The position numbers were made by a program, and so were the translations under genes. 64,000 nucleotides of DNA from contig CM120644.1 of assembly GCA_051362555.1 (NCBI GenBank), forward strand, positions 18,312,534-18,376,533, read 5' to 3'. This DNA comes from Lingula anatina (taxonomy: Eukaryota > Animalia > Brachiopoda). Shown here in pieces: positions 1-64,000 of the stretch (position 1 is its first letter; each line of letters opens with the position of its first letter). The notes below the pieces were generated by a model. It saw nothing but the letters and a program-made list of their open reading frames with translations, did no database searches and was not told the DNA's origin.

Positions 1-728
1 TGTTGCGAAATATATCAAGAAATTTAGAGTACTCATTTAGCGTTAACTCCTCGCTGCAGTCAAGGTCAACAATATGGAAAACATCCAGGGCCCATTCGAC
101 TACTAGATCGCTTGTAAAGCCGACAACATTTTCTTCAGACTTAACCCAGTCCTCAAATACAATAGACGTCTTATAGTTAGTGTATTCATTCGACCACCAT
201 GTTTGAAAGCCCATGGTCATAGCACCATAGACTGCCTTAGCTCTCCAGGATGGCAGTGCAGCACGCTCCGTCGACAAATCGATGTACTCTTCCTTCGTCA
301 CGTTACCGTCTTCATTAACGTCAAAGATGTCAAAGAATTTTTTGTATTTCTTAAGACAATACGGAGTAAAATCTTTGTTGTTACCCTGTGCCACCTGGAT
401 AAAAAAATGTTTATTTCATACTGAAGTGATCTCTAAAAATTAATGTTACTAAAAGGCTACATAAAAGCTAAATTGATTTGAATCAGAAACAATTCGTTAT
501 ATAATTTTGATTACACCATTATGCTAGCCTCTCTGTGTATTGAACTGCATCATAACCTCAGCTGTCATTATAGGCTTTTGATATTTAAGAAGGCTCTCTT
601 TCGAGCACATCATTTTAAGTCGGTTTTGAAAGAAAATTATAAGACTAAAGAATTACCTTCACTCCATATGACGAATCAAAGGTTAGAACAATTGCAAGCA
701 GCAACAGTCCAAATTTGATGGAAAACAT
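1..728 (-). CDS. Secreted aequorin/SCP-like EF-hand protein, copy 1 (3' end runs off the window)
   Basis: Exon 1, 728..657, reads MFSIKFGLLLLAIVLTFDSSYGVK (signal-peptide-like) followed by a GTAATT donor. Exon 2 starts at 394 after CAG and is open to position 1: VAQGNNKDFTPYCLKKYKKFFDIFDVNEDGNVTKEEY...VDLDCSEELTLNEYSKFLDIFRN. Close paralogue of the ORF at 20825..21388. Confidence 0.85.
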
Positions 729-3054
729 TTTTAATTGAATTTGGGTCACACGCTTACCTGTTATTTAAAAAATAAAAAAATCAAAATAACAAAATATGAA
801 TAACACGCTGTTCTGAATTCAAATATAATATTATATATTCAAATTATATATAAACATACATTATTTTCCCAAAGCTTTGTATTTGTAAAATCGCCATAAA
901 TGAACGTCTGCGATAAATTACATTATATCTCTAAGCTAATCAATGCTCACACAGATTACTTGCAGAAACATGTGATTATAACCACCTAGCTACCTTGGCC
1001 CCTAATGGACACCCAAGATCCCCTGATGTAAACTATATTACAAACACGAGGGGATAAATCACTCTCTGATTTAATAGTCCACTGGTACAAATAACAAATC
1101 TGAACGGATAAAGACTGGGAGTAAGACTGACTAGGAGAAAACCTGCCAGAAAGATGGTATTGTCTCTTGAAGAGCGTAACTGCAGCAAGGGGAGTTACTG
1201 GCCCTTTCTCTGACTAGGCAGTTAGTAATCAATTTTCACCCTAAGAGGTTAATTTGAAAAATTAAGAAACCCAGATAACGTATGCAACGGCCATTTTATT
1301 ACTTAAAACAGCCATGTACTTTTGTAATGCTTTACTTACGATTTGAATTCAGGAATCAAAGTCTCGAAATAGGCACTAAATAATCTGTTAGAAGCTAACA
1401 AGACATCCTGGTTTTCTTTGATAATTCAGAAAAGCAGTAAGAAAAATATCTTTGAAAACAGGTCCTTATTAAAGGACAATTCTGTTGTTTACCGTGTGTT
1501 GAAATTGTAATATAGTGTACCAAAACAATCCACAATAATTAAAAAAACCCGAACATGTCTCAGAGCTGCAAGCCGTCTAAAATTCCGTGCAACATGTTTC
1601 TACCGCTAGAAATGTGCAGCAATAAAAAACATGGTAATATTTGTGGCCAATCCTGTATAATTTAACAACTCGTGATAAAATGTCATATGAATATGCAATC
1701 TTACTTCAACTACCCAACACGTCTTCATTTGGACACAGACTTGCAGTAATAATATGTTTTCTGAAAATCGTGTTTCGTACCATATGCTGATACCATACAA
1801 TTTCATATAAATATGCAATTCAAGGTCAACTACCCATCGTTTTCTTCATTTGGACACAGACTTAATTCTCTTCAAAATTATCCGAATAAAGTACATAGAG
1901 GCCATCAAACTGCTCTGTCTACCACTAAACTGTACCAATTCATTGTTTCAACTCAAAGTAGAAATACATGCAGTATTAGTACTTTTATCTGAAAATCATA
2001 TTTGGTACCATATGCTGATCCTTTACCTGTAAAGCTTATGCTCCGAACGCGCCGGTGATTTCTGATAAAAACCTTTATTGTCCTTTGCAGAGCGATGCTT
2101 TATTCTCATCTCATGTGACGCAGAGTATTTCTTCATACTTTCCGTTATTACGCATGCCCATTTTCCCAATAATTTTATTGGATAAAATTGTGACTACGAA
2201 ATGAGTGTCTACATATGTAGGTAAAGACGGATAAAAAAGCGCAGATATTTAATGTTCCTCTCTTACTTTTTGTATTTCTTCCCGTTGCTTTCAGCTCATA
2301 TGGTTTAACTTAGGTGAACTGCTATATTTATATATGTACACTTAATATTTCTGCTGATTCAATCTTTATTATATCACGATTACTTCAGATGTAATCTACC
2401 CCATTGGGAATTAAATTCTAATCATTAATTCTGCGATGGGTTTTCTATGTTTGTTAATATTTACGTAGCAGATAAGTTTGTCATGCGGGCTTCCAACGAT
2501 ATGTTTTTTCTTTATTTATTTTATACGCCATAATACTCATCTGTTTGTAATGGAAACAAGGGCAAAGCTTTCTAAGACTAGAAAGTAAAATTATTTTTTT
2601 GAAAACAGTGGACAATGCATTTAATTATACGTTTGTATAGTGTATGATTATGTAATAAAATCCCAAATGCCAAAAGTCTCTGCCTTTGAGTCTGTATTCT
2701 ACCGAAATAATATAAAATAAACAGAGCAATTCATGTGTCGCACCTAAAACATTCAAACAACGCAGTTCTATATCTCTTGTGGGTGAGAAACAGCACTAAA
2801 AACAACTGCAATGGATCATCTAGCTCCACATGGTGCTTTACGAATTTTGTTTGGATCCATATCAAAACTGGATAACAAATGTTTTGTATGTAGGTCCTTC
2901 TAATCGCAATCAAGCTTTAATTTTCAATTATCTGTTTCATGTAAAGTATGTAAGGCCGTGAACAGTTTAATTGCAAACAAAAATAATATCATAACATTTA
3001 TCACTGGCATTTTCTGTGGTGAATGAGGTTACTATAAGTCAGTCAGCTAGTACA
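1..3054. repeat. Segmental duplication unit A (paralogous to 20971..23886)
   Basis: Collinear high-identity match through the coding exons, the intron and ~2.3 kb of upstream non-coding DNA, e.g. ctcagagctgcaagcc, ttttattggataaaatt, gcctttgagtctgtattctaccg and agtcagctag occur in both copies. Confidence 0.9.
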
Positions 3055-6029
3055 CTTGCTGAGTAAAAGATATACAGCTTTTATAAGTACATATATGTGC
3101 TACATATTACGAAAACCGTGGAACAGGTAGTTTCACTGTAAAGCACGTTGAGCTTGATCTGCAGAAACAAAATCCATGACATTACTGAAATGTATGATAA
3201 TCCCTGTGTAGTTTAATAAATTCGTCATCGACTGGCGCGTTTTCAAGATCTTATTTTCATTTCCTTCAGTGCAAATCTATGATTCATACGGACTGCCAAG
3301 TTCAAAAATTTCAATGCTGCTACTTTTTTCAATTTTTGTATGTTCTCCAATGTAAATTTAATTTTATAACGGGCTGGGAAATGTTATTATTTTGCCAAGG
3401 ATTTGTAAGGTACTTCTGTTTTCACTGAGGTCGTCTTATTAAAATGATGGGATATTTTGGTAATACAGAGATTATCATATATTTCAGTGACCATTAAACA
3501 ATATTCACATTATAAAAGAGAGTAGGATTCCATGAACAATGGAAAATAACTGGTAACTATATATCCTGTAAAAAAACATGAACTTATAGCCCAGTCGCTG
3601 TCAGGCTTTTGGTGTTGCAAGTTATTTCTTTACAGCATATCTGAAAAGTGACATGCCTCGTCGTATAGCCTGAGTAAGAAAGTCTGTGAAACATATGAAC
3701 GCAAACAATCGATATCCTTTGGTGCCTTCTTTCTTGTTATGAATGGGACTATGAAAGTTTGTGGTACACTGGGATGGAGGTGACATAAACAAGAATACTG
3801 CTGTCCATGCCGGAATCACTCGAGGAACTGCCTGTAAGATCACATAGTGCCATCGAAGAGAGCAACACACCCAACCAACCATCAATCATTTTTGCCGACT
3901 CTGTAACTTCAGCCTGGGAGCATCGTATACTCTGGGAGTATCGTCAAAAGGAAACATCCTCGGACAAATTGCTAAAACGTATCCAAGTTTTCAGAGAAAC
4001 AATCGACGCCATATGCAGCCTTTCAATCGGTGACCTTGCCCAAGGAGTCAGATTGAGCTTCGTTACCTGCCCCGACTTACAAGTTTCAAGGCAATATATC
4101 GATATGACTTGCACTGCATATTTTCAGCTCTTTTTGCCCTTTAATGTGTAGTGAATTGACTTGTGTCATATACTACCGTAGCATTGTAATTACATATTTA
4201 TGATGATCTCTTTTCAACCCGCATACGCTTCTGCTACTGGGAATGTATAGAGTAGGAAAGGGGAGGGAGAAATTATATCGTTCGAGATACGGTATGGTAC
4301 TGTTAAAACTGTACAGCCAATAAATGAGGGGCCTCAAATATCCGAATCCATCAGACGTGTTCTGGGCATCTCTAAACATAGGATCAAAAAGGTAAGAAGC
4401 GTGATTTTCAGCAAAGCCATCATGATTGAAAGCAAATGGACTATTTGAATGACACGCTGAAGGTGTTTTGCTACAGGTTTTATATGAGAGCGATTTTAGG
4501 TAAAGACATGGTTCTGTTTTACAACGAAGGAAATGGTGGGTAAATGACCTTAGATAGAATTTTTATACGACATTATTAAGTTCCCATGTGTACTAGTATA
4601 CTACGCGACCACGTCTTACACGTTGCTAGCTGGTACAAAACTGTGGTCTTTCCACATATACACATACCCCTGGTGAAAAAGGAGTATAATTCAACATTTG
4701 AGTTAAACACACGTCAACAGGTGTGGGAGAGTTTCAACAATGCCTTCATATAGTACGCGGCTATGACAGTTAAATCTTGTGCATCTATATAACCTTAAAC
4801 AGAGATACTGCACTGAAATCTGTCAATAATTAAAACATATTTAAATTATCAATGGATTCATTGCATATGGCACCCACATTCAAGTTTACACATATTATTT
4901 TTTAGGTACATTGTTGTATCATATGCTAAGAAAGACCTTAAACTTATCCCTGGAAGGCTAGAAAGCCATTTTAATTTATTTTTCATTTTAATATATGTCT
5001 TTCCGTCTCCATGTTGCACACATTCGATATTCATTCTTTTTTATTATTGAACTTAAGAAATGTAAATTACAGTATACAATACTTCTTTGTTACCCCTCGC
5101 TTACTTCTCTCTCTCACACATACATACATACATACACACATGATGGCTCATCATTTTCATTAATAAATAAGATATTTTGATAAGCACAGCATATTTTTTC
5201 TAACACCTGTAGCATTCGATGTCCCTAGGGACAGATGTCCCCCTTTTTTATTTAGTGTAATTGTAATTTTTTACCTGGGAAATTAATAAATTCAATTTCT
5301 CGTCATTGTTTCCAAGAATAATATCCGATGCAGAAATATGAATATTGACAACCTTTTCTTCCCTAAACCACTTTTCGATTTGCTTCCACAAGTTTTTTTG
5401 CGAGATCACAATCTACGAATAGATGTTCAATAAGGTCGCGCGTCAAGGTTATTTTCAGTTGCACCCTGGATTACGCACGCTTGCTCCGCAAGGTGTCGCC
5501 TGTGGTGGGGGGGGGGGGGCATCACAGCCCATATGGTTACTGTGGCGAAGGTGACAGGTACTTCCAAACATTTTTTCATAACTGTCATTTTTCCTTATTC
5601 TATTCAGGAATTTGATATTTACGGCAATTGAAAATGTGGCACCGGCAAAAGTGAATCTAGGTGCGTTGACAGGTCGCACAGGTGTCCCCAATTAACCGCC
5701 GCCAGAGAAGAGACCCCAAGCATTAAACAACACAACCGGTAGATATTGGAAATTTGGAGAAAGTTAAGCAACTGAGGCTTTATTAGATTTGGACAGAAAT
5801 CGGGGGTAATGCCCAGTGACATGCCAAACCCCTAAGTTCAAGTCTTGGCCCTTGACACCTGTAACGCACCCCTTAGTCAAGAATCTGAACAATTCAATGT
5901 TGGGCAGGTACAGGGTATACTCTATTTTCTACAGGTGTTTTGTGATTTTATCAACTTGATTGTCAAGTGCCAGACCTTTTGTTCTCAGGTACTAGTAGCA
6001 AACTTTATCAGATAACAATCTGACACTAA

Positions 6030-6252
6030 GGCCCCCTTTACACTGGATGGCGTCCCTTCTGCGTCCAGCAGTTCGGCCCCATTTGAGAGTTAAAGAATTA
6101 TAATACTTTACGTGCCGACAACTGGCCGATCATTGAGCATTCATTCTGATACCAAATCAATGCTCGTGCCTCCTTATTAAGACCACAGCGATGCCAAATT
6201 TCATGGTCGCAGAAAGGACGCAGAAAGGACGCCGTCCAGTGTAAAGGGGGTA
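6030..6252. mobile_element. PIF/Harbinger-type MITE
   Basis: Terminal inverted repeats of ~35 bp (ggccccctttacactggatggcgtcccttctgcgtcc / ggacgcagaaaggacgccgtccagtgtaaagggggta), flanked by TAA on both sides. Confidence 0.8.
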
Positions 6253-6979
6253 TAACCAAGCTGCACTAACAGCGCTGTAAACCCAGTTATCAATGCTGTC
6301 ATCTTTACCTGTATCTTTACCGGTATTATGCCAGTGGTACTGTTTGATACATTTGAGTAAGGAAATATGCTTTTATGCTTACATTCATTTGTAATACGTT
6401 AGCATCAACCTGTTAATAAAAACTTGGAAACTTTCAATGTTATTACACAATAACAGTATAATGATGGGAGATGTTATGATTAAATGCTTAGAAGAATAAT
6501 AAAAACAAATTATGTGAAATATAAAATGAATTGATTTTATTTGGGTTATTTATTTATTTATTTCAAACCAATTAATTATCAAACATGAAGCTTATTTTAA
6601 GAAACATTCGAATATATATGAAATATAACCCTGCTGGTACACAGATCTACAGTTCTAAAATGCAAATACCAAGTACCTTTCACACACCACTGATGAGATG
6701 TGAATAATCATATGTATAAAGTGGTAAAAATATCACAAAATGTGTGTAAGCAAGATATTTCTACAAGTAACCTCATTAATCAGTCAGGAAACTTCATAAT
6801 GCACCCAATAAATGTAGAAATTTGAGCCAGAGAAATTCTACATACAGGCATGACAGATTTACCATATATTGCCATCAACCCTTAACTGAATGGGCATAGA
6901 AAGAACAAAGTGAGTCTCCCTCCCATTAAAAATGAGAAATAAAAATAAATAAATAAATAACAGATACTGTCATTCTTAA

Positions 6980-7300
6980 TACTGAAAAACAATGGCACCT
7001 TGCAGCCTTCACTGCCTCACTATTTGCAGACAATGTTCTAGTCACTGTAACTGTGTACTTTTGATGAGGCATAGATGCAAGAATAACTTCTTTGAAGTAT
7101 ATTGTGAAGGTCTCTTTTGTCATAAATCTGCCATGTATAACCTGAATGAACATATTGCGATTCACACCGCAGCAGCTTGTCTTAGTAAGGACTCAACCAG
7201 TTTGAAAACTTGTGGCATAGCTTCAGGGACAAGATCACACCATCTATCCTTGCTGTGATGATGGATCTACTAGTACATTATCTATGTCTTGTCCTCCTAG
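6980..7300 (-). mobile_element. Degenerate transposon-derived SWIM zinc-finger-like fragment
   Basis: FKEVILASMPHQKYTVTVTRTLSANSEAVKAARCHC resembles the V-x-A-S-M...Y-x-V-x-V...A-x-C-x-C lead-in to SWIM fingers of DNA-transposon accessory ORFs. It is truncated after CxC, with stops upstream. Confidence 0.35.
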
Positions 7301-8309
7301 TTTCTCTAATACCATTTCCGCTGATCTATATGCTCACATCAATCTCTACAGCTTTACCAACTGCTACACAGTTTTTACATCTCAAAGTATAAAGCAAAAA
7401 TTGTAATAAAGCACTATCAATTTACTCGTTAGCTATTGATTCGAGGGCAAGAGAAAAATGCAGAAACCTCATATGATAATCAAGATAATTGAAAATCAAA
7501 TATGCATAATCAAATTAATAGCTTTAATTGTACATACTACTGATGATTTAATCTTTAAAACTTCAGCATAAATTTCTCTTGTTAAAGCATAGACACTTTA
7601 TTAAAATGTGCTTGAACAAATAATAATAATAATAAACAACCTGCACACAAGATGGAACATGGAGGTCAATTGCCACAAAATAAGTTGATTTGTACTTGGT
7701 AGCCTGAGAAATAGTATCAGGTATTAATTTTAGCAGTAAATTGAGTAATAATACCACAGAGTTAACAATGACACAAGCATATGGTGTTGTGTAACAAAAT
7801 TCATGCATTAAATTACTTGCTGTGGCAGTGTCCTCCCCAACCTATCGTGCACCGCAGGTTTTGATTTTCAATGTCATCAAAAATGTTTATTGTTGTTAGT
7901 TTGATTTACGTATCTGCTATTCAAATAATATCGTTTGGAAAATAACTAACTCATTTAATTATGCTTTTGCAACATGAAATCATCATTAACTTTGCCGGTT
8001 CACGTGTATACAGTACCTTGCTATCAGTGCTGCTCTTTTCTCCCTAACTCGTCACTGACAGGCTAACCACATCGTTTCATAACAACGCTGGTATGCTCCT
8101 TTACTTTTGGTGTTGGCAGTTTCGCCCCGGGGACATCGTTTTTGGTTAAAAACAACGTATCGTTTTCACCCATCTATACATTGCTCCTGTACAAAATGGC
8201 CGCTTGCTGCCCCCCCCCCCCCCCCCAAGGGAAAAATCGTAGCACGTGGGTAGTTACGCAAGACCTGTGACGTATAACGCGCGCAAGGTTATTGTTTCCA
8301 TCCTTGTGC

Positions 8310-10182
8310 TACATAAATTGCAATGAGGATTATCAACTATTTTATATTTGAACAGTAAGTATTTTGTCCCTAGATTTCTATGAATACATCTTAACTTAAA
8401 CCATCTGAGTTTGGATTATTTTATATCTGTCAGGAGACGATTGTAGCCAAGATTTAATGTTATTGCTTTATTAAGGAACCTTTCCCATTTTATTTCATTT
8501 TTAAGGGTTTCGTAGAGTTTTTTTTATATAAACGTATCATAAATCGCTTTACAACCTTTTTTTGTTTTTCCATATAACCATAAGCGGTTTGGGTATTTTC
8601 AGGTTATAAGTTTTCTGTGTACCAGTTATTTCTTTTAAATTGGGAAATGCATTATAGATAGCATTTCTTAGGCCAAAATATTTTGTAAATGGGAGGCGTA
8701 TTTTGTATGCATCCGTGATTTCTCTATATGAAAGCACGTTGCCGTTTGGATCAAGCAAGTCGAGCACCACCCGGAAACCTTTCTCATATAATGGTTTTAA
8801 GAAAACGGCCTTGTTTTCGATAAAAATACTCGGATTATACCACAATGGAGCTTCCAGAAAATCTTGTGGGTCATTTTCCTGTATTACGCTAGCGTACTGT
8901 GAGTAATATGAAAATCATTTTTTCCAAAATAAATTTGTCGTGGTTTCCCCGCATTGTTTCGCATATACAGGCCCAAACTGGCAGAGCGACGTCGTGTCAC
9001 AACTTGTAATTTCGGTAAAAATCTTTCCATATTGGTTAGTATTCGATAGTAATCTGCGAATCCAAGTTAATTTTAAAGCTTTAATACATGATTCTACAGG
9101 TAAATGCACCATTCTACAGCACCCATTTTTGAAGTCTTGAATAATTGTCTTTCTCGATACCCTTTCATTTTTCCCATGCCAAATGAATTTGAAAAGAATA
9201 GAGTTAAACTCTTTTATCCATTGGGCACTGGGACCTGGTAGTGACATGAACAGATGAGTAAACTTTGGTATCAGTAGTGATTTAACCACCGTTATTTTTC
9301 CTAGGGTGGATAGATACCTTTTTTACCAGTTATTAATCTCATTTTTTGATGACAGCCAACTTTATATTATAATTGCGTTCTTCTACACAATCAAGTTCAG
9401 CTGGAAAGGTAAAACCTAGAACAGATACAGATTCATTTGCCCAGTCTAATTTTTCGTTTCTACACAGAACTTTCTTACTATTGATTTTTGAGCCAATCCA
9501 TACTGCTTTTGTTTTGTAAATATTTGGTTTTAAGCCGGAATATTTGGCAAACTGGAACAAAAGGTCTAATGCACTTTTAAGCGATTTCTCTGAGCCGTCT
9601 AAAAATACCACTGTATCATCGGCATATTGTAATAATTTTATCTCTTCTCTTGCTATACCAATTCCTCTTATGTTTTTTCCTGTCTTACATGAATACCTAT
9701 TATTTCTGCGCATAAATTAAATATATATGGTGATGCAGGGTCACCCTGTCGACACCCTCTGCCTATTTTAAAAAATCGAGAGAAAATTCCATTCTATATG
9801 ACACACAGTTCTGCATTTTTATGAAGGATTTTAATCCACCTAATAAGGTCATTTCCAAAATTTAAAAATTCTAATGTTATGTAAATAAAAGACCAGGATA
9901 TGCTATCAAAAGCTTTTTGAAAATCAATAAGTAAAATAATACCTGGGATTTCTTTGACTTTTGTATATTGCAGAACGTCATACAGGATTATGATGTTCTT
10001 TCCTATATACCTCCTATGTACCTCCCCTTTAAAAAGACCTTCTGATTTTCGTGAATTAAAAATTCAATAACAGATTTTAACCTATTAGCAATACACGAAG
10101 AAAGAATTTTATAGGGAGATCGGCCTCCAGTTGGTCAGAAATTGTCTTGGGTTGTCACCTTTCGGTAGTATAGAAATAATGA
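8310..10182 (-). mobile_element. Degenerate non-LTR retrotransposon (L1/Tx1 clade) reverse transcriptase fragment
   Basis: Broken ORF2 carrying NWRPIS, IDFQKAFDSI, GRGCRQGDPASPY, LLQYADDTVVFL, SGLKPNIYKTK, LFKFIWHGK and WYNPSI. Multiple frameshifts and stops; truncated at both ends. Confidence 0.92.
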
Positions 10183-10869
10183 GTATTCATTCTTTACAAT
10201 ACCAGACATTTTACTGCGTACAACCTGTAGAGTTATAAACTGTAGAGTAAAGGCAGTATTGGCAACAACTCCTCCATATCTATACTGACTGTGACAAACG
10301 TGATTTATTTATTTATCTATTTATATATTTATTTATTTATTTTGTAAACTCAACAAACCTGTTTTTTGGGTCTGTTTATGACACTTCTCTTGTGGTTGCG
10401 TATTGCAACAATTATATTGTTGGTTCCCTTAATTCCCCAAACCTCAATGGCTTTCAAAAACAATGTCACCCAGCCGATGGTAACCTTTTTAACAGTGCTG
10501 AACCGATTGATTCCCCGCTTATTGTCACAAATTGCTCCTTCTCTGCTATATTTTATAGGTGGATTTTGTTGCTATCTTTAAAGCCCCTGGTGACCCCCCC
10601 CCCCCAAAAAAAAAAAAGATTCATAGCAATGCTGTGAGTTTTATTGCAGTTTTTCTCTCCAATTTCGAAGATGTCTTTTTTTGTACATGGAATCTTGAGA
10701 AAAACTTGTGCTTAACCCTCTTGGATCACATATTCCCACATCCAAAGGTGTAGTCCGGTGGCTTAAGGAAAAAATCGTGACACGGCGGAAAAAAACACCA
10801 AATTTGGCATGTAGTTATCTTTTGACATTCTAAATCAAATCAGAGCCGTAGCCCTCTCAAACAATTTAC

Positions 10870-12370
10870 CGTTTGGTCAAAAAATCCAAAATGGCCGCCA
10901 ATTTATGGAATTCTATAGAAATATGTACATACCCATGTTGATTTTTATCAAATAAATTATTTTCTCAGAGTTTTCCACACCCTAATTACCCATTTTATTC
11001 ATATATGTCAGATAGCAAACAAGTTACCTTGGACTTTTTGAAAAAAATCCAAGACGGCTGTCATATACCATAGAAACAGCCATAGGACTACTAGTGCACA
11101 ACTAATACCAGCTAGAAAGATACGTTGTCCACTATCAAATTAAGTCTGTTTCTCAGATTTTTGTTACCCACATAATATGTTTGTGGTGAGTAACTACGAA
11201 GTGTTCTTGGGCATTTTGGAAAATCCAAGATGGCTACCATGTGCCGCTGGAATTCTAGTATACGGGGGATTCAACTAATGGCAACTGGAAAGATTAATGT
11301 TCCACTATCGAATTAAGTTTGTTTCTGAGTGTTTTCCACATCCTTTCCACCCACACAATATGTATGTGGTGAGTAACTAACATGTATTCTTGGGCATTTT
11401 GAGAAAATCCAAGATGGCCGCCATATGTCATAGGAATTCTTCTAGTATTACAAAGGGTAAGAACTAATGCCAGCTAGGAAAAACATAATTCACTATCAAA
11501 TTCAGTTTATTTTTTCAGTGTTTACACATTATTATTACACTGCGATACATATCTAGCAGGTAATAAATGTGTATATTTGATCATTTTGAGAAAATCCAAG
11601 ATGGCCGTCATTGGCCATAGGAATACTACTGGAATTACAACTGCACATCCATGGTTTTTCATCTACTACCAGGGTGAAATTGTGTTTGCTTATCAAGTTT
11701 TGTCCATCCTTATTAGTCATATGATATATATCTGGTGGTTAAATAGTGTGCATCCTTGGATATTCTGAGAAAATCCAAGATAGCTACAATTTGACATAGG
11801 AATACTAATGGGTGGGTTTCAATTGCTGCTAGAGAGGCATGTGGTTCATTATACAATTACATTACCATGGGTTTGTTTTAAAAATAATTTACGTTTTGCA
11901 TTCCATTTATTATTACCCCTATGATGTATACCTCATCTGTAAAGCATGTTTGTATCTTTGGGTATTCTGAAAAAAAATTCAAGATGTCTGCCTTTTGTCA
12001 TTAGAATATTCGTACACATAATCAAATAATGCCAGAGATACACTGAGTACAATTTAAATATAGTTAACTTTAGATGGTTTTTAAATTTTTTTCCTTTCAT
12101 ATCCTATTTATCCTTATGAAAGACAATATGTGTGTAGAAAGTGTATCCTTGAGTACTATTCGGAGAAAACCCAAGATAGCCTCCAGTTGTCATCGGAATA
12201 TATCATTCAAATGCACATAGGTGTCAATTAATGGAACGGTTCAGAAATGAAATAAAGCCGTTTGATGTTCAAACATGTTGACATCCTTATTAACCTCACT
12301 CTATATAAATCTGGTGTGAAGCAAGTGTGCATCTTGCGTATTTGAGAAAATTCAAGATTGCTGCAATTCA
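10870..12370 (+). repeat. Diverged tandem array of about nine ~185-bp units, each with an AAAATCCAAGATGGCCGCC-like core
   Basis: Core motif at about 10880, 11043, 11221, 11405, 11591, 11770, 11973, 12167 and 12347. Units degrade towards the right. Probably the internal repeats of a non-autonomous transposon. Confidence 0.8.
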
Positions 12371-12616
12371 CAAGTTTTTTAGAAGTAAATATTATTTTTT
12401 TCTGGAAATTTCCTGGGACTGAAATTTGAACAAATCTGTTTTATTGGAAAGGCTTTTTCCAACAGTAGACCGACAAGTATTGATCACAACGGTAGGGAAA
12501 ATGTACAGGTCTTATTATTCATCTTCCCGCTGTGTTTAAAAGGGATATTAAAACCATTCATGTAAGTATTGTTTAATTTTAATCCTATGATCTGGTTACT
12601 TTAATTTTCTTTCTAG

Positions 12617-14688
12617 ATATGCCATCAAGGCGGTTGGCCTTTTAACGTTTTTGGGTTTGTTGGCCTACCTTACCATCAACCAGAAAAATGCCCTTTCTTA
12701 CATGGCAAACATTTTGCCAGAAACCAAACAATCGGGCGAGGGCCTAAAATTGAGCTATAGAGTCTTCATGGGATTACCCAGAAACCTGACCTGTGACAGA
12801 TGGGTTGTTGTGGATGCAGGAAAACATGCTTCCGCCCAACAGATTGAAAAAGTGTCTGATAGACTACATTTTCCCTGGTGCGCTATTGTAGTCTCAGATA
12901 CGTTAACATCGTCACGTTCTTTGCATGTCATTTTACCAAATAAACAAAATGGCATAATATACGTAAATGGAGTGACTGAATACAGCAGTCTTTTCAAGTC
13001 CCCAGTGAGTAGAAAAACGATCGGCTACTTGTTTGCTATAACCAGCGGAGCGACTATGATCTATGACGACGATGGAGGAATGGGATATGAATGGTTGGCC
13101 TCTAGTCCACCCCTTGATAACATAAGTACTGAGGTTCCTCTCGTTATACCAGCAGGCAAAGTGAACTTTTGGAACCCTTTTTCATATTTCTTCTCTAGAA
13201 GTGATGTCTGGCCTCGAGGTTTCCCAGGAAACATGGCCAATCGTCCTGCCTGCAGTGCTCCGCCGGTGCCATACGCATTGCGTAATTCGAGCGTAGTACT
13301 TGTGCATTATCTCATAGATGGGTATGCCGATGTGCCGGAAGAACTTCTCAAGTCGCCATTGAAATTCGACAAATCAATCATTGGTCCAGTGGAAGTGCAA
13401 GAAGGCACATTTGTTCCCTATAGCCAGCATTCAACGCTACATATGTATGATGCCTTTTGGGGACTGCTAGAACCCACTACATGTCAGGAATCGATATCTG
13501 ATATTATTCGTGGTTATATCACTCAAAGACTGCTGTGGGATATTAACGGCAGCATGTCGGTCTCGCCGCCCTGGACAAAGAGAACAAACCCATCCCGTCA
13601 AACACTGGGGAAAAGCTCTCAAACTTGTAACAAAACTCTTATAGAAATAGTCAATCACTTAATGGCGTGGTCCAGCAAGTCGCCATCAATTGATGCGAGG
13701 TTAAAAGAATTGTATCTACATTTATTCGAGAAAGGGATCATTTTGAAACAAGATCTGGTGCTATTAGACATCTGGATAGAGTTGTTGACGGCCGTTGAAT
13801 ATGTCTTCCCGCGAATCCACGTACCAAGCTGGGCTGAAAGAAGGCCGATGGCCAAACCCTGGGACGGTGTAAGGTTGTGTGTTCATTTCAATCATGTCCC
13901 CAACATGCAAGCATTTACAACACTGTATCAAATGTACAGTAGACATTTTAAAGAAATAACATTCACTGGGGAAGGTACTAGGCAACCGTTTATGGACCCA
14001 TTTTCTGCCCTGTAATGATCAAGAAGGTGGCATTTTTCTGCATCGTTGTCTTCCTAAGCACTTAACGTATGGTGGGTTTGGGAACAATAGCACGCCATAT
14101 CTTTTTGTAAGTGATGATACCTTTTTCAATCTTTCATCCTTTTTGTCCTATCGCCGGGATGTTCTGTGGATACTGGGACCTTTAGAAACACTGGACATTG
14201 ACGTCACGTGGCCAGATGGGTGGCCTTGGTGGCCATTGCCGTACGTTGGCGCCGCACTGAGGAAAATCATCGATATTCTGCCTGGAGAATGGAGGGACCA
14301 CTTGGCCCTCGTGAAAAATTGGACACAATCAGGAAAACGATTGATTTCTAGGTATAACGCAGATACTGTATTCATTCCAAATAACCAGTACAAAACACGT
14401 TTTATAGAAGTTTTGAAATGGTTGATGGGACCGAACATGCCACGATTATTTGCTGAAGTCGCCACGCCATTGCTAGTTGACCTAATAACCACCGAAAAGC
14501 CGGACCGACCTGATGTCATTCCATTAAAAAACAATTATCCACATAATGGTCGCAATATCGCACTAAAGGCGCGGTCATGCAATTTACTTCATCCTTTAAA
14601 GTTGTCCAAGGAAGAGGATAGGCTTATTTGGCTGTCCATGTTTAAGAGTGTGGAAACGATTTTACAGACGCCTCCATTGCTGAACTGA
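12617..14688 (+). pseudogene. STELLO/DUF288-like Golgi glycosyltransferase-family gene with an internal frameshift (pseudogene or assembly error)
   Basis: N-terminal TM segment (AVGLLTFLGLLAYLTI) after a TAG acceptor at 12614-12616. STELLO motifs RKTIGYLFAITSGATMIYDDD, WNPFSYF..VWPRGFP, GTFVPYSQHSTL..AFWGL and DIIRGYITQRLLW. ORF1 stops at 14015, but the shifted frame continues from ~14002 (FLPCNDQEGGIFLHRCL...YLFVSDDTFFN) into ORF 14143..14688. The start codon was not resolved. Confidence 0.8.
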
Positions 14689-14799
14689 AAAAAATTTAAG
14701 ATGAATTAGATTGGCAATGCCAATTATATGGTATTTGGCCAGAGCTTTTACAGTGTGCTTGCATTTTACATGCTGCGAACCACCAGGTTCTCTATGGCA

Positions 14800-15496
14800 T
14801 TACTATCTCTGCAGATTAACTAACAGGCCATTTACATTGTGTATTATATAATAGATGGGCCTTTATTGACAGAAAGTTTTTTATCTATCATCCCTGACGT
14901 CAACTCTTGTATATGAGACATCAGATAAATTGCCTCGACCAATAGCCTAAGAGACGCCAGAACATGGCCAGACGTCATTAGAATCGAGATGTATTTGATG
15001 GAGAAGTTCATTATTTGCTATACCATATCGATTGTCGAATGTGAGCCCGTCGATAATTTGGGGGAAGCCTGTTGGGAGAGTATGTGCAGGGAAATATCAT
15101 CAAAGTGCTGGATCAGTCCACGTTTAAGGTGCAGGCCATGTTCATGGTTTTTTGAAAATCGTTCATTCCGGAACAGAGCGTTAATTGCGCCATAAAATTT
15201 TTGCAAATATCTCACTATTTGCAAGAGGTGACCTCAGCAATGTTTACAAATTCCATCATGACAACGGCCTTGCTCACAGCTCTCGGCTTTTGGTTGAGTT
15301 GTTGCAGAAAGAACATTCTGGGGTTTGAACAAGCATCTTTGAGCTCGAATACTAATTCTATTAAGGAGCTGAGGGATGATTCCCAGTGCACAATGCAGGG
15401 AAGAATCATCTCCCTAACAACCTGAAATAACTCTGCCAAGCTGTTATGGAAGAAAGGGATAGTATCCCTCAAAACTGACCTGCTTGTTGGATGCAA
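14800..15496 (-). mobile_element. Highly degenerate LINE relic (SGNH/esterase-like ORF1, CR1/L2 type)
   Basis: IVHW...LIELVFELKDACSNPRMFFLQ...VN...C...HGLHLKRGL resembles the SGNH ORF1 pattern (IVHxG...RIFF...DGLHL..G). Stops and frameshifts throughout. Confidence 0.4.
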
Positions 15497-17612
15497 TTAT
15501 ATCTGCAGATTTGCATATATAATTGCAGTGCCTCATCGGATCGCATGCTACTAGAAACGTGTATTTTGATGCTTATTGTGTATCGATTTGTATGCATTAA
15601 GCGGTGTTTTAAAATTTTGATTATTATTTTTACTTTTATGGAAAATTACTGTGGAAGGCTTTATTTGAGGGGTTGCATGTTCTTAATTTGAATAAATGAA
15701 GATAATATAAATATCTTCAAAGAAAATTGGGCTTTTTTAACCTAAAGTCATCTCCAAGTTGGTTGATGGAACAAAAAATACTAATCAGAACGGTTTACAG
15801 CTGACATGTGATTATTTGTAAACAAACGCACATCAGATTGAAGGTAGAACAACTCAAATGAGCCTGAGTGAGTCATCCAGCCGTTTCGAGGATATGCGAC
15901 TATAAAATATTTGCCCAAGGAAGCAAAATATAACCGTGCAAGAGTATATTGGATCTAATGTAAAACAAGTCATATCATTTTGAGAAAAATTAAAAACGAA
16001 ACATTTATTTTATCTTTTTACTTGCGCAGACAATTAAAATTATTAATGTTATTTAAAAACTAATATATAGTGCTAATTTTCCACTCTGTCTACTGTAGAC
16101 TTCCAGTAATTTATTATAATGTTATATTTCTCTATGATTTTTTATAAATGCAATGTATTTGTAGAACAGTTGCTGTTCAGGGACGACATCGATTCCATAT
16201 CTGCCACAGGGGCCAAATGCCAGGTGTAGATATGCTTTATTCACCTATTTATAACGTTCGTATTTAAGAATTCTTCAGAGCCATTAGTCGCCAAGTTTTT
16301 GGTAAAACAAATAACCATGCGATTCGTCCATCACGACTTAAGGTGTTCACTATTGCTTTATCAAAGAATGTGCCTTTTCAATTAACAGGCGTTCTTCAAA
16401 AGCAATTAGGTCACCAGACACCACACAAAAACACATAGGCTAAATACAATATGGCCACACGATACTCCTTGGTATATTGGAACTGGCCTGGCTATTGGGT
16501 CGGCTGAGTAGGAACTTTTGTACAGACTTGACATTTGATATGGAATATTTCAGTTTCAAAGGTATACCTAGGTAAAAATGTGTTCTTTAAAAAAACATTC
16601 GATCTCATATAAGATATGTGACTGGAGTAGTGTGTAGTCAGGTGTGCAGCTACCAGATTCAGATTCAGATTCTTTATTGACAAACACCTTCACATAAAGG
16701 TACAATCAATTACAATACTAGTAACTATAACGTAGAACAGACAAATAAATAAATAAATATATAGATAGATTAGCATATGGTTGACCAATTAACTGATTAC
16801 CTTGTCTGTTGCGCTGCTGCATTGTGTACTATACAGTGATTTAATTGGATAGTGCGCCTTTGGACTGGTCAAAGCTTGGCATTAGCAAGGCATGATTCTG
16901 TCAAAAAGAGAATCCATATGTCGGTATCTACTGCATAAATTTAAATTTTGCATGTAAGCGGTCGGTTTAGCATTGCGAAAAATGAGCTATGCAGTATTTT
17001 ACAAAATTGTTAACCTGTGGCAGAATGACAATAAAAAGACAGACATTGCCAGACAGATCATTGCGCCAAACGGAGCGGTCAACACGGTTTTATGGAGTAA
17101 TTCCCAGACTGATGTACCTACATAGAGGCCACACCCAATGCATCGAAATCTTACCACCAGGGTACAGGACTCGCTGTCTTTCGAGATATGCTGCTGCAAC
17201 TAAACAAAAACCACCCAGTGCGTACAGAGGGAGACATGCATATGAGACAGGATGATTTAATGCTTAATTCTAAGATATACGTCATATACCAAGGAAACAG
17301 AAAATGTAATGGTTAAAAACGATATAGGATGCCTTTTTGTCTTCATTTGTCTGACACAGCCCCCAGGAAAATCAACAAATAAAGAAACGAACCAATTTAA
17401 AACGTTGAAACTGAAATCCTTCTTCCTGTCAAACCACCACTGTATAAAGTACATGTCAAGGTGTTCTTTATCTAAAACACAGTAACAGTGCGCCAGGATG
17501 CTGAGAGGCAACAGATAAGCAAATACATTTACATTTCAAAAGTTCAGAAGTTAATATGCAATCTTAAACCAAAAAGGTCATGGCCAAAAATTAAGTGTAT
17601 ATTATCACCCGC

Positions 17613-18157
17613 TTAATAACGAGCACCAAAAAGGACATCAGAGGAGCTGGCCTTTTGATCAGCCCAGTAGCCCACGAAAGCGTCTATGAACTCGTTGGTA
17701 TCAATCACATCATCCTCATTCCAATCAATGACATCAAATATATCTTGAACCTTAGCGGTGTTACGGAAAATAGTAAGGAAGTTGGCATACTCACTCATCT
17801 ACCATCAATTTGCCATCGCAGTCGAGATCAAGCACGTTAAGCCAATCTTTTGCATTTTTGATGATCTCTTCTCTTGTAATAGGGATTTATTTCAGCCTCT
17901 TCAGACCGAAGCATTTCTTGAAACGTGAAGGATTTTGGATAGTTGGTGTGTTCCTTTAACCACCACAGGTGAAAGGCACTGTACAATATACCATTCACCG
18001 CCATGACTCGCCAAGATGGGAGAACTTGCTGAGCCCTCTCTGTTGTTGAAACGACATATTCCTCTTCATTCACCATGCCATTGCCATCAACGTCCATGAT
18101 ATCAAATAATTCTTTGTACTTGGAAACCCAGTGCTCGCTAAAGTTTCCTTTGGGGCT
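17613..18157 (-). pseudogene. Aequorin/SCP-like EF-hand protein, copy 2 (divergent pseudogene)
   Basis: SPKGNFSEHWVSKYKELFDIMDVDGNGMVNEEEY...LPSWR...WW, then a frameshift near 17885, then AKDWLNVLDLDCDGKLMVDE, then a 4-bp GAGT duplication at 17789-17796, then YANFLTIFRN...IDWNEDDVIDTNEF...YWADQKASSSDVLFGARY*. Confidence 0.85.
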
Positions 18158-19277
18158 CTAAAATTTAACACAATACTATAAAACAAACATGACGTAGACG
18201 CGACACAACTGCAAATGGCCAAACATTGCTTATTGTTCACCCTAATTTTGTTTGTTTTTATAGCAGGACCTTACTGCTAAATCACTGCGCCAAACACCAA
18301 TGACCAAGTGATTCGCGTGGTTTCACGCTTTTTTCGTTTATCAAATTGTCCCTTGAATTTTATCCTGCGCTATTATCCTGTTATATGCTTTACAAAATGT
18401 ACTTTGTGTTTCTTATAACATATTTGACCCCTGTCCTTTAACTGCCGCACTTTGTTGTCCCTTTGCTGTTTACAGTAGCCGTTTACGATTCTTGCAGACA
18501 CCCAATTTAAAGTAGTCTAGCTTCTTAAAACATTCAAAATTCGTACCTTTACCATTTTCGAAGAGCAGATAGTTGGAACGACCATAAGAAGGAGCAGAAC
18601 TTTCAGATTGTTTGAGGACATTCTTATATGAATTCTGTATTGTTAAGATTTCTAAAACAAAAGTAACAAACAATTTAAACTATACTTAACAATATTGTGT
18701 GTTATACAAATTTATATAACACCTTTCATATAGAAAAATTATTATTGCTTCACTTTGCATACGTAGGAAACTAGATTTGAAATCTGCAGTTAGCCATAAA
18801 TAGTGTCTGTATTTCGGTAGGTCTATATGTGTCTATGTTTACAGCACACAAGCAGTACAATATCATAAGCTATATATCGTCGACCAACTGAAATTCCAAT
18901 GTTCGTGAACACTGGATCTTAAAGCTGTCGAAATGATTAAAGTTGCTGACGCCTTAGATGCAGACCATATCCTTCAATATGTAATTCTATTTTAGCTTTA
19001 CTTACCAGATGTCTGTTGTTTCTCTTAGAACCCAGACTTATGTAATGTTTTGTTTCAGTGAACGTGGTATACTTTGAAACAATCGTTTCGCAATATTGTC
19101 GGGATGAACATTTTCAGTCACTAGGATCCCCTATTCGACATGTTACCAATCCCGTGACACCTCCATTTTAAAGGCATACATTTGTATTTCTGGATGTAAA
19201 CATCAGACTACATTTAATACGGGCTATGAGACTATCCTGTTGTCAAACCAATCGTTAAAGCAGATTGTCTCTTTTGT

Positions 19278-19378
19278 GATAGATAGATAAATAGATAGAT
19301 AGATAGGCACACACACAGACACACAAGCAGTCAGACACTAACAGATGAATCACTTTATGACAGACAGACAGACAGATG

Positions 19379-19414
<36 letters not shown>

Positions 19415-19415
19415 C
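19278..19415. repeat. Compound GATA/GACA/CA microsatellite
   Basis: (GATA)n, (GACA)n and (CA)n tracts. Confidence 0.9.
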
Positions 19416-20824
19416 CAGAGATGAATCACTTAATGAACTGCATTCCTAAGCCGTTTTTATAACCACGCTTTATTGTTAATACCACAGGGCAACAGTACTT
19501 TTCTGAGTGATTCACGTGGTTTCTAATCGCTGTCAGAGTCCCAGTAAAGCAAGTCCGTCATATTGGACTTCCTTGGGGCTTAATATAATAAGTTTATTTA
19601 TACAAAGCAACGAAAAGGTTGAAGGTGTCCATGAACTAGAGAAGACTACACATCACCACCTAAAATATTTACAAAATATGTACAAAAGAGCTAAATGAGT
19701 TCGAAAATATATAAAGCATAAATATCTAAAAGTTTGATAAATGTGGCTATGATAAATGACATGCAATAAAGATAACTTCCCAGAAAGAAAAACACAGATC
19801 ACTTAAATTTTGATAAAGAAAAGGAATGAAGGTGTTTTAAAACGTTTGGTTCTGAATTTTGGTACACTATATTTTGACTGGTTATGCCTTTTTTCCTGTG
19901 TGGTTTGCAAGTAAATAGGTAATTCAGCTTATCTCCGTCGTTTTCCTTTTTTTCATTTTCGCAAATAATGATTCACAGAGCTCTATCATCCATCATCTTA
20001 AAATGTAAACATCGAACTTTATTTCATATAGGCTACCAAGTGACAAAAGCAGCTCATTATGCTGTCAGGCATGCGAAAGACATCGACAGCTGAATTAAAA
20101 AAATAGCTTACGCTAAAAGATTGTGAACCATGTGTTCTTTATCATAACTTTTTCCTTATATACAGAACAGTTGTACGCAAAACAAACTCATGGATATTTT
20201 GAAAGGTCAGAAGAGGACGCTAGGAGCCATCTACTGGGGATATTGAAATAGGTGGATTAACTATAAAAGACGTATTAGTTACACGAGTAATATTTATACA
20301 TATACTAGTGTAGACACTATAATCAGCGGAAATACTCGACCAGCTTACATTTGCATTCTTAATTTGGTCCAGCAGTTTGGGAATTTGCTGACACATATTT
20401 AAAAAAAATGGCATGCTTCTATAATAAACACGTTACGTAATGTATATTAATTTAAAGCTTTTTGTGCTGTCAAGACAGTCGATTGCAATGTGAAAACACA
20501 ACGATGAAAATGTTTGGACGTTAAAATTTAGGATACATATTTTCTCGTTTGCTCTCTCATATAAAAAATAATTCTGAATGAAAATAAATAATCCAAAGAT
20601 AAAAGAATGGTATCCATTTATTCAAATACCCTGTACACTAAATATGACTCAAAGCAATTTGAATGCTTGAAGCATTTACTTGAAAAAAATTAATTGAATG
20701 AAAAATGATACACTTCTAAAGGGGTTATGTTTTTAAAATAAATACAGTGTGAAATATCAGAAAAGTCATCCCTCAACCAAAATTAAATTGATATCTATCG
20801 ACTTGCTTTTTCGTCAAATCCTTT

Positions 20825-21640
20825 TCAATCTCGAGAGCCATAAATATATGCAGCGGAGTTGGCTGCTTGGTCGTGGGAAAAATGATTTACCCCATAGGTG
20901 AACTCCTGAACATCAATGACGTTATCACCATCTCTGTCAATGACATGGTAAACGGCTCTATTATTCGCCTTGCTGCGAAATATATCAAGAAATTTAGAAT
21001 ACTCACTTAGCGTTAAGTCCTCACTGCAGTCGAGGTCAATAATATGGAAAAAATCCATAGGCCATTGGAAGTCTCCTTGCATATCTTTTGTAGAACCGAA
21101 AACCTTTTCAACAGCCGGAATCCAATCCTCAAATGCAATAGACGTCTTAAAATCGGTGTATTCATTTGACCACCAGATATTATAGGCCATGGTCATTACA
21201 CCATAGACTGCCTTAGCTCTCCAGGATGGCAGTGCAGCTCGCTCTGTCGACAAATCAATGTACTCTTCCTTCGTTACATTACCGTCCTCATTGACATCAA
21301 AGATGTCAAATAATTTTTTGAATTTCGTAATCCAATACGGAGTAAAATCTTTGTTTTTGTCCTGTGCAAGCTGGATAAAAAAAATCATTTTAAATTGAAG
21401 TGATCACTAAAAATTACAGCTTCTGAAAGGCTACGTAAAAGCTTATATTAAATCGATTAGAATCACAAACCGTCATTATATGCTTTTATTATTTAAGGAA
21501 GCTCTCTCCGATTTCGAGCACATCATTTTAGTCGGTTATGATAGAAAAGTATAAGACTAAAGAATTACCTTCACTCCATATGACGAATCAAAGGTTAAAA
21601 CAACTGCAAGCAGCAACAGACCAAATTTGATGGAAAACAT
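20825..21640 (-). CDS. Secreted aequorin/SCP-like EF-hand protein, copy 3 (205 aa, 2 coding exons)
   Basis: Exon 1, 21640..21569, reads MFSIKFGLLLLAVVLTFDSSYGVK with a phase-0 GT donor. Exon 2, 21370..20825, follows CAG. EF loops are DVNEDGNVTKEE, DLDCSEDLTLSE and DRDGDNVIDVQE, with EF2 lost (the EF1/3/4 pattern of photoproteins and SCPs). The C-terminus is YIYGSRD. Confidence 0.9.
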
Positions 21641-23886
21641 TTTATTGAATATGGGTCACACACTAACCTTTAATTTAAAAAAACAAAAATAAAATGAATA
21701 ACACACTGTTTGGTATTCAAATACAATACAATATATTTAAATTATATATAAACGCACATTAGTTTTCCAAATTCACAGTTATTCATTTCTAGCATTGTTT
21801 TTATAAAATCGCCATAAATTAACCTCTACAATGAATTGACTCTAAGCTAATCAATGCTCCTTCACACAGATTACTTGCAGAAACATTGAGCAGCTAGCTA
21901 CCCCTGTACCTTGTCCCCTAACAGGGACCCAAGATCCCCTGATGTGAACCCTATTTAAAATATGAGGGAATAAATCATCATCTGGTTTAACAGTCCGATT
22001 AAGACTTGGAGTGAGACCGACTAAGAAAAAAAACCTGCCAGAACGATAGTATTGTCTCTTGAAGAGCGTTACTGCAGCAAGGGGAGATACGTACTGGTCG
22101 TTTCTCTGACTAGGCAGTTACTAATCAATCTTCACCCTAGGAGGTTAATTTGGAAAATAAAGAAAACCAAAATAACGTATGCAGTGGCTATTTTATTACT
22201 TAAAACAGGAATTCAGGAATCGAAGTCTCAAAATAGACACTAAATAATCTGTAAGAAGCTAACAAGACACCTTGGTTTTCTTTGATAATTCAGAGAAGTA
22301 GTAAGAAATATATTTTTGAAAACAGGTCCATATTAAAGGAAAATTTTGTTGATTACCGTATGTTGCAGTTGTAATAAAATGTGCCAAAATAACCCACAAT
22401 AATTTAAACAACCCGTGGTTGTCTCAGAGCTGCAAGCCATCTAAAATTCCGTGCAACGTGTTTCTACCGCTAGAAATGTGCAGCAATAAAAAATATGGTA
22501 ATATTTGTGGCCATTCCTATATAATTTAACAACTCGTGATACAATGTCATATTAATCTTACTTCAACTACCCATCACTTCTTCATTTGGACACAGATTAA
22601 ATTCTCTTCAAAATTAGCCGAATAAAGCACATAAAAGCCATCAAATTGATTTGTCTACCACTAAACTGTACCAATCCATTGTTTCAACTCAAAGTAGAAA
22701 TACTTGAATACTTGCAGTAATAGTACTTTTTCTGAAATATCGTACCATATGCTGATCCTTTGCCTGTAAAGTTTATGCCACGAACGCGCCGTTGGTTTCT
22801 GATAAAAGCTTTATTGTCCTTTGCTTTAATCTCATCACGAGTGACGCAGAGTATTTCTTCATTCTTTCCGTTATATTGCGCATGCCCATTTTCCCAATAA
22901 TTTTATTGGATAAAATTATGACTACGAAATGAGTGTCTGCATATGTTGGTAAAGACAGATAATAGGAATATTTATTGTTCCTCTAGCTCTTACTTTTTGT
23001 ATTTCTGCCCATTGTTTTGAGCGCATTTGGTTTAACTCCGGTAAACTGCTATACATATTTAAATATGCACACGATATATTTATTCTGATTCAATCTTTAT
23101 TATATAACGATTATTTCAGGTGTAATCTACCCCATTGCGACTTTAATTCTTAACATTAATTCTGGGTCGGGTTTTTCTATGTATGTTAACATTTACGTAG
23201 CAGATAGGTTTGTTATGCGGGCTTCCAACAATATTTTTTTCTTCATTTCTTTTATACGCCATAATACTCATCTGTTTGTAATGGAAACAAGGGCAAAGCT
23301 TTTTAAGGCTAGGAAATATTTTTTTAGCCGGTATGCTAAAAATGAGTTAGGGTAAATGACTTACATTTCGTTGGCTTTAAGCATTTCTTTTAATGTGATA
23401 GATGTTTTATGTTCATTTGACCACCACACTTTGAAAACAGTGGACAATGCATATAATTATACGTATGCATAGTGTATGATTAGGTAATAAAATCCCAAAT
23501 GCCGCCAGTCTCTGCCTTTGAGTCTGTATTCTACCGCAATAATATAAAAAAAATTGTGCAACACCTTTTGTCGCACCTAAAACATTCAAACAATGCAGTA
23601 CTATGTGATCTCTCGTGGGTGAGAAAACAGCACTAAAAACAACTCCAATGGATCATCTTGCTTTACATTGTGCTTTACGAATTCGGTTTGGATTCATTTC
23701 AAAACTGGATCACAAATGTTTTGTATGTAGGTCTTTCTAATCGCAATCCCCACTGTCTGCCTTGTGTGCAGTATGTATTATAGCAATGTACAGCTCTAGC
23801 GCAAATGAAAATTATGCTATAACATTTATCATTAGCATTTTCTGTGATTAATGAGGGCACGTTCTTTGCGTCAGTCAGCTAGCACA
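20971..23886. repeat. Segmental duplication unit B (paralogous to 1..3054)
   Basis: Position 20971 (tgctgcgaaatatatcaaga) aligns with position 1. Homology ends at tcagtcagctagcaca. This copy has a ~105-bp insertion near 23326-23430 that unit A lacks. Confidence 0.9.
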
Positions 23887-26800
23887 AGTACAAAATACAA
23901 CAATAACTTCACTATTGTTGTGCTCTCCGTCCACAGCAGTAATCGCGGGTAGGTACCACTCATAACCCTTACACACACTACTGACAACAACCACTAACAG
24001 AAGACACAAACACAACAGTATTTTAATACACATTGCATTCATGCTGAATCTTCACATTCCGACTATATACCCACCCCGCACATGGGCTTTTTAGATTTTT
24101 ACCGAGCAACTGCAGACTTTTAACTTTTAAGGGATCTAAAAGGTTTTTAAAGAGTTTTTATCCATCTGCTGCATCTTATTTTAACAACGAAAATGGACAT
24201 TTATAATTTATAAACCGAATAGCAGTCCAATTTCCTTGTTATATGAATTTTTATATTTATATATTAATGGCTGAATAAACTCTTACCTTCACAGCAGTTA
24301 ACTGTATGAAGCATTTACTATAACAACATACAAGTAGATGGTTGTATGTACTGGTACAACTCAAACAGATCCAACAATTTATCATTTCGTAATGTAAAGC
24401 ATTTTCCTTTTTTTCAGCCACTCTCGGCAGAGATAGATAACTTGTAGGTAGGGTGTATAGTTAGGTTTATTGTACTCTTTACTGTTTAGAATGCCAAAGA
24501 CGTGTCAGTGACTCGTTTGATAAGTTCTTTTGGCGGCGTTTGATCCCAGACCCTCTTGTTGTGACGAGCAATGTCTTTATAGTTCACTTTATACCATGGG
24601 AGCAGTTGAGAAGTCTGAATGTTGGTTTTTTGTTTAATATATAAGTTATCATAATGATACTTCTGTGAAAATCTACTAAAAAATGTTATATCCCATCCTT
24701 TGTACCTTTTATTAGATCTTCATAGATGCTTCATTATGATAACTTATTTATTTCCTAAACATCTATACGAATTGATGTGAATCTTCATGTAGGTTTTGTG
24801 TTTGGGAAGTACTGATAGAATGCAATTAATGTTTTTTGAAAATATAAACTCCACCCAATCTCCCCTACCCCTAAATAAAAATTAGAATAAAAAGTCTACC
24901 AAATACCTTTCTAAAATACATTCTTATTTTCCCAGTGAATCGTAATGCTTAGAATGTGATAACAGCTTGCAGTTTTTAATAAAAAAATACGATCAACCCT
25001 CAAACAAACCCCGCCCACTCCAACCGGTCAAATGAGATCGCGTTCCAACTATTTTTAAGTATTAGGGCAAACCCAGAGAATACTTTCTCATTACCTCTGA
25101 GAGCCACATTCTATATTTGGAATAATTTTGAAAAAAAAATTCCACCACACCCCCTCTTTAGCATAGACCGGGAAAGCAGTTCTAAGTTAATAATAATGAG
25201 TTCGACAATTTGTATTTGAAACATGCTACTGACTTATCAATACAGTCATTTTAATCTGACAACCCCTTCAGACGGCGCCATGTTTTTGGACTGGAATGGG
25301 ATAAATTAAACATGGGACAGAAAACTTAAATGTTTCACTTGTTACACGATTTATAAGCGTGTCTGCTTGGGTGTTTATGTATCTTCATAAGACCAAGGAC
25401 GTGATGAAGTACCACCGCCAAATTGACTGATGTTGTATTTTCCGTGCATTAATTGCTGAATCCAGGTCTTCCAAGGCTCAATAAAGATGAAGGCGTAAAA
25501 ATAAACGCCTTCCTCAACTTCATCCCACCAGCGCTTTGTTCCAAGTTGATATTCTCAAATTAATGCTATAAAAGTTGTCTGAGGTTCCCTTAATATCAAG
25601 CGTTTCAGGTGCAACCAGGAAGATGGCCGCGGGCATTTTGTCCTTAAAAAGGAACTTTAGTTTAACGTAATGTTCTTGGACCTGAGGGTGAAAACGGCAT
25701 GAACAATGCACCTTTTCTTCTCTCATAAAGTACTAGCCAAATTAGGTGAACATACCGACCAGTAGTGACCACAAAATTCTTTGAATTCTAGCACGTATTT
25801 TAACCACAATTAAAACGTAAAGCAGAATTGTATGATAATGTGATTTTTGACTTTTATTTTATGTACCGACTTTAAAGAACTAATGAATGCAAATTGAGAT
25901 GCCACGATGAGTGGACATTAATGATAGTTCCATTAAAGCACTTAACGGTATGAAATACTCAGTCAAATGGATTGTTTGATTCTAAGGCCAATGAACTATC
26001 CTTGTTTGTACTGAGTACTGTACCTGCACCAGGTTATTACAGCCCTAGCTAACATATCTAACCCGGGGAGCCTTGAGATCTCTACAAAAGAGTTACACAA
26101 ATATGCCATTAATTAAAATGCAAACGACGCATTCGTCTTATGTCGATGAGCTTTTCGCGAAACATACAAAAGAATTAACCAGACAGATCCGTTACGCATA
26201 TAGATAAGATTTTATATGAAAAAGTACAAAAAAGTTTCTAGCGTGATTGCCTTATGCTCGAATTTCGAATGAGAAACTGTCTCAACATACCATTTCGTCA
26301 AACTGATACAGTGCATGTTTGTTGTTCAGTTGCGGTGAAGGCGCATTCCGCATATTTCAATATACATACATTATTTCTTGTCTTGGGACTGTGAAGCATA
26401 TGTGACACGATGACCAAAGACAATATTTGAGGGAAATTCTTCTTGATTTAATCATTATAATACATTTTACAGGATACATGAACTTGAAGCCATTAGAATA
26501 ATTACCGGCAAGCTTAAGGAAGTACTGCAAGCCACGTGCATAACGCCTTTTACACAGCCATCGTATCTGCTTAGTAGCTTAAATGTCCATTTCTTGGATA
26601 TCCTTCACTGCCTTTATCGTTCTGCGTGAATTTAAGCGAAATTTCCTATGCCTGAAATGCCACTTAAGGCAGGCGTTTTAGATATGTCTGTCGTATTAAA
26701 CAAACTGTTTTCGGGATTAATGTGGTACAATTAATGTAAATCGAACCACAGAGTTTACATAGGGAAAGCGCTTTTAATTTGAATAAGATTATCTTGAATT

Positions 26801-28457
26801 GAACTTGGTTAAGATATTCTATTGCAATTTCGGTAGTGTTTGTAAGATTCAGCGATGACACTCGCTCTGCAGAAATATGACTCATACATTTGATGGCAAT
26901 TTAACTTGAACTTGACTAATCAGGTCCAAGGGACAGTTGAGAGAAATGAGTCACCATGCATCGTCTCTTCGAATTTGCAAAGGGCTCATTGGTGATAAAA
27001 AAAAATAAAAAAAGAAACGCACTAAAACATTTATACTGAGATTTATTTTCTTAAACGTAACATGCACAATACAATAAGTAAAAACACTCCTCTTCATGTT
27101 TAACTCTTTGGATACAAATTCCAAACTGCTTTGTGAGCGCCGGGAAGATCTCCATATATATCTGTCTTGAGTTGAGAATAAAGCATACAGTGTAATGTCT
27201 AATGAATACATCATTTACATTCAATGTGCAAGAAGGGCAACACTGAGTGCCACGGAACACTCCATTAAAAGGTAATGGTGACAATTATTCTATCTGCATT
27301 AACCTAGAATGAGGTCTATACTTTGATAAAGCTTCCAAAGCATCACACTATTACTTTTTCTTGTCACCGCCTTTGATTAATGTTTATTAAGGATATCTCA
27401 ATTGACAACTGACCCGAAGCATACCGAGTGACTTATGAGACAACGCACGCCGTCAAATATCTCGATTTATTAAAAAAAAACAGGTGTAAGGTTACTTGCG
27501 TGGTGAATCAGTTTTCAAATCAATTAAATGCTGGCGAAAGGCATCACACCATAAAATATATATCCGTTTACATAGTCAAGTGAGCACAATAAATAGACCC
27601 TTTTTGTCTTCTAGATGAAAGGTCGTTGTTCGCACGCAGAGTATTTATAGTAGCCTATTACAGACTTGTACAATTTGTAGACCTGCTGACAATTTGCTGT
27701 TATATATGCCATCTAAGTGAAACTATCTGTAGTATAAAAATATTGCATAAGCAGAGGCAACCCTCTTCTATAGGTTTATATACATGTATATACAATTACA
27801 CATTAATCCCATCACCACATTATCCTGCCATCAGATGCATTTGGCAAAACTAGATTTTCAAAAGCTACTGTACTTCAAACTGATAAAAACTCTTTATAAA
27901 TATTGGTTCTTTGGCTAGAAATGATGAACAGAAAATCTTTCAGATTCACCTGCTAAAGTTATTGTTAAATAAGTAACTAGCATAAGAAAGTATTGTGGTC
28001 TATGCGCGGTGTCAATTACATATTTTGGTGCACTTGTTCAATTTAAGCGTGTATTTTTATTATCTGGTCAATCAAGCAACCTTTCCGCTGAACTATATTA
28101 TCAGCCCCAAAGGACCGTAGGAATCAGAAGCCACTGTAACAGCTTTTTAGCCTTGTTTCTCTTCTTGTTCCGATTAAACTGCGCAGGTTCTGCCAGTTGC
28201 GCCATTTGCCTTGGCCTTCTTTTCGGGGCAGTAGCAGACGAGTAAACCTTGACGGTCGTCCTCATCGCGTACACATCCCTATATTATGAAGTCGCGAGGT
28301 GCAGGGCCCCTTCTTGTTAACGACAGCAACTTTTGAGAGCCACCAGTCATTATACTTGCTGGTCAGAAACTCTGAGTATTTGCCCAACAACGCTTGCAAG
28401 TCGCGGACAACAAGCGCTGTACATGATTATAAAAAGCATGATGATACTCTGCCAATG

Positions 28458-31400
28458 TCAGTACTCGTCCTTCAAGTATTTCAGGGTCTTGATTATACCA
28501 GACGACTCAGCTATCATGAGATGGCCGTACTTGTTCACACAGACATCCTGTGGGTTGTGAAGACCATCCGTCTCCGTCTGAAGATTGAGCCTGAAGTTAC
28601 CGTCCTCGGTGAGAAGATGGATACGATTGTTACGGTTGTCGCAGACGATGATATGGCCTACGGTGTCCACCGTTATGCCACAGGGGTGGAGAAACTGGCC
28701 CAGGTCTGTCCCCATGCTGCCATATTGAAAGAGAAAGCGACCATGGGAGTCGAAGGCCTTTATACAATGGCCTTGCCAGTCGGAGACGATGATCTCGTTC
28801 CTGGGGCCGACCGCTATGTACTTGGGTGCTTCGAAGAGACGTTCCCCTTTTCGCGAGGGGATGGTGTGGATCAGGCGCCCTTCCTTGCTGTAGACGGCTA
28901 CAGATTTGGTATGGTCGTCGGTGATGAGAAGTTCGTCTTTATGGTTGATGGCCATCCTCTGGGGCTCCTGGTGAAGCTCGTTAAGGCGAAAAGCACGGAG
29001 GAATTTCCCAAGAGGTGTGAACATCTTGCGCTGACCTGTGAAGTATTTGACTTCTTTGGAGCCACAGTCCAGAACGGCCATGTTCTTCCCTTTGGTGATC
29101 ACGACATCGCGTGGGTTGTCCAGGCCTTGTTGGGGGCCTATCTCGAACTTGATGTGGCCCATTTTGTCGTACATCAACACTTTGTTCAGGTACCGATCAA
29201 TAACAACAATCATGTCCCCGACCACATCTATGGCGGTGGGGCGGCAATGATCCCTATTGCTCGCCAAACCTTGAAAGGTACCTATGATGCGCCCCTTCTT
29301 GCGGTTCCCTGTTCGACCCGCCGTCCCAAGGCTGCTAACACGCCTGTTGTTATTTGGCAGCGTGGCAGATGCGTAGATATCGTAGCCCGACGTTCTGGTA
29401 GGCAAGGTTTCCGACTTGCCACTCAACACCTGGAGATCCGGCTTGGAATTCATCGCGTTGAGCAGGTCTGATGTGTCCCACGTGGAGGAGTTGGAAGAGC
29501 CTGCCGGGGAGATGTTCCCGTTGGTGCGGTTACGGGAGTTTCTGGAAGTGACCACGTCGTCCAGGTTGATAGGGGACGAGGTACTGTTGGGGAAGGACGG
29601 TGGATCCAGGGCAGGCTCGCTGCTTTGGCTGACGTTGTTGACGTTGGAGCCAGAACGGTGGATGTTCACGTGGACTTCGCCAAACCAGGCTGGAATGAGA
29701 GGGAAATTCCATTTATTACAGGTATCAGAATAATGTTTTCTACATCTTGTTGATTTGATTAAATCTAAAATTTCTTTTTTTATACAGGGTGGTCCATAAA
29801 AACGACCTTTTTTACTTTCCATCGTTATAGACCTCCCTGTATAATGTATAAAGTATTTTCAGTCCATTTGATCTGATACCACCCCAATTAGATTGTCACT
29901 TGTGTTTGAATGCACATTTATTTGTCGTCTTTTTTACCAAAGTTCTTCGAACCATGTAAGTACTATATTGCAACACATTAAATACAACGATAACATCGAT
30001 GAAACGAAAAGATCACATCACACTTCTTTTCACCAATTACAAAATACACCTTCATGTTACCCTAGACTGCTTAACAAGGCTTTTCTCCGTCAACTTTATT
30101 TGTAATCCTTTCACACACAAAACATCGCGTGCAAGAATGACATCCAATGACTTGTTAGATATTCTTACTGATATATCTCTGGATGAAGTATTTTTTAATG
30201 TTATGCTCAGAGCCATTAAGATGAATATGTGTTTTATTTAACGCAAAATGCCAAATTCCTAAAGAATAAAAAATAGCATATCGGGTCAGTTAAGTGCTTG
30301 TTATTGATAGTGGGAGGGGGGCGGGGGATCTAGTGACACACCCTAAATTTCAAAGGCTCATGGAAGGTCATGTTACCGTTTGTAAGACTCGGCAAAGAAG
30401 AGCTAGAACTCAGCAAAAGGGAGTAATGATCAGTTCTTAAAACTAGGGGTTAACTATAATGGAGATATTGCATTGGATGGGAATTAGTTACCTGCTGGCA
30501 TGGCGGGTGTGGGGGACATGGCGGTTCATATATTTAAGAGTAGATGAGGACAATTTACTATTAACTGTAGGGCACGAAATGGACAAATTGCTTGATTTTA
30601 TCTCATTTTGAAGTAGAGGGGTAGAAGGGGTGTATTTACCCCCCACCCCCACCCCCCACTCCCCACCCCCCGATTGAGTTCATTACTCTGAAACCCTTGG
30701 TATCAGTGTCACTGTGCGTACATTCGTATTCAAAACAGTCTATGGGCCGTGTCTAATTACAACCGAATTATGATGAGTCACACATATCGTCTCTATAGTT
30801 ATTTCTAGGCATAAAACGCCTTTTTAGACCTGAGGTTATACACAAAATGATAATTTTAATAGATGATGTAAACAACTGTAATGATTAAATGCTTTTTCGG
30901 TAGCAGTTTTACCAAAAGAATAACCGCAGTCAACTTTGCTTCCGAAAAAAATGACGTAAACGGAAATGTCGCTCAACATCAAGATAATCCGCAACATGGG
31001 CCGGGTCGACAAAATTTAAAGCCCAAACCGAGCGTAAGAAATGCTTTACGGTCTGTTGTACCCTAATTAAAAGCATTCAGTGTTGCAAGTGGGCCGACAG
31101 CAACGCCTCAGCGCGAGTCATCGCACCCAAGTCGTGAGAGATAACATGTTAATTTGTGAGCGCGTGAAGGGTATATAGCGGTGCAATGATTCTATCTTGG
31201 GTTGCGATGTTAATGGCATTTCTCACACTACAAACCGTGACCGACATTTGGGGTTTGAGGATATATACATATGTATTCCACCGGATGTGTAGCAATCACT
31301 TTCAAATGGTAGTAAATGGTGTGTTTATTTATTTATTCGTCGTCGCTTCCTTCTAGACTCTGACTTGCCCCAGACGTTTTGTAATTGATGGTGAATAAAA

Positions 31401-33188
31401 GTGAAATTAAACTTTTTTAAACTTAAAAGTTTAAAAGTCATTTGAAAGTGTCTGTAACAAACCAAGTTTAGGTAAAGATACAGTATATTTGGAAAATAAA
31501 AAAAAAACACGGAGATGACTTGTATATGATTAACATTTATAACCTATCAACCTTCTCAAGTTACTTGTTAAACATATGGATATTATAATCTTGGCTTCGT
31601 GAAAAAACATTTTATCAAAATAATTATGGGGACAATTCAAACACAATAATTACAAAGCCTATGCTTTACTTATCATGTTTTTTTTTTTTTAATTTCTAAC
31701 TAATTTTATTTTCATTTCTATTATTTTTATCTATTTATTTATATTTATTTATTTTTATTGTAAATACTATACATAACAATTCCATTTCTGATGACAACAT
31801 TTGGCCCTTGTTTACACTTTGCAGCACAGCGTGTAAGAAAAACATTTACATTTAAAAAGGGTTATTATCCTGCCGCAATTATTAACCACCCTTCATCGGT
31901 GCACTTTCAAATGAAGGTCGGGTCGGTGATATTAGTGTTTTCTGCAGTCAACACATTTTTCATTCGTATTTGTCAGTTGTTACGCATCCCGCCCAGTATA
32001 TTAGTGCCAGGTACTATAAAGATGAACAAATTTACTGTTGCATAAATCTCGCTTTTTTATGTTGATTGCCCTATGCTGTGTGAATCTTTAAATATGGCAG
32101 AGTTTTGCAGATACACGGCTCAGGGATTTACCGCATGAATGATAGAATGATCGAGACAAGGAATGAATGCAAAGATGACTTCATTTGTAGCCTTATGTCA
32201 GCTTTTCAATGTGTAGAATCTTTATACTGGCGTAGCTTACGTCAATTTGACCGGATTCAAAAGCAAACTACCGGATCCATAGTCCACAACAACGACGTGA
32301 AGACCATTCAGCTCTCTAGCCAGACATTTTTCTCTTTTAAATGTCACCTAGAAGTCATAGGAACAGCTTTGTTTTGATTTATTTCTAAGAGGTCATTTCT
32401 TTAATCTAGTTGTTTTAAGAAATAATGGAGGAATTTCAATTTTCATTTTCTATAGTGTTTTATATTATGTTTGGACACATCACCCCTTTGACGCCTGCCA
32501 TTTCAGTTGACTCGCCACACAAATCATGTAAATCTGATCCATAATTACAGCTCAATTATGATTACACCTATCATTATGCAATTATACCGTAGCAGTTATT
32601 TTGCGTCACTGATACTAGATTTAGATTGTCTAGTGCAAAGGTCAAAATTAAGTGGACGAGTCACGGAGTCGCACAAAATGAAGGTTACAAGACATTTTCA
32701 AAAGGTACAAACACGTGAACGCGTGACAAGACGGGCAGTCTGAAGGAAGTTCGCCGCAGATCTTAAACGTTTATCTGCGGCAGCTGATAGTTTGTCCTAT
32801 AAATATCTACCAGCACTTATATAATAGCGACCTTTGATCTACAACCGCAAGTCACCACAGTCATGTCATGTCTTGTTTTGTTTTCCTTTAAATGAGAGAC
32901 GTCAAAAATAATATTCTGTTTCCCTCTTTCGTAACTTCGAAAAATACTAACGCCGTTGTAATCTTTTCGTTAAAAATGTGTCTCAACATTTTAAGATGTA
33001 GAACACGAGCTTAATGTGATTTATGAAAATGTCTGTGATGGCTAGAACAAGTCTTCGTTTGTCCTCAGATTAACCCTTCGGTATTATAATGATCAGTCGT
33101 TCACCCCATTGACTAGCTTGTATGGGTGTACATTAAGTGACCTTAAACTAATGTATCTACATGGAAGTCCAAACCCATAGTAATATTT

Positions 33189-33241
<53 letters not shown>

Positions 33242-34557
33242 AAGCAGGCACTGGTCTTTGTGCATGAAATGTACGTAAAGCTGTGTATTGTTTTGTTGGT
33301 GTTTGAGAGAGAGAGAGAGAGAGAGAGGGGGGGGAGGGGAAGCGAAAGAGAGGGTGAAGAGGAGGTGAGATTTGATGCAATACAGTATTTTATTTTCTAA
33401 TCACTTGATTAACCGCAAAAATCTAACATGAACAGTTTCCTTAGCAACTGACGTGACAGATGAAATGCCAACTAAGTGTCACAGGATATTAATTACATGC
33501 ATGTTTCCCTCTAAGAATCCCGTTGTCTGGGGTGACTTGAAGTTAGACATGAAGTACACGTCATCTGTCATTGTGAAATCTGAATTTTTTGTAAATTTCA
33601 GCCACACTTTAGCATAGATGTGCACCTCAGCACGCGCACTCACTTAAGTAAACAACATGTGAAAGAATATAATATTATTTATAAATTTCTATCCACGACC
33701 AAAATATCAGTTCAATGTGGCTTCTTATGCTTTTCACCTATTTATGCAATTTCTAAAATTCCTTCTTTATTTCTAGCACTTGGTGGTGACAATGAAAAGC
33801 AAATAACGATTCTAATGTGACTTGTCTATGCGCACTATGTATTTCTTCACATGAACAATACTTTAACAATATCACTAGCTTCCCAACTTAAACATAACAC
33901 TGCCCAAACGTACTGGTAACTGTCTGAAGATACTGGGGCTGCATCTCATTAAGTGTTTGTACTGAAATGACGATGACGATGATGATGATGATGTAGACAC
34001 TATTTAAATGAAACTTGGACATAATAACGAATGTCCAAGAATGAAATAATCTAGCATGATATTTAAATACACAGATTATATTTTCCCATTCACCCATTGA
34101 GATTCTTATTTAAATTTTGCTTTTTGTGGACTAAACTAAACTACTGTTTATGCAGCAGACTACGCCATTAAGAACACCTAATGGCCATGTCTTGTCTGGC
34201 CTCTTCATCAGCTTTATTTAGCAGTCTCATTTAAGATAATACTCACGTAACTAATGGCAATTACGCGATAACAGGATCTCTGTTCAGCTTGTACGAGCGA
34301 TATCTCACCCGCTGACGGTGACGCATAGAGAAAATTGACTGAGATGTCCATGCTAATTTTTAAATGTAAATCTTGGAATGTTATCTCAGTTAATTATGCA
34401 GTTGTATATTTATCATATTCTTATTAGGACAGGTTTAATATTGTGAAACCTCTGACGTCGAGTTAAATTACATTTTTGTCAAATTCAGAGTTTCATCTTT
34501 TGATGATCTCTCCTTTAGAAAAAGAAGCATCTTTCGACAAAAACGCATTTTTTTAAA

Positions 34558-34608
<51 letters not shown>

Positions 34609-35891
34609 ATTTGTCATTTAAGAAGGTTGGTAAACCCTTTTTGTTGATTTGTGTCAAAGATGACAGTTTGTTTACCAATTTTAATACCGTCATCAACCCC
34701 AACACCAACAGCAATAACTTTATAGAATCATATCTGCCAAACATTCATTATTTTAAACGTTATATAATTCAGTGCGTTTGACCCCCCCCCCCTCCCCTTG
34801 CTTAGAACTATAGTTATACAAAGCTATGCTTACACAGAAGCAGGGTCGGATCCAGAGCTATTTTCTGACAGTCTTCCCAATTATCTTTGTTGATCCATCC
34901 TCCAAATTTGACGGTCTTCGAACAGAAAAATTAGATACCTGTTAATGTAAACTTGAAAATCTGACCGTATTCTGGAAGACCCAGAAGACGGCCTAAATCC
35001 GCCCCTGCAGAAGTAAAAAAAGGCAATCAGTTTCTTACCTGGAATATCGATATTATCAATGGCCTCCCCTGTGATGAAGGTCAGGGGGTTGTCACAGGGA
35101 AAGTCCAGGGAGTTATTGTCCAGCGTGTCCAGCGTCTGCTGAAGCTGCGTCCCCAAGTTAACTATGGTTATATCCTCCGTGTTTTGTGTGTCTTCTTTGA
35201 TCAGCTTGGAATATTCCAAGTAGCGACCTTTCAGGGACGCCAGAGTCATTCTCGCCATGATTTTCTCTTCCGTCATCTCGGAGTCGCTGAGTTCTTTGGT
35301 TATCGTCTCGCAGTAATTGTTCACTGCTGTTTTCAGTTCTTCGGCGCGTGCTTGCACTTCGTTTTTGATGTCATCTATGGCTTTGTCGTACTTGTCGAGG
35401 GCGTCACACAGGTCTTCGGCTTCGGTGACTTTGCTTTTTAGAGTTTTCAACTGGTTTGAGATCCGCTCGCGGAAATCGACCGCCACTTCTCGTAACTGGG
35501 CAACTCGGTGCCCCTTATGAGCTGGCATCTTGCAGGAGACGCAGAGAGGAACCTCGCACATTTTACAATACAGCGAGAACGCCTTGTCGTGGACGCGGCA
35601 GTGTCCTCCCATGATGTCAGCGTTTTCGATTTCGGGTTCGATCACAGGTTTATCCTTAAGTGCCAAAATATTAGTGGTGAGCGTCTCGAGACCTCCCGCG
35701 GGTGTTTTCAACTCCTCATCACAAGTGGGGCAGTGAAAGTACCCGTGTCTCTTCGCCTTGTGGTGGTCAACCCACACCGAGAGACAATGCAAGCAGAATG
35801 TGTGTCCACACCGGAGAATCTTGGGCTGTCTGAAGAATTCCGTGCAAAGTCGACAATGTAGATCTTCTGACGTCATTAAAACCGATGCCAT
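28458..35891 (-). CDS. TRIM-NHL E3 ligase (TRIM2/TRIM3-like), ~694 aa, 2 coding exons
   Basis: Exon 1, 35891..35039, has the RING (CRLC...CGHTFCLHC...CPTC), B-box (CRVH..YCKMCEVPLCVSC..H..H) and coiled coil, ending in a phase-1 GTAAG donor. Exon 2, 29689..28458, follows a polypyrimidine CAG; the junction restores IP-A-WFGEV. It holds a Ser/Asn-rich linker and NHL repeats (LDNPRDV, FEAPKYIAV, GQFLHPCGITVD, NRNNRIHL, LHNPQDV). Total 2085 nt, in frame. Confidence 0.92.
33190..33335. repeat. (CT)n(GT)n and (GA)n microsatellites
   Basis: Direct inspection. Confidence 0.9.
34560..34606. repeat. (ATTT)n microsatellite
   Basis: Direct inspection. Confidence 0.9.
34841..35007 (-). mobile_element. 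hAT-like MITE (family shared with 63355..63518)
   Basis: TIRs CAGGGTCGGATC / AATCCGCCCCTG, 6-bp flanking duplication CAGAAG. The internal sequence matches 63355..63518 in inverted orientation. Confidence 0.8.
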
Positions 35892-37152
35892 CTCTGCGCT
35901 GTGATGAATCTCCAATATAAATCAAAGGATTTTAGAGTGTTTGCTATGTTCTTGTTATCATGAATTCCTAAGTCAGGCTCAATTTGAGTGATTCTATCTT
36001 CCCTTAGTGAAAGTTATATATGTGCCAGAAATCCTGCATGCGTGATAAGCAGCGCCTAGGTGTTATAGCTCGTTAAGCGTGCTCCCTTAAATATGGGGGG
36101 ACGACGGCGGAAAAACTTAACCGCAATGCGTAGGCGCATGTGCAGGTGTAAAAATAGCACTTCCCTGGTAGAAGATACAATTATAATTTGTAAATTTCAT
36201 TTCCTTAATATGTCTCGATTATTACTCATATGACTGAATGTCTCCTGGTGAATATGTTTGTTATGTGAACCCTTGGAAGTGTCTGTTGCATAAAAAGATG
36301 ATAATAGCAGTGGATAGATCTGATATGATATGAAATTATATTAAGTCAGAACAAGGAGGTAAATGAGATATAATTCCTAAGTCAGAAATAAATTAAATAT
36401 ATTAATTTAATCAATGAAAAGTTACACAGAAAATATAAAAAATGCAAAAAAATGGAATAAACCAAAATAAAACCACATCAAAAAGAAGACAATAAAAGAG
36501 TTTGAAGGTTTTTATTCCTATTTTCATGTTTATGTTTATTTTATTCATTTATTTATTTTGCGTTTATGATGTGATTTATTCATCTCTGCAGTGTATTAGT
36601 TACTCTTCTCGGTACAGCGTGCGGTCCCCGGTAGTTAACAATTTTTTTTGCCAAAGAAGTAAACAAACAAGTGGACACTTCATTTACTTTATACATTCAG
36701 TTACAGGTGCCAATAAAGACCATGAACATGGCACCATCCATATAATAAATATGTAAAATGTGGATCACTTCTCCTCTCCCCGCGAAACGGACATAGTCCT
36801 CGCTCATTAAAAATGTGCAAAATCTTCCACAGCAGACAAAAATAAATCATGGTCGTATCGCTACGTCTTCACCCAGGTGAGCATACGACTTTATCAACTA
36901 GTCGCATCCTGCAACGCTAGCTCCCCTCTTAACTCGAATGCCATTTCGTTTATGATGCAAATCGCTGGCTGAATCTCAAAAATACTTGGTCTGTGCCTGC
37001 GACAGTTTTATAGCCACCATACAGGCCATTTTGAATACTCTCCGCGTGCTAAATGACATCAGCACATATGGTTGTGCGTTTTAAATAGTGTACTTACTTA
37101 ATTATCTCTTAGTCTTGTTTCTTTGTTTGTATATTTGTTTATTTTTGTCTAC

Positions 37153-37155
<3 letters not shown>

Positions 37156-37200
<45 letters not shown>

Positions 37201-37208
37201 GTGTGTGT
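37156..37208. repeat. (TG)n microsatellite
   Basis: Direct inspection. Confidence 0.9.
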
Positions 37209-40200
37209 TAAGTAGTTATTTAACTATGTGACTTTATACATTTAAAATATATTATTTAAGCGAGAACTCCCCCAGGTCTTTTGAACATAAAAAGAAAACG
37301 GATCAGAGAGTCTTTCTGGGAATAGTGACCAGGGAGACATGATATAAAAAAACTTGATGATATTTTAAACATTTGTAGCGGATTTGAAAATCGTGTTAAC
37401 ACAGTTTTCATTCGTGGTTTTACACAGAAAGCTGCACGGTAAGAAGACCCGGCTTCGTGGTATTCAGGTGCAGTTCCAATTATTAGGTAGAATGGTTTTG
37501 TTTTTTATGGTCAGTGTTCTTTTCAATCAACTATTGAAGGTTCAGTCTGCAAAAGGCCAAAATATAAAAGTAGGACATGCGTCCCCAACCAACACGCACA
37601 CGCACACGCACACACAAACACACACACACACACACACACCTGAATTACGTACTTTCATGGGAGAAACAATAAAGAAACTTAACTGAGCTCAAATCTAGAC
37701 CAATCCCGAGCTTAAGTCCAATTTAAGTTACATATCAAATAATCACATTGATAAAAGGTAATTTTCTGTATTAGATGACCCTATCAATATTCATAATAAT
37801 ATGGCGGGGAGACCATTGTCGCCATTACGGGCAATTATCATAATTCTCTATAAAGGATTTTGTACATCAAATAAGAAAGTAACTAAATAATGTGGAAGTT
37901 TAAAAGTGCTGATAGTCTAAATTCAGTGGGCAGGGGTTTGTTTTTAAAGACAATAAAATAAAGTGCCCCTGTATACTGCGCATCGTAATAATAATCACAC
38001 ATTGGTGAAGTGAGGGGTTTGCAGGGGGGGGCACAAATAAAAAAAAGCTTTACTTGGCAAATATAAAATAGGACCTAGAAGACATGAGCAGTTTTTCCAC
38101 ATATGTATGAGGAGGGGGGATTGCTTGATTTTGTTTTGTTTCGAAAGTTACAATATCATTTGTGTGGGGGAAGTGAGAATTGTGTGTGTGGGGGGGGGGG
38201 GGGCAGGGAGGCGTATCCCACTGTGCTTCCCCTCTACATTCTCCATTACAATATCAAAATGAGAGAGAGAGAGAGAAGAGAGACACTACAAATAGAAAAC
38301 CTTATTCCGTACAATATAAGATTTTCTATTATATCAAACATTAATGATGCTAAGAGTATTAGCCTACTACTGATGTTGAGCAGGATAAAAGCTGCTCACA
38401 GCGCCGTGTCGTCACAGCCCGCTGCCAGTAGCTGACATTGTAATAAAAAAATCTATATCATGTATGCATATCTTATATGCTTTGACAGATACAGGAATTT
38501 TTATGTGAAATCGTGTGGTTTTATGATGTTGTAAACGCCCAGATGGCCATACGTTCTACAGGCGTGTAACGGCAATAAGTTAATAAATAAATGAATAGTT
38601 GTACAGGTAGTTTGCTTCTGTAATGAAAAGGAATGTGCGAAGGGAGATATACGTCAAATGTTAATTTCTTTTAAACACCTGTTGCTATTAAAGGACCACA
38701 ATAGATTGAAGTATCGGGTCATCTTTCGGTAGTCAGTAATTTTAATTTAAAAATCCATTAAGCTGCGATTAATGAATATCAGCGCTGGTGCCAATATTTC
38801 CTCATGCTGAAATATCAATGACATACCAAACCCGTTACTATTTGGTCCATTATGTAACAAACTACACTTAGATGGCAGTTTCCTTTTCTTGTAAGACATA
38901 AAGTACATCAGATTAGTCACAATTAGTGTATTGTGCCACAAGCGTCGGTCAAATCATTCCATTTGTTACCGGTAGGCCTACCGTCATTAGGGATGGGGTC
39001 GATATTCAATTCTTTTCCCCCTGTTTGTCAATCAGTTATATTATTTCACTTTCTTAATATGCAAATCATATGCAAAGTATATGTAATAGAACCGTTCTTA
39101 ACATCATTACAGAAAATGCTTGGTGTTAAATAAAATAACGAGGCGATATTGTTTGTGTTTGTGTTGCTGCAACTTATCAAAGACGTACATAAAACGCACA
39201 TACGCACTTCAGCAAAACAACCCATATGAAAATTACCATTTTATTCACATAGCTCTGAAAGGTGTATTCCTAGCTTTCAGGACGCACGGTCAAACGAAGT
39301 TAACTGGTCCCTAGACAGAATAGATAAACCTGCTAGACGAATAGCAAAGACAGGACTTACGTCACTGACAGGTACTTGACCTATATTGGGACTGTGTAAC
39401 AGGTGTCAACTATATTTTTTCAGTGGGATGATATTTCCATATATAGTACTTTTGGTTGATTAATGATAGGGTATATAATAGGGCGAAGGTAAGGGCGGCT
39501 AAATGAATTTGATATAATACACAAGCATGAATTGATTTAGATTTTGGATAACTACAGTACTTTGATAATTTCGTAACTAGGCTCACAGATGGAAAATACG
39601 TAAAAGCATAGGATTAAATGTACCGATAAATAATTAAGCTTTCTGAATAATTCGTGCTGTGCATCCGCATACATTTCGTATTAAACCAATAAACAAAACG
39701 CTACAAAATGACGCACGATTCTCTGATTAATTTTTGTTGTTTTCTAAAGAGCCAGGACTTTGACACTGTATGTGGCCCTATATTGATCACATACCGTGCC
39801 GGGGGTCATTAGACTGTTGGCTACTCTCTTCCGCGTTTGCTTTGACGCTGGTGCTACTTGTTGTTTCCTCTTTTATTGAGATACGATCACGAATTTTGAT
39901 TTTAAAAAACCTACTGAATTACAAAATTTATGAGCATGCAAGGGGAGGGGGAGGGGGGAGCACTAAAATTGATTATAATAATTAGCGACTTGGTGGGTGT
40001 AACAGCAAAAATTATGTGCTTAAAGTTGGACATACAATGACTTGATGATACGGAACACGATGCAATGTTCTGAAAAGAAATTGGCCAAAACATTGGATCT
40101 GAACACATAGATAGGGTCCTATAGCCGCAATGTTTCTTGCTCTTTATACTAACGCGATTGGAAAAGTGGCTGCGAGTGAAATGTTTTTGACAATTTTGTA

Positions 40201-42490
40201 AAATCGGGGGAGCGGGAAACCGTAGATCTGGCCTTTTTCGTTGCATTTATCCCAATCGTGCACATAAAACAAATCTTTGTTTAATCCTTCGTGAAGAAAG
40301 TTCACATTTTCAAACAGATGTCCGTTTTCTATATATTGTATACGCAAAACCACTTTTGAAAATGGGGAAATTTTGCTCTCGATTCGCGCAAACAAAGTAC
40401 TCATAGTTCCACAGCGAGGTGGAAAAAAACTATATATTAAGCACAACGAAACAAAACAAGTAACTTATCCACCGCTGTGCTCTACATACAGCATTACAGG
40501 CGCGTAGGGGCAACTTGCGTGTGTGTTGGGGGTAGCCATTCAAACAGCCGGGGTGGAATGAGAAAGCTAATAACAGCAAAAAGTAGTATGTACCAGTAGT
40601 TGAAGTTGGACATCAGTTGGCCGTGGACCTCCTCCTGGCATTAAGTAATATACAGAAAAGCTGGCGATTAAACGAGTACGTTGGAAACAAGAGGGGGCGT
40701 GTCATTCAGTTAAGCTGATTGCACTCAGAGTTGGATCGATCCATATAGACCGATGGTGTCTATGGGAATGTGGTCTAAGCCTCGCCCCTTCCCCAAACTC
40801 CTACGACTGTCCATGTAACAGCAAAGAACGAGGAAACAGACAACTGAGCTTTAAATAGGGAAATGATATTTTTGTGATATTACTTATTTTACTAATGATC
40901 ATTACAGAAAGGGGGGCGTTGATTAGCAGATTGTCCTTTAAAGATACAGGAAAAATTGATTCATAATTTCAGTCTGTGACAGAAACTATTTCGGTCACGA
41001 GTTATGTAAGGGATGCCTTTTAATACTTTTGTTGAATGCCTTGCTTTCGTAAATGACAAATTAGAAAATTCAACCTACACGACATGTATCAGATGACCTT
41101 TCCATTTCCACGCGACTTCCACGCAAAAAATGGAAAACAAGTACGCAACCCTTGGAAGACAAAAATCAACAGATGCCGTTTTTTTCTTTACTTTAAAGCG
41201 TAATTTTAAAAGTTATCGACGATCTTTCCCGTTTTGATGAGCTATCTATTGGTTTGCACGGCGTTAGGAATTTTGCAGCTCAACAATTTCGTCTCTGCAC
41301 CATCTGTTTTTGTGTCCATAGATAAAATCATCTGCCTTAAAATGCACTTCTTAACCTGTTAAAACATTAAAAACGCTTTAAAATACTAGCCCCTGCAAAA
41401 AGCAATTTAGCTTTTCCTAAAATTAGGGCTTCTGGTTAAAAGATATTCTACTTAAGTGATTTTAAGGTAAGAAAAATAATAATAAAAAAACATTAAATCT
41501 AAGTTAAGGTCTCCGACCACATAAAAACATAAAAAAGTTATTAGTGGAGGATCTAGATATACACGAGTCTTGGATATAAATAAATGATGTGTAATCTCGG
41601 TTAAAAGCGGACACTCGAGAACACATCAGTACGTTTTAAGAAAGTCATTGTCCATTGTCAATAAGCTGAGACAGATTCCAAGTAGAATTACGGGGCAATA
41701 AATATGCTTTGGGGTCAACCGCACGATTTAAAACATTTCCTTTACATGTACATGTATATACTTCGTTTTTTAAATAATGAAATAGATAACAAAATACTTT
41801 TGAATAGCGATGAAGAACACGTGTTTTTAATTTTGTGGTACTTGTATCACGGGAGAAAGTTTGTAAAAACTGAAAATTATGAAAAAGTGGTTTGCAAATT
41901 ATCATCACATTTAGACCATATGAAAAAAAAACGATCAAAATGAATATTTTAAATCCAGAAATAACAAAGCACAATACTGAGATTTTTCACTCATGTTGTA
42001 TTCATCAATTTACTTTTTCAGTTTATGGAAGCAAACGAGATTTTCTTTTCTATCTTTTTTGGAAGACAACCCGGGAAACGTAACCCAATCTGTATTTTCG
42101 GTTTTTGCACTCGAATTGGCACAGGTTTAGATGGGCTGGTTTTCATAAATGTCTGTATTTAGTGATAAACTTTGGGTATTTTCTATTGAGAGCACTTATC
42201 GCTGAGCAGCTCGTCCTTTGAAATATGTAGTTGAAATTGTAGATCAGATGCAAAATTGATTTGCCATGACCCTTTATATGAGAATACACGTAGAACAAAG
42301 TTTAATTAAATGCTATCAAATAATAATGACAACAAACATTTTTGCAAGCCAAATAAACCATTTAATCCCTTAAAATGACCAAATGACGAAAAAAATATTT
42401 GAAAAAAATATTTATGCATACAGTCTGTTATACATCGAGATTCTTCATCCATTTGTGAGACGTTCTCTTCAATAGCATATCATCATTTCA

Positions 42491-43414
42491 CACCCAAACC
42501 CAATATATTGGTGCATTTCACATGCTGAAGTGTCCAAAAATAAATTTGAAAGAATTCGAAGTTGTATTCAATTTTTTAAAATAAATGTGTATAGAACAAA
42601 AATCCAAGACTGTCTCAATTTATATTCATATTTAAATTTTAACACGTCTTTACGCAAAGAGCCCTACATGGTAACGTTATGTTCCGGAAACGTATGTTCC
42701 GGGTCATTTTTATCATAATTTTAATTTTTATACCGCGTTCCGATATATTTTGTAGTGATTCGGTCATGGTAAATTATATATGACGTAAGGATGTTTTTAT
42801 ACATATTAAACTGTAACTCAAAAAGCTTTGCGTCATGGCTAATACTAGGTAACGTATGTTCCCCAGAAAAAATGTCAAAAAGTTTCATTTTGTGCAATAG
42901 AAAACAGTTTTCTGACGCTGAACGAAAAATATCTTGTGCTTCGATGACAGTTTGACATTTCTGATATAATATTTGGATCACGAGGGGAAAATAATTAATC
43001 TAATGCTTATTTTACTGTCGGTAGAGTGCATTTCCCCCCGTTTTTTTTTTTTTAGTATTTAGTGACAAGCAAACTAAAGTCGCTCAAAAGTAATAAAGAA
43101 GATTATTATAATTTTTTTACAATGTTATACTTGTAGGAGATAAATCAAAGACCAAAACCAGTGATGATTTAATTTTTCAAAGTGAATAAACGTTTCACAG
43201 TTGGACGTTTTGCATTTGTGACAGTAACGTATGTTCCTTTTTGGGGGTTAGACGATGAATTATTTTTTATTCGTGTATCCAGAAGAGTGAAACTTTGATA
43301 CAAAATCTTCATGTTGGACCCAAAAATAATCAAACATAGTTTGCAACCTGTGCACTAAATATTTTAAAGAGCATGCTTGTGACATCAATTGCACCTCTAT
43401 ATTGGGTTTGGGTG
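42491..43414. mobile_element. Non-autonomous DNA transposon, Chapaev/CMC-like
   Basis: TIRs CACCCAAACCCAATATATTGGTGCA / TGCACCTCTATATTGGGTTTGGGTG, 4-bp target duplication TTCA on both sides, CAC...GTG termini, and internal repeats of gtaacgtatgttcc. Confidence 0.75.
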
Positions 43415-43618
43415 TTCAACGTTGCGGCAGTCCTGATACCTTTTTCCTCAAGGTAACATCAATTCAACATCAACATAGGTTCAACAATAATGGTTAACAT
43501 ACACTAATAATTGTGTCATTTTCAAATACTTTCCATAATAGACAATAAAATTAAAATAGTCCAGCAAATAATCTGAACAGGGTCCCGTCCAACAGGTACG
43601 GCTGTTCGTCTCATGATT

Positions 43619-46600
43619 TTACTTGTAGTGCTTCAGCGTCCTTGCTGAGGGGTCGTCGGTCTTGGACCACTTGGGCATCCAGTAGTAAGGAATCCACGGA
43701 GCCTTTCCTGGATAATACTGCTCAAACAGCTGCCGGAAGTAGTAGGCCTCTTTAGTACGCGGAGGGTTGAATGGATACTTCTTGGGGGCGTTCTCCATGT
43801 CCTCGTTGTTAATCTGTAACATGATAAAATTCATATTCAATTTTGAAACAGATTTTGGTGATGATTGATTAACTAATTAAATAATTGTTAATTATTAGTT
43901 CATTATTTGACTTAGCAGAGATTGAGCTCGCTCGCTGAGTGATTTTCTAGTTTTTATTAGTTTTAATTAAATTATCAAACAGAAGCAATATAGCACTTAA
44001 CACTACCACGAATTAAAAAGGATAAGACTTTTTTTTGTATTAAAATAAAGCGACCTCGTCGAATGATACTTATCATTTGCGTTTATCCTTTTGGTAACAT
44101 TTAAGCATTCAGGTATTGTGCATCCGTTTTAAAGAATCTTCAAATTCAATGACTATTAATTACATTAAACAATCAAAATTTATACAAAAACGATCTAGGA
44201 AAATCTGCAAAACGCAAATAAGAGGCGCGGGTGAAGCTCACATTGGACATTTAGGAAAGAAGTGCCAAGAAAAATCTTGCACCACTTATCTGACTTTTGT
44301 TGGCAATATTAAAACTTCATCAAGTGCACATACCCAAGCAAGGCTAGAAAGTTACCACATAACTGAACAACAAGAAAAAAAGTTAAAAATACATACCATA
44401 AGTTATATCGATTATTTGCATACTACCTGTACTTACTAATTCGCCTTTATATTATCAAAAAACAAACCCACCCTAGAAGCGACATATTCTTGTATAACGT
44501 GATGCCACGACCGTTTCTCAGACGACACTCCATCGCTGAAGGCCTCCTTGGGGCGCCACAAAATATCATTGGGGATGAGGTTTTCCTGGTCAAAGGCTGA
44601 GCGTAAGAGATACTTCTCAACTCCGTCCTTTGGCTGACGAAGTTTGGGGTCGATGGAGAGATAATAGCTGGTAAACTGATGGTCTAAGAATGGGACGCGC
44701 AGTTCAAGTCTGTGAAATAATAAAGATGATTATATGTTATAAAATTATACAAAAAGTCTGACAATATCTGAAAAAATTTATAATCAAAATCCAAAAATAT
44801 GGTTTTCAGTTACTAATGTGATTAAGATTCACACACATGTATTGCAATTATTATGGAATTTGTGCTTGTCATCAGACAACGTGGACCACCATAGGTGGCT
44901 ATACCTTTGCTATAATCTCATTACTGTACAAAAACAAAGCTTAAAAAAACATCTAAAACTCTAAATGTCAGAAAGGACCATTGGAAAGTATGGAAAGTCA
45001 TCATAACTCCAGGAAAAAATATTATTTGGCACTTTTCCTTAAAGATTGCTAGTGTTCTTATTTTCAGCAATCATAAAAGTCAATCAATCAGAAAAACCTT
45101 TTTCAATCAGTAATATAAAAACAGCTTTTTTAATCAAAGTAATACAAAAATATCAATAAAAACATCTACCATACCCCCATCCAGCTGTTGTCCTGTCACC
45201 CCTTAGCACATCATAAAGGTAAAGGTCATCCAGAAGTCGTCTGCTCTCCACGTCCGCCTCTTCTGCAGTGGGGGCGTTATGGAAATAGATGTACCCTTGA
45301 CACAGCTCGTCGGCTCCTTCACCAGAGAATATCACCACTGAGTCCGTGTTCTCCGAGATGTACTTGCTGACAAGGTACATTCCTACAAGCAGGGAAAGTT
45401 TATCCATGGGTTTAATTTACCAGTCTGTCATCTTTCTATTCTTTTTCAAATATTATTTACGAAATTGTTTTTACTCTAATCAACATTATCTTCTGAAACA
45501 TTTCTAAAGTCTTATTTTTTATCTTACTTTTCATCATACCAGTTTCTTATCTGTTCTCTTAGGCAGATACTTTTTCAAGTTTGTCTATGTTGAACAAATT
45601 CATTTCTAACTCTTTAAAAACAGAATTTTTGAAAAATTAGTAAAAATCATAGTTAATGTACTAAAGACATAAAAACTCCAAAGGGTCATTACAAAGGTGT
45701 GATGTCACAATGCAGTGTGACATCATACCTGTAGAGGCCTTGACTGTTGTGATGTCATATCATTACAAAGGTGTGATGTCACAATGCAGTGTGATGTCAT
45801 ACCTGTAGAGGCCCTGACTGTTGTGATGTCATAACTCTCCAGGTGACGGATGACGTCACCAAGTGCCTGTATTCCTTCCTCCTCTGTGAAGAACACTTCA
45901 TGGTGTTCTGTGCCAAGAAAATCTGCAACCTGGAAAAAGTCATTTCCTGATGATTTCTCTCCTCTCAGTCTGTTTTCATGCAATTTACCTTACACTAAGG
46001 GCGTATTCCCAGAGTTTTTAGATTGATCTATCACCGCGGGGAGTCTCACTAGATTACTGTCAGATAATCCGACTTAAATGTCCGTCCCGCCTACTACAAG
46101 CTGTAAGGGGGTAAATAACTTTCATGCCCGCTCGGCTGACAGCTATTCAGCGTGAACCCCCAGGGAGTTAGGTCGATCTAAAGTAGATCGATCCAATCTC
46201 TGGGAATGGGGTCTAAGAGAAACATATATATTAAAAGAGGACTTAAATGTACTATTTTATTCATTCATTCATTCATCCATCCCCTCCTCCCTCAGTCATT
46301 CTGTTTTCACACACGGTGACACCCCATACTCAATCTTAATCAAAGTTTAATATTTGATTAACTGAGAAAGATGGAGATTGAAACCCTTGGATTACCTTGT
46401 GTATAGTGCTGTTAATTCATGAATCATTGGTGAAGCCATGAGCTTATAATAAAGAGGTAGGTGAAATACAGGAAGAGGGGGAGGGGGGAAGGCAAAACAC
46501 TGCAACCTTGTTTCCCAGGACTTTGTGCTGGCAAGACTTTTATGAGGAAGTTATTGTGTTTTGGGCTGAAGGCATCCTCATCAAATTCCATCCATCAATA

Positions 46601-46739
46601 TGTGTCTATGTGCAAAGAGAAAAAGGATTGTTGTATGTATTGTATAAGCTAAAAAAAAGTGTGGGGGGTTTCCTATTATTGTACAGGGACTATATAAGTA
46701 TATGACATTGTATGTTCTTGTGGGTGGGGGAGGAACAGG

Positions 46740-46786
<47 letters not shown>

Positions 46787-46968
46787 CGCATGCATGCGTG
46801 CGTGCGTGGTCTGGGAAGGCAGTTGAGGGGGGACAGACTCTGTGGGGGTGGGGGGAACCGGTTGTGTGGGGAGAAGCAAGCTCAGGGGGGGGGGGGAGAA
46901 CAGGCTGGAGGGGAGCAGACCTTGGGGGATAAGCAGGCTGTGTTTGTCTGTGTGTGCGTGTGTCTGTG

Positions 46969-47003
<35 letters not shown>

Positions 47004-50000
47004 AGAGGGACACAACGCAGGAGAAAGAACAGGCCATGAGGGAAGGGGTATACCGTATAGCTAAAAAAAAACAGGACTATTGGTACGCGTATGATCGATA
47101 ACTGATTTAATTCTCGTAAGATTACCATCCGCCCCCTTCCTTATGAATAGGTATTACTTTATTAATACAATGCAACCGTCGTGTAGCCGCATGTTAGAAG
47201 ACAATGTTTGATTACGCACAGCAGTAGGAGGCCGCTACCCCTTCCCAGCAAGGAGTCAACACAGCAGCGCGTAACCCGGGGTTAATTAGGGGTTATTAGC
47301 TGTCCACTTATGATCGGTATTGTTCGTCTTGATTGCAGCACACTTCCTACTCACTATTGGTTCGACCGCCTCTTCTTTAAATGCTCTCTCAAACCTTTCC
47401 TCAGTCAGCCGAGAATGGAAACACGTTTATCTGCCGATAAACTACGTCGTTGATGTATTATTCGGCATCATTCTACAGTGGGTCATAAGGCTCTATCTAT
47501 CATTTTTTTCGTCTCGCATTTTACCAGATTAAGCTGACGCTCGAAAACTAAATTTAATGAATGATTTTCTCACGTGCACCGTATCCGGCTAATTTTACGA
47601 CAATAACTACCACGGCACCTCCGCCATTTGCAATTGTAGACGAACCACGTGTTTCCAACTGATAGGCCAATACAACTATACCAGACCCATTGTACGAGAA
47701 AAGACCGTTTATATTTAATGAATTAAAAAACATTTGAGGATTGCGATTTTCTATTGATATACTATCGATGGTATCCCTGTATTAAATCATCCACTGCTAC
47801 CCCCTCTTTTGTAGTGTAGCATGACTCGTATCACAAGATGGCCTTAGAAATGAAGTAAGACAGGCCTACACTCTGATAGTTTTTAGTCTATTATTAACCC
47901 TAATGTCGTTGCTTGTCATTCATTCTAGAACTCTCTGAGCCATCGCAAAATTATTTGCCAGGACATTTAAAGGCTACTTCTTAACGGATTTTTTTTTATT
48001 TGCACTGAGTCCAAAATGTTCGAGGACGTCTCTGTCGTTATCGCCGTTTCTCGGACGCAGTCCCAGACAAAGGATCGGAAAGTTTCTAAATAAAAGAACT
48101 TATAAATGCTGCCACTAGCCATCCTTATTGTTCCTAAGTAAAGAGAGGCGATAATGATCTTTTCTTTCTTCTAGCTTAGTCTGTCGACTAAAATGAACAA
48201 GGTTAGGCCTACAATGCAACCACCAATTATGACGACCATTAATGAAGTTCTCTGCTACACTCTCTCCTCATGATCACTTGCTCGATCGTGAAACCCTGGA
48301 GGTGTTGTATATATATTTGGGGTAGTTTACTATAGCATGCTACACTCTCCTCATGATCAGCTGCTCGATCATGAAATCTGGAGTGAAACCCATGGTTTAT
48401 CTAACAATGGTTTAAATAAATAAAAAGGGTGTCACAGAGGTGAAGCTGCTTAACTCATAAGAATAACGAACGAAAAAATACGATGAACATTTAATAAACC
48501 ACGAAGCACGTATGTTTTGGCCGTTATCGCCTTTTTTACATAAGATGTCTCAACAAGAAGGCAGATGTAGTCCAATTTGTCTTTTGTTGGTGATTCTGCT
48601 TCAGGTGGCTGAGATTAGTTGATCGGTGATGCACCGTTGGTAAGAGAAGCAATCATCACTCCTGCGTTCTAACGGATTACTTTCCAACCCCCCATAATTA
48701 ACGCAGCCAGGAATAGGCGCTGAAATAGGGGGTATTAAATCAGGAATTAATTTTTGTAATTATGTATCCGTAAAATAAGAATCGTAACATTATCACGTAT
48801 TTTTCCTGATGGAAAATATCATAATTTATGCACACTGATCGAATTATAAAGAAAATCTCCAGATGTAAACAAAGGTCAGTCAAGTATCACTCATCCCAGG
48901 CTGCAGGGCAGATATGGAGAATTGAATGAAGCGCGAGTGATCTGGCAACCCTACAAATTAGTCATAATGATTCATGGGCAAACAATAGAAGCATGATATT
49001 AACACCTTTTACAGTGTGAATGACGACACCTTATGAGGCTTTTGTTTCTTCCCCTGGGTTGGTATTACAAAGTAAGTATGTTGACGTAAGTGTGTTGACT
49101 TTTGCATGTTCAAAGGAACAATGGAAATGTCATTTCAAAACAAAGAGCCACATTTCCCTACTTAGGTGGCCAAAATATTGTCAATGAAACGCAAAAAAGA
49201 CTAAATCACCAGCTGTTACTGACTGAGTCTAACTCAAATGCAAAAAGGTACGCACAGCGACAAAGCGCTATTGTAAACAATGACCCGACGATGAGATCAA
49301 TAAGATGTATAAAATGACTATTTGTACTACAAAACTGTACCCCTGCCCCTACTTGTATATTATTACACACACAAGGCCACCCTATACCAGAGTTACAGAT
49401 TGATTTTTCATTACACAGTCTCTTGCACTGAAGAAAAATACTCATAATTAATTTGCGGCCCTAGTAGAGGGTCTTCTCTCACTTTCTCTCAAATCAAAAT
49501 AAACTAGCAAACATGAAAATTGGCAAAATGTATTAGAATGTAGTGTTGCGAACCCTTTAAATAAGGTGAATGGTAATATGCACGTTTAGACAAATTTTAA
49601 TTTTGATTTCAATTAAATTTAATTTTAATTAAAATTGATATTACCAAAATTAGAAAATGTCGTTTGCGTCATGTATCAATATTTTTGCGCATAATAGTAC
49701 CTACGTTATAAACATTCAGCAAAGATATTTGGAAGGCCGCTCTTTTGTTGTTTATATCAAAGGAAAACTATTTGATACCCATCGTATCAATCATTATACC
49801 ATGATAAGAGATTAGCATACTAATTTATGTCCCCAGTAATAATAACTTTAACAATAACAACAAACCTTCCTACTGTGCTTTCCGTTGCAAAAACAATTAG
49901 CCACGACTGTTTTATATATTAATAGATATTTATAATAATGACAATTTCAAAATCTCCAAAAGTACCGCCAGAGACACGAACTCCCGTCGGGTAGGTTGCG

Positions 50001-53000
50001 GACGACTCAACGACGTTAACCGTTGTTCCACCAATTCTATTGTTCACGCATAAAGATATCGACAGCTCTGTATTGCCGCGCATGGCGAAGCTTTGCGGAA
50101 ATTGCCGAAGGCTAGGAAAATTCTTCAAAATATACTTTTATTACATTTAATCAAATCCAGACTATCTCCCACTGCCCTGAGGTATGGCTAAAGGCTTTCA
50201 GTTGTCATCAGACTTTGTAATTTGGGAGAAAAAAGTGAAACAGTAACTTCTGGTGATGAATAATAGGTAATAGTGCTGCAAGGTGTTGTTTTTTATCCCT
50301 GATTGATGTACGAGTAGCTTTTTCTACAGTTTCTATAATTATCTTAACGTATGAAAATATGCAGGTTTTCTGATATAATAAGACTTTGATAAAATCAAAA
50401 CCAATAATACTTTTAAAGTCGAGAGTCGGGATAAATATCGGCAAGGTGGAGATATGTCCCGCCGGCGCTTCCGCAACAGCAAGACTGAAGGACGCAAGTT
50501 ACAAAGCAAAACATGTTTAGTCAAGTTAAAGACTTAATTACCGGTTTAACTTCGGCGGCAGTGCCTACTGCTGTGAGCAACATGCGCTGTCCATCGTAAT
50601 CCCCCTATCATTAACACTGTCGGGGACGTGCGCATTAGCGCGTCTGATGTAGACAGCGTGTGCTATTAAAGTGACCGGGGACTTATTAGCTATAGTGTAC
50701 CTTTCTTGCTGCAAGGATGTCAGTGCTCCCAGGCATCCCAGTGGCAAAGGTCTGCACTTTGTATGGTACGCCCAGCTCCTTGGCATTCTTGACCACCAGG
50801 GCGGCCACCAGACTAGAATCAAGGCCACCTGGATAGAAGACATAACAGTAATGATTATAACTGGTGATAATCAGGTATCTGGGATAGCTAAATGCTAAAA
50901 CCAACTTAAACTGGCTAAACAAAATAGGGTTGATTTGACTTGTTTTAATTTGTCAAATTTAAACCATTTGGAGAAAAAAAACAACCAAAAAGTAGTGATT
51001 TGAGTGAGAAAAAAAATTGCTCACGCTACCTCAGGGTATAATAGTTTGCTTCATGCCTTCACGAGGTTGCTATATCCACCTCAATACTATATCAATATAT
51101 ATATTTAATATATACATATACTCTTAAACATGCATGATGTACATGCACTTGTGTAATATTAGCAGTTAAAATATAAACTTTAAAGGCATATCACTTACTT
51201 CAGTTATAAGTGCTGTGCTATGCATAATTAGTGAGCTTAGTGTGCTAAGTGCTTAGTGTGTGTGGGGGGGTGCGGTGCGTGTGGTCCATTGTGGTAGATG
51301 AGACTGAATACCAGGCCACAATAGCAAGCTCAACCACTGAGAATTTCAGTATAATTTGGCAATTTCAAAATTTTCCATTGGTATGTGCTGATCTTTATGT
51401 TAATGAGAAGTGTCATGCTAGCTTATTTTACCCTGAGCGTCAGAGCAACGTAAAAGCTAGCTTGCTAAATATACCTTGTGGTGGAGTCGCTTTTACAAAC
51501 TCTGAAGACCAGCGGCCATGAAAGTTTTCCATCAATCAAATAGAACTGCTCTGCAGTGAAAATGCAGTTGAATGTCATCGGACCAAAATAAAACGTAAAA
51601 CAAATTTAATTCTGCTTTATTTAACTTTATTTGCTGTATTTAAGATGTAAAGTGAAAAAATAAATAATATTCTTCGGAAAGAAAAGATATATCCAATGTT
51701 TTTGTATTTTTTGCTTATCAAAGAACATTTAGTCCTGGGATATACAAGTGCACAATACATGTGCTTGCCGTGTGCCAAATTTGACAGCTACACTGTATGC
51801 CCGATACCACTATAAGGGCTGCACAATGGCTACACGAAAATAAGTTTTTACAGCAGAATGTTGCTTGTATTGTGGCACTGACCTTCGACTGCAAGATATT
51901 TTCATTTCAAACATCTAACTCTGCGTCAGGCACTTTAAATGTTTCTTGTCTCGCCTGCATGAGACTTCAGCCCAAGGGCGGGAAAGGCAGCTCCAGGCGG
52001 CCAAACCTGTGACGTACGAGACTTATGACTTCCAAATATGGATCCAGGCGGACACAGCTGTGACGTGTGACTTCCAAATATGGAAGCGCCCCAGGCAGAA
52101 TTTTGAAGAAGAACGCCCCCAAGTTGCCACTGTTCGCTAGAGTCTGGTATTGCTACTATGGGTTATATATGAAATCAAGATCGAGCTGGCAATACCGGAA
52201 TCTAGAACCTAGGGTAGCATATTTTTGCAATTTTAAAAAAGTAACTGATTTAGTCCGAGCCTTTTTTTTACAGAAAATATCAAGGTGTTTGAATGAATCA
52301 AAACAGAATTTCATGTAGAAAGGAAGCAAGTCCTAAAAACCCCACCATCAGTTTCAACAATAACATCATTTCCCAATTGTTTAGTATGTCATAAAATAGC
52401 CATTATGCCAGGGTGGATTTCTTTCCCGATTTCTTAAACTCATATGCAAGTGGGACTTTATGTTATCCATTCAGTAGCAAACAAAATACAATCTTAATTT
52501 TTTTTCTATGAATCACACACGACACACACATACACTTACACACATTCACTCTCCCTCCCTCTCTCCCTCTCAGTATAAAATATATGCAGTTACCAAATAT
52601 AATATTCATTGGTCTAAAAAAAACTCAAAATTAAGAAAACTCACCGGATAGAAGACAACCAATTCGTCTGTTTGCCATAAGCCTCTTCTTCACTGCCGCG
52701 TTCAGAAGGTTGCGTATGTTGGTTGTGACGTCATCAACTGCAAAATTACACCGACTTGATACAACAAAAGAATCGAAAGAAATAAGAAAGGGCAGATAAT
52801 ATACTTAAGTATTATCTGAAATATGTTTTTCAATAGTATATAAAAAGAAACTTCTATTCATAGCATTCATATCAGAATACATATATTTAGATGTTCCAAA
52901 AAAGGAGGTTAGATTTTGTATCAGAAATACATCATTCACAAATGCACTTTGGGTTTATATCAGGAATATATTATTCAAAAGTTTGGAAAAGCAGCTTAGT

Positions 53001-55010
53001 TTTATATCTGATTTAGAAATATATCATTAAAAAGTTAAGAAAAAAGCAGCTTAGATGCATGTTAAAATATGTTTTTCAAAAGTTTGGGGGGAAAAGACAT
53101 TTGGATTTATATCCCAATTGCCGCCCAAATTTTACAAAGTGATAAATCTTTAAAATTTAGGATACTAAAATAAAATTAGTGATGGACTCGAAATATGAGA
53201 ATGATTATTACAAATACAGTGCACAAACATGCACTTCTGTCCATGTTTAATCACAACTTCTGTCAACTAAAATGACCAAATTGGTATAAAATAAATCATG
53301 GAAAGTAAAAAATAAAAATAAATAACACAAGTTTAGCCAAATTATAAACATAACTTAAGTCTTTCTTTCATAAGGTAAGGTTACATTCACAACAGTGGAC
53401 TAACAGATCAAACATGGCAATGCACTTAAAAGCTTGCCGCATTATCCCCTAACAGACACCAAATAGATACCCAACAAGCATTCAAATGGGTCATCCATAT
53501 TTGATCCACTGATCTGTTAGGCCGCACTCACAACAGTGGACTAACTAATCCGAGGGTTGACCCACTTGAGAACTTCCCCACGGGAAATCTGTTCAGTGCC
53601 TATTAGCGGATTTGGCAGCAAGCTTTTTAGTGAGATGCTAAATGTGACCCACGGACTAGTTAGTCCACTGTTGTGAATGTCACCTTGTACTGGGTTCTTT
53701 AATATACCACCGGGTATAAAATTACTTCTAAGGGCTCTAACGCAAACGTGAAGTTCCAAGGTTCGGTACACGATTCCCGACTTGAGTTATGCTCAGAGAG
53801 AATAGCAACGCAACACCACTGTTTTGTTACAAAATCACAAACTGAATTTTATTTGGCTTCGAAGCCTTACCTTGCATGTCCGTGACTAATATCTCTAGCG
53901 TTTGAACCAGTCGGTGCATTTCCATTCCGGGCTGGATTGTAATATCTTGATTGCGTCCCTCGGCCATCGTTGATAGTGTGTGCTACGTGTTCAATTCTCC
54001 TCGAATATAACTAAATCGTTTAGCGGAATCGTGTGCGAGCTTTCGCCAAATTTGTACTGGGTTCTTTAATATACCACCGGGTATAAAATTACTTCTAAGG
54101 GCTCTAACGCAAACGTGAAGTTCCAAGGTTCGGTACACGATTCCCGACTTGAGTTATGCTCAGAGAGAATAGCAACGCAACAACCTGAGTCTGCCATTGT
54201 TAATACCACATAAAACCCCAAATCCTTCCACTTACCCAGGGCAGGAGCGAGAGTTTCATATTTCGGCATGTCTCCAATTTTATGGAATCTCTTTATCTCC
54301 TGAAACTTGGCCTTTCCCTTTTTGTCCAGGGAATAGGTTTCCACATGGCCAGGGGGGAAGGGTTGGATGTCCACTTCATGGTCAGTACTTGTGTGGGCCA
54401 AACCCAAAAGACCTGAATAATAGTTGGAATTTGATTAACATGATTTTTCACAAAAAGTTTCCTATGATAAATAAAAAGATCTATATGCAGGGATGAGACC
54501 AGTCCTCAATGAAATAGTAGGAAAATTGGCCGGGGGTCCAGGGTACACCATTCACAAGAACTACTCAAATTACCCTAAAGAAGTCAGAATTTCAACAAAA
54601 GTCAGAAAAGTCTCATCAGTGTACAATGCTATTTTGTTGTTTTAAGTCCCAGAAGTGTTAATAAACACATACAATGCCAGTTGTCTATACTTTTTTTACA
54701 AGCCCTTGATGGAGGTCTGTGTTCTCTGAGTGTTTTTTTTTTTAATTATGTGTTGGAATAGGTGGAGAGCTGGGCCATGGGGTTGACTGGTGAAGACTAA
54801 TGGTGAGAACATAAATTATGATTGTATGGACATATAAATAGACATAGGGGTAGAAGTGGACTGGAGGATGGAGAGATGGAGAAAAGGGAAGGACAGATGA
54901 ATGGATAGCAAGAGGGAGGGAAGAAAGAATGGGCGGACACATGATTGGGTGTATAGATGGAAGGAGGAAGGGAGGGATGGTAAATAGGTGAGAGGTGTGT
55001 AAGAGGAAAG

Positions 55011-55041
<31 letters not shown>

Positions 55042-58000
55042 TGCACCTGCCTGTGTGCATGTTTAAATGGATACAGAGACAGATGGAGATATACTAGAAA
55101 TACAAATGCAAGTACTGACAATATAAAAGATACCACATATGATCTAATAGAATGTCAATACAGAAGTTGAATGTGGCAACATTTAACTGGTGCAGTTATT
55201 GATTTTTACAATAAATCAATATCTATTCCCACAATAAAACTGTTGGCATTTGTATTATATATTCAACAACAATTAACAGATACAGCCCTTACATGATACA
55301 TTAGTTTTATTTTTAATCAAAAAGTGCAAATAAAGTATTTATTAAATTACACTTTGTTAGAACCCCCTCAGAATAGAAGATTTCGAGAAACTTCTGATCC
55401 ACAGATCAATTAATATGGTGGACCCTACATAAAAGAAGAGCCGACAAATCTGGTCTCCCTGCCTCCACACGCACTGTCCTTACAGGGATCTAGATTTAAA
55501 CCATTTAATGGTGCGCGCGCACATTCTATACTAAATGCATGCATGGGCTGTTATATACACTTATAGAAATAATCATCTCACCTTTAGCCTCAGAGCAGAC
55601 AGCCAAAAAGCCATCTTCCACCATACGGAATGCTGGACGCACACCGTACGTGTCCCTCCCCAGGTACACCTTCCTCTCTGACGTGTCGAGCAAGACAAAC
55701 GCAAATACCCCATCCAGGTGCTGTGCGGCAAATTCTGCGCCACCGTGGTTATACAGATGCAGGATGGCTTCTCCGTCGCAGTTGGTCTCATAGTCGAAGT
55801 CAAACTGTTTCTGGACCTGAGATTTGGGGAAAAAAGGAATTAAAAATCAGTTTGCGACATTAATCACTGGCCCAACTGCCAATGCCAGTAAAATCAGACC
55901 AGGCTGGTAAAATTTCTGAAAAACAGTCAGTTACTGGACCGACCAGGCTAATGGAATTTTTCAGTTGTAATATATATACATACTAGTATATACTCCAGTA
56001 CTCCAATTTGTTTTATAATAGTCAGGCTAAATGCAGAAGTTTTTTAACAATCTTTTGAAAATCCTATGTTTTTGTTCTTATTTGTAATAAGAAGCCAGTT
56101 TGTTGTCCATGTGTTTATTTAAGTATAGTAATTTTTTAACTGGACTCCGGGCAGCAAATTTTGGTTAAGGCCAACAGATTATCAGACCCTGGTGGCCCGG
56201 ATGGCCTGTAAGTTAAAAAGTATTTGGCACATGCAGAAAAATATGCTTTAATCAATCATTATTCTAGTATACACAATCAGAAAGTTGTTATCCCTTCCTA
56301 GATATGTACCACCAGCTAGATAAGGCACACTGAATGAAAAACAATTATATTATATATTAGATAGCTAAAAAATTAGGTATTAAGAGATTTAAACTTTTGC
56401 AAATGTCATGGCTGACACACTGGAAAAAAATGCACCCACTGACCACATCTCAAGCAGTATGCCTTAATCAGCAGTGCACAGATGCATGAAGTTCATGATA
56501 TATAACATGCAATCTCCTTGGCACTGATTAAATAAATAAAAAACAATGGCTATATGGTTTGTGAGAAGATGATAACTTAGAACTTAACTTAGAACAAAAA
56601 TCATATGATTTTATCACTTAAGCACAAGAATTAATGCATTCATGCATGAGAGGGACACTGGTTGAGAAATCTATAAAGTCGTCTTCATCAATTCCTTAAA
56701 CACCTTATTAATTATTATGTAAATACTTAAAGGTTTGTAATTTGTACATATTACAAGTCTAATTCTTCAATTCTGCAAAAATAGTTTGTTGTGTGACAGC
56801 AGAATTATATAATTTAGGTACATAATGAAATGTCCTTTGTGACCATCACTTGACCCTTTGATCTTTATCAGCTCTAAAGATGGGTCTGTTTTACCATAGT
56901 GAACACTCACATTTTTTTTTTTTTTTTTTTTGGTACAAAGCTGAGTCACTGTGTGAGGAGATCACTTCGACATTAGGCTATGATCTTAGGTGCAATTACC
57001 AGTTGGTACCAGCAGGATCAATTGGCATCTTGAGTTCCAAAAACCAACTAATCTTCACTAAATTTTCAGTTGAATATAAAATACACTGATAGTATGATTT
57101 TTTTCACATATATCCCTTTTCCTTTTTCCACTGAGAAACTCTGGGCAACCCTCACACACACACATACACACACACACACCAAATGAGTACTAATTCAACA
57201 TATCTTTTACTATTGCTTTCATTTAAGTGCATGTAAGGAGACCACCTCCATAGTGACTCAGCTTAGTGCCAAAAAAATGTACTCTTTCATGCACTAAAGA
57301 AAATTCACCAACCACACTGCGGATATGATATATGAGCATACATTGTGTGAATGTAGCATCAAGCAAAACATCTAAACATACTGAAAACTGACTATTTACT
57401 GATCAACCAAAATTGTGGATATGACACATATATTTGTAAACTTAGTATCGTTTACAAATTAAAACAACCTGGAATGATCTTCCAAATTATCTGTTGTGCT
57501 GAATGTATGAATATTCATGTCATCTTTACAGGCATACAAATATGTCAGATGTTCAAATTACATCAATATGACACCTTTTTGTCACAATGATTGTGGAATT
57601 TATGTTGCAAATACAGTACTAGTGGGAGGATGACACCATCTTTGACTGTAATGGAACTACTGCTAAATTAACATTTGTTCTCACAAAGGACATGCAGTCA
57701 CAATACAAGAACAGTGAAATAGTATAGACTTATAATTGGCATATTTGGGGTAGTGCTAACACTCGCCAATTTAGCCAAATGCTTTTAAAAACCAACAAAC
57801 TGACTAAATGCAATAGTTACTTTGACTTGTTTTAGTCAAAATTTTAACAATTTGGCGGAAAAAGATACAGAAAAGCATTGATTTAGCTAAGCGAGAAAAA
57901 ATTGCTACACTGCCATCTCAGAATATAAGACCCCATTCCCACAGATTTTAGATCGATCTATCCCTGTGGGGATAGATTAATTACTGTCAGCTTAGCTGGC

Positions 58001-58431
58001 TTAAATGTCTGTCCCGCCTACTAAAAGCTGTAAGGGGGGAATTATCTTCCGTGTGCGGTCCGCTGACAGCAATTTAGTGTGAACCCCCAGGGAGTTAGTA
58101 GGTCAATCTAGTTGGATCGATCTAAATCTCTGTGAATGCGCTCTTACACAACAGAGATATTACAGGAAACATAAAAGCTCACCAGTTTGCAGTTATAAAT
58201 CTCTCCATTATAGATCATCCATAAGTGAGGTAAAGCGTGGACCCTCATTGGCTGCATACCATAAATGTCGTCCACGATGGCCAGACGATGAAAGGCGAGG
58301 CAGCAGTTCTTGAAGTGGTTGACATTTTCAATGCGGAAAGCATCAGGACCACGATGAGCGATTTTCAGGCAGCTGCTGCACTGCCTTGACACATCGTCAT
58401 CGCTGCCAAAAATTGCCCAAATTCCACACAT
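43619..58431 (-). CDS. ASNS: Asparagine synthetase (glutamine-hydrolysing), 549 aa, 9 coding exons
   Basis: Exons 58431..58183, 55816..55582, 54412..54236, 52737..52645, 50828..50701, 45929..45803, 45382..45175, 44709..44472 and 43813..43619 total 1650 nt. All introns are GT-AG and phases are consistent. Motifs: MCGIWA (Ntn Cys2), [64 protein letters not shown] and DPSART. Confidence 0.97.
45686..45833. repeat. 74-bp tandem duplication spanning the donor of ASNS coding exon 6
   Basis: Units 45686-45759 and 45760-45833 are near-identical, and each carries the exon end plus the G|GTATG donor. Confidence 0.9.
45999..46213. mobile_element. PIF/Harbinger-like MITE, family copy A
   Basis: TIRs attcccagag..tagat(t/c)gatcta with TAA flanks. 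The core (ttaaatgtccgtcccgcctact..aagctgtaagggg..gtgaacccccagg) is shared with 57929..58143 and 61442..61664. Confidence 0.8.
46741..47002. repeat. (TG)n/(CG)n microsatellite and G-rich low-complexity tract
   Basis: Direct inspection; this tract produces several spurious HTHT/VCVC ORFs. Confidence 0.9.
47053..50697. mobile_element. Possible large non-autonomous TA-TSD DNA transposon filling ASNS intron 5
   Basis: Imperfect TIR pair TA|CCGTATAGCTAAAAA..CAGG and CCGG..TTATTAGCTATAGTG|TA. No coding capacity seen. Confidence 0.35.
53379..53684. mobile_element. PIF/Harbinger-like MITE
   Basis: TIRs ggttacattcacaacagtggactaac / gttagtccactgttgtgaatgtcacc. Flanks are TAA and, after removing the adjacent TRIM, TGA. 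Confidence 0.75.
53686..54182 (-). mobile_element. TRIM (terminal-repeat retrotransposon in miniature), 497 bp
   Basis: Two identical 130-bp LTRs (53686-53815, 54053-54182) with TGT...ACA ends and a 4-bp TSD ACCT. On the minus strand, a PBS-like TGGCGAAAG lies 4 nt inside the 5' LTR, a weak purine-rich tract precedes the 3' LTR, and ATTAAA sits in the LTR. The 237-bp interior is non-coding. Confidence 0.9.
57929..58143. mobile_element. PIF/Harbinger-like MITE, family copy B
   Basis: gaccccattcccacagattttagatcgatcta...gatcgatctaaatctctgtgaatgcgctc with TAA/TTA flanks; homologous to 45999..46213. Confidence 0.8.
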
Positions 58432-59339
58432 TTCAGCTGTAAAAAAAAATTTAAAAAGTCAAATCAAATAATAACAGCCAGGGAAATGGATAAATTAATA
58501 TTTATATTAAAAAAAAAAGAAATAGATGGTATACTTACAAAATATGCCCCCCCCCCCCATTTCTTCACCTTTTATTTTCAATGTTCTATGGTACTTCAAA
58601 GGGAAAAATTAATCAAACTTTCAGATAAAAAATTTTATAAACACAAAAATATATTTCTATATAGCATTAAAGTGGTGCTTTTCCTTTAGTAGCCTGCTTT
58701 TTGTACGTTCTACCACTTAAAAGGAATATTCTAATTTTAAGCAATTTAAGACTTAAAAAATGAAAGTATCTGTAAAATTCACAATTTCCCCCCATTGAAA
58801 AGATCCGGGTAATTATCATAATTTCTGCCAGGTTTATATAGGTTTATATTATTTTGTTATTAGATCCAGCTAGGATAGTGACTAGATCGGGCCGACTAGA
58901 TCTACAGAATTAATCAATTCACTGATTTTCTATTAATGACCTATATAATAGCCTCGTATAATCCATGCATATACTTGTAAATGTGCCATAAATGATTTTC
59001 AATAGCACGTTTAATAAATATAAACCCAATAAGCATGACTGTATCTGAACATCAAGACTGGTACGTACACCTCGTGTACTAGTAACAGTTGGCCTGCCGG
59101 TCATTCTCCGTTACATTTGTACAGATGCATATGCATAAATATGATAAATTAACGTGTCATATGTACTGTGTATGTAACTGTGTTTAACATTCACGTCGGG
59201 GCTCATCGCCTGCACAAATGAACAGTAAACAACGAAATGGTGTAATCTGAATTTTACATATATTAGAAACATATACAGCCAGTAGTACATGTACGTGTAC
59301 AGACCGAGTCTCTCTTCTTACAAAATAATTTGCACTTAC

Positions 59340-59400
59340 AAGTATTTGCAGGGCGTCTCTGTCAGATTCAGGTCTGCCTGTGAAGAACTCTGTTATTCGA
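59340..59400 (-). other. Probable non-coding first exon of ASNS
   Basis: Strong GTAAGT donor at 59339-59334, and a T-rich CAG acceptor at 58439-58437 just before the ATG. The 5' boundary is inferred from the TATA-like box. Confidence 0.5.
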
Positions 59401-59425
59401 AGCCGGATACAAATTCTTGATAGCC

Positions 59426-59511
59426 TATTAAATATCTTGAACGATGATGCAATCAGAAAAAGAATGATGAAATGGCCCAGAAGTCGTCGAATATCAACAA
59501 GAACCACGTGG
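59426..59511 (-). promoter_or_regulatory. ASNS proximal promoter: TATA-like box, two C/EBP-ATF (CARE/AARE) elements and an E-box
   Basis: TATTTAATA (minus strand, 59434-59426); TGATGCAAT at 59445-59453; TGATGAAAT at 59465-59473; CCACGTGG at 59504-59511. The CARE consensus is TGATGxAAx. Confidence 0.65.
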
Positions 59512-60066
59512 TCGCGGCGTGTTGACCTAATTACGGTTTCTATATAAAACTTGCTTTCAGATGTTAAACTTACTACCAAGCAAATTGCACTTATTTGAAG
59601 ATATACTGGTATTGATTAACATTTTGGCAGGGATTTTGAAAATTTTGGTGCAGGTTTAGATCTAAGCAGCGACGATGAGGACAGCCTTTCGGTCGTAACC
59701 TTGCCGACCCCCTAAGCTTGAGGTCAACGGTGAGGACACACTTGCACTTTCAAAACTTAACGAGAGTTGGTCGTTTCTGGTTTCTCTCATTCACATTCAC
59801 ATTTCGGATATCTGATAGTCTGTGATAACTTTTTTTCCACATATAATTGATGAAGAAATTTAAAAGAGGATTGCAAAGAAAGAATAGGTTTTCATTTACG
59901 GCGACATCTATCGTTGATATTGATAGCAACAGAAAAGCTTGAAAATGGTGGTGCTCGACTATTTCTATCTATAGAAGAAAAGATTTAACCATTTTCTAGT
60001 TCACATTGTCAGTTGGATGCCTTTCAGATAAAAATTCAATAACGAAGTTACTGGCTTGTCAGATCC

Positions 60067-61237
60067 ATGGCTCACAAAGGAAAATTTAGTAAAGAGAAGA
60101 CGAAACAAGAAATACACGAAAAAGTAAGCACTGAGTTGAAGACTATATACAACTCCTTGGTTAGACATACAGTACACATGTACAATGTACTTGTAATGGA
60201 GGTGTATAAAATGCCCATCTACCCCTCTTCCAAAATAGAATCGCTTTTTATTCAAAAAAGGAACACCTTCCACTGTTCAACATCAATGTTGATTTTAATT
60301 AAAATTAATTAAAATGTATCTTTGTGAGGATGCGTGGTGTTGGGGAGGGAGGAAGGAGTGAAGGCTAAATGAATGACAGGTTATTTTGATGAAAATCTTG
60401 ATAACGTTTTGTTTCCAACCCAAATATACAAGAATGTTTGTATATACTAGTACAAGCAATTAGACACATGTGATCAACACACTTTTACATACATTGAAAA
60501 CTAAAACGGGTCAATAAATTCCCAGGAAAAGTGGCATTTTGAAAATTGCACAGTTATAGTTTAGAGCTTCATACATGTAGCTAATGGTTGGTGACAGCAC
60601 AGAGTGCACTCTTCACTTTTGTTTTTTATAAAGATAGGAAATGCCAATCTCGTATTTTATTTTTTTCCGTTGTTTATAATTTAGGTGAGGGAAATAAGAC
60701 TACGCCAACAAAACTGGATGAAGCAGCGAGAGGATCATTTAGCCAGTGCCAGTTCCTCGGCCTCTAGTGTAGATTATCAAAGTCACAGTCATGGAAAAGA
60801 AAAGAGTGGGAAAAAGCAAGCCATAGCATCTAGTAAGCAATTTGTGAGAGGTATCAGGCCTGTAGCCAGCTATTTCAGAGGGGGTGTTCGTTTTCTAAAA
60901 AAGTGGACCTTTTACCATAAAATCCTCAAGTACATAGATCAAATTTTACCCAGAGTGGACCTTTTCCCAGCAAAAAGGGTGGTTCTTTCGAATCCCCGAA
61001 CCCCCCTTGGCTATGGGCCTGGGTATACTATAGAGAAGAGTGAAGAGAGAAAAAAAAAAGGTTACATATGTGTTAAGAGAGAGAACGGAATGTGGCTAAA
61101 GAAAAATCATTTATTTTTGTCACATTTAATCAAATATGGTACACATGTGGATATAGTTTTTTTATTTCAAACCAAGCTCTTAAAACAATTCTTCTTATAT
61201 TATAGTTGTAACATGGACTTCCATTGCTCTCTCTCTT

Positions 61238-61300
<63 letters not shown>

Positions 61301-64000
61301 GTATGCGAGTGATTTAAATTTCTCTGTACGTCAGAGTTTTCACAGCTCTCTTTATTATTATTATAAACTTTATTTAAAGAATGTAAAACATGTTACATGC
61401 AAGTGAATATATATGGCCCTCTTTAGAATAATTGTCTATGAGACCATTCCCACAGATATTGAGATCGATCTATCCCCCTGGGGAGTCTCACTAGATTGCT
61501 GTCAGCTAACCGGCTTAAATGTCTGTCCCGCCTACTAAAAGCTGTAAGGGTGTAGTTAACTTTTGTGAGCGCTCAACTCCCAGAAGCTGACAGCAGTTAA
61601 GTGTGAACCCCCAGGTGGTTAGGTTGATCCAGATGAATTGATCTAAATCTGTGGGAACCCAGTCTATGAGATACCTTAATATAGATAAGAGACTAATATC
61701 ACTCTTATACCAGGTCAACCGGCTGCCAAGTCTCCACCAAGTAATGCCAGACCAACACAACTATCTCACAGAAGAAAAGTGGAAGACAGGGATGAACAAC
61801 ACAGGAAGCAACAGCCAGCTATTCCAGCAGCTAAAAACACCCACCGTCAGAGAGCACCGCTGACCAGTGACACAAAGAACAGGTTTCAGCATTGGCGGAA
61901 TGCTAGGAAAGAAGCAAATGAAACTCCAAATTCAGATTTGGTTTTAGAGTCAGCAAGGACTGAGGATTCTCAGAAAAAAATAAACGTACGGACAATATCG
62001 CATTCAGCAGCCTCATACCGCACAGAGTCTGACGATGTGTCACTAAGTAGGTATGGTGTTGTTCTCTCAACTGGCCAATCAGAATTTAGCTCTCATGATG
62101 AGGATTCTGTTGGCCAATCAGATGAGGGGTATCAATATGAAAAAGAGGACTTGTCATCAAAAACGCTGAAATGGGATGAATCAGGTGGTGCAACACAGAG
62201 AAAACAACTTTCACCTGAGGAATTTGATACCTTAGCGGACCAAATTATAAAGCGTGTCAAGGAAGATTTGAGAACAAGCACCTCGGAAAAAATAAATTCT
62301 GCCAGGAAAGAAAAAGCAAAAATTGGAAAGAATATCCAAGATGGTCAAATAATAAACAAAGTCAAAAAGGATACTTCAGGATGTTCTGATAACAGATTAG
62401 AAGGCCACAAATGTGTGATCTGCAAAAAGCCAATGGTAAGCTACTTAGTAATATTGTGACATTTATTTTTTACTGAAGTTCATCATGACAGGAGTTCATT
62501 TTATTGCATCACAAAGTTACGATTTCATGAATCAGACCCAAATGTGGAAGAAAAAAAAACACTGCTGATTGCAAAAATAGAAATTACAGATATCAATGAA
62601 TCATATCTGTCTGCAGCGTCAGGCACTGGTTAGCCAAGTAAAATTTTATTTGGACCCAAAAATTTTTTAGAATGGGTGAATTTAGTAGTCCAACAATGCC
62701 ATTGGATTTTACTATAAGTTTTCAAAAAGGCTTTTGGAATTATTTAATTTTTTTTTCTGTAATGCCAAAAAAAAAGTGTATGCCAAATTAAGGTCATGTC
62801 ATTACTACTATTAATGCATTAGGGAATGATTTTGAGTCTTACTGAAATTTTCATTTTGACCAGTAAATTTTAGGAAGATGGTGGTTCTAATGGCCAGTAA
62901 GCTGAAAAGTCTATGGCACAAACTGTCTTACAATTTTTCTTCAGTGTATGTGTGACAGTGTGTGTGAGTGTGTTGCGAGCAGCAGTTCAAATTTCAAAGA
63001 CCTCACTAAGTCGAAAAAAATGTTTTCCAAGGTCAAAATTTATTAATAATTTTTATTTTAATAAATTTTCAGAAAATTGCACAACACATTTGGCAAACTG
63101 TCTTTTTCATGTATTTCTAATATATTTATTCAGTTTTTTAGTTATCTATTTTTATATATTCTATTTTATTTCATTACTTTTTATATTATTATTTTTTTAG
63201 GTGTGTAGGGGTCAATAATACAAGCGTTCTTCTTTCAAAATCAATTGTTGGTTATAAACTTCAGCCAGAACCTAGTACCTATTACCCTCTACCAGAGTCA
63301 CATACAGTATTGATTTTTCACTAGAAATTCACAGATATGTCTGTAGATAAATGACAGGGGCGGATTGAGGCCATCTTCAGGGTCTTCCGGAAGACGGTCA
63401 GATTTTCAAGTTTACATTGACGGGTATCTAATTTTGTCCCTCACGAACACGGTCAAAAATACAGGATCAACAAGATAATTTAGAAGACTGTCAGAAAATA
63501 GCTCTGGATCCGCCCCTGAATGATGGCACTTTTCTGCACTGTCAGAGATTATAATCTGTGACCCTGGTAGAGGGTATGTACTTACCCTACTGTATGTGCT
63601 AGTAGTTACCCTATTTCTTTTCCCTCTTCCACAGGTCCAGGCTTCCCATTCTCCGATGCTGTTCATCCCATGTGGACACACCGTGTGTAAAACGTGTGCA
63701 GAGCCCCAGAAATTCTGCACTTTCTGCGGCACAGCTATCACATCCAAAACTTGCAATATTGCACTCCAGAAGGTCATAACAGACTTCTATTTCAAAGAAC
63801 CAACGGATAACAGTGGTGTTGGGGATGTCAGTGACTACAGGCCCAGTCAATACACGTACCAAAGTGAGAAAGAATGTGCTGTGTATTCCGATAAGAAAAA
63901 TCGTGTCAACTACGATGCTGAACTCAAATCCCTGCTAGTGCGCCAGGAGGTTCTGGAAGCCACCACACAGGATATAGCGACAAACTTGACGCAGTTAAAG
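60067..64000 (+). CDS. Uncharacterised RING-HC (C3HC4) protein with a long low-complexity N-terminus and a downstream coiled coil (3' incomplete)
   Basis: Exons 60067..60123 (MAHKGKFSKEKTKQEIHEK|gtaagc), 60685..60850 (or 60832), 61714..62435 and 63635..>64000, with consistent phases. The spliced RING reads CVICKKPM|VQASHSPMLFIPCGHTVCKTCAEPQKFCTFC. Confidence 0.8.
60855..61021. mobile_element. hAT-like MITE with a 5-bp TSD
   Basis: TIRs CAGGCCTGTAGCCAG / TTGGCTATGGGCCTG, with GGTAT duplicated on both sides. Confidence 0.75.
61227..61295. repeat. (CT)n microsatellite
   Basis: Direct inspection. Confidence 0.9.
61442..61664. mobile_element. PIF/Harbinger-like MITE, family copy C
   Basis: gaccattcccacagatattgagatcgatcta...gatctaaatctgtgggaa, with the same core as copies A and B. 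Confidence 0.75.
63355..63518 (+). mobile_element. hAT-like MITE (family shared with 34841..35007)
   Basis: TIRs CAGGGGCGGAT / ATCCGCCCCTG, with AATGA duplicated on both sides. Confidence 0.8.

Follow-up and report, generated by a model that had tools for sequence, protein, structure and literature searches.

The SCP/aequorin fold has given rise to light enzymes, to a store for a luciferin, to a sponge for a toxin and to a kinase for a hormone, every one of which, to our knowledge, works inside the cell. The window analysed here, a stretch of 64,000 nucleotides of Lingula anatina contig CM120644.1, carries tandem genes for this fold in which a short hydrophobic leader exon precedes the EF-hand exon. 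Are these proteins sent out of the cell, and what would they do there?

Three minus-strand paralogues with EF1, EF3 and EF4 loops and no EF2 loop are present in the sequence, as the initial annotation had described. In copy 3, the coding part of the leader exon (21569..21640, minus strand; 72 nt, 24 codons, predicted signal peptide) ends at a GTAATT donor and is followed by a phase-0 GT-AG intron of 198 nt with an AG acceptor (21371..21568, minus strand) and an intact EF-hand exon of 181 codons (20825..21370, minus strand), which contains the EF1, EF3 and EF4 loops, the invariant Cys of EF3 and the helix-C motif of the putative dimer. Joined, the two exons form an open frame of 205 aa, and the joint 21569->21370, which had been put forward as a check of the gene structure, was recovered in 7 RNA reads that skip the 198 nt and connect leader and EF-hand exon in frame.

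A leader exon had been assigned to copies 1 and 3 only; that assignment holds for both, and copy 2 also has one (18621-18547), which had been overlooked. Its non-coding first exon (minus strand, from 19006 upward) is spliced in RNA, the GT-AG intron in the 5'-UTR (18652..19005, minus strand) being removed in 8 reads of run X7 and 1 of X1, and the coding part of the leader exon (18547..18621, minus strand; 25 codons, predicted signal peptide) is joined in frame to the EF-hand exon (17613..18157, minus strand) by 9 reads in X7. Two 4-nt tandem duplications, at about 17885 and 17789, break the reading frame of the latter in this assembly. Both are absent from the RNA reads and from the RefSeq orthologues, and copy 2 shares 84-96% identity with the intact RefSeq proteins P0008 and P0170; its EF-hand exon is likely a broken allele.

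Copy 1 lies at the window edge, its EF-hand exon (1..394, minus strand) being cut at base 1. The leader exon (coding part 657..728, minus strand; 24 codons, predicted signal peptide) and a phase-0 GT-AG intron homologous to that of copy 3 (395..656, minus strand) allow an in-frame join from 728-657 to the acceptor at 395/394 that stays open to base 1. The same join is already made in the RefSeq models P0002 and P0007 (203 aa; 98% identity to copy 1 across the EF-hand exon), which are one residue apart. The RNA joint 657->394 proposed earlier fared less well: the exact joint is absent among the joints listed, where 4 reads use this donor with a joint 9 nt shorter, probably coming from a paralogue. 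Another RNA joint nearby, 733->2007, was discarded since its splice ends are not clean. The EF-hand exon of copy 1 has a Cys at the conserved Trp position of helix A, where its RefSeq counterpart has Trp.

A decayed fragment of a fourth copy, comprising the end of helix C and the EF2 region, is found at 23364..23447 on the minus strand (tblastn within the window, E 8e-5), and self-blastn revealed a block at 20971..23886 that is duplicated at 1-3054 with 79-85% identity and carries copies 3 and 1 together with upstream DNA.

Seven RNA runs of the same species were aligned (X1, X2, X4, X5, X7, X8 and X9). Leader and EF-hand exons are spliced together in this family, but the reads are only 85-95% identical to the window and so come from other populations or from paralogues, thereby backing the splice pattern of the family and not these particular alleles. 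Expression is patchy: the EF exons are covered in X7, X8 and X9, whereas X1 has just 2 reads over the stretch of copies 2 and 3, and the EF-exon depth is zero in X2, X4 and X5, of which X4, having 0 reads and no control stretch, is no test. Peak depth across the aligned runs is about 17x at most.

The leaders are about 22-25 residues long, with a strongly hydrophobic core, 0-2 Arg and, by heuristic, small-residue (-3,-1) cleavage sites. As a control for chance, minus-strand exon candidates with an ATG start, 18-30 stop-free codons and a phase-0 G|GTR end were collected over the whole window. A hydrophobic core (KD8 >= 3.5) was present in 4 of these 29 candidates, which are exactly the three leaders, one of them counted with two donors. 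A leader with KD8 of at least 2.8 occurs in 3/3 window copies and in 15 of the 23 RefSeq clade models, compared with a KD8 of at least 2.4 in 5 of 53 other SCP-fold proteins, where two of the five are merely helix A. Three leaderless RefSeq models look 5'-truncated, as they start at the final three leader codons. The leaders have diverged (mean pairwise identity 32%) while being hydrophobic throughout; between copies 1 and 3 their dN/dS is 0.17, a value resting on 3 changes only, and in the full-length predicted model their pLDDT is below 50. No KDEL-like C-terminus exists in 20 clade domains. A hydrophobic leader spliced onto the EF-hand exon makes export likely, and from hydropathy and the (-3,-1) heuristic we consider it very probable that the leader is a cleaved signal peptide and the proteins are secreted, as the initial annotation had proposed.

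The window genes fall within a clade of some 20 paralogues, a count that is based on RefSeq proteins and may include uncollapsed haplotypes. All members are labelled Lingula, and the clade is supported at 95/94 with 13 rows and at SH-aLRT 98 for a 22-row core. Protein searches found no orthologues outside Lingula, in databases whose coverage of phoronids and of other brachiopods may be thin, and a feature search of the ESM Atlas gave matches at 0.88 or below, which are leads only. P0149, an SCP-fold protein from a metagenome with its own signal-like leader, falls on a long branch outside the clade in both trees, and no close relatives of it were found. It suggests that this fold may have become secreted on more than one occasion, and uniqueness to Lingula is therefore not claimed. 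That EF-hand proteins can be secreted is, in general, well established, and secreted plasma calcium-binding proteins exist in Biomphalaria. In the literature covered, which did not extend to subscription journals, there was no description of the Lingula family, of any SCP bearing a signal peptide or of a secreted aequorin-like or obelin-like protein with one, in line with the earlier suggestion that the family is possibly undescribed.

The predicted structure (pLDDT 91) is a compact SCP/aequorin fold with four EF-hands, EF2 being without a calcium loop; an SCP-type fold is thus predicted with high confidence, and structure comparison bears out the fold proposed at the outset. Nereis SCP (Z 17.9), Renilla coelenterazine-binding protein (CBP, 17.6) and juvenile hormone diol kinase (JHDK, 17.2) are nearly tied, followed by calexcitin (16.4), photoproteins (13.4-15.9) and the okadaic-acid-binding protein OABP2.1 (13.9). 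The best single-sequence PDB match is obelin (E 1e-5) and a profile search ranks Nereis SCP first (E 6e-12). This top fold match is a plain calcium buffer.

SCPs in the strict sense are cytosolic, lack a signal peptide and bind 2-3 Ca2+ at high affinity. Those of Nereis (2scp; rmsd 2.9 over 168 residues, ~17% identity), amphioxus (2sas) and Pinctada (Pf-SCP, 9l5m) have the same eight-helix fold with an inactive EF2, but are intracellular; to this plan the Lingula sequences add a spliced hydrophobic, signal-like exon and two new features, namely a lone Cys that is invariant in the EF3 loop and a helix-C motif specific to the clade. Renilla CBP (2hps; rmsd 2.6, 171 aligned) and sponge OABP2.1 (4wri; rmsd 3.1, 172 aligned), at 14-18% identity, are non-catalytic holders of small molecules; calexcitin and JHDK share 11-15% identity, and JHDK shows the fold in the role of an enzyme, with a lipid-like substrate. 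All four are intracellular, as far as is known. Hdh-SMP5-type mollusc shell proteins are described as secreted, acidic EF-hand proteins in PMC10741955, but have 134 aa against about 203 aa here and are absent among the nameable search matches.

Conservation was counted over 20 core domains, leaving out copies 1 and 2 of the window, which are incomplete, the near duplicate P0007, the aberrant model P0012 and an outer subclade without the Cys (P0051, P0080, P0159 and P0177). Cys115 of the EF3 loop occurs in 20/20 of these domains and 0/39 other rows, and is the sole mature Cys in 16. The EF1 and EF4 loops are canonical, whereas EF3 lacks Gly6 in 15 of the 20, and the protein is net acidic (about 31 D+E vs 18 K+R). 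Along the mature protein, dN/dS is 0.19 for residues 1-58 and rises to 0.68 for residues 59-110, and no value above 1 was found. Positions matching the obelin pocket are mostly hydrophobic and vary more than other hydrophobic columns (1.57 vs 1.11 bits, uncorrected p 0.029, for related sequences mapped over a ~20%-identical alignment).

A homodimer was predicted with a score of 0.49, against 0.02 for the best of three controls, at pLDDT 80 and with 100% agreement of contacts between runs; neither calcium nor the family alignment was supplied. The mark applied was reached by 21/30 pairs and 0/23 single chains in a microbial benchmark and by 17/29 pairs (animals 7/16) and 0/30 single chains in a eukaryotic one, but among the 7 eukaryotic dimers for which no older relative had been solved only 1 reached it, so that the pass may reflect memory of solved relatives. 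Conservation at the predicted interface exceeds the average (p 0.047), especially in the helix-C part (p 0.019), whereas the helix-E half is not conserved (p 0.49). The helix-C motif was found in 19 of the 179 proteins collected, every one inside the clade. A Cys115-Cys115 disulfide between subunits was considered and rejected, no such pair being among the 25 best predicted contacts. Pinctada SCP crystallised as monomers (PMC12542302). On the model and the helix-C conservation, pairing through this motif seems slightly favoured for the Lingula proteins.

The explanation that we prefer, at a probability of roughly 40%, is that these tandem members of a Lingula expansion of SCP/aequorin-fold genes encode exported homodimeric carriers, in which the leader would direct export, the helix-C motif would pair the subunits, the central cavity would hold small hydrophobic molecules and calcium would be a permanent structural ion and not a trigger. 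Extracellular calcium is millimolar and would keep canonical EF-hands loaded; the "Ca2+-gated" carrier of the initial annotation is therefore doubtful, and triggered release of the CBP or OABP2.1 type is unlikely. Carriage itself is plausible but falls somewhat short of even odds; odorant-binding proteins and lipocalins are families that diversify in ligand, and the paralogues might, weakly, differ in the same way. The lone Cys may be available to form a disulfide with a second chain or with a matrix protein. The fold repeatedly binds small molecules, according to a review (PMC5754374). More doubtfully, the ~20 proteins would form an extracellular binding repertoire of Lingula for small molecules, an invertebrate counterpart of lipocalins and odorant-binding proteins. 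Its members would be secreted homodimers stabilised by calcium, in which the dimer surface is fixed and the Cys reactive, while the pockets diversify to take up pheromones, algal toxins or pigments.

It is rather unlikely that the family is instead a secreted calcium shuttle or buffer for mantle, shell-forming or coelomic fluid, in effect an extracellular Pf-SCP handing calcium to phosphate. The nearest fold, the canonical EF1 and EF4 loops and the acidic charge would suit this role, and the altered EF3 might tune binding to higher calcium. Pf-SCP, located within mantle cells, is implicated in mantle calcium transport and releases calcium to carbonate (PMC12542302), and EF-hand domains occur in all lophotrochozoan shell proteomes compared in PMC13425148. 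However, none of the 54 proteins of one Lingula shell proteome (whole sheet S1) is a family accession, which also gives no support to the biomineral matrix role suggested earlier, and six family peptide motifs had 0 matches in that supplement. The low read depth argues against it too, and a buffer has no obvious need for 20 diverged paralogues.

A secreted protein-binding or cross-linking factor that acts through the dimer surface and a free Cys, and not through the pocket, is unlikely. Roles of this kind could lie in mucus, the adhesive of the pedicle, the egg coat, the recognition of gametes or defence, and would agree with the invariant lone Cys, the conserved surface motif, the patchy expression, the contrast in dN/dS along the mature protein and the rapid paralogue turnover seen in a broken allele and a relic, but the absence of dN/dS above 1 does not favour them. 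It is improbable that the leader keeps the protein within the cell, in the lumen of the ER, Golgi or granules, at a membrane anchor or in mitochondria, to buffer calcium there. Clytin2 of Clytia has a mitochondrial presequence, a known targeting leader on the same fold (PMC4043110), and no other photoprotein leader was found described in the literature searched; the length, hydrophobicity, low Arg content and putative cleavage sites of the Lingula leaders, and the lack of an ER-retention tail, point the other way. We know of no report of luminescence in Lingula. A secreted calcium-regulated photoprotein or luciferin-binding protein, suggested by RefSeq automatic names, the obelin match, the closeness of Renilla CBP and the EF I, III and IV layout shared with obelin, aequorin, clytin and mnemiopsin, is highly improbable, as the catalytic and substrate residues (roles from PMC10095345; positions mapped through HMMER alignments) are mostly replaced: copy 3 has Phe, Val, Phe, Val and Ser at obelin His22, Trp92, Tyr138, His175 and Trp179, the 20 domains retain His22 in 2, Trp92, Tyr138 and His175 in none, Trp179 in 11 and Tyr190 in 2, the C-terminal Pro is absent and the profile search ranks Nereis SCP first. 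The residues of the Tyr138/His64 water-proton relay were likewise not found, Phe standing at the Tyr138 position in 20/20 domains and helix C of copy 3 being without His (register unsure). Nor are the motifs cited earlier marks of photoproteins, since the YG tail is present in only 2/20 clade domains and the Lys of W..K..F in 35/37 non-clade SCP-fold proteins.

The RefSeq names "obelin-like" and "aequorin-2-like" are accordingly misleading for the Lingula clade genes. Should the calcium-shuttle explanation be true, the family would be a candidate for phosphate shell formation. Although the surprise is limited by what is known of secreted EF-hand proteins in general, a secreted, lineage-specific expansion, if true, would be a natural source of secretable scaffolds with a fold that is common in biosensors and would represent the recruitment of this fold to the cell exterior by the gain of one exon.

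Three EF-hand genes are carried on the minus strand of the window. Copy 3 is intact: a leader exon of 24 codons (21640-21569), a GT-AG intron of 198 nt and an exon of 181 codons encode a protein of 205 amino acids. Copy 1 has a near-identical leader (728-657, minus strand) and an acceptor at 395/394, and the gene continues past the window edge. The initial annotation attributed leaders to copies 1 and 3, which both have one, but a leader exon is also present in copy 2 (18621-18547, minus strand), whose EF exon is broken in frame by two tandem duplications of 4 nt. A decayed fragment of a fourth copy lies at 23447-23364 (minus strand), and a 3-kb block bearing copies 1 and 3 is duplicated with 79-85% identity. 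When 29 similarly shaped first-exon candidates on the minus strand of the window were compared, a strong hydrophobic core was confined to the three leaders. An ORF of 55 codons (24042-23875, minus strand), which opens with a Cys-rich, strongly hydrophobic and leader-like stretch, lies some 500 nt upstream of the relic at 23447; it may be the decayed copy's leader exon, or it may encode a small secreted peptide of its own. Near position 361 (minus strand), copy 1 encodes Cys at a helix-A Trp which is near-invariant in the clade and present in the Lingula RefSeq model P0002; this is either an allele or a sequencing error.

Splicing of the leader in frame onto the EF exon, as first proposed, was confirmed at copy 3, where exactly 198 nt are skipped by 7 reads (RNA runs X7 and X9), and at the equivalent of copy 1, where P0002 and a second RefSeq model, P0007, both matching the EF exon of copy 1 at 98% identity, have the leader fused in frame. 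A look for junction reads at both copies had been proposed as a check; the exact copy 1 joint is not among the RNA joints listed. The copy 2 leader is joined to its EF exon by 9 reads in X7, its 5'-UTR intron is spliced in 8 reads of X7 and 1 of X1, and both 4-nt insertions are absent from reads of X7 and X9. The reads match the window sequence at 85-95% identity and so document the splice pattern of the family and not the alleles of the window. Expression is patchy, with EF-exon coverage in X7, X8 and X9, 2 reads in X1 over the stretch of copies 2 and 3, and no EF-exon reads in X2 or X5; X4 lacks the control stretch and thus has no bearing on expression.

X2 does cover a neighbouring gene, at 12591-14688 (plus strand), to a depth of up to 54x, with scarcely any reads in the other three runs. 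Two long ORFs of 474 and 242 amino acids overlap there in different frames; the start resembles a membrane anchor, and a frameshift lies near 14000. The ORFs have no Pfam match and presumably resemble STELLO/DUF288 glycosyltransferases. A broken LINE-type reverse transcriptase (8549-9716, minus strand; RVT_1, E 5e-9) separates copies 1 and 2. RNA reads reveal the minus-strand GT-AG joints 7380->8017, in four of four runs (101 reads in X5), and 7702->8016, in three of four; 7380-8017 holds no ORF of at least 100 amino acids and represents either a spliced transcript that lacks annotation or exons derived from a repeat. A repeat at 5600-6500 with heavy RNA reads and strand-switching joints near 6100-6216 resembles a transcribed inverted-repeat element, and reads also fall on an imperfect tandem repeat at 10946-11806 (period about 173-360 bp). 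The minus strand further carries a TRIM-NHL-type gene (28458-35921), made of a RING/B-box/coiled-coil exon and an NHL-repeat exon, and glutamine amidotransferase exons (53685-54182 and 54066-58458) which we take to be part of an asparagine-synthetase-like gene and which contain an exact 131-nt duplication (53685-53815 = 54052-54182).

A hydrophobic leader is found in 15 of 23 clade models versus 5 of 53 other SCP-fold proteins, two of these five being merely helix A. Among the eight leaderless clade models, three start only at the leader's final codons, one is marked partial, and another is a fused model with an internal leader. The leaders share a mean identity of 32%, contain 0-2 Arg and are modelled with pLDDT <50; signal peptides conserve hydrophobicity while their sequence diverges. 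No clade member has an ER-retention signal at its C-terminus. The Lingula family is real and expressed, and its secretion is likely judging from sequence; we infer that the proteins are exported. P0160, a Lingula 'clytin isoform X1' of SCP fold outside the clade, has its own signal-like leader, most of which is missing from the X2 isoform.

Every named close homologue is a RefSeq model from Lingula anatina with an automatic label (obelin-like, aequorin-2-like or SCP-like). As clade members, 23 Lingula models and none from another named organism were recovered by two word searches and a profile search that covered 1.84 billion representatives. The first tree grouped 13 rows (support 95/94), and the larger one a core of 22 rows (SH-aLRT 98) within a 25-row group at 93; in these trees leaderless Lingula SCP-like proteins branch just outside the clade. 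The family size of about 20 is approximate because some models are probably haplotypes. The suggestion that the family is possibly undescribed agrees with our finding no account of it in the open-access literature, to which the search was confined. In the available part of PMC3570280, photoproteins, CBP and Nereis SCP appear as neighbours and a signal peptide is not mentioned. Excerpts of other reports indicate that EF-hand proteins of other types are already known to be secreted (PMC10741955) and that a tick saliva immuno-proteome lists an SCP-like match, not tied to a signal peptide (PMC4099483).

The mature protein is predicted (pLDDT 91) to adopt a fold whose tied top matches are Nereis SCP (Z 17.9), Renilla coelenterazine-binding protein (17.6) and JH diol kinase (17.2), followed by calexcitin (16.4), photoproteins (13.4-15.9) and OABP2.1 (13.9), at 11-24% identity. 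The loops of EF1 and EF4 follow the canonical pattern; in EF3, Gly6 is missing from 15 of 20 core domains. All 20 have Cys at position 4 of the EF3 loop, versus 0/39 other rows; this is the sole mature Cys in 16 of the 20. Two mature chains are predicted to form a homodimer (score 0.49, best control 0.02, contact agreement 100%, pLDDT 80). Among microbial proteins the mark used was attained by 21 of 30 pairs and none of 23 single chains, and among eukaryotic ones by 17 of 29 pairs (7 of 16 in animals) and none of 30 singles; eukaryotic dimers without an older solved relative reach it in 1 of 7 cases, so that the pass may reflect the model's memory of solved relatives. The predicted interface comprises residues 48-61, more conserved than average (p 0.019) and with a motif shared by 19 of the 179 proteins compared, each of them a clade member, and residues 102-115, not more conserved than average (p 0.49).

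Extracellular calcium is millimolar and would keep EF1 and EF4 loaded, so that calcium would more likely act as a structural stabiliser than as the gate first proposed. According to part of one report, small hydrophobic molecules are recurrent ligands of the SCP/aequorin fold (PMC5754374), and in the family the positions equivalent to the pocket are more variable than the remaining hydrophobic columns (p 0.029, uncorrected). Variable pocket positions together with a fixed dimer surface would fit a repertoire of small-molecule carriers, to which we assign a probability of about 0.4.

A calcium shuttle for mineralisation, for which Pf-SCP is a precedent in the accessible text of PMC12542302, is less probable than a carrier repertoire, and the family is absent from the 54 Lingula shell proteins (PMC13425148, full list S1 and supplement); the part available of the 2015 Lingula shell proteome (PMC4595640) names no protein of the family, its gene ids being unmappable to it. 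A protein-binding or cross-linking secretion is slightly less probable than the shuttle; Cys115 lies at the rim of the predicted interface, and no Cys-Cys contact is among the dimer contacts listed. An organelle-targeted buffer is improbable; the closest precedent for redirecting this fold is the mitochondrial leader of clytin2, as excerpted from PMC4043110. A photoprotein or luciferin store is very unlikely, since mapping through HMMER alignments and the obelin pocket list (PMC10095345, in part) shows the pocket residues mostly replaced in the 20 core domains (His22 kept in 2, Trp92, Tyr138 and His175 in none, Trp179 in 11, Tyr190 in 2). The motifs originally cited are common to the whole fold.

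The family belongs to the SCP/aequorin-fold superfamily but is neither a classical cytosolic SCP nor a photoprotein, and carriage of small molecules would be its putative role. Given that P0149, a metagenome SCP-fold record outside the clade, has its own signal-like leader, this fold may have become secreted on more than one occasion.
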